This document shows, piece after piece, positions 1-64,000 of a stretch of 64,000 nucleotides of DNA (positions are counted from its first letter, which is position 1; the number at the start of each line of letters is the position of its first letter). Both the position numbers and the translations under genes were made by a program. The DNA comes from a candidate division WS6 bacterium OLB20 (GTDB lineage: Bacteria; Patescibacteriota; Dojkabacteria; B142; OLB20): the NCBI GenBank assembly GCA_001567355.1, contig JYNZ01000005.1:67981-131980 (forward strand), given 5' to 3'. Under the pieces are notes generated by a model that was not told the DNA's origin, did not search any database, and was given only the letters and a program-made list of their open reading frames with translations.

Positions 1-1
1 G

Positions 2-130
2 ACCACAACCCCTGCACAGGGAGGAATATCAGGATTTGCAGTCATCGGAGTCGGAATTACACTTGTTGTGGCTTCGCTTGTGGGCCTGATGGTATTTTGC
101 GCAGAAGCGCCGCTTAAGTCCGAGCGATAG
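2..130 (+). CDS. 3' end (C-terminus) of a gene that starts upstream of the window; the tail is a hydrophobic membrane anchor followed by a short charged segment (…GISGFAVIGVGITLVVASLVGLMVFCAEAPLKSER*)
   Basis: Open frame from the window edge to TAG at 128-130. The translation is a Gly/Ser-rich stretch, then one TM helix and a basic tail, typical of a surface-protein C-terminal anchor. Confidence 0.3.
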   Translation, partial: TTTPAQGGISGFAVIGVGITLVVASLVGLMVFCAEAPLKSER

Positions 131-132
131 AA

Positions 133-160
133 CCGAGAAACGTTCAAAAGTACAGTTCTA
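133..160 (+). repeat. Intergenic element GAGAAACGTTCAAAAGTACAGTT (copy 1); the homology extends weakly for about 100 nt
   Basis: A 23-nt exact match to the reverse complement of 7998..8020. Both copies sit just upstream of a gene (rhodanese here, typA there). Downstream there are further matching blocks (ctcgaagggggcaac vs ttcgagggtggttag). Confidence 0.4.
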
Positions 161-486
161 ATTTCCCTTCCAGCAAACACTCTCTACACCAAGGCCTCTC
201 GAAGGGGGCAACATTAGATTTGTGCAGAAACTTCTTAAACCATTACTAAATAGTAAAATTTTCTTATATCAGAAAAGTATTCACTTGCTCTCTCTGCCTT
301 ACTAACTCGCTCAGATGGAGGGCTATTATCGCAAATAGTTTCTTGAATCGGAGTTTCTGTCATACAGATAAGATCTGCATTCAGATACGCACTTCAAAAC
401 CGTTCACGTGATCCTACCTCTCTGTACACAGACTGTATTTACAGCCTCACTACTCCTGATCCGGTAATGCATGGTACAGTGACAGT

Positions 487-930
487 ATGAATATCATGGT
501 CTCCAGGTATGCTGCACCTGCATTTGCAGCTTTGCTCATTGTTCTCACTGCATTTATCATCGCAGCTATGGGTATGTCACGTAGCACCTCTGTTTCTAAA
601 TCGCCTGAGTTTGCCACCGTTGCAACAGGCGACTTTATGATGAGCCTCAACGAACCAGGTTCCGTAATTCTTGATATCCGCACGCCTGAAGAATATTCAG
701 ACGGTCATATTGCCGGCGCTCAGAATGTGGATTTTTACGCGGAAAGTTTTACAGAATTGATTAGCAGGCTGGACAGGAACGTTCCCTATAAAATTTACTG
801 CAACTCAGGCAACCGTAGCGCTATGGCAGTTGAACTGATGAAAGAGCTCGGCTTTACCGATGTGACAGAACTCTCGGGCGGAATACAGGCATGGGCGCGT
901 GGCGGCGGGACAACCTGTACGAACTGCTGA
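487..930 (+). CDS. Rhodanese-domain sulfurtransferase with an N-terminal TM helix
   Basis: The translation has an N-terminal hydrophobic helix. It is followed by a rhodanese fold (…ILDIRTPEEYSDGHIAGAQNVDF…YCNSGNRSAMA…) with an active-site Cys in CNSGNRS. Confidence 0.7.
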   Translation: MNIMVSRYAAPAFAALLIVLTAFIIAAMGMSRSTSVSKSPEFATVATGDFMMSLNEPGSVILDIRTPEEYSDGHIAGAQNVDFYAESFTELISRLDRNVPYKIYCNSGNRSAMAVELMKELGFTDVTELSGGIQAWARGGGTTCTNC

Positions 931-1127
931 ATCCATTCCTCTGCCGGACGACGCAATCATGGTGTTAACAATTAAGAAGTTGTTAAGTGCAATAACGTAT
1001 AATCAGAGTACGGAGCGGGCTGGCAAGCCCCGGGTGCCTAGATAGACATAGCGACTGTGGCTGTAGCAGTACCCACAGTCACCGTCCACCTGCTATAGTA
1101 TCAGCGTCTACCCTACTCAATACACCT

Positions 1128-1835
1128 ATGAACAAACCAATCCTCTGTTTCGATCTGGATGACACACTGATCGACGATAACTACAAGTTCGAACTCACGT
1201 TCTGCGACTGTATCCGTACCATCATCCTTGCGCTTGAGACACGTTCTCCACAGATTGATGAAATACTCCAGACAGCCCGTGAACTCGACAACCACAAGTG
1301 GGAGACCTGGCCGAAGACCGAAAAGTACTTCCCCAAACGTATCGCCGAATCATGGACCGAGACATACGAGAAGCTGGCTGTACAGCAGAACATACCGGTC
1401 AAACCTCATATCAAGCGGCTGATCTGGGCACAGGTAATGACTAACTATGATCCTCCCTATTTCGTCATCCCCGATGTAGTTGAAACACTAGTAACTCTGC
1501 AGGAACGTGGCTACCGGATGGAGATCATCACGGCTGGACTGCAGCCGATCCAGATGCGTAAACTCAAGGTAAGTCATCTGATCAAGTATTTTGCAGATGT
1601 GCATGTGTCATATGATAAATCAATGGAGCTGAAGCAGCTCTCGGATAAGCACGGGACGGAGAATCTGGTGATGATAGGCAACTCGCTGCGCAGCGATATA
1701 AATCCGGCACTCGAGCTGGGCATCAGATCAATCTATATTCCGCGCGGCTCCTGGCATCAGTTTAAGTCAGAGCCGTTCAATACCAATTATGAGCAGCTTA
1801 ACTCTCTCTCCGAACTGAAGCAGATTTTCACCTGA
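1128..1835 (+). CDS. HAD-superfamily hydrolase
   Basis: HAD motif I, FDLDDTL, lies near the N-terminus, and a later motif GNSLRSD is present. The stop overlaps the next start (ATGA). Confidence 0.7.
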   Translation: MNKPILCFDLDDTLIDDNYKFELTFCDCIRTIILALETRSPQIDEILQTARELDNHKWETWPKTEKYFPKRIAESWTETYEKLAVQQNIPVKPHIKRLIWAQVMTNYDPPYFVIPDVVETLVTLQERGYRMEIITAGLQPIQMRKLKVSHLIKYFADVHVSYDKSMELKQLSDKHGTENLVMIGNSLRSDINPALELGIRSIYIPRGSWHQFKSEPFNTNYEQLNSLSELKQIFT

Positions 1836-2863
1836 TGGCAGATAACGCTCTTCCACCTTTATTTCCAGCACGAGCATTCTCAGGAAGTGAGAATGGACTT
1901 ATCCATCCGGATGCAATTCCGGTAGCACGATTTGAAGCACCACGCGATATCAGATCCCCATTGAGCCGCTCACTGGAGGAGCAGCTTGCACATGAGGATG
2001 AGCTGGTTCCCGTGCCACTTAGCATTAATCCTGATGTAATCTTTGAGCTTGATGCAGAAGGCATTCAGACTTATGAGGCAGTGCTCGAAGCATATCTGCA
2101 GAAAAAGGGGGTCGACCCGTCAACCATGGATGTGTCAACAGAGGAAATATTCAAGATGACCTATGAGCTCATCTCGTTTGCATCTGGTGAGCATGTAGAC
2201 GACCTGCCGACACCCGCTGCAAAGGACACCCTGAATCTGGACAGCCCGCCACCGACCAAGTGCAATATCTTTAACAGCGCCTATATCCATATGTTCGACC
2301 TGCTCAGCCGCAAAATGGGTCGCGAGGACGTTCCTCAAAAATACCGGTTGCTGCTGACTCCAGCGAATTACATCAACCACGATGTTACAGGCACAATCTG
2401 GCATGCTCATATTGCTCTCGTAACAGCAGATTCTGATGGAACGCTTCATACAAGCCTAATCGATCCGTACCATGCTGAAACAGACGAGGGCGGTCCTGCA
2501 GAAATCTCTGCGCTGGACTTTACAGAGGACAGAGGAACCGATGCTCTCATCAGCTTATTGAAACGCAGGGAGGTAAGACATACAATCACAACCCCTGGTT
2601 TCTTAAGCAGTTTATCGCAGCAGCAGAGGCAAATCCTGGCCAGATGGATATCAATACAATCAAAAGGATCAGGCAGAGCATCTACCGCAGCCGGTCACGT
2701 GGCGACAACTACGAAATCAACAGACTTGACTCACATATCAGGTCTCTTGAGGCAATTGACTCACCCACATCAGAAGACCTGGATATGCTGTATGACACAA
2801 GACGGCAACTTAATCTACTCATTTACGAACGTGCCCTGCTGTCAAACCACCTGGACCATCTGA
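1835..2863 (+). CDS. Hypothetical protein; the C-terminal roughly 70 aa look non-protein-like and overlap a second ORF in another frame
   Basis: The ORF is translationally coupled to the HAD gene. It is acidic with no recognisable domain. The tail (…WICCMTQDGNLIYSFTNVPCCQTTWTI) is compositionally odd. Confidence 0.4.
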   Translation: MADNALPPLFPARAFSGSENGLIHPDAIPVARFEAPRDIRSPLSRSLEEQLAHEDELVPVPLSINPDVIFELDAEGIQTYEAVLEAYLQKKGVDPSTMDVSTEEIFKMTYELISFASGEHVDDLPTPAAKDTLNLDSPPPTKCNIFNSAYIHMFDLLSRKMGREDVPQKYRLLLTPANYINHDVTGTIWHAHIALVTADSDGTLHTSLIDPYHAETDEGGPAEISALDFTEDRGTDALISLLKRREVRHTITTPGFLSSLSQQQRQILARWISIQSKGSGRASTAAGHVATTTKSTDLTHISGLLRQLTHPHQKTWICCMTQDGNLIYSFTNVPCCQTTWTI

Positions 2864-2901
2864 TGAGACTCGTTGAACAGCCTGATGAGACCCGGACCTG
2901 A
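2644..2901 (+). CDS. Small charged, helical ORF (85 aa) that overlaps the 3' end of the previous gene in another frame. It is either a separate gene or the true C-terminus after a frame change.
   Basis: Its translation (…RIRQSIYRSRSRGDNYEINRLDSHIRSLEAIDSPTSEDLDMLYDTRRQLNLLIYERALL…) is more protein-like than the overlapping tail of 1835..2863. A GAGG lies 14 nt upstream of the ATG. Confidence 0.25.
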   Translation: MDINTIKRIRQSIYRSRSRGDNYEINRLDSHIRSLEAIDSPTSEDLDMLYDTRRQLNLLIYERALLSNHLDHLMRLVEQPDETRT

Positions 2902-2941
2902 TAAGTAACCGGTGTCACTCAGAAAAAGTCCGGGTTCACTG

Positions 2942-3541
2942 TTAGAGTGTCTGTTTGCTCAGTTCGTAGAGACCGGGGTTGCCTGTAGAATCAGGGATAA
3001 CCTCATAAAGAACCACATACAGGGGTTCATCCGCCTCTGAGTATGTTACCGGTCCGTGATACCAGCTCAGTGTCGCTGTACCGTCAGATGAAACCGCGAC
3101 AGTGTTGGGATTAAACACAAACTGATTACTTTCAGCCAGCTTGCGGTCATTATCCGTATAGAGTTTAAACTGAAGAACCGTGTCGCTGCTGAGACTAAGA
3201 TCGGTGATGTCAAACTCGACAGAAAGCTGTGTATCGCTGTCAGTCCCACCTGGCTGCTGCCCGCTACCGGATCCGTCGCCCGGCTGAGGTGCTTCATTGC
3301 CGGCGCCGGCGGGTCGTCTCGTGACGGGAGGAACATATCTGCTGTCAGGATCATTAACACCAGGTTCGTAAACATCAACCGGACTGTTGTATACCGGTTG
3401 CGGTGAACCGCTGAAGATGACCAGACTGGACACGGAACATACCGCACAGCAGAGGATGCCGAATACGGACACAAGACATCCAATCACCAGGATTTTAATC
3501 AGACCGGAATCAGATGATCCGTTTGGAGTTGCGGAGGCCAT
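2942..3541 (-). CDS. Membrane-anchored hypothetical protein (N-terminal TM, Pro/Gly-rich linker, extracellular domain)
   Basis: A signal-anchor helix is followed by a low-complexity PGDGSGSGQQPGG linker and a roughly 100-aa C-terminal domain. Confidence 0.5.
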   Translation of the reverse strand: MASATPNGSSDSGLIKILVIGCLVSVFGILCCAVCSVSSLVIFSGSPQPVYNSPVDVYEPGVNDPDSRYVPPVTRRPAGAGNEAPQPGDGSGSGQQPGGTDSDTQLSVEFDITDLSLSSDTVLQFKLYTDNDRKLAESNQFVFNPNTVAVSSDGTATLSWYHGPVTYSEADEPLYVVLYEVIPDSTGNPGLYELSKQTL

Positions 3542-3601
3542 GAGCAGTTGCTAATACGTAGATAATCTACAGTATCATGCAACTGCTGCCATGTAAATTA
3601 C

Positions 3602-4813
3602 TCAGGAAGCAGTGCCGACAACAAAGGTCAGAGCTATTCCTGCTTTACCGGCTCGACCTGTACGGCCAATGCGGTGAATGTAATCCTTGTAGTTCTCGGG
3701 CTCATCATAATTGATTACGTGCGAGACGTTCTCAATATCAAGTCCCCGTGCTGCAACATCGGTTGCAATCAGAACATTGATCCTGTTTGAGCGGAACTCT
3801 GACAGAACACGTAAGCGTCTGTTTTGCGTTTTACCGCCATGGATCGAGTCAACCTTGTGACCGTTCTGGCTCAACCTTCGTGAGAGCCTGTCCGCTCCAT
3901 GCTTCGTTCTTGAAAACACAAGGACTTTGCTGAAGTCATCCTGACTCAGAAGCTTGCTGAGGACCGTAACCTTTTCATCATTCGAGCTGACCGGGACGAT
4001 GTCCTGATGTACATTTTTGTGCGCGGCCTCTTTTTCGATCTGGATAGTCACAGGATCCCGCAGGAGTGTGTGTGCAATGCGTTCTGCATCACGGGACATA
4101 GTTGCCGAGAAAAACAGTGACTGCCTGTCCTGAGGAAGTTTGGAGATCAGGAATGTGATAACTGGTACAAAGCCCATATCAAGCATTCTGTCCACCTCAT
4201 CAAGAACGATATTATTGAACTGGGACAGATCAAGCACTTTGCGTTCAAACAGATCTTTCAGTCTTCCGGGTGTGCCGATTACAAACTGGGGATTACGACG
4301 CAGGTTGCCGATCTGAGCACCCATGCTCGCACCGCCGATGACGACAGTCGAGTGGACTCTGCTACCGGCTGCAAGCGTGCGGAATTCATCCTGAATCTGC
4401 ACTGCCAGTTCGCGTGTCGGAACAATAATAAGACACCGGTCCGACTGTCTGCGGATTGTCTTATCAAGCATAGGAATTAAAAACGCATTTGTTTTGCCGG
4501 AGCCGGTACTTGCCAGCCCGAGCACATCGTGTCCTTCGCTGATCACAGGGATCGTTCGATCCTGGATAACTGTGGGGTATTTATACCCTTTTCTGGCAAG
4601 ATTCTGCTTGATTACTGTATGCAGGTTAAAGTCTGAGTACAGCTTATCCTCAACATAGATCGAGGGTGGCTGATAACCTTCCTCTGCCTTTGCAATATAC
4701 ATATGACGGGCAATGCTGTCACCCGACTGGCTTCTTGAACCAGAAGTTCTGCGCCCGAATGGACGCCTGTTGCTCACCCTGCGGCGTGACCTGCCGTAAT
4801 TTTTTCTATCCAC
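3602..4813 (-). CDS. DEAD-box ATP-dependent RNA helicase
   Basis: All the helicase motifs are present: Q-motif, GSGKT (Walker A), DEVD, SAT, and HRIGRTGRAG (motif VI). There is an Arg/Gly-rich N-terminus. Confidence 0.9.
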   Translation of the reverse strand: MDRKNYGRSRRRVSNRRPFGRRTSGSRSQSGDSIARHMYIAKAEEGYQPPSIYVEDKLYSDFNLHTVIKQNLARKGYKYPTVIQDRTIPVISEGHDVLGLASTGSGKTNAFLIPMLDKTIRRQSDRCLIIVPTRELAVQIQDEFRTLAAGSRVHSTVVIGGASMGAQIGNLRRNPQFVIGTPGRLKDLFERKVLDLSQFNNIVLDEVDRMLDMGFVPVITFLISKLPQDRQSLFFSATMSRDAERIAHTLLRDPVTIQIEKEAAHKNVHQDIVPVSSNDEKVTVLSKLLSQDDFSKVLVFSRTKHGADRLSRRLSQNGHKVDSIHGGKTQNRRLRVLSEFRSNRINVLIATDVAARGLDIENVSHVINYDEPENYKDYIHRIGRTGRAGKAGIALTFVVGTAS

Positions 4814-5023
4814 TGAATGTTCTCAAAAAAATAAATCCCGATTTCTTTCGGACGTACAAATTAGAAACCTGGGATTCATTTCGTGCGGGAATGCAGAAGT
4901 GCTCTCGAATCTAGTTTGGACGTAGTAGTGTATAGTAATTATAGCATTTGTCAGACAATTACCCTAGACTCTTTGCTCTTTTTTCTCTGTTGTAGCCTTT
5001 GAGTCCGAGTTATATACTCAGCT

Positions 5024-5518
5024 ATGGAACACACCGAAATCTCAAAGCAGGATGCACTTGCATTCCTGCAAAGCCAGTTCATCATGAATATCGCCTGTGT
5101 CTATAACGGCTTACCCGTCTCGTCGGTGCTGCTTTTTCATATCGACGACGAATGTAATTTCTACTTTGCCACACACCGTGACTCAATCAAGTCCAGAGCA
5201 CTTCTGAGCAACAGCAACGTTAGCCTCTCTGTCTGGGAGCATAATAAAATGCTGATCCAGGCTGATGGAGTGGCTGCAGAAATCACTGATACAAACAAGG
5301 CGATAGAGATAATTGACCGGCTTGCGGAATCGACCGCAAAGGGGGCTTCGTTCTGGCCACCCCTGTTCCGGATCAAAGGCGATTCTTATATTGTGTTTGC
5401 GATCAAACCGACCTGGATGCGTGCGCTCGACCTGACCCGGGACACAATGACACAGGAGGACTCTCCCTTTTCAACCATTATCAGTTCCGACAATGAAACA
5501 GGTAATAGTTCTGTTTAA
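5024..5518 (+). CDS. Pyridoxamine 5'-phosphate oxidase-like FMN-binding split-barrel protein (general stress protein 26-like)
   Basis: Size and sequence pattern (…FIMNIACVYNGLPVSSVLLFHIDDECNFYFATHRDSIKSRAL…SLSVWE…) fit the PNPOx-like family. Confidence 0.55.
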   Translation: MEHTEISKQDALAFLQSQFIMNIACVYNGLPVSSVLLFHIDDECNFYFATHRDSIKSRALLSNSNVSLSVWEHNKMLIQADGVAAEITDTNKAIEIIDRLAESTAKGASFWPPLFRIKGDSYIVFAIKPTWMRALDLTRDTMTQEDSPFSTIISSDNETGNSSV

Positions 5519-5882
5519 CGACTCTGATCCGGTTCTCGCCCGTGTCGCACGGGTTAAGTTAAAGACAGAAGCCGGATGGGATGTAAAGATCACTGCTAAT
5601 TACGATGAGGCTCTGCAGGCCGTTACTGCCACAGGTGCAAGTATTCTCGTGACAGAGCTTATCCTTGCTGATAATCAGGGAAGAACGGGATTTGATCTGA
5701 TAGAAGCAATCCGCAAAGACAAGTCACCAGAAGAGCTGCCGATAGTTGTTCTGTCAGAACTGAGGCAGGAAGAAGACAAAGCAGAAGCACTTGCAAAAGG
5801 CGCTGACTACTATTATGCAAAGTCAGAGATAGGTATCAAAGACCTGATAGAAAGGGTCCAGGAGATTATCGGGCAGGAATAA
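5493..5882 (+). CDS. Single-domain response-regulator receiver (CheY-like), with Glu at the phospho-acceptor position
   Basis: Receiver fold: acidic pocket NDSD, a Ser at the Thr87-equivalent position (VLSE) and a conserved Lys (YAKSE). The usual 'LD' phospho-Asp site reads TELILAD with Glu in place of Asp. The start overlaps the end of the previous ORF. Confidence 0.55.
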   Translation: MKQVIVLFNDSDPVLARVARVKLKTEAGWDVKITANYDEALQAVTATGASILVTELILADNQGRTGFDLIEAIRKDKSPEELPIVVLSELRQEEDKAEALAKGADYYYAKSEIGIKDLIERVQEIIGQE

Positions 5883-5895
5883 AATTACAAGTCGC

Positions 5896-7770
5896 TCAGG
5901 AGAGCCCAAGCTGCTGCTTAGCCATGTCTGTCAGGTTTTTTCGCTGCGACCAGTCACGTTCGTGCTTTTTAAGATAGCGCTTTCGCAGACGCAGACTCTT
6001 TGGTGTAACCTCCAGCAGCTCATCTTTTCCGAGGAAAACAAGTGCAAACTCAAAGGTCAGCTCTTTAACGCCCTTCAGCTGGACCTGTGTGATTTCAGCC
6101 TGATTGCGTCGCACTCCGCTCTTCTGACGCTCTTTTGTCGGATTGACCTCAAGGTCCTGTTCATATTTATTAATACCGATAATCATTCCCTCGTAAACAT
6201 CAGTAGCCGGAAAGATAAACAGCTCACCACGCTCCTGGATAGTATTAAGCGCATAGGCACTTGCCGGCCCTGTGTCAGAACTGATTAACGCACCTCTGCG
6301 GAAGAAGTCCTCATGCTTCTCCTGAGGAACATACTCAAGCAGATAATTGTTCATCACAAGATTGCCCTTTGTATCGGTCAAAAGTTTATGCCTGAGTCCC
6401 AGCAGACGGGACGTCAGGATAGTAAACTCCATTTTGGCCTGTCCGTTTTCTGTATCCATATTCTGCAGCTGTCCCTTGCGAACACTCACCTCGTTAAGGA
6501 CCGCTCCTGAATACTCCTCGGGGACTTCAACGTATAGCTCTTCAAGCGGCTCGTGTTTGACACCGTCAATAGTTTTAAGAATGACCTCCGGTCTGCGTAC
6601 CTGAAACTCAAACCCTTCACGCCTCAGCTCCTCAAGCAGAATAGCCAGCTGAAGATCGCCACGGCCGGCAACGTAAAATGACCCGTCATCATTCTTTTCG
6701 ATCTGCAGAGAAATATTAGTGTCTGCTTCGCGCTCGAGGCGCGCCTGCAATTGCTTGACTGTGACAAACTCACCTTCTCTTCCAAGAAACGGTGAAGTAT
6801 TCGCTTCAATCTTAATACGTACAGACGGGTCAGAGATTTTTATAACGGGTAGCGGTTCTATGTTGTCACGAGCGCAGACGGTGGCACCGATCGCTTTGGA
6901 ATCCACTCCCACAAGCGCAACTATTTCTCCAACAGATGCCGAGTCAGAGGGTACGAACTGAAGCCCTTGCTTTACAAGCACCTGCTTGACGGTTCCCTTT
7001 GCGTCAATGTCATGTCCGTTCTCTGCAGGCAGTGCGACGACTATATCGTCACCCGCCTTAACGGTACCACGTCTGATTTTTCCGACTAATGCGCGTCCGG
7101 TATGAGCATCAAATTCAAGTGTTGTCACCTGCATCTGCAACGGTCCGTTTTCGTCACCCTCAGGGCCCGGCACGTAAGACAGGATCTTATCAAGAAGCGG
7201 TCTGATATCTGCTTCCGCAGAGATATCAGCAGGCATCTCCTGCCATACCTTTCCATCGCGTCCAATCGCATAGAACACCGGAAACTCAAGCTGGTCTTCT
7301 GTCGTAGCCAGATTCAGAAACAGATCCTGCAGCTTATCGAGTGTTCTGGCGATGTCTGTAGCTGGTTTATCAATCTTGTTGATGACAACAATCGGCTTCA
7401 GGTTTAGCTCCAATGCCTTTTTAAGAACAAACCTGGTCTGCGGCATTGGCCCCTCAGCACCGTCAACGATCAGCAGACACCCTTCCGCCATATTCAAAGT
7501 CCGTTCAACTTCACCTCCAAAATCCGCATGACCTGGTGTATCAATAACATTAATACGATGGCCGTTGTATTCAATCGAAATATTTTTTGCCTTGATGGTA
7601 ATCCCCTTCTCACGTTCAAGCTCACCGGTATCAAGTATCATTTCCATATTCATCTCCTCCTGGTTGTCGCGGAAGATATTTGACTGCTTCAGAAATGCGT
7701 CTACGAGGGTCGTCTTCCCGTGGTCGACATGGGCGATGATGGCAATGTTGCGAATGTTCTCTTTATTCAA
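5896..7770 (-). CDS. typA: Translational GTPase TypA/BipA
   Basis: G-domain motifs (AHVDHGKTTL, DTPGHADF, NKID) at the N-terminus and an EF-G-like domain organisation. Length is 624 aa. Confidence 0.92.
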   Translation of the reverse strand: MNKENIRNIAIIAHVDHGKTTLVDAFLKQSNIFRDNQEEMNMEMILDTGELEREKGITIKAKNISIEYNGHRINVIDTPGHADFGGEVERTLNMAEGCLLIVDGAEGPMPQTRFVLKKALELNLKPIVVINKIDKPATDIARTLDKLQDLFLNLATTEDQLEFPVFYAIGRDGKVWQEMPADISAEADIRPLLDKILSYVPGPEGDENGPLQMQVTTLEFDAHTGRALVGKIRRGTVKAGDDIVVALPAENGHDIDAKGTVKQVLVKQGLQFVPSDSASVGEIVALVGVDSKAIGATVCARDNIEPLPVIKISDPSVRIKIEANTSPFLGREGEFVTVKQLQARLEREADTNISLQIEKNDDGSFYVAGRGDLQLAILLEELRREGFEFQVRRPEVILKTIDGVKHEPLEELYVEVPEEYSGAVLNEVSVRKGQLQNMDTENGQAKMEFTILTSRLLGLRHKLLTDTKGNLVMNNYLLEYVPQEKHEDFFRRGALISSDTGPASAYALNTIQERGELFIFPATDVYEGMIIGINKYEQDLEVNPTKERQKSGVRRNQAEITQVQLKGVKELTFEFALVFLGKDELLEVTPKSLRLRKRYLKKHERDWSQRKNLTDMAKQQLGLS

Positions 7771-7997
7771 AATACGTTCTTAAGACCGGCAATTGTAGCA
7801 TTGATTGGGTTTTTCTCCTACCCGAGACCGCTTCAGAATGACAGTTCCGCAACACAATTATGAAAGTCTTCTGCGAGAGGGCTTCAAGGCAACCTGACAC
7901 AAAAGCAGCCAGGAGACCGAAACTATTCCGAAGGAAAGTCATAGCTAACCACCCTCGAATAAGTTTGCACCACAACATCTTTGCGAGAAGTGTATTT

Positions 7998-8022
7998 TTA
8001 AACTGTACTTTTGAACGTTTCT
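7998..8022 (-). repeat. Intergenic element (copy 2, inverted relative to copy 1) upstream of typA
   Basis: ctgtacttttgaacgtttctc is the reverse complement of 136..158. It is adjacent to the 8029..8060 hairpin. Confidence 0.4.
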
Positions 8023-8028
8023 CATAAT

Positions 8029-8060
8029 GCCAAGAGGCACCCGTGCGGGTGCCTCTTGGC
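8029..8060 (-). terminator. Perfect 14-bp stem / 4-nt loop hairpin (gccaagaggcaccc gtgc gggtgcctcttggc) downstream of the fasciclin gene
   Basis: Perfect inverted repeat directly after the stop of the 8096..8683 gene. The flanking U-tract is weak, so it may act as a terminator or an RNA-stability element. Confidence 0.45.
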
Positions 8061-8095
8061 ATTTCCAGGACAGGTACTGCCTGCCATCAGTTGCC

Positions 8096-8683
8096 TTAGG
8101 GTACAAGTACCTTATTGATCACATGAACAACTCCATTGCTCGTCTCAATATCAGCGATCACGACTTCTGCATTGTTAATCATCACCTTTCCGTCACGGAT
8201 TGTGATCGTGAGCGTATCACCATTTAATGCCTCAACCGTCATACCATCCTCAAGATTAGATGACATAACCTCCCCGCTGACTACATGATACTGCAGAACG
8301 TTCTGCAGATCTGCTTTGTTTTCGGGCAGAAGCAGCGTGTCTACGGTTGACTGGATTTCAGCAAATGCGGCATTGGTTGGTGCAAAAACAGTAAGCATTG
8401 CTGATTCATTCGAAAGTGCCTCGACTAATCCACCAGCTTGCACGGCTGCTACCAGCGTTGACAGGTCTGGCGTTGCGACAGCAGTCTCAACAATATTCAT
8501 CTCCATCATCGTCGGAGTAACCGTAACTGTACTGGTCACAGTTGCCGAAGGCTGAGTACTGTCAGCTGAATTGTCCGACTGCTCAGTCTGATTACCGCCT
8601 GAGACAACGACAAATGCGACAATGCCAAGTACAACGAGGGTAACAGCGATTACTGCGCCCACTATTGTGTTTTTGTTTTCCAT
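8096..8683 (-). CDS. Fasciclin (FAS1) domain protein with an N-terminal signal anchor
   Basis: C-terminal FAS1 signature (…TVFAPTNAAFAEI…LQYHVVSG…NGVVHVINKVLVP). The start is moved to the internal Met (MENKNTIVG…) just before the TM helix. Confidence 0.75.
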   Translation of the reverse strand: MENKNTIVGAVIAVTLVVLGIVAFVVVSGGNQTEQSDNSADSTQPSATVTSTVTVTPTMMEMNIVETAVATPDLSTLVAAVQAGGLVEALSNESAMLTVFAPTNAAFAEIQSTVDTLLLPENKADLQNVLQYHVVSGEVMSSNLEDGMTVEALNGDTLTITIRDGKVMINNAEVVIADIETSNGVVHVINKVLVP

Positions 8684-8849
8684 GGGAAAAACATAATAAA
8701 TAAACTCAACATTAAAGTTGTAGATGATGGTAGACATCACGGCTGCAAAGCCCTCTGACATAGGCAATCACATCAGCCTCGACACAGGCTCCACGGCAAC
8801 CCGGTTGCTGGAGAGTAGGACTGGTATAATAAACAATATCGACTCTGGT

Positions 8850-9497
8850 ATGGATTTTCAGAAAAAACCCGCACATCAGAAAAAGCTCATCAGCCGACAG
8901 GACTGGGATGAACGTCAGGTGCCGGTAAACCTCTCCGGTGCGAGGATGGTAGTCACTATCAACCTTGCTGTCATCATCATCATTTCCGTAGCCTCAGCAG
9001 CCGCTGCACTGACGTTTGCCGGCGAGATCGCAGTCCTGCTGATCGGAGTCATCTTTATAGCTGCTCTCCTGTCTTCTGCGACATTGATAATCACCCACCT
9101 TTCCCGCACGATGATCGGGTATACACTCAAGTCGGGAAAGATCGTCACATTTAATAATGAAGTGCTTGAAAACATACAGGGCAAGGTCATTGTTACCCGC
9201 TTTTTTGTCTCAATGAATATTCGGCATTATGGAGTGAGCGAGTTTGATCGTGTCTCTGTCGCTCAGCCTCTGCTCGGCCGGTTCCTCAATTACGGCACTG
9301 TCATAATGGAACAGGTAAAAGAGCTTTCTCAGACACGGGACGTGCGTTTGCCCTATATCCGTGATCCTGAAAAGTATGCAAAGATCATCCAGGAGCTGAT
9401 CGATCTTGAGAAAAAAGGTACACAGCCCTTTTCTGGCATGATGGGCAGAAGGGAACCAGACCGGACGGACAGGAACAGAGGCCGGCGTGAGCCGTGA
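8850..9497 (+). CDS. Membrane protein with a bacterial PH domain (bPH_2 / YdbS-like)
   Basis: Two TM helices are followed by …YTLKSGKIVTFNNEVLENIQGKVIVTRFFVSMNIRHYGVSEFDRVSVAQPLLGRFLNYGTVIM… The start is moved to an internal Met to avoid overlap with the fasciclin gene. Confidence 0.6.
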   Translation: MDFQKKPAHQKKLISRQDWDERQVPVNLSGARMVVTINLAVIIIISVASAAAALTFAGEIAVLLIGVIFIAALLSSATLIITHLSRTMIGYTLKSGKIVTFNNEVLENIQGKVIVTRFFVSMNIRHYGVSEFDRVSVAQPLLGRFLNYGTVIMEQVKELSQTRDVRLPYIRDPEKYAKIIQELIDLEKKGTQPFSGMMGRREPDRTDRNRGRREP

Positions 9498-10430
9498 TCA
9501 GTCATCAAGATTACTTAACCTGACGGCTTCACGATTCTGATCAAGCCTGAGCAGAGCGTCTGTAAAGTCTTCTGTTATCCGCTGCTGCTGATCGTTTCTG
9601 ACATGATGTCCGTCCTTAAAGATCCCCTGATCGTCCTTGTAGAGTCTGCGCAGGTCCATCAGAGGGGGGTTGTACCCGCCGTACCGGATATCGTGCCATA
9701 GCTGCTCATAATGACCATCCAGACCTGCATGGGCCGCAAAATAGTCGTCAGATGCCGGAAATGCGACGAGAATTATTCTGCTGCCATTATCACGGGCAAG
9801 ATCCATCGTCCGGTAAAAATAGTCTTTAAACAGAACGTTATTGTAATACTGACGTTCGTTGCGAAAACCGGGTGATGAGTCGTCCTGATCAGGCGCGACA
9901 TGCGGAAAGAGATTGCGCGCGAACAGCAGCCAGGTTGAAGAATCAAACGCATACGGCAGATAACGCCCCTGCAGATATTTCCGTTCAAAGTTGTAGCCTT
10001 CTATTTCCTCATCCTGCAGAGCATCGTAATCAAGAATGTTGATCCAGAAGTAATCGCTATTGGCAAAAAAACGTACCTTATAGTCAGCAAACGAGTTAGG
10101 GTCAACCGGCAGAATGACCGTTTCAGCCCTGATGCCCTCTTCATACGCCTTTTTGAGTGTATAGTAGTGGTGAACGTAGTTGGAGCCGTTAACAGACAGA
10201 TTCATCATGCGCACATCCTGAGACTGAAACCGTTCTTTTATCTGCTGGCCGTGTGAGTCACCAAGCATCAGATAATCCACCTCGACACCGGCCGAGGATT
10301 GCACACGGTCAAGCAGCCTGTACAGATCACCACGACCGGCGAGCCCCTGAAATATTCCATACACGAGCATATGCAGTGCTAACAGTGTGACCAGTATGAT
10401 TGAGATTTTTTCAAATACCGACTGCGTCAT
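9498..10430 (-). CDS. SGNH/GDSL-like esterase-acyltransferase partner of the MBOAT (AlgJ/PatB/DltD-like)
   Basis: An N-terminal TM is followed by LMLGDSH (a GDS(L) block-I Ser) and a C-terminal DGHH block. The start is translationally coupled to the stop of the upstream MBOAT gene. Confidence 0.5.
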   Translation of the reverse strand: MTQSVFEKISIILVTLLALHMLVYGIFQGLAGRGDLYRLLDRVQSSAGVEVDYLMLGDSHGQQIKERFQSQDVRMMNLSVNGSNYVHHYYTLKKAYEEGIRAETVILPVDPNSFADYKVRFFANSDYFWINILDYDALQDEEIEGYNFERKYLQGRYLPYAFDSSTWLLFARNLFPHVAPDQDDSSPGFRNERQYYNNVLFKDYFYRTMDLARDNGSRIILVAFPASDDYFAAHAGLDGHYEQLWHDIRYGGYNPPLMDLRRLYKDDQGIFKDGHHVRNDQQQRITEDFTDALLRLDQNREAVRLSNLDD

Positions 10431-11836
10431 CAGAACTGGAAATAAATAAATTCACGGTTGCCGAAACTGCCAAAGATTACGATCAGAAAGACAAGCGCCA
10501 TGTAAACAACAGCAGCAGGGTACCAGCGGGTCAGCCTGCCGGTATGCCGCAGATACAATACTCCTCCCAGTATTATTCCCATCACAAGAACCAGAACAGT
10601 CTGGAAGAACCCGAATGCACCAAACGGCACAAATAGAGTTCCGGGTACAAATTCAAACTGGATCAGGTCCATAAAGATGCGGACAGCCCCGGCAAGGCTG
10701 TCTGACCTGAAAAATACCCAGGTGACAGCAATCAGGTTAAATGTAACTATGCCGCGGACAACCGCAGCAAATCTGCCAGCCGCCGCCTTACGCAATCCTG
10801 TCAGATCCTCAATCACAAGGTAGATTCCATTGAGGAGTCCCCAGACAACAAAGCTCCATCCGGCACCATGCCAGACACCGCTGATAAAGAATACAATCAG
10901 AATGTTGAAGTACTTGCGTATCTGTCCTTTGCGATTTCCGCCGAGGGGGATATAAATGTAGTCAGTAAACCAGGTTGTTAGAGAAATATGCCATCTGCGC
11001 CAGAAATCAGTAACCGATGTTGCCAGATACGGGAAGTCAAAGTTTTTCATCAGATCGATACCAAGAATGCGCGCACTCCCGATTGCGATATCAGAGTAGC
11101 CTGAAAAATCCATCAGAATCTGAAACGCAAACATCCATGTTGCGATAATCAGTTGCAGATCTGTTGCTGCAGCAGTGTCCGCATAGACAGTGTTCACGTA
11201 GATCGCCAGCCTGTCAGCAAGAACCACCTTTTTGAACATTCCGATAATAATCAGCTTAAGACCTTCTGTCAGGTTTGCCAGCAGAAACGGATGCCGTCTC
11301 TTAAACTGCGGAAGCAGATTGCGGGCACGTTCAATGGGACCTGCGACCAGCTGCGGAAAGAACGCAACATAAACTGCGAATACACCGGCATGACGCTCAG
11401 GCTCAAGCTTACCGCGGTAAACATCAATGACATAACTGACAGTCTGAAAGGTGTAGAACGATATTCCCACTGGAAGAATGATGTCGAGAGTCGAAAACGG
11501 TGCTCCTGCATTAACCGCACCTGCTGCCACATTCAGACTGTGCAGAATAAAGTTGGTATATTTGAAGTATCCCAGCAGTCCGAAATTGATCAGTATTGCT
11601 GCCGCAAGCAGCAGTTTGCGGTTTTTGAGAGTGTTCTGGTGATAAATCAGAATCGCAGCCGCATAGTTAAACAGCGTGGAAAAAATGATCAGGACAAGAA
11701 ACCGCGGATTCCAGGAGATATAGAAAACATAACTGGCAATCAGCAGCAGTACCCATCGCAGCCTGTGCGGCACTAAATAATAGAGGATGGCAACCGCAGG
11801 GAGAAATAACAGATATTCAGGTGAGTTGAACAGCAT
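10430..11836 (-). CDS. Membrane-bound O-acyltransferase (MBOAT; AlgI/DltB/PatA family)
   Basis: Multi-TM protein of 468 aa with MBOAT hallmark residues (…WRRWHISLTTWFTDYIYIPLGGNR…VWHG…). Confidence 0.85.
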   Translation of the reverse strand: MLFNSPEYLLFLPAVAILYYLVPHRLRWVLLLIASYVFYISWNPRFLVLIIFSTLFNYAAAILIYHQNTLKNRKLLLAAAILINFGLLGYFKYTNFILHSLNVAAGAVNAGAPFSTLDIILPVGISFYTFQTVSYVIDVYRGKLEPERHAGVFAVYVAFFPQLVAGPIERARNLLPQFKRRHPFLLANLTEGLKLIIIGMFKKVVLADRLAIYVNTVYADTAAATDLQLIIATWMFAFQILMDFSGYSDIAIGSARILGIDLMKNFDFPYLATSVTDFWRRWHISLTTWFTDYIYIPLGGNRKGQIRKYFNILIVFFISGVWHGAGWSFVVWGLLNGIYLVIEDLTGLRKAAAGRFAAVVRGIVTFNLIAVTWVFFRSDSLAGAVRIFMDLIQFEFVPGTLFVPFGAFGFFQTVLVLVMGIILGGVLYLRHTGRLTRWYPAAVVYMALVFLIVIFGSFGNREFIYFQF

Positions 11837-11920
11837 AGTCTGATAAACGTGACCAGAACATACTAACGTATCAGGAATACGTTATGAAAGCATTAGGACT
11901 GTATAAATGACTCCTGAGGA

Positions 11921-11955
11921 ATAAAAAAGAGAAGGCATAGCCTTCTCTTTCTTTG
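11921..11955 (-). terminator. Rho-independent terminator (agagaaggc ata gccttctct) flanked by A/T runs on both sides
   Basis: 9-bp perfect stem. There is T5-6 on the minus strand downstream of the RRM gene, and a T-rich stretch on the plus strand. Confidence 0.6.
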
Positions 11956-11967
11956 ATTTCGCTTAAT

Positions 11968-12249
11968 TTACGCTACTGACAGAAACATTCTGTTTACAAC
12001 CTGTTCATCAGGCTGCTCAGCTCGTACAGCGATTTTTTTGTCGTTGATGACTGTACCGTCAAACAGAGCAACTGCCCTGTCTGCATCGGATTTGTTCATG
12101 GTAATGATTGCCACTCCAATTGATTCTCCTGAATCTGTTGTGACTAGTCTTACTCCGGAAACCCTGCCGGCTGTTTCAAACAGCTCGCGGATGTCCTGAG
12201 CGGACGTTGACCATGAAAGATCAGCAACGATAATTCGTTGATCGTTCAT
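11968..12249 (-). CDS. RRM-type RNA-binding protein
   Basis: 93 aa with RNP-like motifs (IIVADLSWSTS… / GVAIITM). Confidence 0.55.
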   Translation of the reverse strand: MNDQRIIVADLSWSTSAQDIRELFETAGRVSGVRLVTTDSGESIGVAIITMNKSDADRAVALFDGTVINDKKIAVRAEQPDEQVVNRMFLSVA

Positions 12250-12388
12250 GTTATATGAATCTAAAATTAACGGGAAACTTTGTTTCGTTCGGTCTGTTTA
12301 CTCTGCGAGGGGAGATATGTCGGACGTGAGAAATTCAATTTCTTGTTATCACTATAACATGTTTATAAGAATAATCCTAATCTGAGCG

Positions 12389-13021
12389 TTACTCGATCCG
12401 GAATATTCCCTCCATCCCCTGAGCACGATGGGTTCCGACTGAGCAGTAAAAAGAGTAATCACCAGATGCCAGCGCTGGAACGGTAAATGTCACCGTCCGC
12501 TGCTGACCGCCGGGAATCAGTGGTGTACGTGAGCCAGGGATCTCATCCACACCCCAGTCATGCATGCCTCCGGTACTGCTTACCGTCACCCTGATCACCT
12601 CACCCGGCGATGCTGTTATCACCGGTACGGAGTATCCGTAATGAAACGCGGTTATGCTGATACTCTGATCGATTCCCTGTGTCGGACTCGGTGTTGGCGT
12701 TGCAGTATTCGTAGGAGTTGCGGGGGCGGTTGCAGCAGGCTCCTGTGTCACAGGTGCAGCAGTTGAGGGTGTAGCTGTGGGTGCCGGTGTCTGGCTGACA
12801 TCCGGAGACACTTCTGGACTGCCCGAAGGAGTTACTGTAACAGAAGGTATCACAGAGGTACCAGGATCTTCTGATCCGGTTTCAGGAAAGGATGTAACCG
12901 GGAATGAGTCCGGAGCTTCACCCGTTGTATTCTGACGGGAAGTTCTGAGGAGAGTGCCCGTTACGATACCGGCAAGGAAAGCGCTGAGAAGAAAAATAAC
13001 GGCAAAGGTCTTCATAAACAA
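12389..13021 (-). CDS. Blue-copper (cupredoxin / plastocyanin-like) protein with signal peptide and a long Ser/Thr/Pro-rich linker
   Basis: Type-1 Cu ligands are spaced as in plastocyanin and azurin: H in GGMHDWG, then C…H…M in YCSVGTHRAQGM. The linker of about 80 aa is low-complexity TPSPT. Confidence 0.7.
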   Translation of the reverse strand: MFMKTFAVIFLLSAFLAGIVTGTLLRTSRQNTTGEAPDSFPVTSFPETGSEDPGTSVIPSVTVTPSGSPEVSPDVSQTPAPTATPSTAAPVTQEPAATAPATPTNTATPTPSPTQGIDQSISITAFHYGYSVPVITASPGEVIRVTVSSTGGMHDWGVDEIPGSRTPLIPGGQQRTVTFTVPALASGDYSFYCSVGTHRAQGMEGIFRIE

Positions 13022-13090
13022 ATAGTAGCGGAATCACTTGTATCTGGCACGTATAAACCACCACGAAATTTTTCAGCCGGGATATACAGT

Positions 13091-13639
13091 TCAGCCTGCT
13101 TGATCATATGCCTTCTTCAGCCAGTCAACGACCTCCTGATCTACTCTGTCGCCGTCCGGCAGATTTATCCTGTGCGAACACATAGCACCCGTTTTTCCTT
13201 TCTCCTCCAGCTTTCCAGCAGGTTTTACATCCTTAAGGTTCAATCCGATCTCAAATCGTTCCTTTGTGGCAGGATTCAGTATGGCAAACTGCTTCTTTCT
13301 TCTGAGGCTGACATATGACTTTTTTGGAGCAATCTCAATATCACTGCCGAACTGTTTAACCCTGCTGAGAATCTCGTCATAGAGCGGCTTAAAGTGTTCC
13401 TTACCTTTAAATGCGTCAGCTTCTGTGCTTTTCTCCAGTGTTCCGCCTGATTTTGCGAGATGAGCGATCAGGTTGGCAAAGCCGTGACTGAAGCCGTGTT
13501 CATCCTTCAGAAAACTGACCATCTGACCGTGTTTTTCAAGCTTCTGAGCTGCAACCAGCTGTACCCAGTAACTGGCAGGTTTGCCGGTGATTTTTTCGAT
13601 ACTTGCTAACATGGTCTGCGTCTGAGGATCCATGATCAA
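13091..13639 (-). CDS. DUF4287 / DUF5655-like protein
   Basis: The N-terminal TGKPASYWVQLV…HGQMVSFLKDEHGFSHGFANLIA pattern matches DUF4287. Confidence 0.45.
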   Translation of the reverse strand: MIMDPQTQTMLASIEKITGKPASYWVQLVAAQKLEKHGQMVSFLKDEHGFSHGFANLIAHLAKSGGTLEKSTEADAFKGKEHFKPLYDEILSRVKQFGSDIEIAPKKSYVSLRRKKQFAILNPATKERFEIGLNLKDVKPAGKLEEKGKTGAMCSHRINLPDGDRVDQEVVDWLKKAYDQAG

Positions 13640-13744
13640 CCGATTAATATCTAAGAATCTGTTACTGTGACCGGCACAGCAACGACCGCGACAGGCACAT
13701 TATAGTATAATCAGTTTCTAGCCTGTATAGATCCAGGATAAACC

Positions 13745-14425
13745 ATGCAAAAAGACTGGCCAAGCGAGCTCAGGATTGTAGCGATGTTTCTGCTTCTGGA
13801 TATCGTGCTTGTGTGCACACACTTATTATCCGGATCGCAGCTTTTTGATCTGGATAGCGAGCAGAATATCCCCACCTTCTACCAGTCGTTCAAACTGATG
13901 CTGCTTGCCGGTCTTGCCGCTCTGCATTTATACAGACTGATCCGCGACAGAAATACAGGAACTCTTGAAAGAACATTCTGGGGTATGTTTGCAGCCGGTG
14001 CACTGTTTCTGGGACTGGACGAAGCACTCACCATCCACGAAAACGCAGGGGCTCTGCTGTCAGGCATTATCGGATCCGAGGGGACACAAACTTACACTGA
14101 AATCTTCACCGCTGGCGGATTTACATCTTCAAACTGGCTGCTCTTCTATCTGCCTCTTCTGATCGCCGTGCTTGTCTCTATCGTTTATTTTGCCAGAAAA
14201 CTCTATCCCAGCTTCGGTCGTAAGAGAGTAATTTTGCTGCTCGCTGCTGCCGGACTGTTTGGCGCGACATTCGCACTTGAGTTCATTGGAACAAAGACCG
14301 GTATCTGGATGACCTCTGTCTATGAACTGATCATGATCACTGAGGAAACGGCTGAGATGATGAGTGTTAATCTGCTTCTTTACTTTGTCATCAGCAGCGG
14401 TCACGAGCAGCATAAGACCGGCTGA
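13745..14425 (+). CDS. Integral membrane protein (about 6 TM), unknown function
   Basis: Hydrophobicity pattern only. Confidence 0.5.
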   Translation: MQKDWPSELRIVAMFLLLDIVLVCTHLLSGSQLFDLDSEQNIPTFYQSFKLMLLAGLAALHLYRLIRDRNTGTLERTFWGMFAAGALFLGLDEALTIHENAGALLSGIIGSEGTQTYTEIFTAGGFTSSNWLLFYLPLLIAVLVSIVYFARKLYPSFGRKRVILLLAAAGLFGATFALEFIGTKTGIWMTSVYELIMITEETAEMMSVNLLLYFVISSGHEQHKTG

Positions 14426-14557
14426 CGATCACACAGCATGAATCCGCAGTAACGCGAGGCTGTACAACAAAGATATTGACAATCTATACTGCAAAAACGT
14501 AACGCGCAGTTCTTGCTGCGTTATAGGGAGTGATCTATTTCATCCTTCTCTTTCTTA

Positions 14558-15496
14558 ATGAAAAAGATACTTATAACAGGAGCATTCGGTCAGATCGGTT
14601 CGGAGCTTGTACCGGCACTGCAGAAAAGATTTGGTGAGGATAATGTCGTCGCCCTCGCCCACCGTACCCGGCACGATGCGTTTGACGGTATCATCGAGAC
14701 CGGGGATGTTACTGATGCAGATGCAATTGAGGCCATAATAAAAAAGCATAATATCGATACCGTTTACCATCTTGCGTCTCTGCTTTCGGCGACTGGCGAA
14801 AAAGACCCGCAGCTTGCGTGGGATGTAAATATGAACGGACTGAAACTGATTCTTGATCTTGCAGTTAAACACGAGCTGCGTGTCTTCTGGCCAAGCTCAA
14901 TTGCCGTATTTGGACCTACGACTCCCCGCCAGAACACTCCACAGCACACTGTGCTTGAACCGACAACAATGTACGGGGTCACCAAGCTGGCCGGCGAGCT
15001 GCTCTGTCAGTACTACACACTCAAGTACGGGCTGGATATCAGATCTCTGCGCTATCCGGGACTCATCAGTCATCAGGCTGAGCCTGGAGGCGGCACAACA
15101 GATTATGCGGTTGCAATATTCTACGAAGCCATCAAAACAGGCGCGTACGAATGTTTTGTCTCTAAAGATACCATGCTCCCGATGATGTACATGGATGATG
15201 CAATTGAGGGAACGATCCAGCTCATGGATGCAGACTGGGATAAACTGACAGTGCACACCAGCTACAACATGGCGGCAATCAGTTTTACAGCGGAAGAACT
15301 CGCCGCAGAGATACACAAACGCATTCCTGTGACCGTAACGTACAAGCCGGATTCCAGACAGAAGATCGCAGATTCATGGCCGCAGTCGATTGATGATTCT
15401 GTCGCCCGAACAGACTGGGGCTGGAAGCATTCATTTGATCTTTCACGTATGTGCGATGTTATGCTCGAAAATCTAACTGTTAAACTCGCAAAATGA
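14558..15496 (+). CDS. tdh: L-threonine 3-dehydrogenase (NAD-dependent epimerase/dehydratase, SDR type)
   Basis: GAFGQIG Rossmann motif and SDR fold. It overlaps the start of the downstream kbl gene, so the two are translationally coupled. Confidence 0.7.
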   Translation: MKKILITGAFGQIGSELVPALQKRFGEDNVVALAHRTRHDAFDGIIETGDVTDADAIEAIIKKHNIDTVYHLASLLSATGEKDPQLAWDVNMNGLKLILDLAVKHELRVFWPSSIAVFGPTTPRQNTPQHTVLEPTTMYGVTKLAGELLCQYYTLKYGLDIRSLRYPGLISHQAEPGGGTTDYAVAIFYEAIKTGAYECFVSKDTMLPMMYMDDAIEGTIQLMDADWDKLTVHTSYNMAAISFTAEELAAEIHKRIPVTVTYKPDSRQKIADSWPQSIDDSVARTDWGWKHSFDLSRMCDVMLENLTVKLAK

Positions 15497-16743
15497 GCAA
15501 ATCCAAATTTTTCTCTGTACTTCAGTCTGAAATTGACCGTATAGATTCTGCAAAAACCTCCAAACGTAACGAAAAACTGATCACCGGCTTTACTGATGAT
15601 CCGTCACCGCGTGCGATTATTAACGGAAAGCCTGTGCTGGTATTTAACTCCAATGACTACCTTGGACTTCGCTTTCATCCTGCCCTGAAAGAGGCGGAAC
15701 ATGAGGCAAGCAGCAAGTTCGGCACAGGACCGGGAGCAGTCCGATTTATTTCAGGAACATTAGCAGTCCATCGTGAGCTTGAAGAGAAACTCGCCGCATT
15801 TCATGGCAGGGATGATGCGATAGTATTTTCATCCGCATTTGCCGCAAACAATGCAGTCATCTTCTCGCTGATTGCAGGTCAGAGCAAGGATTCTCTCGTA
15901 TCGAATGATGTACTCGTGATCTCAGATGAGCTGAACCACCGCAGCATCATCGACGGCATCCGGCTGGCCAACCTGCCAAAGGAGCAACGGGCGATCTTTG
16001 CACACATGGATGTCGATGATCTGGAACGCGTTCTGAAAGAAAACACCGGGAAGTTCAGCCGCGCACTAATAATTACCGACGGCGTATTCAGTATGCTTGG
16101 CGAAATCCAGCATCTGCAGAGGATCAGGGAAATTGCCGACAGATACGACTGCAGCTATCCTCAGGGCATACTGCTGCTTGTTGATGACGCGCATGGAATC
16201 GGAGCACTCGGCAAGGGCCACGGTACTGAGGATATTGAGAATACAAAGTCAGATATTCTCATCGGAACACTCGGCAAGGCTCTCGGTTCTGACGGGGGCT
16301 ACGTAACCGCAGATCAGGTGATAATTGACTATCTGCGCGAATCCGCTGCCACGTATATATACTCCAACTCGATTTCTCCGGGCACAGCCGGTGCCGGAAT
16401 CGCTGCGATTGAGCTGCTTCGCGGCAATGATGGTCAGAAGCTGCTCAAAAAACTTAACGACAATATCGCTCTGTTTAAGAAAATGGCTGCTGAAAACGGT
16501 TTTACAATGGCAGCTGACTCCTGGCATCCGATTCAGCCGCTGCTGATCGGTGACCCGGAGCGGACAAAACAGCTCGTGGCACTGTTGATGGACAAAAACA
16601 TACTTGTTACCAGCATCAACTACCCGGTTGTTGCCAAAGGCAAGGACGAGATCAGGATCCAGCTTTCAGCACTGCATACCTCAGAGGATATTGAAGAACT
16701 GATAACTGCACTTAAGGAGGCACAGGAGACAATTGCGTTTTAG
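15493..16743 (+). CDS. kbl: Glycine C-acetyltransferase (2-amino-3-ketobutyrate CoA ligase), PLP-dependent
   Basis: Alpha-oxoamine synthase family with a PLP lysine in TLGKALG. Paired with tdh. Confidence 0.85.
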   Translation: MSKSKFFSVLQSEIDRIDSAKTSKRNEKLITGFTDDPSPRAIINGKPVLVFNSNDYLGLRFHPALKEAEHEASSKFGTGPGAVRFISGTLAVHRELEEKLAAFHGRDDAIVFSSAFAANNAVIFSLIAGQSKDSLVSNDVLVISDELNHRSIIDGIRLANLPKEQRAIFAHMDVDDLERVLKENTGKFSRALIITDGVFSMLGEIQHLQRIREIADRYDCSYPQGILLLVDDAHGIGALGKGHGTEDIENTKSDILIGTLGKALGSDGGYVTADQVIIDYLRESAATYIYSNSISPGTAGAGIAAIELLRGNDGQKLLKKLNDNIALFKKMAAENGFTMAADSWHPIQPLLIGDPERTKQLVALLMDKNILVTSINYPVVAKGKDEIRIQLSALHTSEDIEELITALKEAQETIAF

Positions 16744-16828
16744 CACACTTCAGAACCGGGGATATGCGTCTGTCGGCAGCACAATACGACAATATGCCGG
16801 CGGACTAAAATATTTGCAGGATTTACTG

Positions 16829-16834
16829 TATAAT
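16829..16834 (+). promoter_or_regulatory. Candidate -10 box (TGTATAAT) for the cold-shock gene with a long 5'-UTR
   Basis: TATAAT with an adjacent TG lies 85 nt upstream of the csp ATG. csp genes classically have long leaders. Confidence 0.25.
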
Positions 16835-16919
16835 AAAACATAGCTTAGGAATTTAGCGCAGAGTTGTCACAACACTTCGAATATAAAATTTCCACTGATA
16901 AATTTAGCAAGCAAGTAAA

Positions 16920-17129
16920 ATGGCACAGGGAACAGTAAAGACTGTAACCGATCGTGGCTTTGGATTCATCTCAACTGATGAGTCGCAAAAAGACATTTTC
17001 TTCCATGAAAAATCCCTTACAGGAGACCTTCAGACAAGAAAACTCCGCGTCGGTGATAAAGTTTCTTTCGATATCCAGGAGAACGAAAGAGGCCTCAACG
17101 CAGCAAACATCGAACTGATTGAAGAATAA
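16920..17129 (+). CDS. Cold-shock protein (CspA family)
   Basis: Cold-shock domain RNP motifs (GFGFI, FFH). Length is 69 aa. Confidence 0.9.
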   Translation: MAQGTVKTVTDRGFGFISTDESQKDIFFHEKSLTGDLQTRKLRVGDKVSFDIQENERGLNAANIELIEE

Positions 17130-17150
17130 TTTCTTCTCTGATTCAAACAA

Positions 17151-17178
17151 AAAGGAGCACTCAGGTGCTCCTTTTTTT
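17151..17178 (+). terminator. Rho-independent terminator (ggagcac tcag gtgctcc + T7)
   Basis: Perfect 7-bp stem with a T7 tract, 22 nt after the csp stop. Confidence 0.75.
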
Positions 17179-17252
17179 GATGCCTGTTAGCAACAGAAAT
17201 GGTTATCCCTATCAGGACGCAGGTGTACGAAGAGAAAAGAAAGCCACTATTA

Positions 17253-20200
17253 TTAGAATGTTGCGCTTGCAATAAATGTCAGCTGATCTGTGTACGTACC
17301 TGTACCATCGAGATTATCAGGTGATACACCTATTCCAAATTCCAGTCTGAGCTGATCGATCGGTCCTCCGGCAGTATTATAGAGTTCGGTTGAAGTGGTA
17401 CTCACACTGCAGAAATAATCAGACCCGTTATCCCCATCACAGTCATCATGAATAAACACCCCACCCGTCAAAGCACTGTTGATCATTCCGGAGTGAGATA
17501 CAAGCCCGTACAAACCCGATCCCGCGGTAATCTGCACTTCACTGCCAGACGAGACACTGGGGATGGAGCCACCCGGAGATCCATTAAGATAGCCAAACTG
17601 CGAGCGCACCTGAACAACAGCTCCGCCGTTTGCATTGGTCGACAGATCAAAGAGAATTGAATTAATATCACCAGTAAGTCCGTCAGCATGCAAAGCACTG
17701 TCACCGGAACTCGACACATATGCAGGTGACAGCTCTCCCAGATCAACTGTATACCCTGCGTCATCATTTGCGCCCCCATGGCTTTCACACGGATCAGCCC
17801 CGCCCTGTGCATCACAATCCTCATCAGTTGCTGCAGTGTCAATATCAAACGTAATGAATGTATCGATATAGCCAGTGATATTTACAGTATCATCGTCAAT
17901 TATCGGGATCTCCACCTCTGCTGTTTCTGTCCCGCTGGAGTTTTCATTCTTTATTTGCAATTCGTAGGAGTCGACTGCCACAGGATTTACTATCTGGCTC
18001 ACGCCGCCATCGGCATTTGTGCCGATCTTTACAACAATCATACTCCCTGAATCAATGTAATCAGTGCCAGATGTTGGCGCAGTAAACGTTATTGTGTCTG
18101 TCACAGTGTCGATTGTGACACCCCAGGTATCAACCCCAGGTGCCGCAGCGAGAGTCTTATCTGTCCCATCATCCTCGATATCTATATCCGAGATTGATAT
18201 TGCCGACAGATCCCACCCGGTATCAAACCGGACTTCTGTGGTATCACCGGATGAATTAATTCCGTTTACAGTTGCGTACTTAATCAGATGATCACTTGCC
18301 TCTGATACCTGAAGCCTGGTTAGTGTATCCGAGACCCCATTAGGGATTGTTATCCCTCCTGTTCCGGTAACTCCTGCCACCTCAAAATAATCCTTACCTT
18401 CGAGTGTGACCAGAGAAACCTCATACTGACCGGTGATACCGACAGTCAGTGGTATACCATTGCTACATACTTGACTGATTCGCCCTGTTCTTTCAGCTCC
18501 CGGGCAGATGTGTACCATCACATCATCATCATCCCGCGGAATATACAGAGAATAACTTGAGCCAACGATACCCGGGATATTAACTGCCCCACCCGGGTAA
18601 TGCAGCAGAGATGCGTTGCCTGCACCGAAATCCGATTTATCACGAGAGAACACATTCATAACACCCCAGTCCCTTCCTGTGTCCAGATCGACTGTCAACT
18701 TTCCAACAATATACCCGTTTGACTCATCACGGACATATACCTCTTCTATTCCGGTAACCGTATTTTCACATACGTTCGTGTCATCATCGACAGTAGTAAC
18801 TGTAAAGTCTCCGCAAAGCATTTCTCCACTACCCGGGTCAGGAAGCACTGTGATCTCAGCCTTGTCACAGAGAGCACCGTTCAAGGCTCGAGCCTCGATC
18901 GAATATACCCCTGTCTGAAAAGGCTCGGGCACATTCTCCCCATTTGCGCTTGTGAGCGTTACGGTTGAGTTATCAGGCAGCTTGAGTGTAACCTCTCCGC
19001 CAAATATCTGATTCACATCACCGTTCATTACAGCTGACCATTGAAAGGGAGCACCCGAATCAACTGTTGAAACTGCAAAAGAGCCATTCTTGTGTAAACC
19101 TGTCAGACCGATCTGAAATCGTGCTTGAGTGGATCCAGTACATGTCTGATTCATAATCACTGTCGCCCCGAAAGGTTCAAAGTCTCCGGTTGCACCAGGG
19201 GCCGGTAAGACAGTCCCGCTGCCGGTCAAAGACGAGGTCGTTATTTTGATTCTTCCATCTCCTCCATCCCCGCCGTGTGTGCCATCGACAGAGCTTACGC
19301 CACCTGTACCACCTGTCGCTATAATCGAACCGTTATTCTCAAGCGTTTCAGCGTTAATCCATATCGCACCGCCAGAACCGCCACCTCCGGCGCCGGATTC
19401 TTCATCACTGACGGGAATAAGATCTGTGCCGTTACCACCTCGCGCACTAACAGTACCGGTTATATCTATAACATTTGCATTTATCCTCAATGCACCTCCT
19501 CCTGCACCTCCATTCTGCCCTAATCCTAACCCTCCGTCAGGCGGGGGACCATCCGTCCCGCCTCCTCCGCCACCTGACCCTCCAATCAGCACAGTGAGCT
19601 CTGCATCACCATAGGTGCCACCACCTGACGCACCGTAGCCGGCTGTTGTACATGACTGATAGTTCATCTGACCTTTTTCACCTGCCGTTGCGTAACCGCC
19701 CCCGCCGCCACCACTATAGACATCACCACCGTTTGAGACACAGCGCTGGCCTCCCTGACCACCTCCATCACCTTCCCCATCCACTCCCACAGTATCAGTT
19801 GTGTTAAAGGCATACCCCCCATCACTTCCAGCCAGCCTGCCGTATGCTGGCTGGCTGGTCACACGGTAGTTGGTAGCGCCAGGAGTGGTCATGCCATCAA
19901 CATTTATTTCGCCGGCTACAGTCATTGTTCCTGTGACGTTGAATGTGAGAGGATATTCTCCCGTTCCACTTACCACACCTCCACTCTCCACCGTCAGATT
20001 AGTAAATGTGTAGGTATTCAGTCTGTTTGTATCAAAATAAATAGTTTGTCCATTTTCCACAGTGAAATTTGTTTTATTGGCTGTCAGGTATACTGCCGGA
20101 TCCGGAGATGCCGTTCCGGCAAAAGAATTGCTACCTGAAAAGCTAATGCGGATCCTGCCTTGTGCTCCGTTTCCCCCATGAGTACCAAATGAATTGCTTG

Positions 20201-21060
20201 TTCCACCCGTACCACCCAGTGCCGACAGACTGCCCGAACCAGATATACTCGAGGCATCCAGATGAATACTCCCGCCGCTGCCGCCACCTCCGGCTCCGGA
20301 CTCGTTTCCGCTTGCAATAGAATAATTCCCGCCATTGCCGCCGTTTACGGTGATCTGACCATCTACTACGATTGTATTGGCATTAATTTGGACTGCTCCA
20401 CCGCCTGCTCCACCCCCTGCTCCCGGGCAGACACCAGAATCGCTATCCGCACCACCGCCACCACCACCAGATCCGCCGACTAACGTGTCCAGTCCGACAT
20501 CTCCATACCGCGTCCCCCCCATTTCCATCGGTTCTGGAATTTGCTCGTCCTCCTCCTCCAGTCGTCGCATATCCACCACCTCCTCCTCCCGATGAGATAT
20601 CACCTATTGAGCCCCATTCCGCAATTCTCCCGCCATAACCTCCGCCTGTTCCCTGTCCAATTCCACCTTCGCCATGCGTGGTAGCACCATTCCCTCCGTT
20701 TCCGCCGCCAGCAATACCCAATCCACCGGCATTTCCCGAGCATGATGCGGAATTTGAACCATTGCTGCCATTTAGAGAGAGCGTTCCATCAATTGTTACT
20801 GTGCCAGTAACATTGAGAATAAGTGGATTAGAACCTGTAGCGGTCAGGGTAGCACCAGAGGCAACGGTGATGTTGTCATAATAAAACCCGGAAGGATTAG
20901 CATCTGTATCAAGCACTGTTGTGCCCGAAGGGACATTGAGATTTGCTGCCTGACTTCGGCTTGCACCAAAAAACAATGCGACAACAAATATCAGCAGTAT
21001 TATGGCAGTTCGCTCTCGTCGGTTCATGACGGACTTGTTAGCTAACCTACGCCGGATCAC
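17253..21060 (-). CDS. Large secreted Gly-rich repeat protein of about 1270 aa (predicted beta-helix-like), interrupted by a 1-nt frameshift in a C7/G7 homopolymer at 20514..20520
   Basis: The N-terminal part (20443..21060) has a signal peptide. The main ORF (17253..20603) is in the -1 frame. Removing one G restores …RTDGNGGTRYGDVGLDTLVGG…, which aligns with internal repeat 2 (…GGGTYGDAELTVLIGG…). There are three similar modules (GGxGGG…INAN…GGNG…GAGGGGSGG…GGTGG…THGG). Confidence 0.6.
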
Positions 21061-21189
21061 TGCCTGCGCAGTAAAGTCAAAAGTACAACCGGGACTTGCC
21101 CGATCAGTTTAAATATACATTATTACTGCTTGCATTAGAAGGATTATGACACCTCTGCGTGTGTCCGACCCTCCAGAATAGTTTTCACT

Positions 21190-21456
21190 ATGCTCGAAGC
21201 TGTAAGGTGGCTAGAGGATCATGGTAGATCTCGTAAAGCCCTCTCTTGCGGTATTAAGGAGAATCTAATACAACAATATCATGAATTTCGAATTTCAATT
21301 ACTTCGGAGAGAGGTCGGGGTTACAAGCATGAGAATCAAATACTAGCGGCCGGGGTTATACCGGATGAAGACTCGCAGGACTATCCCCCTATTGATGTCC
21401 CCACATTCGTTGCTGCGGACCGATCGTATTATTTTGATATCGGTGTAAAAGGTTAA
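21190..21456 (+). CDS. Hypothetical small protein
   Basis: ORF only, sitting in a 570-nt gap with low coding signal. Confidence 0.2.
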   Translation: MLEAVRWLEDHGRSRKALSCGIKENLIQQYHEFRISITSERGRGYKHENQILAAGVIPDEDSQDYPPIDVPTFVAADRSYYFDIGVKG

Positions 21457-21630
21457 CCTGACAAGATGATCGGATCTACCAGGACGGTTGGTCCAAACTA
21501 GCCCGAAGCATTTGCTTCCGATTCTTTCAGGCTCTGAAGATTATAGGTTGATTTCCTTACCATTAGTATGTAAACCAGATTCTTGGTATCATGATGGCCG
21601 ATATATTGATTAATCAAGCTAATCAGAGAG

Positions 21631-23076
21631 ATGTCCAAACAAGATACTGTCGTCCGTTTTGAAAATGTTTCATTCAAATATGGTGAAGAGAAAGTCATCC
21701 TGAACGAAGTGAACTTTAACGTACGCAGGCATTCAAAAATTACAATCATGGGTCAGAATGGTGCGGGAAAAAGTACCATTTTTAAACTTCTTATGGGCAA
21801 ACTGAAGCCGCAATCCGGCAAAATCCATATTGATCAGTCTGCTACCGTGGCTATTGCAGAGCAGGTTGTTCCCGAAGAGATGATGGACCTCACCCTGCTT
21901 GAGTACTTCAAAACCGCATTTGCTGAAGAAAACTACAAGATTGAAAAAGACATCGCGAATGTCTTTGAGATAGTGAATCTGGATCTGCCACTGGATAAAA
22001 ACGTACGGGACCTATCCGGAGGACAGAAAGCCAGGCTCCTGCTTGCTTACGCACTGATCCAGGAGCCGGATATCCTGCTGCTTGATGAGCCCACCAATAA
22101 TCTTGATAAAGAAGGTATCGAGCATCTGACTAATTTCCTGACTTACTACTGGAACACCTGTATTGTTATCTCGCACGACGCTGATTTCCTCAATGCATTT
22201 ACCGATGGTGTTTTAAATGTGGACGTATACACCAAGAAGGTTGAACAGTTTGTAGGAAATTACTTTGATGTGATCGACCAGATCAGCGCGCACATCGAGC
22301 GGCAGAGGTTACAGAACGCCCGGATCACAAAATCGATCAAGGACAGATTTGAAAAGGTCAATAAACTTGGTGGTAAAAGTGTTGCAATGCGCCGCCTGGC
22401 AAACAAGGTCCGCAAGGATATCGAAGAGGATCGCGAGAATATGGTGGAGATTCGCCGCGACGACAGAACGATTCCTGAGTTTGTAATCCCCTATCAGCAT
22501 TTGAGTAACCCGCTTGTAACAATCAAAGAGGTGACGTTTTTGCGCGATGGCAAAGTGCAATCCCGCAACGTAGACAAGGTAATGGGACGTGGAAGCAGAA
22601 TGATCATCTCCGGTCCCAACGGTATAGGAAAAAGCACACTGCTGAAGTCATTCCTGGACGGGAAAGGAGTAGAATTTCAAGAGGATCTGCGGATTGGCTA
22701 CTACAGCCAGGATTTTTCGGAGCTGGATTTTGACCAGACAGGCATTGAATCACTGCAGAGTGTGGCACACGACACCGATCGCCAGGAGCTCTTCTCTATC
22801 GCCGGCAGTTTTCTGCTACCGGGTGAACTGCTGCAAAATAAAGTGCGTTCACTTTCAGAAGGTCAGAAAGGTCTGCTCTGCTATGCACGCTTTGTTGCTC
22901 AAAAACCCGGTCTGCTGATCATGGACGAACCTACAAATCACATCAATTTCCGCCACCTGCCGGTTATCGCAAAAGCTGTTTCGGAGTTTAAGGGCGCACT
23001 GATCCTCATCAGTCATATCCCTGAGTTCATTGAGCAGATTGGTGATGCAGATGAGATCGATCTGACTAGTTTGTAG
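21631..23076 (+). CDS. ABC-F family ATPase (two fused NBDs, no TMD)
   Basis: Two Walker A motifs (GQNGAGKST, GPNGIGKST) and two signature motifs (LSGGQKARL, LSEGQKGLL). Confidence 0.85.
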   Translation: MSKQDTVVRFENVSFKYGEEKVILNEVNFNVRRHSKITIMGQNGAGKSTIFKLLMGKLKPQSGKIHIDQSATVAIAEQVVPEEMMDLTLLEYFKTAFAEENYKIEKDIANVFEIVNLDLPLDKNVRDLSGGQKARLLLAYALIQEPDILLLDEPTNNLDKEGIEHLTNFLTYYWNTCIVISHDADFLNAFTDGVLNVDVYTKKVEQFVGNYFDVIDQISAHIERQRLQNARITKSIKDRFEKVNKLGGKSVAMRRLANKVRKDIEEDRENMVEIRRDDRTIPEFVIPYQHLSNPLVTIKEVTFLRDGKVQSRNVDKVMGRGSRMIISGPNGIGKSTLLKSFLDGKGVEFQEDLRIGYYSQDFSELDFDQTGIESLQSVAHDTDRQELFSIAGSFLLPGELLQNKVRSLSEGQKGLLCYARFVAQKPGLLIMDEPTNHINFRHLPVIAKAVSEFKGALILISHIPEFIEQIGDADEIDLTSL

Positions 23077-23096
23077 GTTCGTGCTGATTATGAAGA

Positions 23097-23174
23097 TGGG
23101 GTGGCAGGTGGGACTTGAACCCACGGCCCCCGGTGCCACAAACCGGTGCTCTAACCAACTGAGCTACAGCCACC
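23097..23174 (-). tRNA. tRNA-His (anticodon GTG) with an encoded G-1 and an encoded 3'-CCA
   Basis: Minus-strand cloverleaf with D-arm GCTCAGTTGGTTAGAGC, anticodon loop TTGTGGC, T-arm GTGGGTTCAAGTCCCAC, discriminator C and then CCA. An extra 5' G is typical of bacterial tRNA-His. There is one U-U mismatch in the acceptor stem. Confidence 0.85.
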
Positions 23175-23221
23175 ACAAGCGTTAGTAATTATACCAGACA
23201 GGAACATTCCTTGGCTAAGGG

Positions 23222-24364
23222 TTATCCGAACTGCAGCCACTCCGGCCTGAATATCAGCAGGAGACCGATCAGTGCCATAAGCACACCACCGATAAGCCTC
23301 GACAGCCTGCCGTATTTGCTGTCAATGCCCACTATCCTGAATGTAAATACTGCCATCAGAAAGATGACCAGGTCATCGATCATAAAGAAGAGGATGTAGA
23401 TCATCATCAGGCCATAGTATTCCCAGACCTGCAGCTGATTGAGACTGAGCACGTGTGTAAATATTGCAGGCAGTCCCGCAGAACACATCAACTCGATAAG
23501 ATTGACTGATAAAGCAAGAAGAATGATGCCCGCTGCAGCTAGTAAAAGATTTGACGAGTGCACTGCCCGTTTAGCACGTTCAAACACGCGTGAACGTTTT
23601 GCTTTATCCCCCTTTTCACATCCACCTTTTCGCTTGTTCCACCATTCGCGCAGATTGTAGTATGCTGCACCAAGTGCAGCTGCACCAACAAGATACCGTA
23701 TCAGAGGGATAAACCCGAGGATCACAAACAGATTGAACCATGCTGTCATAAACAGAAAGTACACGACTCCTGAGGTAAGGATAAAAAGCGAACCCAGCAG
23801 GATCAGCTTTTTACGGTCTTCTGTTCCGATAAGCAGACTGATTAAAAATAGCAGCGCCCAGAGAGCACAGGGATTAAAGCCGTCAACAATGCCAAGGACG
23901 ACTGCAAGCAGCGGAAGCGATACTGACCTGGGATCAACCTCGTTAAGCAGCGGCACGTTTACGGTCTCTTCGTCATCCGGATAACTTCCGGGCTCACTGT
24001 CAAGCTGTCCAAGCGCGATCGATCTGATATACGCACCGGTAGTTTCGTCACTGTTATATCCGATCACATACTCATCACCGATGAAGACCAGGGGGACACC
24101 AAAATCAGTAATGCCGCTCTCGTTTACCCGCTCAAGCATCCTGCCGTAGTTGTCTGGATTGCGATATACCTCAAACATGACAAGGTCTATACGCTCGTCA
24201 GATTCTGCAAGCTGCTCAAGAAATGGTTTGGCTTTCGCGCAATGCGGACAGCCTTCTCCCCAGTAGAGCTCAAGTGTTACCTGATCAGATGCACTGACGA
24301 AACCGGCAGAGACCAGAAAAACAGCTGCAGTAAGCAGCAGCAGGAGTATTCTTACTGGTTTCAT
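23222..24364 (-). CDS. Thioredoxin-domain / DsbD(CcdA)-type membrane thiol-disulfide transporter fusion
   Basis: Signal peptide, then a Trx-like domain with a CPHC motif, then an 8-TM core with GFNPCALWAL and LMCSAGLP Cys motifs (DsbD-beta/CcdA signature). Confidence 0.75.
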   Translation of the reverse strand: MKPVRILLLLLTAAVFLVSAGFVSASDQVTLELYWGEGCPHCAKAKPFLEQLAESDERIDLVMFEVYRNPDNYGRMLERVNESGITDFGVPLVFIGDEYVIGYNSDETTGAYIRSIALGQLDSEPGSYPDDEETVNVPLLNEVDPRSVSLPLLAVVLGIVDGFNPCALWALLFLISLLIGTEDRKKLILLGSLFILTSGVVYFLFMTAWFNLFVILGFIPLIRYLVGAAALGAAYYNLREWWNKRKGGCEKGDKAKRSRVFERAKRAVHSSNLLLAAAGIILLALSVNLIELMCSAGLPAIFTHVLSLNQLQVWEYYGLMMIYILFFMIDDLVIFLMAVFTFRIVGIDSKYGRLSRLIGGVLMALIGLLLIFRPEWLQFG

Positions 24365-24365
24365 A

Positions 24366-24638
24366 CTATTTATCCCTATATGATGCGATCAGAGCAAGGA
24401 TCTCGTTCTTGGACGGCTCACCTGTCAGGCGTGCAAGTTCAGTACCGTCACTGCCGATGAAGATAAACACCGGCATCACATCCTCCTCTATTCCATATTT
24501 ATCGATCAGTTCAGGATGATCATCATACTCAAAATACTTTGTTTCAAGCCATGGATTTTCCGCTTCTATTTCCTTCCAGCGGGGACGCATTACGTTGCAG
24601 GAGTTGCACCATACGGCGCCAATTTTAAATACGGTCAT
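24366..24638 (-). CDS. Small thioredoxin-like protein (WCNSC active site)
   Basis: 90 aa Trx fold with a CxxC motif. It is translationally coupled to the downstream DsbD-fusion gene. Confidence 0.6.
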   Translation of the reverse strand: MTVFKIGAVWCNSCNVMRPRWKEIEAENPWLETKYFEYDDHPELIDKYGIEEDVMPVFIFIGSDGTELARLTGEPSKNEILALIASYRDK

Positions 24639-24661
24639 ATCAGTGAACTAACAACTAAACG

Positions 24662-24940
24662 CTAGGTCTTTTCGATTACCAGTGCTTTCCCGCTGGCTAG
24701 TGCATGTACTGTCTTTTTTAAGCCGCGGGACAGAATTCTGCTGAGTGTCGGCTGGGATATATGCATCAAACCGGCAGCTTCGGTCTGACTGTGACCGTGC
24801 TCATATACATGCAGCATCGCTACGTATTCCTCGTGGTCAAGCAGGACTTCCTCAAGCTGGTCCAGCTCTACACCTCGCGGGTCATAATGAGTCGCATCCG
24901 GTTGACAGCATAAATTCCGCTGTTTTTTCGGTCGGGCCAT
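24662..24940 (-). CDS. DUF134 / UPF0251 family predicted DNA-binding protein
   Basis: The N-terminus MARPKKQRNLCCQPDATHYDPRG matches the DUF134 signature (MPRPRKCR…F.P.....KPRG). It has a C-terminal sigma-70 region-4-like HTH. Confidence 0.65.
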   Translation of the reverse strand: MARPKKQRNLCCQPDATHYDPRGVELDQLEEVLLDHEEYVAMLHVYEHGHSQTEAAGLMHISQPTLSRILSRGLKKTVHALASGKALVIEKT

Positions 24941-25055
24941 AGTTATGAATAATTATTCACAACCAATATTATACCTGCATCCGTCCGAATACAAGTTGAC
25001 AAAAACAGTCAGCTGGCTGCTGTTACGTTTTTCCGCTACGGCGTATACTCATCTC

Positions 25056-25610
25056 ATGGAGTTACATAATGCATTACCAGAGCTCGAAGAGATTGCACTG
25101 CCTGTGCATCCTGACGAGCTACCGCACCGGTTGAGTCCCGAACAGCTTATGCGTCAGTTCAGATTGAGGCAGTTACGCAAGACCATGACTGCTGTCTTTG
25201 GCGGCATTAATGGAGGCTCAGCAGGAAAATGGACAGCATCGCGCGGGTACGGGCTGCAGCAGACGGATTACATCATCGGCAGAAACTTTACGCTCAGACA
25301 TACCAGCGACACACCTGATGGTGAGGAATACTGGATACAGCAATATGACTTTGACGGCAATTATGGAATGGAGGCGTTTTATGACTTCAAGAGAATAAAA
25401 GGGACAGAACAGAATCTCCCCAACCTGCGTGGACCATTTGCCGCGCATTGCGATCCGCGTCAGGCCAACTATGATTATGAAGTCAGACGGTTCAGAAATA
25501 ATCTTGTTCTGATGAACGGCAGCGTCCTGCAGTTGCAGCCGATGACAGCTGAAAAGATTGCGCGTCTTACCTCATGGCTGAAAGCAGAAAATCCGCGGAT
25601 AACGACCTAG
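25056..25610 (+). CDS. Hypothetical protein; start is uncertain
   Basis: The longest ORF starts at 24945, only 4 nt from the divergent DUF134 start, which is implausible. I have moved it to the internal Met (MELHNALPELEE), which is preceded by a TATACT box. Confidence 0.35.
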   Translation: MELHNALPELEEIALPVHPDELPHRLSPEQLMRQFRLRQLRKTMTAVFGGINGGSAGKWTASRGYGLQQTDYIIGRNFTLRHTSDTPDGEEYWIQQYDFDGNYGMEAFYDFKRIKGTEQNLPNLRGPFAAHCDPRQANYDYEVRRFRNNLVLMNGSVLQLQPMTAEKIARLTSWLKAENPRITT

Positions 25611-25825
25611 ACTGCCTGATTTACTGAATCAAGCCAGTTTTCAACAATCTGACCAGCCTGCTCGGGATACGTTCTCACTTGTGCGGCGGCATAGTATGAT
25701 GAATGCGCAATATTTTCTGTTACTGCATGAAATCCTCTTTTCAGTACCTGACCTGCCACACTAATCATTGCCGATAATCTACCTTCCTGTTGTGGCTTCT
25801 CATGCTGCGGTTGTAGCTCAGTCAT
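25607..25825 (-). CDS. Hypothetical small protein
   Basis: ORF only. Confidence 0.25.
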   Translation of the reverse strand: MTELQPQHEKPQQEGRLSAMISVAGQVLKRGFHAVTENIAHSSYYAAAQVRTYPEQAGQIVENWLDSVNQAV

Positions 25826-25854
25826 GTTGTTAGTTACTGTAAAATAAACAGCAG

Positions 25855-27339
25855 TCAGGATTTTGTATCCTGCGGAGTTTGAGAATCAGCATCTGTAGCG
25901 GACTGATTGTCTTCATCCTTTTCCTGTTCTTTTTCGAGTTGCATCTTTAGTTCCTTCATTTTCAGTTCGCGACCGATCATTGTCTGGGTCAACTCCTCCA
26001 GCTCTCCGACCTTATCCGCCAGCTCTTTTTCAACTTTCTTTTGTGCAGAAATATCGGCGATTATTCCTCGAGCTCCGACAATCACGCCATTTACCTCAAT
26101 CGGTGCAGAAAACAGGATTACCGGAAACTCTGTTCCGTCTTTTTTACGTGCGGTCAACTGACGGTTTTCAATGCGTGCGCTTGCCGGAGTCTGCCTGGCC
26201 ACTTCTTTACTCGCCTCATCGGCAAACAGATCACACAGTTTATGACCATCCAGCAGCTCCTCTTTTGTGTACCCGAACAATGGTTCTATGTAATCATTTA
26301 CGTAGGTCAGATAACATTCATTATCCGCCTCAAAGATAGTCTGCGGGAGAAGGTCTGAAAGTTCCTGATACCGTGTCTCTGATTCCTTTAGCTTGGAACT
26401 TGTCTTCTCTGCCTGAGCCTGCATGGATAATCCATACCTGCGTGCGACCATAATATAGATCAGCGCAATCACGATCAGAATAACTGAGGCGATCGCCAGC
26501 GGGCGGATCCAGTCCGGCTCGACCTCAACCTGTTGAATATTGAGGCGTAATTCATCGATAATTGACTCGTAATAAACACTTTCCGGATCGCTCTTTAGCG
26601 AACGAATATGCTTGTCTATCGTCTCGATCATCACCGGTGTATCCTGGTCGTCTTTATTGAGGGCAAACTTCAGTTCAACGGGGTTAAAAACAAGACTTGT
26701 CTGCTCGACGTTATAATTTGACCCGATGAAGTCTCCGAACAGCCTGTTAACGACTGCAATATCTGCATCTCCACGTTCCACTGACTCTATTACGTCCTCA
26801 TATGACTGCAGCCGTAAATACTCGGCTTCCAGTTCAAACGCCTCCATAAGACTGCTGATACCCAACGGACCGGTGAAGTGGATATCCTCATCAAGTACAG
26901 CTATTCTTTTGTCGGCAAAGTCACCAAATGACTCAACTCTGGAACCAGGGCGGACGTAAACAGCTGCCCAATTAATAAAGGCTGTCTCAGAGGTAAACTC
27001 AAAACGCAGGGAGCGCTCTGCAGAGAAGGCGATATCAGTTATAATATCCACCTCGCCATTTTCGAGACGCGTCAGCCCTTCATCAAATGTTCCGGGAACA
27101 TATTCAATTATCCAGCCCTCCTGCCCGGCAATGTAATCAAGAAGCTCAGGCCAGAAGCCGACAACCTGTCCGGCGTCATCTGTGTATATTTTCGGGGGAT
27201 TTTCCGAGAGCGCTACCCTGACAATGGTCTGCTCCTCCTGTGCGCGAACGTCTGCTGCCAGTGATGGTGCTGCAAGCAGGGCAATAACTATGAAGATATG
27301 CAGAAACCTTTTCAAAAGAATTTCCTGTAATGCGGACAT
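25855..27339 (-). CDS. Membrane sensor: periplasmic solute-binding (SBP_bac_3-like) domain, TM, PAS domain, and a C-terminal coiled-coil tail; no kinase, cyclase or other output domain
   Basis: Signal peptide, then about 250 aa of SBP-like sequence, one TM, a PAS-like region (…TIFEADNECYLTYVNDYIEPLFGY…) and a charged coiled coil (…MIGRELKMKELKMQLEKEQEKDEDNQ…). Confidence 0.7.
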   Translation of the reverse strand: MSALQEILLKRFLHIFIVIALLAAPSLAADVRAQEEQTIVRVALSENPPKIYTDDAGQVVGFWPELLDYIAGQEGWIIEYVPGTFDEGLTRLENGEVDIITDIAFSAERSLRFEFTSETAFINWAAVYVRPGSRVESFGDFADKRIAVLDEDIHFTGPLGISSLMEAFELEAEYLRLQSYEDVIESVERGDADIAVVNRLFGDFIGSNYNVEQTSLVFNPVELKFALNKDDQDTPVMIETIDKHIRSLKSDPESVYYESIIDELRLNIQQVEVEPDWIRPLAIASVILIVIALIYIMVARRYGLSMQAQAEKTSSKLKESETRYQELSDLLPQTIFEADNECYLTYVNDYIEPLFGYTKEELLDGHKLCDLFADEASKEVARQTPASARIENRQLTARKKDGTEFPVILFSAPIEVNGVIVGARGIIADISAQKKVEKELADKVGELEELTQTMIGRELKMKELKMQLEKEQEKDEDNQSATDADSQTPQDTKS

Positions 27340-27411
27340 TTTAACCCAAGTTGCTTCAGATGAGAAGAAAGCTATAGCATGATAAACTTATGTTCATTCA
27401 CCATTGATACT

Positions 27412-27846
27412 ATGCAAAAAACCGACCGCAGTCCTGATGATTACATCAGCAGCCTTGATGAGGAACGCAAAAAGGATATGGCAATGCTGGATACGCTCAT
27501 CATGAAGCATGCACCAGCGGAGACAGAACGTGTTATGTGGGAGGGAGTGTTCTGGGGAGGCAGCGAGCAGTCAATTATCGGCTACGGCGAAATGAGTTAC
27601 CAGCGTTCCGACAGGCAGACTGTCAACTGGTTTTTACTGGGACTTGCCAGCCAGAAAAATTACATAACCGTGTTTGTGAACGTCGTCGAAGATAAAAAGT
27701 ACCTGACCGAAACGTACAAAGACAGACTTGGCAAGGCAAAGACAGGAAAGAGTTCAATCAGCTTCAAGTCGCCCGATGACATCAACATGTCTGTTCTGGA
27801 AGAGCTCATCGCACATGTTTTCAGACTAAATGCGGAGCAGGACTGA
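27412..27846 (+). CDS. DUF1801 (YdhG-like) domain protein
   Basis: Sequence pattern …ETERVMWEGVFWGGSEQSIIGYGEMSYQRSD…VFVNVVEDKKYL…. Confidence 0.5.
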   Translation: MQKTDRSPDDYISSLDEERKKDMAMLDTLIMKHAPAETERVMWEGVFWGGSEQSIIGYGEMSYQRSDRQTVNWFLLGLASQKNYITVFVNVVEDKKYLTETYKDRLGKAKTGKSSISFKSPDDINMSVLEELIAHVFRLNAEQD

Positions 27847-27928
27847 TTGCGCTTGTTCAAGAGACATGGCATACTGCGATATGAGGCATTATCGCTTTAT
27901 CGGTATCTCATGATACTAACGCACTGAT

Positions 27929-28807
27929 TTGAAACGACGAAATTATGCGACAGTCGGATTGATAGTTGTGCTGCTGGTCGTGGTAGCAGCTGCAATCTTC
28001 ATTGGAATATTTCTGAGCCAGGAACCAAGTGTCGCGCCGCAAAAGACTGACGCCCTCGTTGATTACAGCACCAGATATGGCAGCTGTTCCGGAAACTGCA
28101 ACAGCGGAGCCGAATGCAATGGCTACGGAAACCCACCGGCTGGCACAATGTTCTCCTGCTGGCTGCACAACGGTTCCTACGGTTGCTTTGCAGAAACAAC
28201 CAACTCCGGCGGCAGTCAGTGTTATCTCAGCTGTTCAAGCGGCTGGCAGCCCTGCGGCTGCGATATCGCTGCCTGTGAACAAAGCTGCAGAAATCAATAT
28301 GCCGGACAACCTGGCTATCATGAGTACACTGCGATCTGTGCAGGTTGTCAGCAGAAGTTTACCTGCAGCTGCAACATTACGGTAACCAATACACCAACAT
28401 ATACACCATCACCTACAACGCCGGTTACAAACACTCCGACAAATTCGCCAACGCCAACAAATTCGCCGACACCAACAAACACTCCGTCACAGACACCATC
28501 AAGCACACCAAGCAGTACGCCGACAGCAACCATAACAAACACGCCATCGCCAACACCATCTGTTACGACCACCATTGTTGAAACCCCTACACCGACGCCG
28601 ACAGCATCACCATCCGGCACGCTGCCACCGACAGCGCTGTTCAGCGACGAAACTGATCGCGCCCTTATCGGCCTGGTACTTATCATCGCAGGCATGACCT
28701 TCTACCTGCTGGGACTGCATAACTCCTTCGGTTTTCTTTATAAAACACGACCAGAACGCAAGGCGGAGTTTGAAGACCGGATAAACAGCTCAGGCAGTCC
28801 TGATTGA
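27929..28807 (+). CDS. Cys-rich secreted protein with a (T/S)P-repeat stalk and a C-terminal TM anchor
   Basis: An N-terminal signal anchor is followed by a 16-Cys domain. Then comes about 90 aa of TPTNSPTPTNSPTPTN low complexity. The protein ends in a C-terminal TM helix and a basic tail. Confidence 0.55.
   Translation: MKRRNYATVGLIVVLLVVVAAAIFIGIFLSQEPSVAPQKTDALVDYSTRYGSCSGNCNSGAECNGYGNPPAGTMFSCWLHNGSYGCFAETTNSGGSQCYLSCSSGWQPCGCDIAACEQSCRNQYAGQPGYHEYTAICAGCQQKFTCSCNITVTNTPTYTPSPTTPVTNTPTNSPTPTNSPTPTNTPSQTPSSTPSSTPTATITNTPSPTPSVTTTIVETPTPTPTASPSGTLPPTALFSDETDRALIGLVLIIAGMTFYLLGLHNSFGFLYKTRPERKAEFEDRINSSGSPD
28425..28500 (+). repeat. In-frame tandem nucleotide repeat encoding PTPTNSPTPTNSPTPTN
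   Basis: ccaacaaattcgccgac appears in about 3 tandem copies. Confidence 0.6.
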
Positions 28808-28861
28808 CATTCCGGCATTGAATGCACTAGTCTGTGAGTTAATTACAGACACATTCCCGCC

Positions 28862-30265
28862 ATGAAACAATCCTCGATCGGCCTAACAGGTCTTGCTGTC
28901 ATGGGTCAGAACCTGGCACGCAATATCGCCTCAAAGGGCTTCAGCATTGTTGTGCATAACCGCACCGCGACTGTTACAGCTGACTTTATCACTAAGTATG
29001 GTACTGAGCTGCTTACTGCAGCCGGAACGCTTGAGGAGTTTGTGGCAGCAATCGAACGTCCGCGAAAAATTCTGCTTATGGTGAAAGCGGGAGAGCCTGT
29101 TGACGACGTGATTGCGCAGCTTGTTCCTCTGCTTGAGGCAGGTGATCTGATTGTGGATTGCGGTAATTCAAATTACCGGGATACAATCAGACGTACCCTT
29201 GAACTTGCTGAACATGGCATTCTGTTTAGCGGAACTGGTGTATCCGGCGGCGAGGAAGGAGCACTGAACGGACCCAGTATCATGCCCGGTGGCACAGCCG
29301 AGACATGGGAGATGCTGTCACCCGTCTTCACCAGAATTGCGGCAAAAGATTTCTCCGGAGGCGCCTGCGTAACACATATAGGACCCGACGGCGCAGGACA
29401 CTATGTCAAAATGGTACATAACGGGATTGAGTATGCAGTCATGCAGGCTATTGCAGAGATCTACTGGCTGATGCATACACTGTACAACAAGTCCGCTGCC
29501 GGGATCGCTGATGTATTTGCAGCATACAACGAGGGATCGCTCGCTTCTTATCTGATCGAGATAACGGCGGAAGTACTGCGTAAAAAAGATGATCTTACGG
29601 GCGGCTATCTGATAGACAGCATTCTTGATAAGGCAGGACAGAAAGGTACCGGCGCCTGGACCGTCATAGATGCGCTGGAACGTGGCACGACACTGACCGT
29701 TATCGCAGAGGCTGTTTTTGCAAGAACGCTGTCGGCACAAAAAGACCTGCGCATGTCGCTTGATGGTTTTATTGATGTTACTGCGCCCGATCTGCCGGAC
29801 TTCGAGACGTTTACCGCTATGGCAGAATCAGCCTTGATCAATGCGATGTATGTAAGCTACACCCAGGGATATGAACTGATAAGGACAGCAGCAGCAGAAC
29901 ACAACTGGCAGATCGACCTTTCGGAAATCTCGAGGATCTGGCAGGGAGGCTGCATTATCAGAGCGCGGCTTCTTGAGACTCTGACTGACGCATTCAAAAC
30001 AAACAGCAATACAATGCTTCTTGATATTGATGCGTTGCGCACCACAATAATCGAACACACTCCCGCACTTAGAGCAGTAGCTGTGCTTGCACTTTCAGCA
30101 GGCATTCATGTTCCCGTTCTGACAAGCAGCCTGCTCTACCTTGATGGTGTGTCTTCGGGCAGACTGTCTGCAAATATGATCCAGGGGTTGCGTGACTACT
30201 TCGGAGCGCATACATACGAACGCAGTGACCGTGAGGGCACATTCCATACCGTCTGGTCAGAATGA
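28862..30265 (+). CDS. gnd: 6-phosphogluconate dehydrogenase (decarboxylating)
   Basis: N-terminal GLAVMGQNLA Rossmann motif. Length is 467 aa, and the C-terminal …FHTVWSE motif fits. Confidence 0.92.
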   Translation: MKQSSIGLTGLAVMGQNLARNIASKGFSIVVHNRTATVTADFITKYGTELLTAAGTLEEFVAAIERPRKILLMVKAGEPVDDVIAQLVPLLEAGDLIVDCGNSNYRDTIRRTLELAEHGILFSGTGVSGGEEGALNGPSIMPGGTAETWEMLSPVFTRIAAKDFSGGACVTHIGPDGAGHYVKMVHNGIEYAVMQAIAEIYWLMHTLYNKSAAGIADVFAAYNEGSLASYLIEITAEVLRKKDDLTGGYLIDSILDKAGQKGTGAWTVIDALERGTTLTVIAEAVFARTLSAQKDLRMSLDGFIDVTAPDLPDFETFTAMAESALINAMYVSYTQGYELIRTAAAEHNWQIDLSEISRIWQGGCIIRARLLETLTDAFKTNSNTMLLDIDALRTTIIEHTPALRAVAVLALSAGIHVPVLTSSLLYLDGVSSGRLSANMIQGLRDYFGAHTYERSDREGTFHTVWSE

Positions 30266-30313
30266 CTGAAAACCGGCACAGGTACGCTATAATTAGACGT
30301 ATCAGCCATATGC

Positions 30314-31411
30314 ATGCTAAGTCCCGAAACAGTCTCTGACAATAACCTTTTTGCGCGCCTGCACAGTGATATGCAGGCATATGTGAACACTTCGCACTCT
30401 ATCAGCATCGATGGAATTATCCATACATCATTCGATACAGGCAGGTCGTTAGTCAAAGCTCACGGTCAGCCTGTATTTACAGCGGGCTGGACTGTGCAGC
30501 CCTTCGCAGGCGGCAGAAGCATTGCCTCGCAGACTCATATGGTGCCCGTTACAATAGATACAGGCGGCAATGATGATCCCGCAGACTTTGAACAGGGGTA
30601 CCTGGCACGCAAAACACATATCCCGGGAATTATCGCTGCAGGTCGCTGCTTTTTTCTGCCCTGGGAACTGAAACGGGCGCTCCCGTCTGCAGACAGACCT
30701 GATGTGCTTGGGATATCACTGCTTGAGAGCTACTACGGCAGCAGTCCCGAGGCTGAGCATTCGCTGATGCTGTCCCTGGTTATGCAGGAGATCGGAATGA
30801 AGGGCAGGCGGATTGTTGAATTTGGCTCAGGCGCAGGTGCGAAGCTGACGGAGGCCGCTGTGTTGGGAGCGACAGAGCTGCTTGGTTTTGAGCTGCCAGG
30901 CACACTATCACGTCCGGCAGAACGTTTTGCCCAGGATCTGTCCGGCAATAATGCGTTACCATACAAGGCGGCCCTGATTGAGATGGATGTCCGCGACAGA
31001 CGTCTGACATCACCTGGCGGACTGCAACAGCCGTGGAGGACACATATCCGCACCGGTACACTTCCGGATACCGCATTTATCAGTCTTGGCCCATCATATA
31101 ATCCAGACGATAACATGGATAACAGCCCCACTATCAGTGCTCTTGAGACTGTTCTCGCTGAACGGTCAATCGAAACTGTCATACTGACCGGATATGCAAC
31201 CGAGTATCGCAGATCATATATGCAGTTGCCTGCTGAGCACTATGAGGAGTGCGACCAGCTCACCCGCGAGATGCTTAACGAAGGCTTTGAACAGATTGAT
31301 ATCTGCCAGTGGGGCAAGCTGCAGGTGCTGGTCGGTCGCAACCGGCGCAAACCCTCACGCAAGAGCCGACATCAGCGCGCGGACGTTGTCAGGATCAATC
31401 CGGTCCCCTGA
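30314..31411 (+). CDS. Hypothetical protein with a possible class-I SAM-methyltransferase motif
   Basis: IVEFGSGAGAKL resembles methyltransferase motif I. The 3' 57 nt overlap the convergent BtpA gene, so the tail may not be real. Confidence 0.35.
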   Translation: MLSPETVSDNNLFARLHSDMQAYVNTSHSISIDGIIHTSFDTGRSLVKAHGQPVFTAGWTVQPFAGGRSIASQTHMVPVTIDTGGNDDPADFEQGYLARKTHIPGIIAAGRCFFLPWELKRALPSADRPDVLGISLLESYYGSSPEAEHSLMLSLVMQEIGMKGRRIVEFGSGAGAKLTEAAVLGATELLGFELPGTLSRPAERFAQDLSGNNALPYKAALIEMDVRDRRLTSPGGLQQPWRTHIRTGTLPDTAFISLGPSYNPDDNMDNSPTISALETVLAERSIETVILTGYATEYRRSYMQLPAEHYEECDQLTREMLNEGFEQIDICQWGKLQVLVGRNRRKPSRKSRHQRADVVRINPVP

Positions 31412-32128
31412 TTTTAATGACGACCCGACAATTGCTCCATCAGAATAAGTTTTAAGCAGTGCTGCATTTCCGGCATTCATACCACTGCCGATCAGGACAG
31501 GAACCTTCCCGTTTACAGCCCTTCTGACACGGTTGAGCTCGTCCAGATCAGGCTGGCTACCTGTCCATGAACCAGTCACAACTATCCCGTCAGACCCGGC
31601 AGCTATTGCATCAGCGACTGACTGCTCAAGTGTCCGCGCTGTATCCACCATTGTCGTATGCTTGACGTGAACATCGGTAAACACCAGTACATCAGGACAT
31701 ATTCTATCTCTGAAGTCGATTATCTCTTCGGGATCAGGGTCAATCACAATTCCGTCATCCACCCGCTTAACTGTATCCACAAATGTATCAAGTCTGATGA
31801 AGGCTGCGCCGAACCCGGCAGCCAGCCTGAGTGCCGCTTTCCAGTCGTTCAGCAGAATGGTGTACCCGAGTGGAACTGTGATGAGATTCCTTACAGAATC
31901 TGACAGTCTGGACATGCTCTCATACTGCCGGTCACTGATAAACTCGCTGTAGGGCTTATCGTTATCGTTCTCAAGCATGATTGCACTGATACCGCCTTCC
32001 TGAAGTGCCCCGATATCCTGCTGTGTATGCTCAGTCATAGTTTTATACCCGGCAAAGCCAGGAGTACCTTCCTGAGCATCAAGATGTATCATGCCAATTA
32101 CCGGATATGGATCTGTGAAGATCTTCAT
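31355..32128 (-). CDS. BtpA/SgcQ-family TIM-barrel protein
   Basis: Full-length similarity pattern to the BtpA family (…VIGMIHL…AIMLEND…VPVLIGSG…). Confidence 0.7.
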   Translation of the reverse strand: MKIFTDPYPVIGMIHLDAQEGTPGFAGYKTMTEHTQQDIGALQEGGISAIMLENDNDKPYSEFISDRQYESMSRLSDSVRNLITVPLGYTILLNDWKAALRLAAGFGAAFIRLDTFVDTVKRVDDGIVIDPDPEEIIDFRDRICPDVLVFTDVHVKHTTMVDTARTLEQSVADAIAAGSDGIVVTGSWTGSQPDLDELNRVRRAVNGKVPVLIGSGMNAGNAALLKTYSDGAIVGSSLKSGDRIDPDNVRALMSALA

Positions 32129-32138
32129 GTATTGAGAC

Positions 32139-33194
32139 CTAATAGATAAGATCTGGTTGCAATATCAGGCCTGCGCTGATGGCATGCTCCAGCTTTGCAT
32201 AATGTTCCGCCTTATTATCCATCGGAGGAACTGCAGCCCGCAAGCACAGCGGCATCCCTGCCCTGGCTGCGGTCACAGCATGCTGAAACGAAATTAGAAT
32301 GTGGGCTGCTGTTCGGATTGCCATGCCATCCTGATACAGGTCGGCCGTAAGCGCAACCGCCGAGTTGGTTGCTGCCGCGATCTCGGCAGCGAGCCCATTC
32401 TGTTCCTCTATCACCGGCTGCACAGATCCATCCGGGGATCTGTAAAGAGCAGGAACTGAGTAGTATCTGTTTTGCATACCATATTCTTCAATCGAATCTA
32501 CGAACACCATCCGTTTCAATACTGCGGAATTGAGATGATCCTGTGCACAGTCTGCTTTGAATACTGCTCCGGAAGACAGTGCACCGTGGATAAAGCTGAG
32601 ATTAGGGCCAAGTCCGTAGAGCTTATAAGGGATGACAGGCTGTCTGATCCCGTTTCTGTGCAAGCCTTCTGCAAGCGCAAGCGTGGTTGTACCGTAGATA
32701 CCGGTTTCAAGTTCAAGCAGCGGTTTCTCCAGCTGTCCGAAGTGCTGCACCAGCAATTCGTCAAACAAAGGGTCCTGTACCGGATTGTAATCAGCCTGAT
32801 TGTTAGCTATCCCTGCTGTAATCCTGTTTACTGCAGGCGTATGGATGGTAACAGGAATACCTCTCAGCTGTGACTGCCTGTACAGCGAGTACACCATTGG
32901 AATCGTATCCCTGGGCGGAAGCAGCACTTCATCTGGCAGTATTCCGGCTGCAATGTTATCCAGTACATGAGCCGTAAAACCGTGGATCACCGGGGCGTAA
33001 ATACCTGCAACAACATTTGCCAGCAGGTTTGCCTGATTGTCGTCAGAGTAAGTATCCGGGACAAACAGCGGATTGATTTTTTGGATTGCATCATATGTGG
33101 GCTGGGGATTATCTGCAGCAGCTTCCACATCCGAGGCAAACTCTTTAAGGAGCTTAGCCAGCGGCACAAATGTTTCTGTAGATGTTTCGATCAT
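32139..33194 (-). CDS. Hypothetical protein (352 aa), in an operon upstream of btpA
   Basis: The annotated ORF start (33251) runs through an intrinsic terminator. I have moved the start to MIETSTETF, which lies directly after the terminator T-tract. No domain recognised. Confidence 0.5.
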   Translation of the reverse strand: MIETSTETFVPLAKLLKEFASDVEAAADNPQPTYDAIQKINPLFVPDTYSDDNQANLLANVVAGIYAPVIHGFTAHVLDNIAAGILPDEVLLPPRDTIPMVYSLYRQSQLRGIPVTIHTPAVNRITAGIANNQADYNPVQDPLFDELLVQHFGQLEKPLLELETGIYGTTTLALAEGLHRNGIRQPVIPYKLYGLGPNLSFIHGALSSGAVFKADCAQDHLNSAVLKRMVFVDSIEEYGMQNRYYSVPALYRSPDGSVQPVIEEQNGLAAEIAAATNSAVALTADLYQDGMAIRTAAHILISFQHAVTAARAGMPLCLRAAVPPMDNKAEHYAKLEHAISAGLILQPDLIY

Positions 33195-33214
33195 AATCCG
33201 ATGGATGGTAAAAC

Positions 33215-33242
33215 TAAAAAAGGCTCCGCGCAGCGGAGCCTT
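33215..33242 (-). terminator. Intrinsic terminator (aaggctccgc tgc gcggagcctt + T6) on the minus strand, immediately upstream of the 32139..33194 gene
   Basis: Perfect 10-bp stem followed by TTTTTT on the minus strand. Confidence 0.55.
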
Positions 33243-33314
33243 AAGCAGCATGACTGCCTACGGCTCCTGTTTGTAACGGCGACGCATTGAGTTGTTCATG
33301 TGACGGTATTTAAA

Positions 33315-33345
33315 ACAAAAAAAGCTTCCTGGTAAGGAAGCGGGT
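33315..33345 (-). terminator. Second intrinsic terminator (gcttcct tacc aggaagc + T7) on the minus strand, about 100 nt upstream of the first
   Basis: Perfect 7-bp stem followed by T7 on the minus strand. Confidence 0.55.
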
Positions 33346-33526
33346 AAAAAGTTACAGCAGCGACAGCCTCCTTCAGGAAGATGCGATGCGGCGGCGGGCT
33401 GTAGCTGTAATTTTCGAATTCATGTTCTGATAGTAGCATAAACGCTTTTTTTTTGAAAACTGGATGATTATTGTTGTATAGCAAAATTTCCTGTGCTAGT
33501 ATGACCTGCATACATAATGAGTATGC

Positions 33527-34651
33527 ATGCCTGACGAGACCGTAAACCGCATTCTGCCTGCAGAGAGCAGACTTCCACAAGAAGCATTCACTCTGCCGCG
33601 CGTCAGTACACTTGCCACCCCCACACTTGTAACCCTGGACATTGCAGAAACAATTACCGAAGAACAGGCGGCTATACTTGACCTGTCAGACATCGGCTGG
33701 GATCCCTACCCTGACGAGGCAGTCCCCGCATTTATGACCCGCTACCAGAACGCCACCGGAAGATCACTAATGGACACAATGACATGTCTGCCGGACAGCC
33801 TTGATATGCGACTGGGTGGAACGTCCTTCATGACGGTGACCCATCTTGGGAAAATGAACCCTGAAATCAATGATGTTCGCTGTTATGCACCGATCGGGTC
33901 TGCAAACGGTCACACGCAGCCGCTTGTCGATGCCGTTAACAGTCATTACAGACGACTCAGCAGCGGTGTGGATAAACTGACAATCGTACCCACTCTTCAT
34001 GAAGGCAGGCTCTCGCCTGTAATTTTCACGTTCACACTGCCGGGAAAGGAACGTAAGATGGTTCTGCTCGAAGGATGCAAGCAGGATGGTGTCAATCCCG
34101 GCGAGATTGCTGTCCCCGAAGGTGCTGCACAGATCGTGGACAGCTATGAACTGATGCGACCAGATTCTCCATACGGAGAAGCCATCATGCAGACCCTCAG
34201 ACAGCAGCCGGACACACTGACTGTGGTCGGCCTCGGTTCGACACGCGTCATTCCGCAGGCAACTGAACACATCCTGCGTTTTGCCGATGCTGCAAATAAC
34301 CTTGCGATCAGCGGCAACCGGGAGGAGATCGTGCTTCTGCAGGAGACACTTGGGACTGACAGTGTCACCGGGATCTTCGACAGACTTGGAACCCGGTTTA
34401 TTCTGGAGACAAACGGTCAGCAGGGTGCGCAGCTGCATCTAGCGCATACGGGAGGAGTGCTTACGTTCGAATATCAGTTGCCTGACACAGAGATCTACCG
34501 GGGAGATAATACTAATGCAGGAGATGTGTTTCTGGCGGCAACACTTAACGGTCTGCTGTCACTAAACGGCAGCGGAATTGATGCAGCTGCTGATATTCTT
34601 CCACGGGCATCGAGGTACACCTACGATTTCCTCCGCACCAGAGGAACCTGA
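33527..34651 (+). CDS. Divergent PfkB/ribokinase-family carbohydrate kinase
   Basis: The C-terminal NTNAGDVFLAATL matches the PfkB signature-2 (DTxGAGD…). A GG motif (RLGGTSF) lies in the N-terminal half. Confidence 0.5.
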   Translation: MPDETVNRILPAESRLPQEAFTLPRVSTLATPTLVTLDIAETITEEQAAILDLSDIGWDPYPDEAVPAFMTRYQNATGRSLMDTMTCLPDSLDMRLGGTSFMTVTHLGKMNPEINDVRCYAPIGSANGHTQPLVDAVNSHYRRLSSGVDKLTIVPTLHEGRLSPVIFTFTLPGKERKMVLLEGCKQDGVNPGEIAVPEGAAQIVDSYELMRPDSPYGEAIMQTLRQQPDTLTVVGLGSTRVIPQATEHILRFADAANNLAISGNREEIVLLQETLGTDSVTGIFDRLGTRFILETNGQQGAQLHLAHTGGVLTFEYQLPDTEIYRGDNTNAGDVFLAATLNGLLSLNGSGIDAAADILPRASRYTYDFLRTRGT

Positions 34652-34894
34652 TTCAACTTCCAAATGTAAAGGCATTGATTTGCACACCGGCTGGAAACTC
34701 AAGAGTCAGAGTATGCTCACCGAAATCAGGCAGACTGATCAGCCTGTATAGTTCGTAATCATTTGTTGAACCATTACGATATCCCGGTGATCTCAGCTGC
34801 AGGATAAGGGCTGTCAATATTCATCTAAGCCCGCCTCTGTCCTGCCGTGCAATGCTGCTTCCCATGATAAAGAGTGCCAGTATATGCATTTTCT

Positions 34895-35624
34895 TTAATT
34901 CTGTTCATCATCCGACAGCAGCCGAAGTTCAAGATTGGTCGGGTTGAGCCCCTGCTCGAGCAGCCATGTTTCTATTCTCTTATCTGCACCCGTCAGGATA
35001 AGCAACCCGACAACAATAAGTATCACACCCAGCACTTTTTTTGAATGTGCCATCAGGGTTGGCAAGCCAGCGCAGACGCTTAACCGCATCCTGCCCCAGC
35101 CATGCAATCGCCAGCAAGGTTACAGCCATTCCCAACGTGTAAACAAGCAGATTGATCAGACCGACTGCAAAGCTTTGCGGAAGTATGGTCGCCAGAATCA
35201 CTGTGTACGTCGGACTGCAGCTTGAAAATACCGGTCCAAGTGACATGCCGATCAGCACAGAGCCGATAACTCCATCACGTGTACCTGCCTTATGCAGAAG
35301 ATTGTCAGATCGTGAGCTTAATCCCAGCTTTACGTTAATCCAGTCCCACAGACGCGGGAACAGCGTGACAATTCCAAACCCCAGGATCAGAAATCCGGCA
35401 ATCGCCGTCCATACCTGTGGAGGTACCATGATCAGTAACGTTGACGCTTTGAGAAGCAGTGTAAACAGTATGATTGAGACCGACAGCGATGCAATGATGA
35501 TCAAGGCCCGCCTTCTGCTGCCGCTGGTCAGTGAGCTGCCCAGGATAACCGGCAGTACCACGATGACACAGGGTGAAAGTATGGTCAGAAACCCAGCCAG
35601 AAGGGAGATGAAGAGATATTCCAT
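34895..35624 (-). CDS. ccdA: CcdA/DsbD-family membrane thiol-disulfide electron transporter, with a 1-nt frameshift in a T7/A7 homopolymer at 35036..35042
   Basis: N-terminal SPCV Cys motif. The annotated frame ends in a Cys/Trp-rich junk tail. Removing one A joins it to the 34895..35107 ORF, giving …FKKVLGVILIVVGLLILTG…, the canonical CcdA C-terminal helix. Confidence 0.7.
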
Positions 35625-35639
35625 CTGTTTTGCCCTGAC

Positions 35640-36203
35640 TTAAGTAAGTTGCGCGACAATGTCATCAAGTGAAAATCCGCCTGACCATTTTTTAATCAGG
35701 TTTCCCTGGGCATCGACCTGGACAAGAGTGTGCTGGTAGGTAACGCCGTATTTCTGTTTCAGCTGGGTGTAGGTATCGTAATCGGTTTTAAGGATAGTAA
35801 GATCTGAGGGAATTTCGTCGAGGGAACCGTTAATACTGTCATTGAGTATTTTGCAGGTCGGGCACCAGCTGGCAAGGAAGAAGAGAACAACATCACCATT
35901 GCTGGCGTTTGCAAGCAGACGTTCATCGTAGTCCACGTACGAGCCTGACTGAGCGCTATCATCCTTCATCTTGTCATCACCATCCATCTTGTCATCGCCT
36001 TCCATCCTGTCGTCATTCTTCTCCATCGATTCACCATCCATCATCTTATCGGCTGTACCGTTTGAACCCTGGTCCGGGTTTGTGCTGTTGTTACCGGCAT
36101 TTACCAGCAGTATTCCTCCGATTGAGAGAATGATAAGAACTACAACGGCAAGCACGATGTACATCACTGTGTTTGACGATTGTTGCTGCGCCTGGTGATC
36201 CAT
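35640..36203 (-). CDS. Membrane-anchored TlpA/ResA-like thioredoxin (WCPTC)
   Basis: N-terminal TM, an acidic repeat region (DDRMEGDDKMDGDDKMKDD), and a Trx fold with WCPTC. Confidence 0.7.
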   Translation of the reverse strand: MDHQAQQQSSNTVMYIVLAVVVLIILSIGGILLVNAGNNSTNPDQGSNGTADKMMDGESMEKNDDRMEGDDKMDGDDKMKDDSAQSGSYVDYDERLLANASNGDVVLFFLASWCPTCKILNDSINGSLDEIPSDLTILKTDYDTYTQLKQKYGVTYQHTLVQVDAQGNLIKKWSGGFSLDDIVAQLT

Positions 36204-36256
36204 TACGGGGACTGTTCATATGTAATATCTGTCGTTATAGTACCCGCGCAGTATCG

Positions 36257-36280
36257 CCATGTCAAGTCAACTTGACATGG
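36257..36280. promoter_or_regulatory. Perfect 11-bp inverted repeat CCATGTCAAGT-CA-ACTTGACATGG between the PP2C stop and the trx start
   Basis: Dyad symmetry with a 2-nt spacer. 17 of 22 positions are identical to the site at 37375..37396. Confidence 0.45.
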
Positions 36281-36285
36281 GGTCG

Positions 36286-37314
36286 TTATTTCAGTCTGGG
36301 GGCTTTCAAAATCACAGCTGTAATGTCATCTTTATTCCCACCTAGTTGTGCCTTGCGCCTCAAGGCTCGCGCCGCAGAGCCCACATCGCTACCCAGCTGC
36401 ACACGTTCTTGCGCGTCCGTCTCACCATTCCGGTCACCTTTTATTCCGTCAGAAGTTACTGCACAAACAGTGCCGGTTACGGTCAAAACATTTTCTCTCA
36501 GGTAATCAGCCATGGAATGGTTCCCCATTCCATGCATAAGAAATACACCTCCCTGCTCTCCTGGAGGAATTACTGATGACACTTCTGATCCGTTTGTCTG
36601 CCCCAGGTACAAAAGCCCGGTATCGTTTGCAGAACCAATTGTATAAACCATAATCCTTGAGCTACCTCTCGCATCCGGATGGGGGATTACGAGCCCCATC
36701 TGCAGTGTAGTCTGCCCCAGAAAATCATGTCCGGTTTTTTCCTTGTGGTTGTTCGCAACCACATCAAGTCGCAATGCAGCATATTCCGCAGCGTCCAGAG
36801 CAAGTTGACCACCCGCCTCGTATGTCGGGTCTTCACTTTCGTCTTCAGAGTATATGGCAAGCTCTTTTCGAACTCCTTCTTCATCCTCTACTTGAATCTG
36901 TCTGCCAGGAAAAAGCATAGGCAGAATGTTCTGACTTTGCTGGAGAGAATACCTGAAGGACTCGATCGCTGAGTATACTGCGACTCTGGAGGCAGTTCCT
37001 GAATCAACAGCTACTGTTTTGTAATCCATCATGCTGACACCGTCAGCAATTGCGAACAGCGGGATATCTATCTGCTCACCGTCAACCCAGACAGTAAACA
37101 GTTCAACCGATGCAGCGTCCTGCGGGAGGTGCGCCTCTGATGTCCTCATCAGGATCTCAGCCTCGCCTCCTGAGCGGCCGGTCAGATTTTCGCCAAAGTA
37201 ACTTCCTCTTTTTGCATCGCGTTTTGTATCACCAAACAGTTCACGTCTGTGTTGTGTTCCAAGACCTTCCTGTTCTTTAGAACGGAACCTCCCAAAAAAT
37301 CTGTCAAGTGCCAT
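36286..37314 (-). CDS. PP2C-family Ser/Thr protein phosphatase
   Basis: PP2C motifs …FAIADGVSM…, …MHGMGNH… and the C-terminal …GGNKDDITAVILK. Confidence 0.7.
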   Translation of the reverse strand: MALDRFFGRFRSKEQEGLGTQHRRELFGDTKRDAKRGSYFGENLTGRSGGEAEILMRTSEAHLPQDAASVELFTVWVDGEQIDIPLFAIADGVSMMDYKTVAVDSGTASRVAVYSAIESFRYSLQQSQNILPMLFPGRQIQVEDEEGVRKELAIYSEDESEDPTYEAGGQLALDAAEYAALRLDVVANNHKEKTGHDFLGQTTLQMGLVIPHPDARGSSRIMVYTIGSANDTGLLYLGQTNGSEVSSVIPPGEQGGVFLMHGMGNHSMADYLRENVLTVTGTVCAVTSDGIKGDRNGETDAQERVQLGSDVGSAARALRRKAQLGGNKDDITAVILKAPRLK

Positions 37315-37374
37315 GAGGCAAACGTATCAAATTGTTAATGTTACTATAGCTCCAGCAGAGGCATGGTACAATAC

Positions 37375-37396
37375 GGTGTAAAGTCAACCTTACATG
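37375..37396. promoter_or_regulatory. Second copy of the dyad motif (GGTGTAAAGT-CA-ACCTTACATG), overlapping the XRE start codon
   Basis: Imperfect inverted repeat that shares the TGTnAAGTCAACnTnACATG core with 36257..36280. Confidence 0.35.
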
Positions 37397-37609
37397 AACA
37401 CAGCATTTTCTGAGACCGTCAACAATAGAGTTCGTGAACTGAGGACTGCACGAAACCTCACACAGTCCGATCTGGCAGATGCGCTCGGCATCACGCGCCA
37501 GACGGTCATCGCAATCGAAAAAGGCAGCTATACCCCATCAGTGCTGCTGGCCCTTAAACTTGCCGGCTACTTTAATACATCTGTCGAGGAACTTTTTTAT
37601 TATGAATAA
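37394..37609 (+). CDS. XRE-family (Cro/cI-type) HTH transcriptional regulator
   Basis: Canonical HTH_XRE sequence (…LRTARNLTQSDLADALGITRQTVIAIEKG…). Confidence 0.8.
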   Translation: MNTAFSETVNNRVRELRTARNLTQSDLADALGITRQTVIAIEKGSYTPSVLLALKLAGYFNTSVEELFYYE

Positions 37610-37973
37610 ACTCCGCGAAAATCCGCTTACTGATATTGCACTTGCGCTGACACTGCTTGTTCTGCTGCTGGTGGCGTATAACCCGCTTCAGCTGCTTATG
37701 CCGGACATGATACTGATCATTCTCTCCGGTGCGATCGCGTCGGTACTGGTGTTGTTTGTTGTACTCGTATGGAAGGAGCAGGACTACGATGAACGGGATA
37801 CACGCAACAGGCTTATTGCCGGCAAATATTCGTTTATAGCCGGGACTGTGGTTCTGGCTGTCGGAAACATTGTGCAGCTGCTGCAGCACGAGATGAACAT
37901 CTGGCTGCCGCTGGCACTTGCTGTCATGGTAATAACAAAGATGGTGAGCCTTATTCGTCTTGAGCGATCATAG
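37602..37973 (+). CDS. Small 3-TM membrane protein coupled to the XRE gene
   Basis: Its ATG overlaps the XRE stop (ATGAATAA). This is the common XRE plus small membrane protein pairing. Confidence 0.5.
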   Translation: MNKLRENPLTDIALALTLLVLLLVAYNPLQLLMPDMILIILSGAIASVLVLFVVLVWKEQDYDERDTRNRLIAGKYSFIAGTVVLAVGNIVQLLQHEMNIWLPLALAVMVITKMVSLIRLERS

Positions 37974-38159
37974 TGCAGAACGCTCGCTGGTTTCAGGACA
38001 GCTGTATTTGCGTTACACCTTACTGAATTCTGCTCAGATTGCATGCAAACCCGACTTACCCGACCAGAATTGTCCGGGGACGTTCCGTCCCCGCCCCATG
38101 TTTAATTGTAGCCCAGAGCTACGTTTACAGTCCTGAAGAAATTCTGAATCTGAATACAG

Positions 38160-39068
38160 TTAGCGCACAAACATCTTCTGCTCGGCATACGCAAGCTGCC
38201 TGCAGTCGTCACAGCAGAAATAGTTTCCATCTTCGTCAGCGTGCTTCTCACACAGGATCAGATGTCTGTGACCTTTACAGTGCAGATATGCACAATCAAC
38301 ATAGTTATCACTTTGCTCACCGCATTTGTCGCAGTGACTGATCACCTCGTGATCCTCATCATCCGTATTGATTCCCCAGACGACGCGACCATCAAACACA
38401 TAAAGTTTTCCAAGAAAGTGTGAATTGGGATACTTTTCGATATAGGTGTGCATGCCACCATACAGCTGGTAGACATTGGTAAAGCCGTGCTTTACCAGAA
38501 ATCCGCTCGCTTTTTCGCAGCGTATGCCTCCGGTGCAAGTCGTCACGACAAGCTTATCTTTCAGATGTTCAATTTCTTTGAGTGTCTCTGGCAGTTCACG
38601 GAAGTTCTTCATCGGCATCAGGATTGCATTCTCAAAATGGCCGACCTTCTGCTCGTAGTCATTACGCATATCTACCACATAGAACTCTTTGCCTGACTCG
38701 TAAAGCTCGTGCAGTTCGTCTGCAGTAATATACTTGCCTGTCGTTACGTTAGGATCGACATCGTCCTCTCCAAGATGCAGGCTGACAATCTCATCACGCA
38801 CCTTGATCTTAACCTTGGGGAAGGCCTTGCCGTTTCCTTCACTGCGTTTCCAGTGAATATCTGCAAACCGCTTATCTGAGACCATTTCGGCAATGTAGTG
38901 CTCGGTGTTCTCTACTGTTCCTTCAAGCGTCCCGTTAATACCCTCCGGGGCGATCAGTACTCTTCCGGTCAGACCAAAGCGTGCAAACAGCTCCTCCTGG
39001 CGGCGTTTCTCTGCTTCGGGATCTTCAATGGGCGTATATTTGTAGTACAGAAGTACCTGGTAGTTCAT
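38160..39068 (-). CDS. trhO: tRNA U34 hydroxylase TrhO (YceA/UPF0176 rhodanese-like)
   Basis: Full-length family pattern including a rhodanese domain with active-site CTGGIRCE and a C-terminal Cys-rich region. Confidence 0.85.
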   Translation of the reverse strand: MNYQVLLYYKYTPIEDPEAEKRRQEELFARFGLTGRVLIAPEGINGTLEGTVENTEHYIAEMVSDKRFADIHWKRSEGNGKAFPKVKIKVRDEIVSLHLGEDDVDPNVTTGKYITADELHELYESGKEFYVVDMRNDYEQKVGHFENAILMPMKNFRELPETLKEIEHLKDKLVVTTCTGGIRCEKASGFLVKHGFTNVYQLYGGMHTYIEKYPNSHFLGKLYVFDGRVVWGINTDDEDHEVISHCDKCGEQSDNYVDCAYLHCKGHRHLILCEKHADEDGNYFCCDDCRQLAYAEQKMFVR

Positions 39069-39077
39069 CTGATGTTC

Positions 39078-39368
39078 TTAAAACTGCGGAACAAACGGTG
39101 CCGGCGGTTCCGGTGCCCTGTCGTATAGCGGCTGTTCCGGCTTTGCTGCAGGTTGATCAAGAACAACACCGGGGTCCGGGATGCTCAGATCGGCGCCGTT
39201 CAGCTGCCGCGACACCAGCTGCAGCAAGTAGTCCCTGAAAGGAATCCACCTGCTGACATCGGGCATTCGTAAAATTTCCATATCTGAGTATATCATGTTG
39301 ACTGTAAAACCTGACACCCTCTGTCTTGCATGATATGGTAGTATCAATCTATACGAATGCACAACCAT
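39078..39368 (-). CDS. Hypothetical small protein
   Basis: ORF only. Confidence 0.2.
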
Positions 39369-41850
39369 GGCAAAGCATACCTACGATCCGGCAGTAATTG
39401 AGCCCAGGTGGCAGAAAGAGTGGGCTGACCGGAAGCTGTTCAAAGCAGCCGACCACTCCGAAAAACCCAAATACTATGCCCTCAGCATGTTTCCGTACCC
39501 GTCCGGAGCCGGTCTGCATGTCGGTCATCCCGAAAGTTACACTGCTGTGGACATTATCGCCCGCTATAAACGCATGACCGGTCATAATGTGATGTACCCG
39601 TTCGGCTGGGATGCGTTCGGTCTGCCGACAGAAAACTACGCTATCAAAGTCGGCCGCCCTCCGCAGGAAGTAGCAGTCGAGAACATTGCCAACTTTAAAC
39701 GCCAGGTAAACTACTTCGGTTTTTCAATTGACTGGGACCGCGAGGTCAACACGTCCGACCCGTCTTACTACAAATGGACCCAGTGGATGTTTAAAGAACT
39801 GTTCAAGCACGGACTGGCGTACAAAAAAGAGGCGCCGGTTAACTGGTGCCCAAGCTGCCAGACTGTGCTTGCCAATGAACAGGTTGTTGACGGCCATTGT
39901 GAACGCTGCGGGCATGAGGTCGTGCAGAAAAACCTGAGTCAGTGGTTTTTCAAAATCACGCACTACCTGGATGAACTGCTTGATGATCTTGAGAAGATCG
40001 ACTGGCCCGAGCACATCATTGCCATGCAGCGTAACTGGATCGGCCGGAAGTCAGGTATCAACATTACCTACTCAATCGATGGCACCGACGCCACTGTTAC
40101 CTGCTTCACTACGAGGCCGGACACAAATTTCGGTGCTACATTTATTGTGGCAGCCCCGGACAGCGCGTGGGTCAAAGAGCATCTGGAAATGTTCCCCAAC
40201 AAAGAGGAGGCGCAACAGTATATCGAAGCCACGCAGCAGAAAACCGAACTTGAGCGTATGCAGGAAGGCCGAATGAAGACCGGTGTCTTCACCGGAATGC
40301 ATGCGGTTAATAATCTGAACGGTGCAAGGATTCCGGTGTACATATCAGATTTTGTACTGGCCGGATTCGGAACGGGTGTTGTCGTCGGCGTCCCCGGTCA
40401 CGATCTGCGGGATTTCGAGTTTGCAAACGCAATGGGCCTTGAGATAAAGCGTGTTGTCGTCGGACCGGATGGCGATACATCAGAAATCACAAAACCCGCT
40501 CAGGTGCAGGAGGAATCCGGCACAATGATTAACAGTGAATTCCTGGACGGAATGGAGATAGCTGCAGCCACCGAACGTATGATGGACCATCTGGAAGAAA
40601 AAGGCTGGGGCGAGCGAGTTACAACCTACAAGATCAGAGACTGGCTCGTCTCAAGACAGCGTTACTGGGGTGCGCCTATTCCTGTAATTTATTGCAGGAA
40701 ATGTGCAGACTCTGCCGAGCATACAGTCGAAATCGACGGTGTAGCTCATGCAGTGCACCTGGTTGACGATAATGATCTCCCGGTATTGCTTCCGGAGGAT
40801 GTTGATTTTAAACCGACAGGCGAGGCTCCACTGGCCAGTTCGCAGTCATTCAAAGACGTCAGCTGTCCGGTTTGCGGCGCAAACGGAGACGACGCATTCA
40901 GAGAAGTTGATACGCTTGATACCTTTGTCTGTTCATCCTGGTACTTCCTGCGTTATGCAGATACGCAGAATGATGACGCAGCCTTTGCAACAGATAAAAC
41001 CGATTACTGGATGCCCGTTGATATCTACATTGGAGGCGCAGAACATGCTGTGCTGCACCTTCTGTATGCCCGCTTCTTCACCAAGGCGCTGAGGGATATG
41101 GGATACCTGAAGGTGGATGAACCCTTCTCCGCTTTGCGCACGCAAGGTATGATCCTTGGTCCCGACGGTCAGAAGATGAGCAAATCGAAAGGCAATGTTA
41201 TCAACCCCGATGATGTTGTAGAAGAATACGGCGCCGATACGTTCCGCCTTTATGAAATGTTCATGGGGCCTCTGCAGGATCCCAAACCATGGTCTACCAC
41301 AGGAATTAACGGTTCAAGAAGATTTCTCGAAAAAGTCTGGTACACGATCAATACATGGATCGATGCCGGCAAGCCCTCTGATACAACTGACGAATTGAAC
41401 CGCCTCGTCCACAAAACCATCAAAAAGGTCAGTGAAGACATACAGGAGGAAAAATTTAACACCGCAATCTCAGCCCTGATGATCCTGACAAACAAGATGC
41501 ATGCAGACAAAAGTTTCCCGGCTGATACAGCCGGAACACTGCTACGCCTGCTATCTGTATTTGCTCCGCATATAGCTGAAGAGCTGTGGTCGCGCGCCGG
41601 CTTTGAAGGATTTATCAGCACAGCTGACTGGCCTGAGTATGACGAATCAATGATCAGCGAGCATACGACAGAGATTGCCATTCAGATTAACGGAAAGGTC
41701 CGTGACCGAATCACTGTCAAAGCTGATGCGACCGAGGATGACATTGTTGCACTTGCTCTAAAACAGGATAACGTCAGGCGCTACATCGAGGGGAAGGAAA
41801 TCAAGCGCACCATCCTTATCCGGGGCAGCGTACTCAATATTGTCGTCTGA
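39367..41850 (+). CDS. leuS: Leucyl-tRNA synthetase (bacterial type)
   Basis: HIGH motif (HVGHPESY) and KMSKS (KMSKSKGN). Length is 827 aa with the CP1 editing domain. Confidence 0.95.
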
Positions 41851-41870
41851 ACTTTTTCCGGCACAACCCC

Positions 41871-41901
41871 TTGCGGCTTACGTAACGTAAGCTGTTACAC
41901 T
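41871..41901 (+). promoter_or_regulatory. MerR-type promoter: -35 TTGCGG, a 19-bp spacer containing the perfect palindrome GCTTACGT-A-ACGTAAGC, and -10 TACACT, 6 nt before the merR-family ATG
   Basis: A 19-bp spacer with a centred dyad is the hallmark MerR-family operator-promoter geometry. TipA-like regulators are known to autoregulate. Confidence 0.4.
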
Positions 41902-41907
41902 GCATCC

Positions 41908-42684
41908 ATGCAGGATAGAAATGTGTACACAATCCAGCAGCTGTCTGCGTTTTCCGGCCTGACAGTCAGGACATTGCGGCATTATGACGATCTGGGACTG
42001 CTTCCTGCCCGGGAGCGTAATTCCAGCGGGCATCGTTTATACAGCCGCAGCGACCTGCTCAGGTTGCAGCAGATCATGTTCTACCGGGAACTTGATGTAC
42101 CGCTCAGCGAGATCGCTGAGATCGTAGACGATCCGGACTTCAGTCTCACGGAGGCGCTAGAGCGGCACAGAAAACGCATCGGTGCGGAGATCAGCCGTCT
42201 GCAGAAGCTGATAGCGACCATCGATACCACTTTACATACTGTTAACCAGGAAACCATGTCAGACAGGACTAACGAAGAGTTGCTCTACGATGGATTCAGC
42301 AAAGAACAGATCGAGGAGATCAACGCTGAGGTGGATCTTACATATGACCCCGCTATTGTTGCCGAATCACGGAAACGTGCAAAGGTCATGACCAAAAAAG
42401 AGATCGAGGCTTTCAAGATTGAGAGCAGTGACATCCTCAACGGTCTTATTGCGGCATTCAGGCGCGGGGCCGCTGCAGACTCTGAAGAGACGCTGAAATG
42501 GATCGGCAGACATGTTGATACAATCAACAGGTTTTATACACCGACACCGGAGATCATCAGCGGTCTGGGCGACCTGTATGTGCAGGATCCGCGCTTCACT
42601 GAATACTACGATAAACATGTCGACGGCCTTGCCGCATATGTGCGCAAGGGAATGAAGGCATACGCTGAGTCTATGAGAACATAA
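41908..42684 (+). CDS. MerR-family transcriptional regulator with a TipAS-like C-terminal effector domain
   Basis: N-terminal MerR HTH (YTIQQLSAFSGLTVRTLRHYDDLGLL), a coiled-coil linker, and a roughly 140-aa C-terminal domain. Confidence 0.8.
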   Translation: MQDRNVYTIQQLSAFSGLTVRTLRHYDDLGLLPARERNSSGHRLYSRSDLLRLQQIMFYRELDVPLSEIAEIVDDPDFSLTEALERHRKRIGAEISRLQKLIATIDTTLHTVNQETMSDRTNEELLYDGFSKEQIEEINAEVDLTYDPAIVAESRKRAKVMTKKEIEAFKIESSDILNGLIAAFRRGAAADSEETLKWIGRHVDTINRFYTPTPEIISGLGDLYVQDPRFTEYYDKHVDGLAAYVRKGMKAYAESMRT

Positions 42685-42716
42685 AAAAAAAGCCCGCCGG
42701 AAGGCGGGCTTTTTCT
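42685..42716. terminator. Bidirectional rho-independent terminator (A9 agcccgcc ggaa ggcgggct T5)
   Basis: GC-rich 8-bp stem flanked by A9 on one side and T5 on the other. It lies between convergent genes. Confidence 0.8.
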
Positions 42717-42724
42717 TAACTCTT

Positions 42725-43279
42725 CTAATTGCTGCAACGGGCATCAACCTGATACTCGGATCTGATTGCTTTAATGTCGTACTCATCTTCACAGTATTCA
42801 CACAGATTGCCTTCAACAATGCCCTGCTCATTACAAACATCGCAGCCCTCACTTCCTGAGGCAAGAATACATGTCTCATACACTGTAGTTGCCAGCGAAC
42901 CTCCCGCGATGGCAACAATAACCACCATACCGATGATGCTGACAAAAAACGCTGCTACACCCATCCAGATTGCTTTTACAGCCTTCTGTGCTTCTTCGAT
43001 CTTACCGGCATCACCCTGTGACGTTACGTACTTGAACGCAGCTATACCAGCATAAATGACAGACGCAAGCACCAGTGCAATCCACATAACTGTTATCAGC
43101 AGTCGGATATTGTCGGTAACAAAATCAACAAGCCCTGCTCCTCCAGGGAACCGTTCAATTATCCGGGCGAGCTCATCAGGAAGAACGCTTTCCTGTGCTG
43201 CCACCGGAAAAACTCCGGCATGCAAGAGGGCAAATACAGCAAGCAGAGTAAATACACCCTTGACTGCAATTTTTCTCAT
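42725..43279 (-). CDS. Secreted/membrane protein with two TM helices and a C-terminal CxxC-x10-CxxC zinc-ribbon-like tail
   Basis: Signal peptide (start moved to MRKIAVKG…), two hydrophobic helices (a VirB2/TrbC-like topology), and a CDVC…CEYC tail. Confidence 0.45.
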   Translation of the reverse strand: MRKIAVKGVFTLLAVFALLHAGVFPVAAQESVLPDELARIIERFPGGAGLVDFVTDNIRLLITVMWIALVLASVIYAGIAAFKYVTSQGDAGKIEEAQKAVKAIWMGVAAFFVSIIGMVVIVAIAGGSLATTVYETCILASGSEGCDVCNEQGIVEGNLCEYCEDEYDIKAIRSEYQVDARCSN

Positions 43280-43407
43280 GATCAAAGACTGACAAGTATA
43301 TGATGCAGTGTAGGAAATCCTGCAGACGAACACAAGGCAGGAGGAATGAGAGATTGTAACCTTGATCGTCTAACAGGTATTATTTAATCAGTTTAATTCT
43401 GTCCATC

Positions 43408-44097
43408 ATGTTTATGAAAAAACAGTTACTGAGTCTGGTCATGCTTGCCGGAATGGTTCTGGCACCGCTGACTTTTGCTGCGGCACCTGTACATGCCTGC
43501 AGCTGTCTGCCGTTTGAGTCATTTACCCAGGCAGCAGAGATGTCAGATGTAATTATTTACGGCAACGTAGTCAGCACAAAGGGTACCGTAGATGGTGCGC
43601 CCGGTTCTGACGAGGTGTCGTATGAGGTTGAGGCATACGAGTTCTGGGGAGAGCTGGCAGAAGGTGTCAATACGATCACGACATCCGGCAGCAGTGCTGC
43701 ATGCGGTATCAACCTGACCCAGGGAGCCGAGTACATTATCATTGCCAGCAGGGACGAAAGCGGAATGCTGTCAACCGGACTGTGCAGCGGTACACAGGAT
43801 GCTACTGAAGCAAACCTCGAAACACTTCGAGCAGAGATGGGTCCGGGTATGGCGTTTTTCTACACGCAGGGACAGGAACCGGGCGCTCCGGACAGACCGG
43901 CTGTCGATGAACCAGGGGTAGACCCGACTCTCTACGACAATGAGGAAGTGATGCCGATCAGTGCACCGGCATATGATACGAGCGCTGCGGCTATAAGCAC
44001 AATCTGGGCAGCAGTTGCCTGCGTCGGACTGATGAGTACGGTTGCGCTTCTTTTCAGTTCACTCAACCTTGTGCTCTTCTTAAAAGGGAAAAAGTAA
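43408..44097 (+). CDS. TIMP-like / NTR-domain protein (putative metalloproteinase inhibitor), secreted with a C-terminal TM anchor
   Basis: The signal peptide is cleaved after VHA, leaving a mature N-terminus [28 protein letters not shown]. This aligns with TIMP-2 [46 protein letters not shown] and GLCSG align with the TIMP Cys70 and Cys99 regions. Confidence 0.6.
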   Translation: [229 protein letters not shown]

Positions 44098-44119
44098 CTG
44101 CCCGAGAACATCTTCAGTT

Positions 44120-44147
44120 AAAGCCCTCCACCTGGAGGGCTTTTTTA
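44120..44147 (+). terminator. Rho-independent terminator (aagccctcc acct ggagggctt + T6)
   Basis: Perfect 9-bp stem with a T-tract after the stop. Confidence 0.75.
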
Positions 44148-44177
44148 TAGGACAGCAAAATAAGCTTCTGCTAAACT

Positions 44178-45440
44178 GTGAGTATGAAACTGACACAGTT
44201 ACTTCGTAAGCCCTCTCCGCCGGTTATTATCGCCGGCCTGATCATAGCTGTTCTGCTTGGCGGAGTCGCTGTACTCACCTATGATCGCGCCAGAAATACT
44301 GAGGATACGACTCCGACCATCCTGCCGGATCTACCAGCCGGAACAGGCGTTGCAATGTCACCGACCCCAACAGGTCCGGTCCCAACCATCAGCACTGAAG
44401 AGCCCGGTTTTACGGATGAGGTGGTACAGGAAGATCTTACAGCTCCGTGGGACATTCTTTTTCTCGATGAGTCGACCTGGCTGGTCAGCGAAAAAGACGG
44501 CACCATGGTTCTGATCAAGGATGGCAGCATGACCAGGTTTACCGGTCCCGATGATGTCATGTCCATAGGCGAAGGCGGCCTTACCGGGCTTGCTCTGGAT
44601 CCCGAGTATACAACTAACAGACTGCTTTACACCTGTTATAACTCCGCAAGTAATGATGTACGCGTTGTTCGCTTCCGTTTTGAGCCTGAACAGCGTTCTC
44701 TGACCGAAAAGAAAATCCTGGTCGAGGGCATCCCGTCTATCGCGGGAGGAAGACACTCAGGCTGCCAGCTTGAATTCGGTCCTGATGGATTTTTGTGGGT
44801 TGGAACAGGTGATGCAGCCACAGCAGAGAATCCACAAGATCTGCAGAGCCTTGGCGGCAAGATCCTGCGCATTGACCGCGATGGCAACCCGGCGTATGAC
44901 AACCTGCAGGGTGGTGCCGATCTTCGTGTATACAGTTACGGACACCGCAATGTACAGGGGCTTGGCTTTTTTAATCCTGCGTACCGTTTTGACGCTCCGG
45001 GAATAAATATCGAACATGGGTCAACCCTCGATGACGAGGTTAATCCTCTTGTTCCCGGCAACTTCGGCTGGGACCCCAACCCCGGTTACCGTGAGGCCGG
45101 TGTCCCTATGACCGACCTCGAAAAGTTTCCTGATGCTGTTGAGGCAATCTGGTCCAGCGGCAACCCGACCATCGCCACATCAGGAGGGACCGTTATCAAT
45201 GGAGAGCAGTGGAAAAGCTGGAACCAGTCTGTGGCAGTCGGAGTTCAGAAAGACCAGCACGTTCTCATCCTCAAGGTTAATCAGGATATGACACTGGCAG
45301 ATGAAACAGTCATCCTCAAAGGAGCATACGGCAGAATCCGGACAGTGCAGCAGGGTCCGGACGGTAATCTGTATCTCCTGACGGATCGTCGCGAAGGCTC
45401 AGGTGCCGACGTGATTGTTCGTCTTAGCCCGAATCCTTAG
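44178..45440 (+). CDS. PQQ-dependent sugar dehydrogenase (soluble glucose/sorbosone dehydrogenase beta-propeller family), membrane-anchored
   Basis: N-terminal TM, then family motifs (…GLTGLALDPEY…, …LWVGTGD…, …GGKILRIDRDGNPAYDN…, …YSYGHRNVQGL…). Confidence 0.7.
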   Translation: MSMKLTQLLRKPSPPVIIAGLIIAVLLGGVAVLTYDRARNTEDTTPTILPDLPAGTGVAMSPTPTGPVPTISTEEPGFTDEVVQEDLTAPWDILFLDESTWLVSEKDGTMVLIKDGSMTRFTGPDDVMSIGEGGLTGLALDPEYTTNRLLYTCYNSASNDVRVVRFRFEPEQRSLTEKKILVEGIPSIAGGRHSGCQLEFGPDGFLWVGTGDAATAENPQDLQSLGGKILRIDRDGNPAYDNLQGGADLRVYSYGHRNVQGLGFFNPAYRFDAPGINIEHGSTLDDEVNPLVPGNFGWDPNPGYREAGVPMTDLEKFPDAVEAIWSSGNPTIATSGGTVINGEQWKSWNQSVAVGVQKDQHVLILKVNQDMTLADETVILKGAYGRIRTVQQGPDGNLYLLTDRREGSGADVIVRLSPNP

Positions 45441-45843
45441 CCAGGATAACACGACTCCGCTTAACAGGAGCATACTTGCGCCTGTCACAATAACTGACTC
45501 TGCCAGCTGAGTTCCCCATAATGGCAGATACTTCTGAACAGGCCCGACAACCAGCAGTGAGATCTCAACAGCAGCAGGCAGAAGCAACAGATGTAATCCA
45601 AAGAACAGAAGTGAATGCCTTCCGGTAAACAACACAACCCTGTCAGCAGTCACTGTGCGGGGGAGCACCTGCATGACCAAGAATCACGAGCACAATTCCA
45701 AGCCCTTTAGCCGCATCAATCCATATTATGCGTTTACTGTCCCCTGTTATGCTGTTTACCACTTCGCAATATTGTATCGTCACTGCCATCTTATGATAAG
45801 CGCGCACGAAAAGATATGCAGCAGTGATACAATACAGATCGCT

Positions 45844-47814
45844 ATGGAAAGTATCCGCAAAAATATCGAATCAGCCTCTCCGGCTGACCGTCACAGTACG
45901 GTGCTAAGCAACTGCCTTAGGCACATCCAGCTTGGTACGGGCGACATCACTATCAGGCAGGGCGCAAAGATCGGTGTCTTTCATATTGATGGTATGACCC
46001 AGACGCTGGTGCCGGAGGCAGACGGCACAGGTATCTTCGAGGCTGTGACGGACGAGAATACAGTGCGCCTGATCCGCAAGGATTCTTCAGACTACAATAC
46101 ACTCAGGATCACTGTGCCCCGTGAGCCGGATGAGCATATTGAGGGATATGCCCGACTTGAGGATGAGCCGGTATGCTACTACAACCGTGAACATGGAGGA
46201 GTGTATCAGCCGAGTCTGGAGACCTTTCTGTCAAAACGCATGGGCCTTTACGCCGGCAGGAATATTGCCTATGCCATGCATCCGCAGTTTACATCCAGCA
46301 AGGGATACAGGCTTGAGGTATACTCCGAAAAACCTGTGGTCATAAGCTACAACGATGATGCTACCGTTATCGACTGCTTTGGGCTGCCTGAAGAAATCAG
46401 GGCTTCGCGTGTTGACAGCTTCAGCCCGCCCCGGCTGCAGAACGAGTTTGTCCGCATACCCGAAGGCACCGATAATGGTGTCGCAGTGGTGATGCGAGGC
46501 GATGCGGACGAAATCAGAGAAAATATCGGCAGGCTGCTTGAAGCAGGCTGTGCTCTCGGATACGTCCAGCTTGAAAATATTTTCGGCAGCGTGTCCCACA
46601 GACTCGCCGTCTCTGATCGTGTTGTCTGGGGGAGTACGAAGATCAAACACGGCTACAAAGAGCTGATACGGGATCTGCAGGCACAGGGGATAGAAGTGAT
46701 CGGATACATCAATCCGTACATGGAGGAGGAAGCCAACCTGTTTGCGGAATTTGATCGCGAGGGATACTTTGTCAGCCACGAAGGCAGACGATTTGATACG
46801 TCACTGATTAACGAGAACAGGGTCTGCATAGTAGATCTCTTCAATCCTGCTGCCAGAAGAGCACTGATGGAACGTTACGGTGATGCATTCGCACAGCTTG
46901 GTATCAGCAGTTTCAAACTGGACTTTGGCGAGGGTCATCCGGATAAGTCCTTGCACCAGCGATATGCCGCAGAGCTTGTCCGCTTTGGTCATGATATTCA
47001 GAAGTACATCTCGGAGCAGACGGCCGGGAGGGGTTTCTTTTACTCACGGACGGCAACCGGTGCAAATGTCTCTGCCACATATGGTCAGGACCCGTTTCTG
47101 ATCTGGGGCGGCGATTATACAGCGAATTTCCGCAATGACTCCTGGACAGCGGGGATTTTGCGCAGTGTTGATGCTCAATCCATCGGTCTGCCGGGTTACT
47201 TTGAGATCGGTGGGTTTTATAATTTCGGCTGGCTCTATAATAATCCGGTATTTATGCGGGCATGTATCGAGGCTGGAATGTTTAATCTGTTTGTCAGATC
47301 TCATGTCGGAGCAGACCACCGCTGGCCGCTGAACACGCATGTCTATTCGGAGAATGTTATTGACCTCTTTGCTGTCTGGAGCCGCGTGCGGTTTGGAACA
47401 CTCAAGCCGTTTTTTGATGAGCAGACACGACATTGGAACAAAACGGGTCAGCCGATCTGGAAAAAGTTCTATCCGCGACACCACGGAACACCCGGCATCA
47501 CTGCAAAGTCAACCCGAAACCAGTTTTACATAGGAGCGGAAAATGACATTCTGCTTGCCATACCGAGCAGGGACCGCCCGTTCAGCAAACGGTACAAAGT
47601 CTGCCTGCCGCCAGACGGAAGCTATACCGATCTGATTACCGGAGAGCATATCGAAACGGGTACAGACCCGATCCTGGTGCAGCAATACGTCCGGGGAGGA
47701 GCTGCGATCTATTATGACACCCGGAGCCGCTTTGCAGATCTCTTTGCAGCGGCCCACAGTGAGCTTGAGACAAGCGGTGTATACAAGATCTCAAAGTCTT
47801 CTCAGGAGCCATAA
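45844..47814 (+). CDS. Glycoside hydrolase, GH31-like (alpha-glucosidase/xylosidase family)
   Basis: Catalytic-region motifs KLDFGE and WGGDYTANF resemble the GH31 WxDMNE / WxGDN blocks. The start is moved to the internal Met to avoid overlap with the upstream region. Confidence 0.5.
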   Translation: MESIRKNIESASPADRHSTVLSNCLRHIQLGTGDITIRQGAKIGVFHIDGMTQTLVPEADGTGIFEAVTDENTVRLIRKDSSDYNTLRITVPREPDEHIEGYARLEDEPVCYYNREHGGVYQPSLETFLSKRMGLYAGRNIAYAMHPQFTSSKGYRLEVYSEKPVVISYNDDATVIDCFGLPEEIRASRVDSFSPPRLQNEFVRIPEGTDNGVAVVMRGDADEIRENIGRLLEAGCALGYVQLENIFGSVSHRLAVSDRVVWGSTKIKHGYKELIRDLQAQGIEVIGYINPYMEEEANLFAEFDREGYFVSHEGRRFDTSLINENRVCIVDLFNPAARRALMERYGDAFAQLGISSFKLDFGEGHPDKSLHQRYAAELVRFGHDIQKYISEQTAGRGFFYSRTATGANVSATYGQDPFLIWGGDYTANFRNDSWTAGILRSVDAQSIGLPGYFEIGGFYNFGWLYNNPVFMRACIEAGMFNLFVRSHVGADHRWPLNTHVYSENVIDLFAVWSRVRFGTLKPFFDEQTRHWNKTGQPIWKKFYPRHHGTPGITAKSTRNQFYIGAENDILLAIPSRDRPFSKRYKVCLPPDGSYTDLITGEHIETGTDPILVQQYVRGGAAIYYDTRSRFADLFAAAHSELETSGVYKISKSSQEP

Positions 47815-47881
47815 CACCTTCTTGTGGTCATAATCAGTACATGCTAGATTAATACCATCTAACACTAAACTGGTTTTACTG

Positions 47882-50800
47882 ATGGTACGAGTTGCCTATT
47901 CAGGTAAGGATATTCCTCATATGCGGAATAGATTTGCCCGGTTGCCACACAAGGCACGAGCTGTATTCAGACGTCCTGCCTTCCGGGCAGTTTCGGTTTT
48001 CAGTCTCATACTTTTTCTGCTTGCACCTGTATTTCTCCCTCTTTTAGTCAGTGCTGCGCCGGTTCCATCACTTGTTGTATCACTGCCTGCAGAGACACTT
48101 ATCGGGGAGGATGTATCATTCAGTATCTCGTTTCAGAATACCGGGACAAATGAAGGTTACGGACCATTTATTGACCTGATTTTTCCCTTCACCGGTGCGG
48201 ACGGTATCTACCCGTTCAGCCCAGGTCTGGAGGAAGACGGCCTTGATTTTGTATCAGCTTCATTTTTAAGTACGCCGCTGACGACCTCAGTGTTTCAGTT
48301 TACCGACACCGAGCCCTGCGTAGACCATCCCTATGCAGTAGACACAAGCGGTCAGCCCATCTCCATCTGCGGCACACCTGGTGACAAACTGGTTGTGCTT
48401 CAGCTTCCGTTCGGCTCATTTGTGCCGGGACAGCCTGATGTCGATGTCAGCGTTAATGCCACCCTTCACAACTGGGCAGATGCCGGAACTGATCTGACAG
48501 TGCAGGCGCGTGGCGGTTTTCAATTTGGTGCAACACCGGCAAATGACTTTACTACCGATCCCTCAGTACTAAACACATTTTCAGATTACGACACGACACC
48601 GACCGTATTCAGCATTCGCAAAAATTATGTCGGGCCTGAGGATGAGACAGCTTCGGGACAGAACTTCCCGCGCGAGTTCAACCTCTTTGTTGACATTGCT
48701 GACAGCCTCACACTGACTGATTTTGTGATGAACGATAATCTTGATAACCGGGTTGTCTACGATGGATTCGGCAGCAGCAGTCCCTCCGCCACAATAACTG
48801 ACACTCCTGGTACGCCCGGTGCCCAGAACCCGCCAGCTAACAATCTCACACTTGAATGGGCGTCACTTACCGGTACTACGTCGGGCACAGATGCAAGTGC
48901 CTCATTTGACTTTTATGTTGACCGGCTGGATGCTAATGCCGCCAGCGTAATCAATCCAACTGCGGGCGGTTGTGTAAACATTCCAAACGATATTTCCGCC
49001 ACAGCGGACTGGGATCCTGATGATCCGAGAGACAGCATCACACCCGTCAGCTCTGATGTGACACCTACAGATGAAACGTTTGAAGCATGCAGCATGGTAA
49101 TTCAGAAGTCAGTAGCCATGGCAAGCGATACCGGACCTGCCGGTTACACGCCGGGCGACATCGTGCAGTACACACTTAATTTCCAGGTCTCTGACTACTT
49201 TGCGCTGAGTGATGTCATCATCAACGATCTCATGTCAGACGGTCAGCGGTTTGATACAGGCTTCACTCCGACACTCAGCTTTACCTCACATGGTGTCAGC
49301 ACTTCAGGAGCGATGGATCCGTCAAGCTTCACTGTAACCGATCACTTTACTGGTGGAGCGCCTGCTGTCCCGCCGATTGAAGGTACACAGGAGGTAAGTT
49401 TTGACATCTCGGGAGAACTGTCGACACGCAGCTATATTTCGGGCAGTGACCTGATAGGAGGATGCGTTCCGTTTGGCGGAGGTGCAATCGACTGCACAGG
49501 GTCAAGTGCAACGACAGGAACGCTTGTCTTCAGGGCAGAGATCCAGGAACTCTTTACAGACGAATATGCACCGCAGAACGATAATGTTGATCAGGGAGAC
49601 ATTCTTACCAACTCAGTCGAGATAAGCGGTCAGATTCTTGTTAATTCGACCCTTGCAGGTACGGGCAATTACGTGAGCGAAGGCAGCGGAGCAACATTCA
49701 GCATCCTCAATGGCGCGCTTGCAGTCAAAGACATCTATGCGATCAATGGAATCACAGGATCCTACTCCACACCGGCAATTGGTCCGGGTGATACAGTCAC
49801 ATATCGTATCCGTTTTGAGATGCCTACATCCGATGTCGAGGATCTTGTGATTACCGACTATCTGCCACTTCCGGTTTTTGAGGCGACAGAAATCACAACC
49901 TTTGATCCGACGGTTAATGCAACCGTGCCACCCGCAGGTACCGTTAAATTCGGAGCTAATGACACATTCTTTGCCCTGACAGGAATCACCCCGATACTGA
50001 CAAATGACGGCACCTCAAATACATTCACACTGGATTACGGCAGCAATCAGGAGGTGACAGAGGTAAGCTCGGTTATCGAACTCTACGTAACCGTCACGGC
50101 CTCAGATGAACCGTTTGCAGATGGCCTGTTTCTGACCAACCAGGCTCAGTCAACGCAGGGAACAACCAACAGTACAACCGAGACTGCCACGCAGATTGTC
50201 CAGGTGGAGCTGACACTGCCGAATCTGCAAATCACAAAGGGAATTATCGCCACGGACGGTCCGGCAGGAGTATTTGACCCTGCCCCCCCTGCTCCGGAAT
50301 CGGTCACAGCACCTGATACTGCGGGATTCCGGTTCGGAGGGACGGTAAGCTCATCAGATCTTGATGCAAATCCTATGGACAGTAATCTGAGTGATGTTGA
50401 CTCGGATGATCTGGTCAGTTTTGTTATCGTTGTTGAAAACACCGGTCAGGGTGTCAACGGCGCATTTGACGTCGGCATCTCAGACACACTGCCGGCTGAT
50501 TTTGTCATCCCTGTAGCCGGTAACGGTCTGAATCTGAGAGTAACCGATGGTGCCGGCAATCCCCTCTCATGGACTGCCGCTGATGGTACTGATACTGTCC
50601 CGCTGTTTGAAGACGGGATTATTCTTGATGACGGTGTGACTGGCGCGCTTGATGCATATGACACCTCATCCGGCGGCAATATAGCGCTTATCACCTACGA
50701 TCTGCAGATTGTTAATGATGTTGAACCGGAAAGCCTGATCGAAAACACTGCCACTCTGTTTCAGTATGCAAGTACCGAAGGCGGCCCCGACTTTGTCTCA

Positions 50801-53800
50801 ATCAACCAGACGGATGCTGCCGAAGTCAGTGGCACAAAAGCACCTGACATCTCAAAATCATATACCACCACAAACCATGCCGGCTCGACCGATCCGGATG
50901 TGGTCGTTGGCGAGCAGATCACCTATGAGGTCGTTCTCGATATCCCTGAGGGCGAAATGACTGGCACAGACCTTACCGATACACTCGACAGCGGTCTTGC
51001 CCTGCTCGGTATCGACTCAATTGTTGCATCCAGTGGCGACGTGACGACAAGCCATGCCGGCGGTTTTGCAGGTGTTGCTGCTGACATAGTTGTAACAAAC
51101 AGCGGCAGAACAATCGAGTTTCCGTTTGATACGATCACTAATGTAAATACCGATGACGGAGTGACCGAGACTATCACCGTGACCTATACAGTGGTTGTGC
51201 TCAACAACAACCAGATCTATCGTGATCGGGCACGCAATAACAGCGCAGTATTCACCTATCAGAACGGTACCGTTTCCGACAGCGCCAGCAATGTCAATGT
51301 TGCCGAGCCGACACTCCAGATTACCAAAACACCTTCTCCGACAAGTGCAGATGCAGGCGATACGGTCACGTTTACTCTGGTGATCAGCCATACCGGGGCC
51401 AGCGATGCCAATGCCTACGATGTTCAGCTGGAAGATATCATCCCGACGGGTATGACCTATGTTGCGGCAAGCGTCAGCCATGATGCAGGCCTTGCTCCTG
51501 ATAACGGTCCTTCCGAGTCAGGCGGTACAATCAGTGCAACCTGGAACACATTTCCGGATGACGGATCCACGAGCACGATCAGTTTTGATGTTACCATTGA
51601 CAGTACCGTGCCTCTGGGCGGAACAGTCACCAATACTGCAGGGATCGAGTGGACAAGTCTGCCAGGAGATATAACAGCCGATCAGTCTACCTATGCATCA
51701 CCCTCAACAGAGCGTACCGGCGATACGGGCAACCCCGGAGGCTCCGAAAATGACTACACCACCTCTGCAAACGGTCCGGTTTCCATTCTGTCCGTTAACC
51801 CGGTCAAGACCATAGCTGCAACGTCTGAGGCATCCACGACCGCCCTGAGCGGGATCGAACGCGTAACGGTCGGAGAGATTGTCCGTTACCGGATGGTCAT
51901 ACGAGTAGCAGAGTCAACTGCGACAAACCTGCAGTTACGTGACAACCTGTCCACAGGCATGCAGTTTATCGATGATGGTACAGCCATGGTGGCATTTGTC
52001 AGCAACGATGCCGGAATAACTTCATCAACACTGATACCCGGCAGCATCGGCTGCGACGGGGGCAGCAATCCCGATATAGCGTTCACTGGTAATCAGACAA
52101 CTGTATCGGGGATAACTCCGGAATGTCCGCTGCCTGACAGTGCAGTCAGTAACTCAGCCGGTTCCGATGTTGATACATACGCCTCCGGCACTGATATTTA
52201 CTTCAAGCTTGGCAATGTCGTCAATGATGACCGCGACGGCGATGACGAGCTGATCGTTGTCGAATTCAACGCACTCGTCAGAAACGAAGCGAGTAATGTC
52301 AGCGCGACAAACAGGGACAACACATTTAACGTATTTGAAAACGGCTCGAGTGTTGCAGTATCAACAACAGGCAACTCGAGCAGAGTACGGATTGCAGAAC
52401 CTGTTGTTTCTGTTGCCAAAGCGGTGACTGTTGCGCCAACGGATGCCGGTGACGCGCTTCAGTACACTATTACGGTCACCAATACGGATACCAGTGTCAA
52501 CGGCGCATCAGCCTTTGACTTCACTGTAACCGACACAGTCCCTGCTGAGGCAGCTGTCCAATCGGTATCTGTCAGCACGCCAAACGGGTATACAGATAAT
52601 TCTTCAGGGCAGAACGTCAGTGTCGTGCTGGATACTCTCGGCAAGGGTCAGGCGGCAACCATCACAATTAATACATTTGTCTCATCCGTAGTTCAACCCG
52701 AAGAGATTATCAGTAATTCAGCGTCTGCAGTCTGGACCAGCCTGCCGGGAACAAACGGTACGACCGGCAACCCCACAGGGTCGGCAAACAGCGGTTCTGC
52801 AGGCACAGCGACTGGTGAACGCACAGGACAGGATGGTGTCGGCCTGCTTAATGACTACACTGCTTCGAGTACTGCAAACACATCAGTCGGCTCGGTAATA
52901 ATCGATAAACTGTCACCTTCTCCGACGAGCTATCCGATCGGTTCATCAGTTGACTACGATATCCGGGTGACCCTGCCCGAAGGAACTGTCAGCAATGTCG
53001 TTGTAACCGATTTTGTCCCTGCCGGAATGGATTACACCGGGTACCAGGTCATCACTACCTCGGGTACAAATCTGCCCCAGACATTTGCAGGCAGTGTTCC
53101 TGCACCGTCAGTATCCGGGGGTACGGGAAGCGGCTCGGATGTATCATTTACATTCTCAAGTATCTCAACAACGGCCGATAATGATACCGGCAACAACAGT
53201 TTTCTGGTGCGGGTCACACTTGTCATACTTAACGAACTGACAACACAGCGAGGCGATACACTTGGTAATACCGCGGGACTTGTATTTGATAATCCGAACG
53301 GCCCTGGCACATTGGCCGAAAACGATCTTGTCCCGGAAAATATCACCGTACTTGAGCCGATTCTGCAGCTGACAAAGACTGCTTCTTCAGTCCCGGCTGA
53401 GGTGGAGGCAGGAACAACGGTCGAGTATGAGATCGAGGTGCAGCATCACGCAAACAGCAACAGTACAGCACATGATGTAGTCATCAATGACCCTGCACAA
53501 AGCAATCTGACGATCACAGGTGTATCGGTCAATGTAACCGGGTCAATCAGTACACCAAGTTCCACCTTTACCGGCAATACGGTTCGTGTTCCGGCAAGCG
53601 GAAGCTTTGACCTGCCAGATGATGGAACAATCGTAACGGTAACAGTGACAGCGACCGTCAGTGCAGGAGCAAGCGAGACGATTACAAACATTGCCGATAC
53701 GACATGGGCTTCAACAGATCTACCAAACACCAATGCGCGCACTGACGGCAGTGGTGAGTATGACCTTGCCGAGTCAGGCGCGACAGGACTTAACGACTAC

Positions 53801-56272
53801 GAGACAAGTGACGACGACATGCTGGTCACGACATCTGACCCTACGGCAGTCAAATCTATAGCTCAGACCAGCCTGGCAACAACCTCGGATGCGTCCGATC
53901 CGGTTGAGCTTACGCCGGGAGAAGAGGTTACGTTTTTCATTCTGATCGGAATCGGTGAAGGTACGACCACATCACTGCAGGTGCTTGACGATCTGGCCCC
54001 GAATATTGAGTATGTCTCACACGCTGTAGTGACAAATGCTGCGGCAAGCTATGGCAATATGGCCCAGAATTTCAGCGGTACAATCCCCGCTCCATCCTGC
54101 ACCGGCTGTACCCCCGGATCTGACGGAGCTGACCTGACATTTGACTTCAGCAATATCGTAAATACGGTTGACGGCAACGGACTTAATGATTTCTTCGGTC
54201 TGCAGATCGTTGCCAGACTTACAGACAACCCGATCAACGACGGTCTTCCGTCGGGTACGACTGATTTCAGCAACAGCGCAACGGTGCAGGCAAATGTGCC
54301 GACCGGACCCGTGATCGATGCAGGCACAGTCGACATGACCGTTGTGGAGCCGGATGTAACTATCACTAAGGAGTTTGACACAGGGACTGATCCAGATCAG
54401 GCATCACCATACGATATTGCCACGGTTACTATAGTAATCGGCAATGACGGCAGTACCGATGCCTACGATATTACGTGGGAGGACGATCTGGAGAGCATAC
54501 AGGCAGGAGTGTTTAACTATCAGAACGATCTCGGAGTGGTCTGTACTGGCGGCGTACCTGTTACTATGACTGTCGATGATACAGCCGATCCTCTCCTGAC
54601 CGGTCAGCTTGGCAGGCTGCCCGCAGGCGAGTCATGCACGGTAACCTTCAGTGTTGAGCTGGACGGTACTATTGACCAGGGCACCTATCCGACAGTCACT
54701 AACGAGACTGCTGTAACGTCATTTGATAACCATCCTTCGTCTCCGGCAGAGCAACGAAGCCAGGGTCCTGTAACAGCATCTGACACTATTACGGTTGCCG
54801 TTGTGGATCTCGAGATTGTAAAAGATGACAGCGATACTGAGGTTGATCCGGGTGATACAGCAATCTATACCCTGTCTGTCACCAACAACGGTCTTGCTGA
54901 TGCGACAGGTATCACTGTAACCGAAACCGTGCCGGCTAACACACAGTTTGACGCTTCTAACAGCACTGTGGGCTGGACCTGTACCCCGGACAGTGCACCG
55001 GGTGCTGCATGTACGTTTGACCTGAGCACCCATCTTGGATCAGCACTGGCTGGTAACGGCGGCACAACCGACATCTATTTTGCCCTCACGGTTGATAACC
55101 CCGTCGCACCGGGCACAGTCAGCATCGCAAATACGGCATCTGTTGAGGATGATGGCGCAAGCGGCGTAGATCCGACACCCGGTGATAATACAGATACAGA
55201 TACAAATGCTATGGGGAACGTGGTTGACCTGATTATTGTCAAGACAGCAGCAGACACTGAGACAACATTCAATACCGACCTGGTCTTCACTCTGGAATAT
55301 GAAAACGTGGGAACTGTTGACGCGGAGAATGTGGAAATCACAGAAACAGTGCCGACTGACAGCGAATTCAATCCGACCCTCAGCGCTCCCGGCTGGTCAT
55401 GCACGCCAGATAACCTGGCAGGCAGCACCTGTACACTGGCGCTCGGGACAGTCGCCGAGAATACCTCAGGCAGTGTTGAGTTTGCGGTCACAACCGGAGA
55501 CTATGCACTTGGAGTTTACAGCGAGATAGAAAACACCGCGTCTATTGCTGACGACGGCACGTACGGGCCGGACAGCAATCCATCTGATAATACAAGTACT
55601 GCGACAGTTCCTGTCTTGTACACCAATGTGTTTGACCCGCCGTCCGCGCAGAAGACATTCAATGACGACGAGCTGCCGGAGATGGAATGGGTCATGGTCT
55701 GGATCAATGACGGCAACACGGTTGCTCTAAACGTCAGGATTGTGGATCCGGTGCCGGCCGGAACAACATACATTCCAGGAAGCTTTGTCTGCGAGCCGCG
55801 GGGTGTATCTGCCACAACACTATGCGAATATGATTCCCTTAACAATCAGGTCGTCTGGGAGGGTTCAATCGGTCCGGACACGGGAGGCACAACAGAAGAC
55901 GACAGCGACAATGAGGTGGTGCTGACCTTTAAGACAAGTGTACCCGCCGAGATCGAGATGCTTGAAAACCAGGCAATGGTTTACTGGGATGACAATATGG
56001 ATGGAAACGTAGATGATGATATTCTCGCAGGGCAGACCGCAGGTATGTCAAATGACCCCGATACGACAGAAGCCGGTGACCCGACCATCTGGGAGCGTCC
56101 GGAGCTGGCTGCAACAGGCGCCGTCCTGACAGTACCGGCGTTACTTGCAACATTGATTATAGCTGCAGTTATTGCAGTCAATATTCAGCAGCAGAGGGGT
56201 ATAACCCTGCATGGATTTATACACCTCAGAAAACACTCAGGGGTAGCTGATCGGATACGATTCAGGCGCTGA
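47882..56272 (+). CDS. Giant (2796 aa) surface protein made of DUF11 'conserved repeat domain' modules, with a signal peptide and a C-terminal LAATG sorting signal plus TM and basic tail
   Basis: Many TIGR01451-like repeats (…DTAIYTLSVTNNGLADATGITVTETVP…, …DTVTFTLVISHTGASDANAYDVQLEDIIP…). The C-terminus is …PELAATGAVLTVPALLATLIIAAVIAVNIQQQRG. Confidence 0.8.
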   Translation: MVRVAYSGKDIPHMRNRFARLPHKARAVFRRPAFRAVSVFSLILFLLAPVFLPLLVSAAPVPSLVVSLPAETLIGEDVSFSISFQNTGTNEGYGPFIDLIFPFTGADGIYPFSPGLEEDGLDFVSASFLSTPLTTSVFQFTDTEPCVDHPYAVDTSGQPISICGTPGDKLVVLQLPFGSFVPGQPDVDVSVNATLHNWADAGTDLTVQARGGFQFGATPANDFTTDPSVLNTFSDYDTTPTVFSIRKNYVGPEDETASGQNFPREFNLFVDIADSLTLTDFVMNDNLDNRVVYDGFGSSSPSATITDTPGTPGAQNPPANNLTLEWASLTGTTSGTDASASFDFYVDRLDANAASVINPTAGGCVNIPNDISATADWDPDDPRDSITPVSSDVTPTDETFEACSMVIQKSVAMASDTGPAGYTPGDIVQYTLNFQVSDYFALSDVIINDLMSDGQRFDTGFTPTLSFTSHGVSTSGAMDPSSFTVTDHFTGGAPAVPPIEGTQEVSFDISGELSTRSYISGSDLIGGCVPFGGGAIDCTGSSATTGTLVFRAEIQELFTDEYAPQNDNVDQGDILTNSVEISGQILVNSTLAGTGNYVSEGSGATFSILNGALAVKDIYAINGITGSYSTPAIGPGDTVTYRIRFEMPTSDVEDLVITDYLPLPVFEATEITTFDPTVNATVPPAGTVKFGANDTFFALTGITPILTNDGTSNTFTLDYGSNQEVTEVSSVIELYVTVTASDEPFADGLFLTNQAQSTQGTTNSTTETATQIVQVELTLPNLQITKGIIATDGPAGVFDPAPPAPESVTAPDTAGFRFGGTVSSSDLDANPMDSNLSDVDSDDLVSFVIVVENTGQGVNGAFDVGISDTLPADFVIPVAGNGLNLRVTDGAGNPLSWTAADGTDTVPLFEDGIILDDGVTGALDAYDTSSGGNIALITYDLQIVNDVEPESLIENTATLFQYASTEGGPDFVSINQTDAAEVSGTKAPDISKSYTTTNHAGSTDPDVVVGEQITYEVVLDIPEGEMTGTDLTDTLDSGLALLGIDSIVASSGDVTTSHAGGFAGVAADIVVTNSGRTIEFPFDTITNVNTDDGVTETITVTYTVVVLNNNQIYRDRARNNSAVFTYQNGTVSDSASNVNVAEPTLQITKTPSPTSADAGDTVTFTLVISHTGASDANAYDVQLEDIIPTGMTYVAASVSHDAGLAPDNGPSESGGTISATWNTFPDDGSTSTISFDVTIDSTVPLGGTVTNTAGIEWTSLPGDITADQSTYASPSTERTGDTGNPGGSENDYTTSANGPVSILSVNPVKTIAATSEASTTALSGIERVTVGEIVRYRMVIRVAESTATNLQLRDNLSTGMQFIDDGTAMVAFVSNDAGITSSTLIPGSIGCDGGSNPDIAFTGNQTTVSGITPECPLPDSAVSNSAGSDVDTYASGTDIYFKLGNVVNDDRDGDDELIVVEFNALVRNEASNVSATNRDNTFNVFENGSSVAVSTTGNSSRVRIAEPVVSVAKAVTVAPTDAGDALQYTITVTNTDTSVNGASAFDFTVTDTVPAEAAVQSVSVSTPNGYTDNSSGQNVSVVLDTLGKGQAATITINTFVSSVVQPEEIISNSASAVWTSLPGTNGTTGNPTGSANSGSAGTATGERTGQDGVGLLNDYTASSTANTSVGSVIIDKLSPSPTSYPIGSSVDYDIRVTLPEGTVSNVVVTDFVPAGMDYTGYQVITTSGTNLPQTFAGSVPAPSVSGGTGSGSDVSFTFSSISTTADNDTGNNSFLVRVTLVILNELTTQRGDTLGNTAGLVFDNPNGPGTLAENDLVPENITVLEPILQLTKTASSVPAEVEAGTTVEYEIEVQHHANSNSTAHDVVINDPAQSNLTITGVSVNVTGSISTPSSTFTGNTVRVPASGSFDLPDDGTIVTVTVTATVSAGASETITNIADTTWASTDLPNTNARTDGSGEYDLAESGATGLNDYETSDDDMLVTTSDPTAVKSIAQTSLATTSDASDPVELTPGEEVTFFILIGIGEGTTTSLQVLDDLAPNIEYVSHAVVTNAAASYGNMAQNFSGTIPAPSCTGCTPGSDGADLTFDFSNIVNTVDGNGLNDFFGLQIVARLTDNPINDGLPSGTTDFSNSATVQANVPTGPVIDAGTVDMTVVEPDVTITKEFDTGTDPDQASPYDIATVTIVIGNDGSTDAYDITWEDDLESIQAGVFNYQNDLGVVCTGGVPVTMTVDDTADPLLTGQLGRLPAGESCTVTFSVELDGTIDQGTYPTVTNETAVTSFDNHPSSPAEQRSQGPVTASDTITVAVVDLEIVKDDSDTEVDPGDTAIYTLSVTNNGLADATGITVTETVPANTQFDASNSTVGWTCTPDSAPGAACTFDLSTHLGSALAGNGGTTDIYFALTVDNPVAPGTVSIANTASVEDDGASGVDPTPGDNTDTDTNAMGNVVDLIIVKTAADTETTFNTDLVFTLEYENVGTVDAENVEITETVPTDSEFNPTLSAPGWSCTPDNLAGSTCTLALGTVAENTSGSVEFAVTTGDYALGVYSEIENTASIADDGTYGPDSNPSDNTSTATVPVLYTNVFDPPSAQKTFNDDELPEMEWVMVWINDGNTVALNVRIVDPVPAGTTYIPGSFVCEPRGVSATTLCEYDSLNNQVVWEGSIGPDTGGTTEDDSDNEVVLTFKTSVPAEIEMLENQAMVYWDDNMDGNVDDDILAGQTAGMSNDPDTTEAGDPTIWERPELAATGAVLTVPALLATLIIAAVIAVNIQQQRGITLHGFIHLRKHSGVADRIRFRR

Positions 56273-56364
56273 CAGCTCTGTCAGAAAGTTATCGCGATAA
56301 TTGTTCTGCACCCAGACAAGCAGCACGATCGCAGCAGCAAACAATCCCAGCAGTACAAGTGTCT

Positions 56365-56970
56365 TCAGCCAGTCTGCAGCGGTCGCACGCTCACCGGCTC
56401 TGCCTTCACGACGAATCTCCGGTCTGATGTCCATAGCGGAACACAGGTATAAAGTGTAAGAATATTGCGCTCTGATGGCTCTTCAATGTACTTTGCATCG
56501 GCAGCCACCTCCTCGGTCACACTCACGCGGTACTCGTACTCTGTCTCGTTCCAGAGGACGAAAATCGTATCCCCCTCCTTCAGTCTGGGTAGATGATAGA
56601 ACGAACGCTGCTCCTGTCCATACAGGTAACGGTGGGCAACAAGCACTGTATTGCCTCCCGCTTCAGGGTCTGATGTACCAGGTCTGCGCCAGATGCCGTT
56701 GTCCAGCGTTGCAAATGCAGTGCCTTCCCAGATGCGTCCTGACACACCTATGCGCGGTATTATCAGTCGATTTCCCGTCTCCGGTTCGGAAGGAACCGGC
56801 ACAGCTAGTGCGCGTGCCTGATCAAGCAGCCCCTCCTGCAGTTCTGGTGCAAGTTCCCGGTATGTCAGCTCAGGGATGAGGGGCAGAATTATCACATACA
56901 GCGCGATCGACACTGTCATTACTGACAGGAGAAACTGTATCCGCTGCAAGAAAGTTCTGCTCATGGACAT
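56365..56970 (-). CDS. Sortase transpeptidase (class E-like), membrane-anchored
   Basis: N-terminal TM, catalytic His in NTVLVAHRY, TLxTC motif (LTLYTCVP) and a downstream Arg (RRFVVKA). It sits adjacent to the LAATG substrate. Confidence 0.8.
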   Translation of the reverse strand: MSMSRTFLQRIQFLLSVMTVSIALYVIILPLIPELTYRELAPELQEGLLDQARALAVPVPSEPETGNRLIIPRIGVSGRIWEGTAFATLDNGIWRRPGTSDPEAGGNTVLVAHRYLYGQEQRSFYHLPRLKEGDTIFVLWNETEYEYRVSVTEEVAADAKYIEEPSERNILTLYTCVPLWTSDRRFVVKAEPVSVRPLQTG

Positions 56971-56983
56971 ATTCTAGCAGGTG

Positions 56984-57487
56984 CTAGGCGGCTTGGGACA
57001 TCAGGTTGCTGATGAAGCGCTTGACCTCAACAGGATCATCGATTCCGGTCATGCTTAACTCTACAGAAGCGGAACCCGATGTATTGAGATGCAGTGTTCC
57101 GGAGTTGAACAGAAACCGTTCGGCAAATGTCTGCTCAAGAACAATGTCCGTAATCTGTTCGTATGATACAGAGATGAACACGTTCCCGAGTATTCCGCGC
57201 TGTGATATGACACGCCGGTTCGTGATTGCATAGTTGTAGGCGCGCGGAAGATAGGCAAAATTGTACAGGAGGATGTATGTGTAGAGTACTGCGACCGCGA
57301 GCGTGCCGGATATCGCAATAACCGGCTGATAGAGTATCCCCAGAGCATAGTAGGACATTCCAAGCCAGATAATGAAGCAGAACACTCCGCCGGCAGCAAC
57401 ACCAAATGACCTTGTCCTGATACTGACGGTAAGCAGCATCAGAATCTTCTCATTGTCTGCCAGATGGGCGCTGAGGGAGTGCTTCAT
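56984..57487 (-). CDS. bPH_2 (YdbS-like) membrane protein
   Basis: Two TM helices are followed by …ITNRRVISQRGILGNVFISVSYEQITDI…. Confidence 0.6.
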   Translation of the reverse strand: MKHSLSAHLADNEKILMLLTVSIRTRSFGVAAGGVFCFIIWLGMSYYALGILYQPVIAISGTLAVAVLYTYILLYNFAYLPRAYNYAITNRRVISQRGILGNVFISVSYEQITDIVLEQTFAERFLFNSGTLHLNTSGSASVELSMTGIDDPVEVKRFISNLMSQAA

Positions 57488-57630
57488 TCCGGCACAGTAT
57501 AGCAGTTCCGCTGAAAAAACTATATCGCCTCCGGGCTTGTTACGATTAGTGATTCGAGTCTGATGCGATTAGCGCTCTTGAAAATTGCCTGGTGTTTTGC
57601 CATACTGCTCTTGTATTTACACATCTCCCT

Positions 57631-58110
57631 ATGCGACTCAAAATAGTCTCTCTGCTCCTGTTCGTGACTATATTCGTAACAGCCTGTACACCTGCTCTGC
57701 CTGAGGATACCAATTCTGATCCGTTCAGCACCGAAAACGGCAGCGGACAGACCGGTACCCCGACCGCAGAACCCCTGACCGAAGAGGAACGCCAGCAGGC
57801 GGAAGAACGAAACCAGGAACGTGACAACGAGGCACAGCAGATCGCGGAGGCGGTAAACGAGTTTACCTCGAAAGGCGGGCAGCTGCAGGAAGCAGAACTG
57901 ATTCCCTCCTGCGATGACGGTGTTACCGGTATCGGTACGATCAAAGGACTTATCAGTCTTGATAATCTTATCCCGCAGTATCTGAGTGAGATACCGACAG
58001 ACCCGCGCACAGGTTCTGCCAACGACAGCGGTTATGCCCTCTGCCGCTCAGGCGATGACATCGTCGTCACGGCGCCCAACGCAGAACTGGATCGCGAGAT
58101 CAGGAAGTAG
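57631..58110 (+). CDS. Lipoprotein with a pseudopilin (GspG-like) C-terminal motif
   Basis: Lipobox VTAC after the signal peptide (start moved to MRLKIVSLLL). The C-terminus QYLSEIPTDPRTG…GYALCRSGDDIVVTAPNAELD resembles the GspG YLxxLPxDPWG…Y…GDD…D block. Confidence 0.45.
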   Translation: MRLKIVSLLLFVTIFVTACTPALPEDTNSDPFSTENGSGQTGTPTAEPLTEEERQQAEERNQERDNEAQQIAEAVNEFTSKGGQLQEAELIPSCDDGVTGIGTIKGLISLDNLIPQYLSEIPTDPRTGSANDSGYALCRSGDDIVVTAPNAELDREIRK

Positions 58111-58905
58111 TTTTACCCTGCTCATCATTTTTACTGCTACCATTCTGCTGCTGTAGCTGTTTCTTCAGCTGGATCATTTTAAGTTCACGACCGATCAGCG
58201 TCTTATTCATCGACTCCAGATCCTTGTTTACATCTTCAAGCTTGTAGACTGACTCACTCAGACGCTTTTTTAGTCGATGTCAGTTCTTCAAGCTGCGAGC
58301 GCAGCTGTGCGTTTTTTAGCATCGATCTCTGCCAGGTGCTTCCCTATCACAGAACGGCTGGCGTCTGCGGCAGACTGAAACAGCCATATCATTACAAACA
58401 CAAATGACAGTGTCAGAACAAACATGAAGTACTCAAACTCACTGTACAGGAAAGTAAATGATGCAGTTGTCCTGGCCAGCAGAAAGAAAACAAATGTGGT
58501 CAGGACAAAGAACGCATGGAGATAAAACCCGAGATGCCTGCCGACCAGAAACACTGTGATAGGCGGCAGAACATAACACCACAGGAGTCCTGTTTCGTAA
58601 AACCCGCCTGAGATGAAGTTATGCAGACAGATTACAAATAACGGAAGCACGCCGATCGTCGCCGCAGGTTGCATCCGCTTGGTGCTTAAGCCTGTCAGCA
58701 TTGAAAACAGGATAATCGCAGCGAGGAGAAGCTCGAGTGCAGCAATTGGGTAGTCGGCGATCGAAAGGTTGATAAGAGTGTAGGCAATGAATACGACAAA
58801 GCCGATACTACCGAATACGATCAGAAAGCGCACGCGGGTCGTCTCCTCTTCTGTTGATGCCCGGGGCTTAAAGATATCAGTGAAGTTTTTCAGCAGTCGG
58901 TTCAT
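58101..58905 (-). CDS. Membrane sensor-like protein (5-6 TM) with a C-terminal coiled-coil tail homologous to that of 25855..27339, interrupted by two homopolymer (T6/A6) frameshifts
   Basis: The 205-aa ORF (58288..58905) ends at …EIDAKKRTAALAA*. Removing one A at 58304..58309 and one at 58267..58272 gives …EIDAKNAQLRSQLEELTSTKKRLSESVYKLEDVNKDLESMNKTLIGRELKMIQLKKQLQQQNGSSKNDEQGKTTS*. Confidence 0.5.
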
Positions 58906-59002
58906 GGTTACAAGTATAGATCCTTGTACGATTTAGATAAAGCGCTGAAACTTGCAATAATCATGCGGATGACCTATCGTAAGTAATGATTATCCCGTAA
59001 AG

Positions 59003-59482
59003 ATGAATACTGCCAGGTCGGTTTTTTTAGCGTTTAGCGGAAGTGCCGCGGTCTTACTGATGGTTATGATCGCAGCATTCAATGTTCCCCAGACACGGAT
59101 CCCTGTCAATCAGGACATACTGGGTGCGCAGATTCAAAAGCCTCCTCAAGCACTGTTTACGCTTTCAGTCACCGGATATGAAACAGATACGATTACCTAT
59201 TCGGAACTTACCGGGATGAGCGGGACGGATCAGCCGGGGTATGTTCCTCTCACCGGACTGCTCGCTGAATATCTCACCAGCGATGCAATTATTACAGCGA
59301 CATCCGTAACCGGTACTGACTACCTCATCAACCTGAGCAGCACTGATTCACAAGGGTATACCATCATGTTTGACCGCAACAGCGCGTCTATCATTCTGCT
59401 TGAGGATGGGCAGCCTGGTGATATCCCTGTTGTTGCTCAAATAACATCACTCACTGTTGACCTGCTGCCATCCAGTGAGTAA
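59003..59482 (+). CDS. Secreted hypothetical protein
   Basis: Signal peptide, and Thr/Ser-rich with no recognisable domain. Confidence 0.4.
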   Translation: MNTARSVFLAFSGSAAVLLMVMIAAFNVPQTRIPVNQDILGAQIQKPPQALFTLSVTGYETDTITYSELTGMSGTDQPGYVPLTGLLAEYLTSDAIITATSVTGTDYLINLSSTDSQGYTIMFDRNSASIILLEDGQPGDIPVVAQITSLTVDLLPSSE

Positions 59483-59514
59483 GCTGTAACCGTAAACTGT
59501 TACAAGCATAGTAG

Positions 59515-59844
59515 ATGAAGTACATTCTCATCACCATGACCCTCGTGATCGCTCTTACAGCATGCACACCCGCTCCTCAGAACAGCCCGTCAGCAGACAG
59601 ACAGATCAGCCGCTCTGAGCTTGCTCTGCACAACACTGCAGATGACTGCTGGCTTGCAATTGACGGCAGAGTCTATGACGTTACTTCCTACGTCGTGCGA
59701 CATCCTGGCGGCGCCGAACAGATTACCAGAGGTTGCGGGCAGGATGCCACACAGCTGTTTGCAACCCAGGGCGGCCAGGGCAGTCACTCTGCAAATGCGG
59801 TCAGCATCCGGGATTCATTTATTATTGGAGTGCTTGCCGATTAG
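59515..59844 (+). CDS. Cytochrome b5-like heme-binding domain lipoprotein
   Basis: Lipobox LTAC, then the cyt-b5 core HNTADDCWLAIDGRVYDVTSYVVRHPGG with the two His ligand regions. Confidence 0.7.
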   Translation: MKYILITMTLVIALTACTPAPQNSPSADRQISRSELALHNTADDCWLAIDGRVYDVTSYVVRHPGGAEQITRGCGQDATQLFATQGGQGSHSANAVSIRDSFIIGVLAD

Positions 59845-61211
59845 TCCCAGGGCCTCCCGAGGTACTGATCGTGGATAGTCTCATCACCTGTGATCTCTGT
59901 TATTGACGGTGCCGGTTCACGCAGCTCACGGCCAGGATGAATCCGCAGCAGCTCGTAAAGCGGTGTAACCAGACCGGCCAGCCACAAAAGCACAACAGCT
60001 GCAAGTACAGGTTTTGAGGCGTTTTTAAGATACGGAAGAGACATAAGCAGAACGTAGCAGTATACAGGCAGTACTGTTCTGATCAGAATATCATTGGCCC
60101 CGCCCGTTCCTATCCTGAACAGCGGGACGACAGCAAGCAGTAGACACAGAGCAATCAGCACATACCTGTCGGTTTTACTGAGGTGTTTCAGCGCAGTACC
60201 CGCAACAACCAGCAGCAGAAGCAGCTCTGCGGCGATAAAGACTATATACAGGAGCAGTTCGCTTGATACCAGGATAGTTCGATCAACAGTCGCGTGGTGC
60301 AGAAGCATATAGCCAACAGGCAGGATACCTGCTCCAGCCAGCAACAAAAATCTGAGGTCAGCCCCCTGCCGTGCTTTTGCCAGGTATCTTACCGCGACAA
60401 TAATGACAAGACCTGCAGCAGCAAACGGAGACCAGAGCACTACCGCCGGCAGCAGCAGAGCAGTCAGTCGAGGATAGACAGAAAGGATAAACACGCCCAT
60501 TAATGCCGGATAAACATGTTGCGGTACATAAACAAGCAACGTAATGCTTGCGCCGTACTGAAAAAAGCCGGTCCAGACCCCGTCAATCAGATTAGTATAC
60601 GACCACTCGATATGGCGGCGAAGAGGAGGCAGACTGCCGCGCGAAACAAGCCAGACCAGCCAGTCGATGCCCGAATACAGCAGCAGGAAGGCCATCCCCA
60701 GCATACTTTGACCTCCGGTCAGCTTCCGGCGCTGCAGAAGCCAGACAGCACCGGTCATCAGGACAAACCCTGCCATGCTCCACAGGCTCAGCGCAAGTTT
60801 TGCTACCTCGTAAGAGCCTGCAGCTTTGCCTGCCAGCGCGGGTATCAGATAAAAACCGAGATAGTAGTTAAGCGATTTCCCGGACTCGTATACAACCGGC
60901 CAGCTGTTTCTGACCAGATCCGATAGGACTGTATTGTGTTTCTCCCAGTCAAACGGTTCATACCCGATAAATTGCGGGAGTCCGCCAAGCAGGATAAAGA
61001 TCAGCAGAGAGAAAACAACCACCAGGAGTAATTCGCGCCTCGCGGTATTAATCCGTCTGAAGTCAGGGATACGTATGCTGCTGCGGAAGCTGTACGCCAG
61101 ACCTGTCAGAAAGATCAACCCGGCAATCGCTGCCGGAGAGTTGAGATACAGAAGAAATACCGCATACGGCAGCATCAGGTACAGAAAGATCAGAAATGCT
61201 GTCTGCTTCAT
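59841..61211 (-). CDS. Polytopic membrane protein (≥10 TM); possible GT-C / Wzy-like glycosyltransferase or polymerase
   Basis: Hydropathy only. It is translationally coupled to the upstream membrane-protein gene. Confidence 0.4.
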   Translation of the reverse strand: MKQTAFLIFLYLMLPYAVFLLYLNSPAAIAGLIFLTGLAYSFRSSIRIPDFRRINTARRELLLVVVFSLLIFILLGGLPQFIGYEPFDWEKHNTVLSDLVRNSWPVVYESGKSLNYYLGFYLIPALAGKAAGSYEVAKLALSLWSMAGFVLMTGAVWLLQRRKLTGGQSMLGMAFLLLYSGIDWLVWLVSRGSLPPLRRHIEWSYTNLIDGVWTGFFQYGASITLLVYVPQHVYPALMGVFILSVYPRLTALLLPAVVLWSPFAAAGLVIIVAVRYLAKARQGADLRFLLLAGAGILPVGYMLLHHATVDRTILVSSELLLYIVFIAAELLLLLVVAGTALKHLSKTDRYVLIALCLLLAVVPLFRIGTGGANDILIRTVLPVYCYVLLMSLPYLKNASKPVLAAVVLLWLAGLVTPLYELLRIHPGRELREPAPSITEITGDETIHDQYLGRPWD

Positions 61212-62365
61212 CTCGTGTCACTGTAATCATGTAACTGTTTCCATTGCAGACGCGTCTCGTTCCTCACATATTTTGCAGCCTGCGCGAGATACGTTCTTAT
61301 CCTTACACCCCACAGCCACGCTGCAGTCATTGCTGCCAGCAGGATCAGCGGCAGTGTGTATTCACCACCATGAGCTTTTGTTGCACGCATAAAATCAGGT
61401 GCCGTGTTAATAAAAAAGCTCCAGCCGACACCCAGGCCATCCAGTGTAAACAGCCAGGCTGTAATCGCAGTGTAGGCTGCTGAGAGAATTCCGGGATACA
61501 CAGCGATTGCCAGCGCAGGCAGGATCAGATACGTATGCAGTACCGAGGGGCTGGCAAGTACCAGCAGTACCGGGTACCAGATCAGCAGCTCTTCAGTGCT
61601 GCGCTTTCGCAGCAGCCAGCCTGCTCCTGTCATGATCAGAACCATTATTATCAGAGGAGGAACAAACCAGCTGATGACATGCGGCACAAACAGAGCCTGT
61701 GCTCCGGAAGAGTTAGCTGAATACCCGAACACATTGCGGAGAATACCTTCGTACTGCTGCGCAAACGGAATAAAGCCTGCCGCAAATACAGCATAGGAAA
61801 GGAGTGCGCTTCTCAGGGACATTTTTCCGGCAAACACGAGCCACACCGGCAGAAAAATGAACACATGCTTCAGCATGAAGCTGACACCAAGAGCAAGTCC
61901 GAACAAAAGCTCATTCCTGTCCTTGAATTGAAACAGCAGAAGTGTAACTGCTATGACAAGCAGATCAAATTGCATGAAAAAGCCTGCACCAAGTATCGTC
62001 AGGGGGTTGAACCAGAACAGAGCAAATACTCTTAATCCATATCTGCGCCGCAACCACTCCGCTATGACCAGATCTGCTGCATTGAACAGTGTGACCAGCA
62101 TGACCCGGAATACTGCCGGTGAAGAAGCCAGCAGATCCATACCAGCCACTACATATCCCCAGACAGGGCCGTAGTTGTACCTTGTTGTTTCAGTGTACAG
62201 TGATCCTCCACTGTTAATAATTTCTGCGACAATCCGATAGGAATCAAAATCAACGGTCATTCCCTGTGTAGCAGCAAGAAAACGCAGAATTATCCCCTCT
62301 GCTATCAGGATAAGCAGAATTCTTCCCTGCCTTGTTTCAAGGGCTTTTAGTAAAGCTTTTAGCAT
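61208..62365 (-). CDS. Polytopic membrane protein, GT-C-fold glycosyltransferase-like (DUF2029/GT87- or PMT/ArnT-like)
   Basis: The first extracytoplasmic loop carries the acidic motif (…VDFDSYRIVAEI…NYGPVWGY…) typical of GT-C enzymes. There are about 10 TM helices. Confidence 0.35.
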   Translation of the reverse strand: MLKALLKALETRQGRILLILIAEGIILRFLAATQGMTVDFDSYRIVAEIINSGGSLYTETTRYNYGPVWGYVVAGMDLLASSPAVFRVMLVTLFNAADLVIAEWLRRRYGLRVFALFWFNPLTILGAGFFMQFDLLVIAVTLLLFQFKDRNELLFGLALGVSFMLKHVFIFLPVWLVFAGKMSLRSALLSYAVFAAGFIPFAQQYEGILRNVFGYSANSSGAQALFVPHVISWFVPPLIIMVLIMTGAGWLLRKRSTEELLIWYPVLLVLASPSVLHTYLILPALAIAVYPGILSAAYTAITAWLFTLDGLGVGWSFFINTAPDFMRATKAHGGEYTLPLILLAAMTAAWLWGVRIRTYLAQAAKYVRNETRLQWKQLHDYSDTR

Positions 62366-62369
62366 CAGT

Positions 62370-62790
62370 TTAGTGCTTCAAGTAGGACACGGCTATTGCT
62401 GCAAGAGTTTCGGCAGCCGAATTGATCTCCGGGGCACCCACTGTGTTGCCGGGTTCATGGACGACAACGTTTCTAAGCTTATGTGATTCCCAGATACGAT
62501 TGTAATCCTCCCGCGAGAAACGTCCCTTTGCATTCTTAAGTCTCATACCCATCGTGTCGCCTGTACTGATATTTTTGAGCAGCTTATCAAACAGCGCGTC
62601 CATGAGAACAAGCTTAGCAACGGCTTCAGGTCGGGAAGATGATTTTACTCTGCCTGCTGCAACTATCTCAGCCTGAAGCGATGCTTTCCAGCCGGGTTTG
62701 CTCCTTCCGGCAATCACACCCACGGCAAAAAAAAAGCAGCAGTGCTGCACCGATGACCAGAGTTATAAGTACCTCGGGTTGAATGTTCAT
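62370..62790 (-). CDS. Signal-anchored small protein with an Rx4H (HEPN-like, DUF4145-type) motif, interrupted by a 1-nt frameshift in a T9/A9 homopolymer at 62727..62735
   Basis: An ATG at 62790 directly abuts the stop of the upstream gene and encodes MNIQPEVLITLVIGAALLLFF. Removing one T joins it to the 126-aa ORF (…AVGVIAGRSKPGW…WESHKLRNVVVHEPG…). Confidence 0.4.
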
Positions 62791-63684
62791 CTATTGAGTC
62801 TGATAATTCTCGGGGACAGTAGTCAGCTCTGTTGCCTTCTGTGACTGGGATATTGAGTAGGTAACCGTACCGAGTGAGTCCTGAGTTGAAGGATCGATAA
62901 GTTCGATTGACTGCAGTGTTGAATCCGGACTGTATTTGTATACAGCCTGCAGTTCAGAACCGGGAAATCCAAGGTCGATATTGAAGTTTACAAGTGCCTG
63001 TGACTCGCTGTCTGAGTTGTCCCGGAATTCAACATTGCCGCTGAGGTAGAGCCGGAATGTAGCAATCAGCGGATCCTGCAGAACAATGCCCTCTGTTTTA
63101 AGCTCGTCCATTGTCAGTCCTGCGCGTGCTGTTTCTTTATTTCTGTCCACCAGAGTGTATTTCTGATCATCATCTTCGACAATCGCATACAGATCAAGAG
63201 ACGGTGCTTCGATTGCAACCAGCCTGGCATTCTGGAAGTAGTAGACATTTGAGCCATACAGCTGTTTCTGACCGCCGACCGGCTCCATATCGTATTGTCC
63301 CTCACCGGCGACCTCGTATCCGCCTTCAGTCAGTTTATAGATGAACTTTTCGAAGTTGTTCTGCTCTGCAGGGTCTGTGACCGCCAGGGTTACATAGGGC
63401 GGCGGATTATAAAGACCGTCATCAGGATAGGACTGTGGCTGATATACACCAAGCATCCGTTTAACATCCTGAAAGATCTGTGCATTTGGCGTTGTCACGT
63501 AGAAGTAACCGATCAGTACCACGGGTATCAATACCAGCAAAAGCAGGATAAAGTTGAGTGGAATACCCTTTCTGGGCTGTTCTATCTTGTACTCCGGGGG
63601 TTTCGTGTCCCCGAAGGTCGTACCGGCAGGAGCTGGAGGCAGCCCACCAGGCAACTGATTTTGTGGTGTACCCTGTAATGCCAT
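62791..63684 (-). CDS. Membrane-anchored hypothetical protein (Pro-rich cytoplasmic N-terminus, one TM, extracellular domain)
   Basis: Topology only. The architecture is similar to 2942..3541. Confidence 0.5.
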   Translation of the reverse strand: MALQGTPQNQLPGGLPPAPAGTTFGDTKPPEYKIEQPRKGIPLNFILLLLVLIPVVLIGYFYVTTPNAQIFQDVKRMLGVYQPQSYPDDGLYNPPPYVTLAVTDPAEQNNFEKFIYKLTEGGYEVAGEGQYDMEPVGGQKQLYGSNVYYFQNARLVAIEAPSLDLYAIVEDDDQKYTLVDRNKETARAGLTMDELKTEGIVLQDPLIATFRLYLSGNVEFRDNSDSESQALVNFNIDLGFPGSELQAVYKYSPDSTLQSIELIDPSTQDSLGTVTYSISQSQKATELTTVPENYQTQ

Positions 63685-63780
63685 ACTAAACTATACAGGC
63701 AGCGATTACGGGCTGCAACAATTAGTATCCGGCAATTATTAGTGGTAATGCCCGAATGTCCGCAAAACTGCAGAATCCGT

Positions 63781-64000
63781 CTACCTTACTGACGTGCTGT
63801 CTTCTGGCAGTCTCAAGACCGGATGACCGGTCTGCAGCCAGATAATAATATTCGGGATCAGCAGCATTGCTGCAAACACAACAAACGTAAGCAGACCGAA
63901 CGCAGAGTACAAGCCCCCCGCAAGAATCGGCGTTACACCCTGTCCAAGCGCAAGGAGGGACTCGTCAATGCCGGTGATTACACCCTGCTTCGTTGGAGCA
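63781..64000 (-). CDS. C-terminal part of a polytopic membrane protein (transporter-like) that continues beyond the window
   Basis: Open minus-strand frame to the window edge. The hydrophobic translation ends …WLQTGHPVLRLPEDSTSVR*. Confidence 0.3.
   Translation of the reverse strand, partial: APTKQGVITGIDESLLALGQGVTPILAGGLYSAFGLLTFVVFAAMLLIPNIIIWLQTGHPVLRLPEDSTSVR

Follow-up and report, generated by a model that had tools for sequence, protein, structure and literature searches.

Does a bacterial genome encode an inhibitor that works in the manner of TIMPs (tissue inhibitors of metalloproteinases), which the literature regards as metazoan? The question is raised by a gene of candidate division WS6 bacterium OLB20, located on contig JYNZ01000005.1 in a 64-kb window, which is the whole stretch of DNA analysed. 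NCBI already lists the exact protein, automatically named 'Tissue inhibitor of metalloproteinase [candidate division WS6 bacterium OLB20]', and the TIMP label is therefore not new. A sequence-only reading of the gene proposed a membrane-tethered TIMP-like protein with a free N-terminal cysteine. Here, the homology, the mature N-terminus, the family and the possible function of the protein are considered in turn.

Gene and protein architecture

The elements of the gene and of the encoded protein are positioned in the window as follows.

43354..43383, + strand: candidate sigma-70-like promoter TTGTAA-18-TATTAT, with 9/12 matches in a consensus scan
43408..44097, + strand: complete CDS of the TIMP-like protein, an intact ORF of 229 aa plus stop
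43408..43497, + strand: signal peptide, residues 1-30, with n-region MFMKK, hydrophobic core and c-region AAAPVHA
43498..43842, + strand: mature TIMP-N-like (NTR/OB-fold) domain, residues 31-145, ~115 aa
43498..43512, + strand: Cys31-Ser-Cys-Leu-Pro35, counterpart of TIMP residues 1-5, aligned to TIMP-2 CSCSP
43690..43707, + strand: Ser95-Ser-Ala-Ala-Cys99-Gly100, counterpart of TIMP-2 SSAVCG by HMMER alignment
43783..43785, + strand: Cys126, within GLCSG (residues 124-128), aligned to TIMP-2 ...ITLC
43843..43980, + strand: linker rich in Pro/Gly/Asp/Glu, residues 146-191, pLDDT 47-59, poorly conserved in the family
43981..44094, + strand: C-terminal TM anchor, about residues 192-225, then basic tail KGKK; helix 192-227 in the model
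44120..44147, + strand: intrinsic terminator, a 10-bp GC-rich hairpin AAAGCCCUCC/GGAGGGCUUU followed by a U-tract

The promoter candidate is positioned in a 74-bp divergent intergenic region, 5' of the TIMP-like ORF. The evidence for the promoter is weak, as the scanned region gave 3 sites versus 1.1 expected. The terminator hairpin starts 23 nt past the stop codon. It was missed by a simple terminator scan and recovered by RNA folding, with a folding energy of -19.2 kcal/mol (z = -2.9; 0 of 200 shuffled sequences were as stable). The gene is apparently monocistronic. An alternative in-frame ATG at 43414 leaves the signal peptide unchanged. The GC content of the CDS (0.53) and its GC3 (0.54) are like those of the neighbouring genes, and recent horizontal import or contamination was rejected on this ground. 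A viral origin was also rejected, with no relative in IMG/VR (pattern search plus tblastn) and no structural match in BFVD at E <= 1e-3.

In the structural model, the signal peptide forms a helix of residues 3-23. The predicted topology is type-I, with the domain outside. Past residue 145, the linker and the TM helix take the place of the C-terminal three-disulfide domain of TIMPs, as had been described from the sequence, and the WS6 protein is a counterpart of N-TIMP only. The protein contains five cysteines, of which the fifth (Cys215) is located inside the TM helix.

Homology and fold

The WS6 protein is almost certainly homologous to TIMPs and shares their fold. It matches the Pfam TIMP profile PF00965 with 29.2 bits, above the gathering cutoff of 23.1 (E = 9.6e-7), with residues 30-127 aligned to profile positions 2-108. 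In a phmmer search against PDB sequences, residues 31-127 align to TIMP-2 residues 1-102, placing Cys31 on Cys1 (E = 7e-4 for the TIMP-2 structure 2tmp_A), and TIMP-3 is also aligned from Cys1. The profile of the bacterial family, built from 121 homologues, reaches TIMP-2 at E = 3.3e-12 among 177,635 PDB sequences, and all 15 of its matches at E <= 1 are TIMPs. The predicted structure contains the five-stranded barrel of the NTR/OB fold, and the top Foldseek matches of the modelled protein are TIMP-1, -2, and -3. The TIMP signature proposed from the sequence is thus borne out by both profile and structure comparisons, and HMMER reproduced the proposed TIMP-2 alignments at the N-terminus and around the later cysteines. 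Of the two Pfam profiles that had been suggested for the search, only that of TIMPs recognizes the WS6 protein; the generic NTR model PF01759 gives no match even at E <= 10. The NCBIfam scan of the protein returned no family match.

The two halves of the protease-binding ridge of TIMPs both have counterparts in the WS6 protein. The Cys31-Ser-Cys-Leu-Pro35 segment corresponds to the first half, with Cys31 as the predicted free N-terminus, and the SSAACG segment to the second, with Cys99 as the predicted disulfide partner of Cys31. Cys126 is the counterpart of the cysteine that pairs with Cys3 in TIMPs (Cys101 in TIMP-2). The four WS6 cysteines align with the Cys1-Cys70 and Cys3-Cys99 pairs in TIMP-1 numbering. 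There is no cysteine at the WS6 positions equivalent to the third N-TIMP disulfide (Cys13-Cys124 in TIMP-1 numbering).

The residues of the reactive ridge are the best preserved part of the family. C31, C33, C99, and C126 are conserved in 100% of 214 single-domain members and invariant in the 121-sequence alignment, in agreement with the four-cysteine conservation that had been anticipated. Together with S32 (96%), S96 (92%), A97 (96%), and G100 (100%), they give the ridge a conservation of 92-100%. The N-terminal Cys-Ser/Thr-Cys-x-Pro segment of TIMPs is present as CSCLP, and its conserved Ser32 stands at position 2 of the mature chain. The Ser/Thr2 side chain of TIMPs serves the S1' pocket.

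The four cysteines, gathered at one pole of the barrel, might instead bind Cu, Zn or Fe together with the N-terminal amine, or form a redox-active centre. We consider this quite improbable. In the alignments, each of these cysteines has its counterpart in one of the two structural disulfides of the N-domain of TIMPs, members of the family occur also in aerobes, including Bacillus/Sutcliffiella, Paenibacillus, and cyanobacteria, and the redox neighbours of the gene are not conserved from locus to locus. In favour of the inhibitor reading, the window encodes a membrane-anchored thioredoxin (WCPTC) adjoining a CcdA-like protein, indicating that the organism performs thiol-disulfide chemistry in its envelope. 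The WS6 lineage is generally regarded as anaerobic, which makes the formation of extracellular disulfides less certain.

The WS6 copy is the most divergent member of the family. It deviates from the others at positions that are at least 90% conserved (F36, F39, V48, I50, L103, I112, G128, and N136). Where 204 of the 214 members have an Arg/Asp pair, the WS6 protein alone has Gly/Asn. Because the WS6 copy is an outlier at conserved positions, it could have drifted in function.

Predicted mature N-terminus

The mature protein is predicted to start with Cys31, after cleavage behind Val-His-Ala30. The V-H-A|C sequence satisfies the -3/-1 rule for signal peptidase I. By an established rule, the Pro at +1 speaks against cleavage at the other candidate site, AAA|P. 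A signal-peptidase-I site of the [AV]-x-A|C-S-C type, abutting the CSC motif, is present in 152 of 153 relatives. Among the 152, position -1 is Ala in 149 and position -3 is Ala or Val in 133. Position -2 is occupied by Tyr, Arg, Phe, His or Trp in about 65% of 227 relatives, and Pro is common at -6. In relatives with tandem domains, the CSC motif is kept only in the first domain, directly after the signal peptide, and in the internal copies there is CPxC instead, or cysteines are absent. Rule and conservation together argue for the cleavage directly before Cys1 that the sequence-only reading had put forward. The three points on which it had declared itself open to refutation, the fold, the cleavage position, and the four conserved cysteines, have all come out in its favour.

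A cysteine directly following a signal peptide may also belong to a lipoprotein. If signal peptidase II cut the chain and Cys31 carried a diacylglycerol, the N-terminus would be blocked or buried and the TIMP mechanism excluded. The permissive PROSITE lipobox pattern fits 36 of 227 relatives. However, the classical form, [LVI][ASTVI][GAS]C, fits only seven of them, position -2 is bulky or charged, and the WS6 sequence P-V-H-A|C violates the lipobox at -4 and -2. A lipid anchor would also be redundant with the C-terminal TM helix, LPXTG signal or MYXO-CTERM. The lipobox statistics make the lipoprotein reading extremely improbable, and it was rejected for the WS6 protein.

The NTR fold is found too in the non-inhibitory PCOLCE, agrin NtA, complement C345C, and meteorin. 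The WS6 domain could accordingly be imagined as a non-inhibitory module for ligand binding or adhesion at the cell surface, similar to the NTR domains of netrin and PCOLCE or to the laminin-binding agrin NtA; its ligand would not be a protease but a polysaccharide, some component of the wall or a partner cell. Both the module and such a ligand appear unlikely to us. The sequence matches TIMPs and no other NTR modules, the cleavage site at Cys1 is near-invariant and lost in internal tandem copies, and conservation is highest at the residues of the reactive ridge of TIMPs. Generic NTR modules (netrin, sFRP, PCOLCE, C345C) are usually internal or C-terminal and have six cysteines. A free Cys1 is not known from the non-inhibitory NTR modules, which lie internally or at the C-terminus of their proteins.

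Bacterial family

The bacterial family comprises at least 8,621 clusters at 50% identity (E <= 1e-10) from many phyla. The sequence-only reading had called such a protein in a bacterium unusual, which does not hold if rarity is meant, given thousands of bacterial relatives. Its statement that bacterial TIMP-like proteins are essentially uncharacterised agrees with the literature searched, in which publications on prokaryotic MEROPS I35, on PF00965, on bacterial TIMPs, and on OLB20 yielded no characterisation of the family. A genome scan with the narrow pattern AxACSCLPPG (4 sequences) gave 4 loci.

The family has motifs of its own without a TIMP counterpart, namely PP-x-PP after the CSC, WKG, LCSRT, and D-L-x-x-LG. 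Its anchors are all C-terminal, in the form of a TM helix, LPXTG or MYXO-CTERM, and therefore the N-terminus stays free. A crude motif screen identified a C-terminal TM helix, basic tail or LPXTG signal in 165 of 214 relatives (about 77%). In one relative, MYXO-CTERM is the name given by the source itself. Multi-domain relatives of 1,000-1,200 aa provide no clue to function, because their C-terminal ~700 aa contain neither a Pfam match nor an HExxH motif.

Genomic context

The window does not contain an ORF with an HExxH motif, and a Pfam scan of the neighbours of the TIMP-like gene did not find a peptidase, consistent with the earlier observation that no protease gene is adjacent. The gene is thus neither next to nor co-transcribed with that of a target protease. 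The same applies more widely: there is no adjacent metalloprotease at eleven other loci of the family, and no conserved partner across all twelve, which represent about ten independent contexts. A gene of an M48 protein is located two to three genes off in two related loci. The PG_binding_1 neighbour of the closest relative was rejected as a metalloprotease, since it has no HExxH motif.

Other protease inhibitors, and in one case a metzincin, are encoded close to, or together with, members of the family. In one relative, the same ORF encodes the TIMP-like domain and a serpin as a fusion, an alpha2-macroglobulin-type gene is ~4 kb from the gene of the closest relative, and a secreted mini-metzincin (HELGHALGLNHH) is encoded 5 kb from the family gene at one locus. 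These associations were counted in favour of an inhibitor. The existence of non-inhibitory NTR folds, the missing third disulfide and C-terminal domain, and the lack of a linked protease were counted against it.

Proposed function

We favour, with moderate confidence, the reading that the WS6 protein is a surface-tethered metalloprotease inhibitor that would work as TIMPs do, through chelation of the catalytic zinc by Cys1. After export by the Sec pathway, signal peptidase I would cut behind Val-His-Ala30, so that the mature chain starts with Cys31. Two putative disulfides, Cys31-Cys99 (Cys1-Cys72 in TIMP-2) and Cys33-Cys126 (Cys3-Cys101 in TIMP-2), would tie the CSCLP strand to the SSAAC loop and thereby form a rigid wedge. 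The flexible linker of ~45 residues and the C-terminal TM helix may hold the wedge on the cell surface with its N-terminus pointing outward.

The wedge could then insert into the active-site cleft of zinc endopeptidases, among which metzincins are the likeliest targets. Cys31 would bind the catalytic zinc through its alpha-amino nitrogen and carbonyl oxygen, and Ser32 would extend into the S1' pocket, as in TIMP-MMP complexes. In TIMPs, it is the alpha-amino group of the N-terminus that binds the catalytic zinc (PMC9890683). The inhibitor may serve to protect surface proteins in general against secreted metalloproteases, be they from neighbours, from hosts or from the cell's own genes. Regulation of a single cognate enzyme is a less fitting role, because no protease is linked to the gene in WS6 or at the eleven other loci.

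Possible origin of the TIMP domain

The bacterial family keeps the working features of TIMPs, namely a predicted free Cys1, the CSC-x-P strand and SSA-x-CG loop, and the four cysteines expected to brace them. A 2021 paper states that bacterial TIMP-like proteins had not been recorded (PMC8235301). The papers on TIMP evolution do not mention the bacterial family, and in two of them bacteria appear only in a cited reference. If the proteins inhibit metalloproteases, they would make up a major class of bacterial protease inhibitors that has gone unrecognised, the question of the origin of TIMPs would be reopened, and engineering would gain single-domain TIMP scaffolds that are small and diverse by nature.

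It is possible, though we lean against it, that the TIMP inhibitory domain is an ancient and widespread surface defence module of bacteria and not an animal invention. On this tentative view, the C-terminally tethered wedge with its free Cys1 might block zinc proteases that competitors, predators or hosts secrete. The N-domain of eumetazoan TIMPs might descend from the bacterial family or share an ancestor with it, perhaps by horizontal transfer, a suggestion we regard as speculative. The direction of a transfer is beyond the reach of a tree, because the bacterial and metazoan sequences share about 100 aligned residues with about 25% identity, and taxon labels are lacking. In ultra-small CPR bacteria such as WS6, for which attachment to other cells is the presumed way of life, the domain might conceivably shield the exposed surface machinery from the proteases of the partner.

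Comparison to known inhibitors

The closest known proteins are the N-domains of metazoan TIMPs (PF00965, MEROPS I35), of which TIMP-2 is the nearest by sequence and N-TIMP-3 by structure. Like them, the predicted WS6 mature chain starts with Cys-Ser-Cys-x-Pro right after the signal peptide and has the SSA-x-CG loop. The long A-B hairpin and the cysteines matching Cys1-Cys72 and Cys3-Cys101 are shared with TIMP-2. Unlike TIMPs, the WS6 protein has neither the C-terminal domain nor the third disulfide (Cys13-Cys126 in TIMP-2). In contrast to the secreted TIMPs, it is bacterial, tethered by a TM helix, and without a known MMP partner, and its inhibitory activity is a prediction.

The serralysin inhibitors (Pseudomonas APRin and Erwinia/Serratia Inh; MEROPS I38) are bacterial beta-barrels with a mode of action analogous to the proposed one, in that their N-terminal residues enter the active site of a metzincin. 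They differ from the WS6 protein in fold and sequence, which are unrelated (no match in sequence or structure searches). They are periplasmic and soluble, are encoded in the operon of the protease, and have neither Cys1 nor a disulfide-braced ridge. APRin and TIMPs engage their metzincins in a similar fashion (PMC8235301).

Tim of Listeria monocytogenes (LMRG_00714, of the Mtz-Tim pair) is the only experimentally studied bacterial TIMP-like protein, and like the WS6 protein it is membrane-associated with a predicted TIMP-like fold (PMC8235301). However, Tim resembles TIMPs in predicted structure and not in sequence, is a lipoprotein with the lipobox LTAC, is always encoded beside a metzincin, and loses about 50 N-terminal residues to that partner (PMC8235301). 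Its behaviour is that of a substrate or a released factor, and the study did not demonstrate inhibition (PMC8235301). By analogy, a metalloprotease might cut the linker of the WS6 protein, which is long, disordered, and exposed in the model, and the TIMP-like fragment would act as an effector or decoy on the wall or on other cells, as cleaved and released Tim has cell-wall effects (PMC8235301). We judge this to be very improbable, because members of the bacterial TIMP family are anchored at the C-terminus, would keep their N-terminus free, and lack a paired protease, whereas Tim is lipidated and paired with a metzincin gene.

Potempin A (PotA) of Tannerella forsythia inhibits karilysin and also MMP-12 (PMC9890683). 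Similar to the proposed inhibitor of WS6, PotA is a bacterial, surface-anchored, single-domain OB-fold beta-barrel, and its target is an MMP-type metzincin (PMC9890683). In contrast, PotA is an N-terminally lipidated outer-membrane lipoprotein and its N-terminus is therefore not free; inhibition follows a 'bilobal' mechanism without N-terminal zinc chelation, and its gene is immediately upstream of that of the target protease (PMC9890683).

Gene and protein organization

The gene of the TIMP-like protein from WS6 bacterium OLB20 is an intact ORF encoding 229 amino acids (ORF list). The parts of the protein, assigned from sequence, have the order described in the earlier sequence-only reading: a signal peptide, a domain starting with CSC, a linker, and a C-terminal hydrophobic helix.

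Layout of the TIMP-like gene and protein
43408-44097 (+): TIMP-like ORF
42725-43333 (-): divergent neighbour gene, 74-bp gap to the TIMP-like ORF
Residues 1-30: signal peptide
Residues 31 to ~145: mature domain starting CSCLPFES
Residues 146-191: Pro/Gly/Asp/Glu-rich stretch
Residues ~192-225: hydrophobic helix followed by KGKK

A consensus scan identified a weak sigma-70-like promoter candidate inside the 74-bp gap, and RNA folding identified a 10-bp GC-rich hairpin with a U-tract 23 nt past the stop codon (-19.2 kcal/mol; 0 of 200 shuffles fold equally well). Because of the divergent upstream neighbour, the promoter candidate, and the hairpin, the gene looks monocistronic. Its GC and GC3 contents of 0.53 and 0.54 agree with those of the adjacent genes, indicating that it is native to the contig.

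Homology to TIMPs

The TIMP family (PF00965) is the sole Pfam match of the protein at E <= 10, with 29.2 bits against the curated cutoff of 23.1 (E = 9.6e-7, residues 30-127). A phmmer search of all PDB sequences matched TIMP-2 and TIMP-3, and the alignment extends from Cys31, the equivalent of Cys1, up to the fourth cysteine, Cys126; it recovers the TIMP-2 alignments previously made by hand. When a profile of 121 homologues, all bacterial, was compared to PDB sequences, all 15 matches at E <= 1 were TIMPs (TIMP-2, 3.3e-12; TIMP-3, 2.3e-5; TIMP-1, about 5e-5), and none were NTR modules of PCOLCE, netrin, agrin, or complement. Pfam, phmmer, and the bacterial profile agree that the resemblance to TIMPs is real, and we are highly confident of both the homology and the fold. 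The protein is like TIMPs in sequence, fold, predicted N-terminus, and the ridge that contacts the protease. The third disulfide of the N-domain and the C-terminal TIMP domain are absent, and the protein can therefore be described as an N-TIMP on a membrane stalk. The original observation is confirmed, and its interpretation is supported in silico.

Conservation of the predicted mature N-terminus

The four cysteines are 100% conserved among 214 single-domain members of the family, followed by the blocks C-S-C-x-P-P, S-S-A-x-C-G, and L-C-S-R-T. The protease-binding ridge of TIMPs comprises residues 1-5 and the loop preceding the partner cysteine of Cys1, and the first two blocks are the counterparts of these segments. 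That the four cysteines or the N-terminus form a metal or redox site instead is distinctly unlikely.

A signal-peptidase-I site immediately precedes the CxC motif in 152 of 153 sequences, with Ala at position -1 in 149 of the 152 and Ala or Val at -3 in 133. Position -2 is Tyr, Arg, Phe, His, or Trp in about 65% of 227 sequences, and 95 of them have Pro at -6. A classical lipobox is present in only 7 of the 227. The WS6 protein itself fails the lipobox test, and it is barely credible that it is a lipoprotein. An extra cysteine at -4, within the c-region of the signal peptide, occurs in 31 of the 227 members (for example QPRCAWA/CSC and QPDCAYA/CSC; carriers include the relatives P0002, P0017, P0027, P0028, and P0032).

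The anchors of the family are always C-terminal. A crude screen scored a TM helix, basic tail, or LPXTG signal in about 77% of the 214 members, including 15 with LPXTG; one member was named MYXO-CTERM by its source. In tandem relatives with two or three domains, CSC is kept only in the first domain, directly after the signal peptide, and the internal domains start with CPRC, CPPC, or CPGC, or are devoid of cysteines (the CSC to CPxC change is found in P0008, P0011, P0018, P0019, and P0037). To our knowledge, no NTR protein other than TIMPs needs a free Cys1 N-terminus. The conservation of the cysteines and ridge, the cleavage site, the C-terminal anchors, and the tandem pattern together indicate that a mature protein starting at Cys1 and held by its opposite end is maintained by selection. 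This is the arrangement that the TIMP mechanism requires; TIMPs bind zinc through the N-terminus (PMC9890683).

In the tandem relative P0093, a second signal-peptide-like hydrophobic stretch, ending AWA/CTC, precedes the second domain, which suggests either that two paired genes were fused or that the product is processed internally.

Divergence of the WS6 protein

The WS6 protein retains the four cysteines, Ser32, Pro35, and SSAACG, but among the 214 members it is the outlier. Unique to it are Ile at positions 50 and 112 (Phe and Tyr, respectively, in 211 members each), Phe39 (Pro in 195), and Gly128/Asn136 (an Arg/Asp pair in 204). The joint loss of the Arg/Asp pair suggests that a salt bridge was lost. 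The tip of its A-B hairpin carries an insertion of 5-6 residues, and HMMER aligns this region to the long AB loop found in TIMP-2. Rapid divergence is frequent among CPR genomes. Since its ORF, signals, and key motifs are intact, the WS6 copy is regarded as functional, possibly with altered specificity.

A widespread bacterial family

An identical protein is already present in NCBI as 'Tissue inhibitor of metalloproteinase [candidate division WS6 bacterium OLB20]', a name evidently taken from the Pfam match. The closest relatives share 31-39% identity with it by BLASTP, or as much as 45% when the aligned mature domains are compared. A domain-only profile, searched exhaustively with HMMER against 1.84 billion cluster representatives, retrieved 8,621 proteins at E <= 1e-10, 144 at E <= 1e-30, and 20,502 at E <= 1e-3, the last tier of which may contain eukaryotic TIMPs because the library is without names. 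Named members come from Acidobacteriota, Planctomycetia, Chloroflexi, Bacillus, Sutcliffiella, Paenibacillus, Paenactinomyces, Cyanobacteria (Mastigocoleus), Saccharibacteria, and Steroidobacteraceae, and include myxobacterial-type proteins bearing MYXO-CTERM. All are labelled 'hypothetical' or carry a name derived from Pfam or from a sorting signal (LPXTG, MYXO-CTERM). Papers on TIMP evolution describe a eumetazoan origin and leave bacteria unmentioned, and our literature search found no paper characterising this bacterial family. The database label is not new; the family-level picture appears to be unreported, and is open to direct testing.

Proteases and inhibitors encoded near family members

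The 64-kb window contains no HExxH ORF, and neither a conserved neighbour nor an adjacent metalloprotease was found at eleven other loci with relatives (L001, L003, L005, L006, L008, and L010-L015). The nearest proteases are an M48 peptidase, encoded two to three genes off in two related, syntenic loci, and a protein encoded at one locus, L011. There, the TIMP-like gene P0026 is separated by 5 kb from the gene (1457-1960, -) of a secreted 167-aa protein with the metzincin zinc motif HELGHALGLNHH and a weak Peptidase_M10 match; this protein is a minimal metzincin and a candidate target. The 654-aa ORF P0085 (L015, 5001-6965) combines two types of protease inhibitor in one gene: besides the TIMP-like domain and a TM helix, it contains a second signal, of the lipoprotein type (…LLLVAC), and a complete serpin domain (365 bits). 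P0014, to which the WS6 protein is most closely related, has an alpha2-macroglobulin-type gene (L014, 1-3669, +) about 4 kb upstream; the protein encoded by that gene, at least 1,849 aa long, has alpha2-macroglobulin/bMG domains and HINT (intein-type) matches.

Four relatives of 1,030-1,213 aa (P0009, P0012, P0023, and P0045) start with two or three TIMP-like domains. About 700 repeat-rich residues without a Pfam match come next, and the proteins end in a conserved …(I/L)YLPW(L)… tail, which may be a sorting signal.

Predicted mechanism

After export, the WS6 protein would be cleaved after VHA, and disulfides Cys31-Cys99 and Cys33-Cys126 would then form, resulting in a rigid wedge held above the membrane by a flexible stalk. 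This wedge would enter the active site of zinc endopeptidases, placing the alpha-amine and carbonyl of Cys31 on the zinc and Ser32 in the S1' pocket. Such TIMP-type inhibition is, on balance, probable. A non-inhibitory NTR binding module would agree with the lack of a linked protease; however, the TIMP-specific sequence match and the selection on a free Cys1 make it unlikely. For a TIMP-type inhibitor, the lack of a linked cognate protease favours a general role in protecting surface proteins from metalloproteases, whether foreign or the cell's own.

The WS6 protein is set apart from known bacterial metalloprotease inhibitors by fold, anchoring, or gene linkage. The serralysin inhibitors (MEROPS I38) are periplasmic and encoded in operons. 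Potempin A of Tannerella forsythia is an OB-fold lipoprotein with a bilobal mechanism, and its gene adjoins that of karilysin (PMC9890683). Listeria Tim, a lipoprotein cut by its partner, resembles TIMPs in predicted structure only (PMC8235301). That the WS6 protein is, like Tim, a cleaved and released factor is very unlikely.

Genomic surroundings

Neighbours of the TIMP-like gene encode LeuRS, a MerR/TipAS regulator, and an unassigned Cys-rich membrane protein; further neighbours encode a PQQ sugar dehydrogenase, a GH31 enzyme, and a DUF11/pilin-like surface protein with a nearby sortase.

Other features of the window
12389-13021 (-): 210-aa ORF with a plastocyanin/azurin-type domain
34980-35624 (-): CcdA/DsbD_2-like membrane protein
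35640-36203 (-): adjoining thioredoxin-domain protein
47882-56272 (+): 2,796-aa DUF11 protein
56365-56970 (-): sortase, after the DUF11 protein on the opposite strand

The product of the divergent neighbour gene (202 aa) has a signal-like N-terminus and two more hydrophobic stretches. Its C-terminal tail is acidic and contains seven cysteines within about 50 residues (…CILASGSEGCDVCNEQGIVEGNLCEYCEDEY…ARCSN); Pfam gave no match to this protein at E <= 1e-3. The 2,796-aa protein contains five DUF11 repeats, a DUF7619 match, and a weakly matching, Cna-B-like domain of the Gram-positive pilin type, and together with the sortase it suggests Gram-positive-style surface display in this bacterium. The CcdA/DsbD_2 match (23.6 bits) is slightly below the Pfam cutoff of 24.9, and the 187-aa thioredoxin-domain protein, whose active site is WCPTC, has a TM helix at its N-terminus and an acidic spacer rich in Asp and Met. 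This pair, about 8 kb upstream of the TIMP-like gene, suggests an extracytoplasmic (envelope) thiol-disulfide system in a CPR genome. The plastocyanin/azurin-type copper-binding domain, C-terminal in its ORF, scores 25.7 bits (cutoff, 21.2); such a domain is not expected in a CPR genome, given the reduced metabolism.

What the first reader, a model, noticed from the sequence alone, without database searches (positions are those of the whole stretch)
47882..56970. Giant DUF11-repeat surface protein with an LAxTG signal, paired with a class-E-like sortase
The 2796-aa ORF is built from ≥15 DUF11/TIGR01451 'conserved repeat' modules. It ends in PELAATG plus a hydrophobic helix and an RG tail. This is a cell-wall sorting signal of the LAxTG type (as used by class E sortases), not the common LPxTG. 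Immediately downstream on the opposite strand is a 201-aa sortase with His, TLxTC and Arg. It is followed by a bPH_2 membrane protein and a lipoprotein with a pseudopilin-like motif. Together this looks like a dedicated sortase and substrate locus for a huge adhesin-like protein. No other LAxTG or LPxTG substrate is visible in the window.
Basis: partly seen in the sequence, partly recalled or inferred. Interest (0 to 1): 0.55.

Follow-up and report, generated by a model that had tools for sequence, protein, structure and literature searches.

The report
Giant adhesin with its own sortase
A tiny-genome candidate-phyla-radiation bacterium (WS6/Dojkabacteria) encodes a 2796-residue stalk-like surface adhesin next to the enzyme that most likely fastens it covalently to the cell wall; this is a familiar Gram-positive arrangement, but the enzyme belongs to an unclassified lineage.

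Summary
ORF 47882-56272 (+) encodes a 2796-aa secreted protein. It has about 15-16 CLIPPER (DUF11)-type Ig-like modules and ends in LAATG, a 22-residue hydrophobic helix and a basic tail. A 201-aa sortase (His113, TLYTC176, Arg185) lies convergent, 92 nt away.

The window comes from candidate division WS6 bacterium OLB20. The reading as a dedicated sortase-substrate pair is strongly supported:
- All seven loci holding an orthologue with this kind of C-terminus also carry a sortase of the same clade next to it, in three different gene arrangements.
- One relative (P0301) fuses substrate and sortase in frame.
- 56 of the 120 best homologues, named Chloroflexi where a source names them, carry a sortase domain directly after LPxTG.

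The "class-E-like" label is not supported. The enzyme reaches no curated class threshold and scores nearer classes C and D. It lacks the class E tyrosine and the long class E loops.

LAxTG is not conserved. Orthologues have LSPTG, LAVTG, LLPTG, LPAAG and LVNTS, so the shared core is L-x-x-T/A-G/S. The bPH_2 and lipoprotein genes are conserved only in the closest relative.

Verdict: a sortase-anchored fibrillar adhesin, a known kind, served by an uncharacterised CPR sortase clade. Moderate interest.

The parts
47882..56272 (+). Gene for the 2796-aa CLIPPER/DUF11 fibrillar adhesin (GenBank KXK26078.1, annotated 'hypothetical protein')
   Evidence: ORF. Pfam DUF11 8.9e-57 and TIGR01451 1.2e-53. 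Exact match to KXK26078.1 of WS6 OLB20. 718 homologues at E<=1e-10.
47882..48055 (+). N-terminal signal peptide region (residues 1-58): Arg/Lys-rich n-region, hydrophobic core AVSVFSLILFLLAPVFLPLLVSA, then AAP. An alternative start is Met14.
   Evidence: Read from the translation. The same hydrophobic core followed by A-A-P is seen in homologues P0053, P0054, P0073 and P0125. Inferred; no signal-peptide predictor was run.
48056..48610 (+). N-terminal 'head' region (residues 59-243). No Pfam family. Conserved in Chloroflexi and CPR homologues. Candidate ligand-binding end.
   Evidence: No Pfam hit (protein 9). Only a 36-residue fragment matches the self-profile. Conserved motifs GYGPFIDL and LPFGSFVPGQP are visible.
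48611..56023 (+). Stalk of about 15 Ig-like modules (residues 244-2714). In the centre, four repeats of a longer module followed by a canonical CLIPPER module.
   Evidence: Self-profile modules. Fifteen of the 24 lysines sit on the first strand of a module, with a K...D-x-[LIVF]-P...N-[TSQ]-A pattern. K9, D45 and N111 are invariant in 27 homologous copies of module 1141-1275. The AF2 model has pLDDT 91.9 and its best PDB match is the CLIPPER domain 9IFR.
56105..56119 (+). Sorting pentapeptide LAATG (residues 2742-2746), predicted to be cut between Thr and Gly
   Evidence: Aligned motifs in orthologues are LSPTG, LAVTG, LLPTG, LPAAG and LVNTS.
56120..56269 (+). Stop-transfer helix (residues 2747-2768) and 28-residue basic cytoplasmic tail, with the motif ADRIRFRR shared by the closest orthologues
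   Evidence: Tail motif S-x-[DE]-R-[IV]-x-F-R is seen in L001, L006 and P0052.
56365..56970 (-). Membrane sortase, 201 aa. N-terminal TM helix (about residues 12-34), helical linker, catalytic domain 68-197 with His113 (56632-56634), Cys176 (56443-56445) and Arg185 (56416-56418).
   Evidence: PF04203 5.5e-23 and TIGR01076 62.6 bits against a cut-off of 39.35. Invariant H, TLYTC and R. AF2 model pLDDT 89.6 with a sortase fold, E about 1e-12 to sortase structures. The GenBank start (184 aa) is probably too short, because homologues align from residue 1-3.
56984..57487 (-). bPH_2 membrane protein, 167 aa, 13 nt upstream of the sortase on the same strand. Possible accessory, not a conserved part.
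   Evidence: PF03703 3.2e-13. The same bPH_2 -> sortase -> <- giant order is found in L001 only.
27929..28807 (+). Possible second substrate. A 292-aa Cys-rich protein with a Pro/Thr-rich stalk, ending in TLPPTALFSDETDR + TM + charged tail.
   Evidence: The same C-terminal module sits on an unrelated 572-aa protein in L006. Only these two copies occur in all the sequence held. No link to the sortase has been tested.

Best explanation
The window comes from a CPR bacterium, candidate division WS6 (Dojkabacteria) OLB20. The 8.4-kb gene encodes a fibrillar adhesin.

Proposed architecture:
- A Sec signal peptide.
- A conserved N-terminal head of unknown specificity.
- A stalk of about 15 CLIPPER-type Ig-like modules, most of which probably carry an internal Lys-Asn isopeptide bond.

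Proposed mechanism:
1. After export, the protein is held in the membrane by its C-terminal helix.
2. The neighbouring type II membrane sortase uses Cys176, helped by His113 and Arg185, to cut between Thr2745 and Gly2746 and forms a thioester with the adhesin.
3. The adhesin is then passed to an amine of the wall precursor, so the stalk becomes covalently fixed to peptidoglycan with its head pointing outward.

The sortase belongs to a clade found in CPR bacteria that fits none of the classes A-F. That clade usually sits beside one large substrate and accepts Ala, Pro, Val, Ser or Leu at the second motif position.

Shown: the sequence features, the folds, the conserved pairing and the fusions. 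Inferred: the cleavage site, the acceptor (lipid II or peptidoglycan), isopeptide bond formation and the role in attachment (plausibly to a host cell, since cultivated CPR bacteria are episymbionts).
For: Identity of the organism and proteins.

Sorting signal and sortase catalytic residues.

Folds:
- Sortase model pLDDT 89.6, matching sortase structures at E about 1e-12.
- Module model pLDDT 91.9, with the CLIPPER domain 9IFR as best match.
- Lys/Asp/Asn triad invariant in 27 homologous module copies.
- 15 of 24 lysines at the triad position.

Conserved pairing:
- The window, L001, L006, L032, L086, L087 and L088 all place a sortase of the same clade (38-55% identical) next to the giant orthologue. 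The arrangements are convergent or tandem, upstream or downstream.
- Across 86 loci of the clade, 36 have an ORF with L-x-x-T/S-G/S/A/N + TM + basic tail within 1.5 kb. The density is about ten times that of ORFs further away.

Fusions:
- P0301 joins ...ELAKTG + TM + basic loop + TM + a sortase of this clade in one frame, preserving the topology.
- 56 of the 120 best homologues of the giant carry a sortase domain directly after LP[ADEQ]TG.

Context:
- A related locus encodes MurG beside the pair.
- The window encodes thioredoxin/DsbD-type proteins that fit the nine close Cys pairs of the adhesin.
- Sortases are reported in more than half of CPR genomes (PMC6744442).
- DUF11/CLIPPER is a stalk domain of fibrillar adhesins (PMC12617251).
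Against: - No experiment exists for any CPR sortase. The acceptor is unknown and no peptidoglycan gene lies in this window.
- The TIGR01167 LPXTG-anchor model did not report the C-terminus at E<=0.01.
- The cytoplasmic tail is unusually long and carries a conserved motif, which hints at a function beyond retention.
- The nearest solved sortases by sequence are pilus-assembling class C enzymes.
- The Chloroflexi fused sortase domains have no membrane anchor, so in that branch the acceptor may not be lipid II.
- Half of the clade's loci showed no signal-bearing neighbour under my criteria.
Confidence: 0.62

Rival explanations
1. The sortase joins adhesin molecules to each other or to another protein, as class C sortases do in pilus assembly. 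The product would be a covalent fibre rather than a wall-anchored monomer.
For: - The best sequence matches among solved structures and curated models are class C sortases.
- NCBI names several homologues 'isopeptide-forming domain-containing fimbrial protein'.
- The Chloroflexi homologues carry a sortase domain with no membrane anchor directly after LPxTG, which suits protein-to-protein ligation better than transfer to lipid II.
Against: - There is no YPKN-type pilin motif in the 2796 residues.
- Only 9-10 lysines lie outside the predicted isopeptide positions.
- The sortase has no lid motif and no C-terminal membrane helix.
- There is a single substrate gene, with no separate tip, shaft or base pilins. 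All class C scores are far below threshold (65 against 160 bits).
Confidence: 0.12
2. The sortase processes the adhesin but passes it to a non-peptidoglycan acceptor (S-layer, glycolipid or water). The adhesin would then be lipid- or S-layer-linked, or shed from the cell.
For: - The CPR envelope is poorly known and no acceptor can be read from the window.
- The motif is unusually variable at positions 2, 4 and 5 across orthologues (LPAAG, LVNTS).
- The tail is long and conserved, which could mean the cleaved C-peptide has its own role.
Against: - The classical tripartite signal plus a membrane-tethered sortase is the arrangement used for wall anchoring in every characterised case (background knowledge; PMC5148588).
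- MurG lies next to the pair in L086.
Confidence: 0.15
3. The adjacency is incidental. The adhesin stays anchored by its C-terminal helix alone, and the sortase serves other proteins elsewhere in the genome.
For: - The rest of the genome could not be scanned.
- A second candidate signal (LPPTA) lies 27 kb away.
- Some CPR genomes hold two sortases of this clade (two loci each from the same assemblies, L011/L029, L014/L058 and L010/L085).
Against: - Seven of seven conserved pairings despite rearrangement.
- An in-frame fusion of substrate and sortase, and 56 fused homologues.
- The L, T/A and G/S positions of the motif are kept at the same distance from the helix in orthologues only 40-66% identical.
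Confidence: 0.05
4. One reading: a class E sortase with LAxTG specificity, as in Actinobacteria.
For: - The substrate here has LAATG. Ala is the commonest residue at position 2 among neighbours of this clade (16 of 34).
- NCBI's pipeline labels one clade member 'class E sortase' (P0040).
Against: - The class E model scores 63 bits against a cut-off of 160. For five other clade members the best-scoring class changes between C, E and the generic sortase model.
- Class E structures score 47-55 bits against 81 bits for classes C and D.
- No Tyr follows beta3 in any of 31 members, and the loops are 11 and 13 residues against 16 and 26 in SrtE1.
- Position 2 is A, S, V, L or P among orthologues.
Confidence: 0.06

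Closest known systems
Class E sortases and LAXTG substrates of Actinobacteria (Streptomyces coelicolor SrtE1/SrtE2 with chaplins; PDB 5CUW)
   Same: Type II membrane sortase with an N-terminal helix. Substrate with Ala instead of Pro at the second motif position. His/Cys/Arg catalytic set with nine residues between Cys and Arg.
   Different: - Scores far below the class E threshold (63 against 160 bits).
- Arg96 stands where class E has the conserved Tyr.
- The beta3/beta4 and beta6/beta7 loops are 11 and 13 residues against 16 and 26.
- The second motif position varies among orthologues.
- CPR, not Actinobacteria. One neighbouring giant substrate rather than a housekeeping role.
Class D sortases (Clostridium perfringens SrtD, PDB 4D70; Bacillus anthracis SrtC/SrtD, PDB 2LN7)
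   Same: Best-scoring non-pilus class for the clade profile (80.8 and 68.4 bits). Similar length with no insertions. N-terminal anchor only. In Bacillus, class D serves a small dedicated set of substrates.
   Different: Below the class D thresholds (58-59 bits against 140-165). Substrates here are not LPNTA or LPQTGS.
Class C pilus sortases (for example Enterococcus Ebp, Actinomyces SrtC2, GBS SrtC1)
   Same: Highest sequence scores. The gene lies next to an isopeptide-domain surface protein.
   Different: No lid, no C-terminal helix, no pilin motif in the substrate and no multi-pilin operon.
CLIPPER (DUF11) / CLIPPER_2 fibrillar adhesins (PMC12617251; PDB 9IFR)
   Same: Tandem CnaA-like Ig modules with a Lys/Asp/Asn triad. 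Two module types alternate. The architecture is signal peptide + stalk + C-terminal sorting signal.
   Different: The solved example is from a Gram-negative adhesin. Here the host is a CPR bacterium with a roughly 1-Mb genome class (1.17 Mb for the related complete genome), and the anchor is an L-x-x-T-G signal with its own sortase.
Dedicated sortase-substrate pairs (Staphylococcus aureus SrtB-IsdC; Bacillus anthracis SrtC-BasH/BasI); recalled from background knowledge
   Same: One sortase encoded beside the one or few proteins that it anchors, with a non-canonical motif.
   Different: Different sortase classes and motifs (NPQTN, LPNTA). Those substrates are small.
Chloroflexi giant CLIPPER proteins with a C-terminal sortase domain
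   Same: 35-43% identical to the window protein over most of its length, with the same head and stalk. Sortase function is tied to the same protein family.
   Different: The sortase is in cis, directly after LP[ADEQ]TG, with no membrane helix. It belongs to another sortase lineage (only 31 bits to the WS6 enzyme).

Membership tests
Sortase superfamily (Pfam PF04203 / TIGR01076) | Profile match above the curated threshold | tested here: met
   PF04203 81.5 bits against 26.6. TIGR01076 62.6 bits against 39.35.
Sortase superfamily (Pfam PF04203 / TIGR01076) | Catalytic His, TLxTC Cys and Arg | tested here: met
   His113, TLYTC with Cys176, and Arg185. All are invariant in 43 clade members and in the 7 sortases next to giant orthologues.
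Sortase superfamily (Pfam PF04203 / TIGR01076) | Eight-stranded beta-barrel sortase fold | tested here: met
   AF2 model pLDDT 89.6. Foldseek E about 1e-12 to sortases of classes A, C, D and E.
Sortase superfamily (Pfam PF04203 / TIGR01076) | Transpeptidase activity on its sorting motif | not testable with these tools
   Needs an enzyme assay.
Class E sortase | NCBIfam NF033747 score at or above the cut-off (160 bits) | tested here: not met
   63.1 bits. Five other clade members score 58-68 bits.
Class E sortase | Conserved Tyr at the start of the beta3/beta4 loop (Tyr229 of SrtE1) | tested here: not met
   Strand beta3 of the model is residues 93-95 and the next residue is Arg96. No Tyr occurs in this loop in 31 clade members. 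The definition is taken from PMC5148588. The equivalence rests on secondary-structure position, not on a residue-level structural alignment.
Class E sortase | Long beta3/beta4 (16-residue) and beta6/beta7 (26-residue) loops | tested here: not met
   The loops are 11 and 13 residues in the model. Class E chains are 13-14 residues longer than the clade profile over the same span, whereas class C and D chains are within 1 residue.
Class E sortase | Substrates carry LAXTG | tested here: inconclusive
   LAATG here. Ala is at position 2 in 16 of 34 neighbours of the clade, with Pro 7, Val 5 and others 6. Orthologues of this protein have A, S, A, V, L, L, P.
Class C (pilus) sortase | NF033745 at or above 160 bits; lid over the active site; C-terminal membrane helix; substrate with a pilin-motif lysine | tested here: not met
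   65.5 bits. The protein ends 16 residues after Arg185 with no hydrophobic stretch, and no DP[FWY] lid motif lies upstream of the catalytic domain. The substrate has no YPK motif.
Class D sortase | NF033746 / NF058671 at or above 165 / 140 bits | tested here: not met
   57.8 and 58.9 bits. Even so, C. perfringens SrtD is the joint best PDB match of the clade profile.
Cell-wall sorting signal (LPXTG type) | Pentapeptide, then a hydrophobic helix, then a positively charged tail at the extreme C-terminus, together with an N-terminal signal peptide | tested here: met
   LAATG + 22 hydrophobic residues + a tail with 6 Arg/Lys. N-terminal hydrophobic core followed by AAP.
Cell-wall sorting signal (LPXTG type) | Pro at position 2 / match to the curated LPXTG-anchor model (TIGR01167) | tested here: not met
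   Position 2 is Ala. NCBIfam reported only TIGR01451 for this protein at E<=0.01.
Cell-wall sorting signal (LPXTG type) | Motif conserved in orthologues | tested here: met
   The same position holds LSPTG (L001), LAVTG (L006, P0052), LLPTG (P0053, P0056), LPAAG (P0054) and LVNTS (L032). Leu is always kept, T/A and G/S are nearly always kept, and positions 2 and 3 are free.
Cell-wall sorting signal (LPXTG type) | Covalent linkage of the Thr to peptidoglycan | not testable with these tools
   Needs muropeptide mass spectrometry.
CLIPPER (DUF11, PF01345) fibrillar adhesin | Profile match above threshold, in tandem copies | tested here: met
   190.8 bits against 24.6 with 5 stretches. TIGR01451 gives 7 stretches. 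The self-profile gives 15 modules.
CLIPPER (DUF11, PF01345) fibrillar adhesin | CnaA-like Ig fold as in 9IFR | tested here: met
   Model of residues 1141-1275 has pLDDT 91.9. The top PDB match is 9IFR, E 8.9e-6, TM 0.58-0.63.
CLIPPER (DUF11, PF01345) fibrillar adhesin | Lys/Asp/Asn isopeptide triad | tested here: met
   K1149, D1185 and N1251 are invariant in 27 homologous copies. The same pattern occurs in most modules. Bond formation itself is not testable here.
CLIPPER (DUF11, PF01345) fibrillar adhesin | Adhesive function | not testable with these tools
   No ligand-binding domain was recognised in the head region.

The most novel reading that the evidence does not exclude
CPR bacteria may carry a seventh, uncharacterised sortase class. 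Its features would be a short-looped enzyme, Arg where class E has Tyr, and tolerance at motif positions 2 and 3. It would operate as a portable 'one giant adhesin, one sortase' module.

In Dojkabacteria the cargo would be the cell's main host-attachment fibre. The same adhesin family in Chloroflexi has gone one step further and carries its sortase in cis with no membrane anchor, that is, a self-ligating adhesin. The 35-43% identity over the full length between CPR and Chloroflexi proteins would then reflect gene exchange between episymbiont and potential host lineages sharing the same bioreactor and sediment habitats.
Probability: 0.25. Interest if true: 0.65.

Novelty: new variant of a known kind. 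Interest (0 to 1): 0.42.

Why it matters
Cultivated CPR bacteria live attached to other microbes, yet the molecules that hold them there are mostly unknown. An 8.4-kb gene is a large investment for a bacterium of this group; the related complete Dojkabacteria genome is only 1.17 Mb.

Showing that the gene encodes an isopeptide-reinforced stalk, covalently anchored by its own sortase, would give a concrete and testable candidate for the attachment organelle.

The sortase clade has 626 clusters at 50% identity at E<=1e-30 and falls outside the six curated classes. Its apparent tolerance at the second motif position could interest people who use sortases as ligation tools.

The substrate-sortase fusions offer a natural experiment on how sortases find their substrates.

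The overall logic (signal peptide, stalk, L-x-x-T-G signal, neighbouring sortase) is textbook Gram-positive biology, and sortases were already known to be common in CPR. A specialist would therefore find this expected rather than surprising.

Tried and rejected
1. A homology search with the last 215 residues found nothing at E<=0.001, probably a limit of the word index. The full-length query worked.
2. Foldseek of the sortase model against the PDB cannot separate classes. Classes A, C, D and E all score E 1e-12 to 1e-11.
3. I looked for residues in the beta2-beta4 and beta6/beta7 regions that co-vary with the neighbour's second motif residue. None were found; the loops are nearly constant whatever the motif.
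4. Are bPH_2 and the lipoprotein conserved partners? Both were found only in L001, so I rejected them as core parts.
5. Promoter and terminator scans of 47400-58400 gave no more sites than shuffled sequence, and no convincing terminator lies in the 92-nt convergent gap.
6. Rfam and tRNA scans found only tRNA-His at 23097-23173, which is irrelevant to the locus.
7. There are no peptidoglycan synthesis genes in the window, so the acceptor could not be addressed.
8. The library search found no paper that analyses CPR sorting motifs or the Chloroflexi LPxTG-sortase fusions. Only the general presence of sortases in CPR is reported.
Curated HMM scores and PDB profile scores were used instead.

Full report
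**What is in the sequence**

The ORF 47882..56272 (+) is open for 2796 codons.

- Its product starts with an Arg/Lys-rich stretch and a hydrophobic core (AVSVFSLILFLLAPVFLPLLVSA) followed by AAP. Homologues share this arrangement, which reads as a signal peptide.
- It ends with ...WERPE-LAATG-AVLTVPALLATLIIAAVIAVNI-QQQRGITLHGFIHLRKHSGVADRIRFRR.
- The protein is very acidic and Thr/Val/Ser/Asp/Gly-rich: 371 Asp+Glu against 78 Lys+Arg.
- It has 18 Cys in nine close pairs and no YPK pilin motif.

Ninety-two nucleotides downstream, on the other strand, lies ORF 56365..56970. It encodes a 201-aa sortase (PF04203, 5.5e-23) with an N-terminal membrane helix, His113, TLYTC176 and Arg185.

A bPH_2 membrane protein gene lies 13 nt upstream of the sortase on the same strand. 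Beyond it, a divergently oriented ORF has a lipobox-like FVTAC but matches no family.

A scan of all ORFs of the window for a motif + helix + basic tail finds the giant as the only canonical case.

**Where it comes from**

The sortase is identical to a protein of 'candidate division WS6 bacterium OLB20'. The giant is GenBank KXK26078.1 of the same assembly, annotated 'hypothetical protein'.

The host is therefore a CPR/Patescibacteria bacterium (Dojkabacteria). This fits the many ORFs in the window with no Pfam family.

**The giant protein**

- Pfam DUF11 passes threshold for five stretches and TIGR01451 for seven. Four more modules are sub-threshold and several are not recognised at all.
- A profile iterated on the protein itself joins 14 full modules and one fragment, with E from 1e-17 to 1e-36. 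A further module is visible at about 2159-2305.
- In the centre, four longer modules (starting at 994, 1316, 1671 and 1997) alternate with canonical ones (1144, 1508, 1827 and about 2159).
- DUF11 has recently been renamed CLIPPER. It has been shown to be a CnaA-like domain with an internal Lys-Asn isopeptide bond catalysed by Asp. [quoted passage not shown]
- Consistent with this, 15 of the 24 lysines of the protein sit on the first strand of a module, followed by D-x-[LIVF]-P and N-[TSQ]-A motifs at the expected spacing.
- In an alignment of 27 homologous copies of module 1141-1275, the invariant residues include exactly K9, D45 and N111.
- The AlphaFold model of that module is confident (pLDDT 91.9). 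Its best PDB match is the CLIPPER domain 9IFR (E 8.9e-6).
- The first 180 mature residues match no family but are conserved in homologues. They are the obvious candidate for the binding end.

**The sortase**

The AlphaFold model (pLDDT 89.6) is a sortase barrel preceded by a long helix. Foldseek matches sortases of classes A, C, D and E about equally.

Curated class models do not accept it:

- Class C scores 65.5 bits, class E 63.1, class D 57.8 and the LPxTATN-specific class D model 58.9, against cut-offs of 140-165. Only the generic sortase model passes.
- Five other members of the clade behave the same way. Their best-scoring model changes between class C, class E and the generic sortase model.
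- A profile of 43 clade members scores class C and Clostridium perfringens SrtD structures at 81 bits and Bacillus anthracis SrtD at 68. Thermobifida and Streptomyces class E enzymes score 47-55, and class A enzymes 48-58.

The published class E hallmarks are a conserved Tyr immediately after strand beta3, a 16-residue beta3/beta4 loop and a 26-residue beta6/beta7 loop (PMC5148588). Here the residue after beta3 is Arg96 and the loops are 11 and 13 residues. None of 31 clade members has a Tyr in that loop, and the loop lengths are fixed.

There is no class C lid and no C-terminal helix. The enzyme therefore belongs to a separate clade:

- 314 relatives among species-representative genomes. Most of the 80 loci listed carry CPR/Patescibacteria names, a few are labelled only 'bacterium', 'uncultured bacterium' or 'uncultured Gammaproteobacteria bacterium', and the other 234 were not shown.
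- 626 clusters at 50% identity at E<=1e-30 in a 1.8-billion-protein library.

That sortases are common in CPR was already reported (PMC6744442).

**Is the pair functional?**

Three independent lines say yes.

1. Conserved neighbourhood. Every locus I could obtain with an orthologue of the giant that ends in a membrane helix also has a sortase of this clade next to it.
   - The window and L001 are convergent, with bPH_2 upstream.
   - L006 (complete Dojkabacteria genome CP129475.1), L032 and L086 are also convergent.
   - In L087 and L088 the sortase lies upstream on the same strand.
   - Sources. The seven sortases are 38-55% identical.
2. The clade as a whole. In 36 of 86 loci, an ORF ending in L-x-x-T/S-G/S/A/N + helix + basic tail lies within 1.5 kb of the sortase. 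That is about ten times the density seen further away. These neighbours are often large proteins of 600-2800 aa.
3. Fusions.
   - P0301 (2568 aa) reads ...ELAKTG, helix, short basic loop, second helix, then a sortase domain of this clade, all in one frame. This is the topology expected if a substrate gene and a downstream sortase gene were joined.
   - Of the 120 best homologues of the giant, 56 carry a sortase domain directly after LP[ADEQ]TG.
   - That fused domain belongs to another sortase lineage (31 bits to the WS6 enzyme). The association of this adhesin family with a sortase has therefore arisen more than once.

**The motif**

The aligned position in orthologues reads LAATG (window), LSPTG (L001), LAVTG (L006, P0052), LLPTG (P0053, P0056), LPAAG (P0054) and LVNTS (L032).

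Across 34 sortase-neighbour pairs of the clade, the second position is Ala 16, Pro 7, Val 5, Leu 2, and Ser, Thr, Gln and Glu once each. The signal is thus L-x-x-T/A-G/S. It has an Ala bias but no Ala requirement, unlike the roughly 90% Pro of known signals (PMC5148588) and unlike the class E rule.

**Mechanism proposed**

1. Sec export.
2. Retention by the C-terminal helix and tail.
3. Attack of Cys176 on the Thr2745-Gly2746 bond.
4. Transfer of the adhesin to a wall-precursor amine.
5. Display of a stalk of about 15 isopeptide-locked modules with the head outward.

The first four steps are inferred from the universal sortase mechanism. The acceptor is unknown. No peptidoglycan genes lie in the window, though MurG sits beside the pair in L086. 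A role in attachment to a host cell is plausible for a CPR bacterium but untested.

**Rivals considered**

The rivals are fibre polymerisation, transfer to a non-wall acceptor or shedding, and incidental adjacency. They are weighed in the dedicated fields. None is excluded experimentally. Incidental adjacency is made unlikely by the conserved pairing and the fusions.

**What is not part of it**

The bPH_2 gene and the lipoprotein-like gene accompany the pair only in the closest relative, L001. The MASE6-like membrane protein has a homologue 9 kb from the sortase in L006. The flanking glucose/sorbosone dehydrogenase and GH31 genes show no link.

**Verdict**

The 'class E' and 'LAxTG' specifics are not.

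The system is a known kind, a sortase-anchored fibrillar adhesin, in a new variant: an unclassified CPR sortase clade, a relaxed motif and a CLIPPER giant as cargo. Interest is moderate.

The most unexpected thing met on the way lies outside the window: the cis-fused, anchorless sortase domains of the Chloroflexi homologues.

Noticed in passing
window 27929-28807 (+); L006 2076-3794 (-): A 292-aa protein (N-terminal helix, Cys-rich domain, Pro/Thr stalk) ends in SGTLPPTALFSDETDR + TM + charged tail. An otherwise unrelated 572-aa protein of another Dojkabacteria genome ends in SDTLPPTALISDSVDR + TM. The similarity is confined to this tail (BLASTP 2e-7). This looks like a second, LPxTA-like C-terminal sorting module.
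   Followed up: partly
P0073, P0075, P0125 and 53 other homologues; not in the window: Giant CLIPPER proteins, named Chloroflexi where a source names them, end in LP[ADEQ]TG followed at once by a sortase domain. There is no membrane helix between the motif and the domain or after it. This suggests a secreted adhesin carrying its own sortase in cis. No paper on this was found in the library.
   Followed up: partly
P0301 (2568 aa); not in the window: An in-frame fusion of a giant adhesin (…ELAKTG + TM + basic loop) with a second TM and a CPR-clade sortase domain. It is either a true substrate-sortase fusion or a lost stop codon between adjacent genes.
   Followed up: partly
window 56186-56269 (+): The cytoplasmic tail of the sorting signal is long (28 aa) and carries a motif kept in the closest orthologues (ADRIRFRR / SERVRFRRD / SERISFRS). 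The cleaved C-peptide, or the tail itself, may have a role beyond retention.
   Followed up: no
window 43408-44097 (+): A 229-aa protein with a signal peptide, a TIMP/NTR-like domain (PF00965, 29.2 bits against a cut-off of 23.1) and a C-terminal helix ending in KGKK. A metalloproteinase-inhibitor-like fold on the surface of a CPR bacterium is unusual.
   Followed up: no
window 17253-21060 (-): Two ORFs (205 aa with a signal peptide; 1116 aa with no Pfam hit) overlap at a poly-Gly-coding stretch. They are probably one secreted protein of about 1270 aa, split by a frameshift or a sequencing error.
   Followed up: no
window 23222-24364 (-) and 34980-36203 (-): A thioredoxin-like CxxC domain fused to a multi-helix membrane domain, and separately a thioredoxin + DsbD_2/CcdA pair. 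This is extracytoplasmic disulfide machinery that fits the nine Cys pairs of the adhesin and the Cys-rich protein at 27929.
   Followed up: no
window 9498-11836 (-): An MBOAT (DltB/AlgI-like) acyltransferase followed by a weak DUF1574/DltD-like protein. This suggests O-acylation of a wall polymer.
   Followed up: no
window 56920-56970 (-): The public annotation starts the sortase at Met18 (184 aa). Homologues align from residues 1-3 of the 201-aa ORF, so the longer start is more likely.
   Followed up: yes
window 59515-59844 (+): A cytochrome b5-like haem-binding domain protein (PF00173, 5e-21). This is uncommon in bacteria with such reduced metabolism.
   Followed up: no
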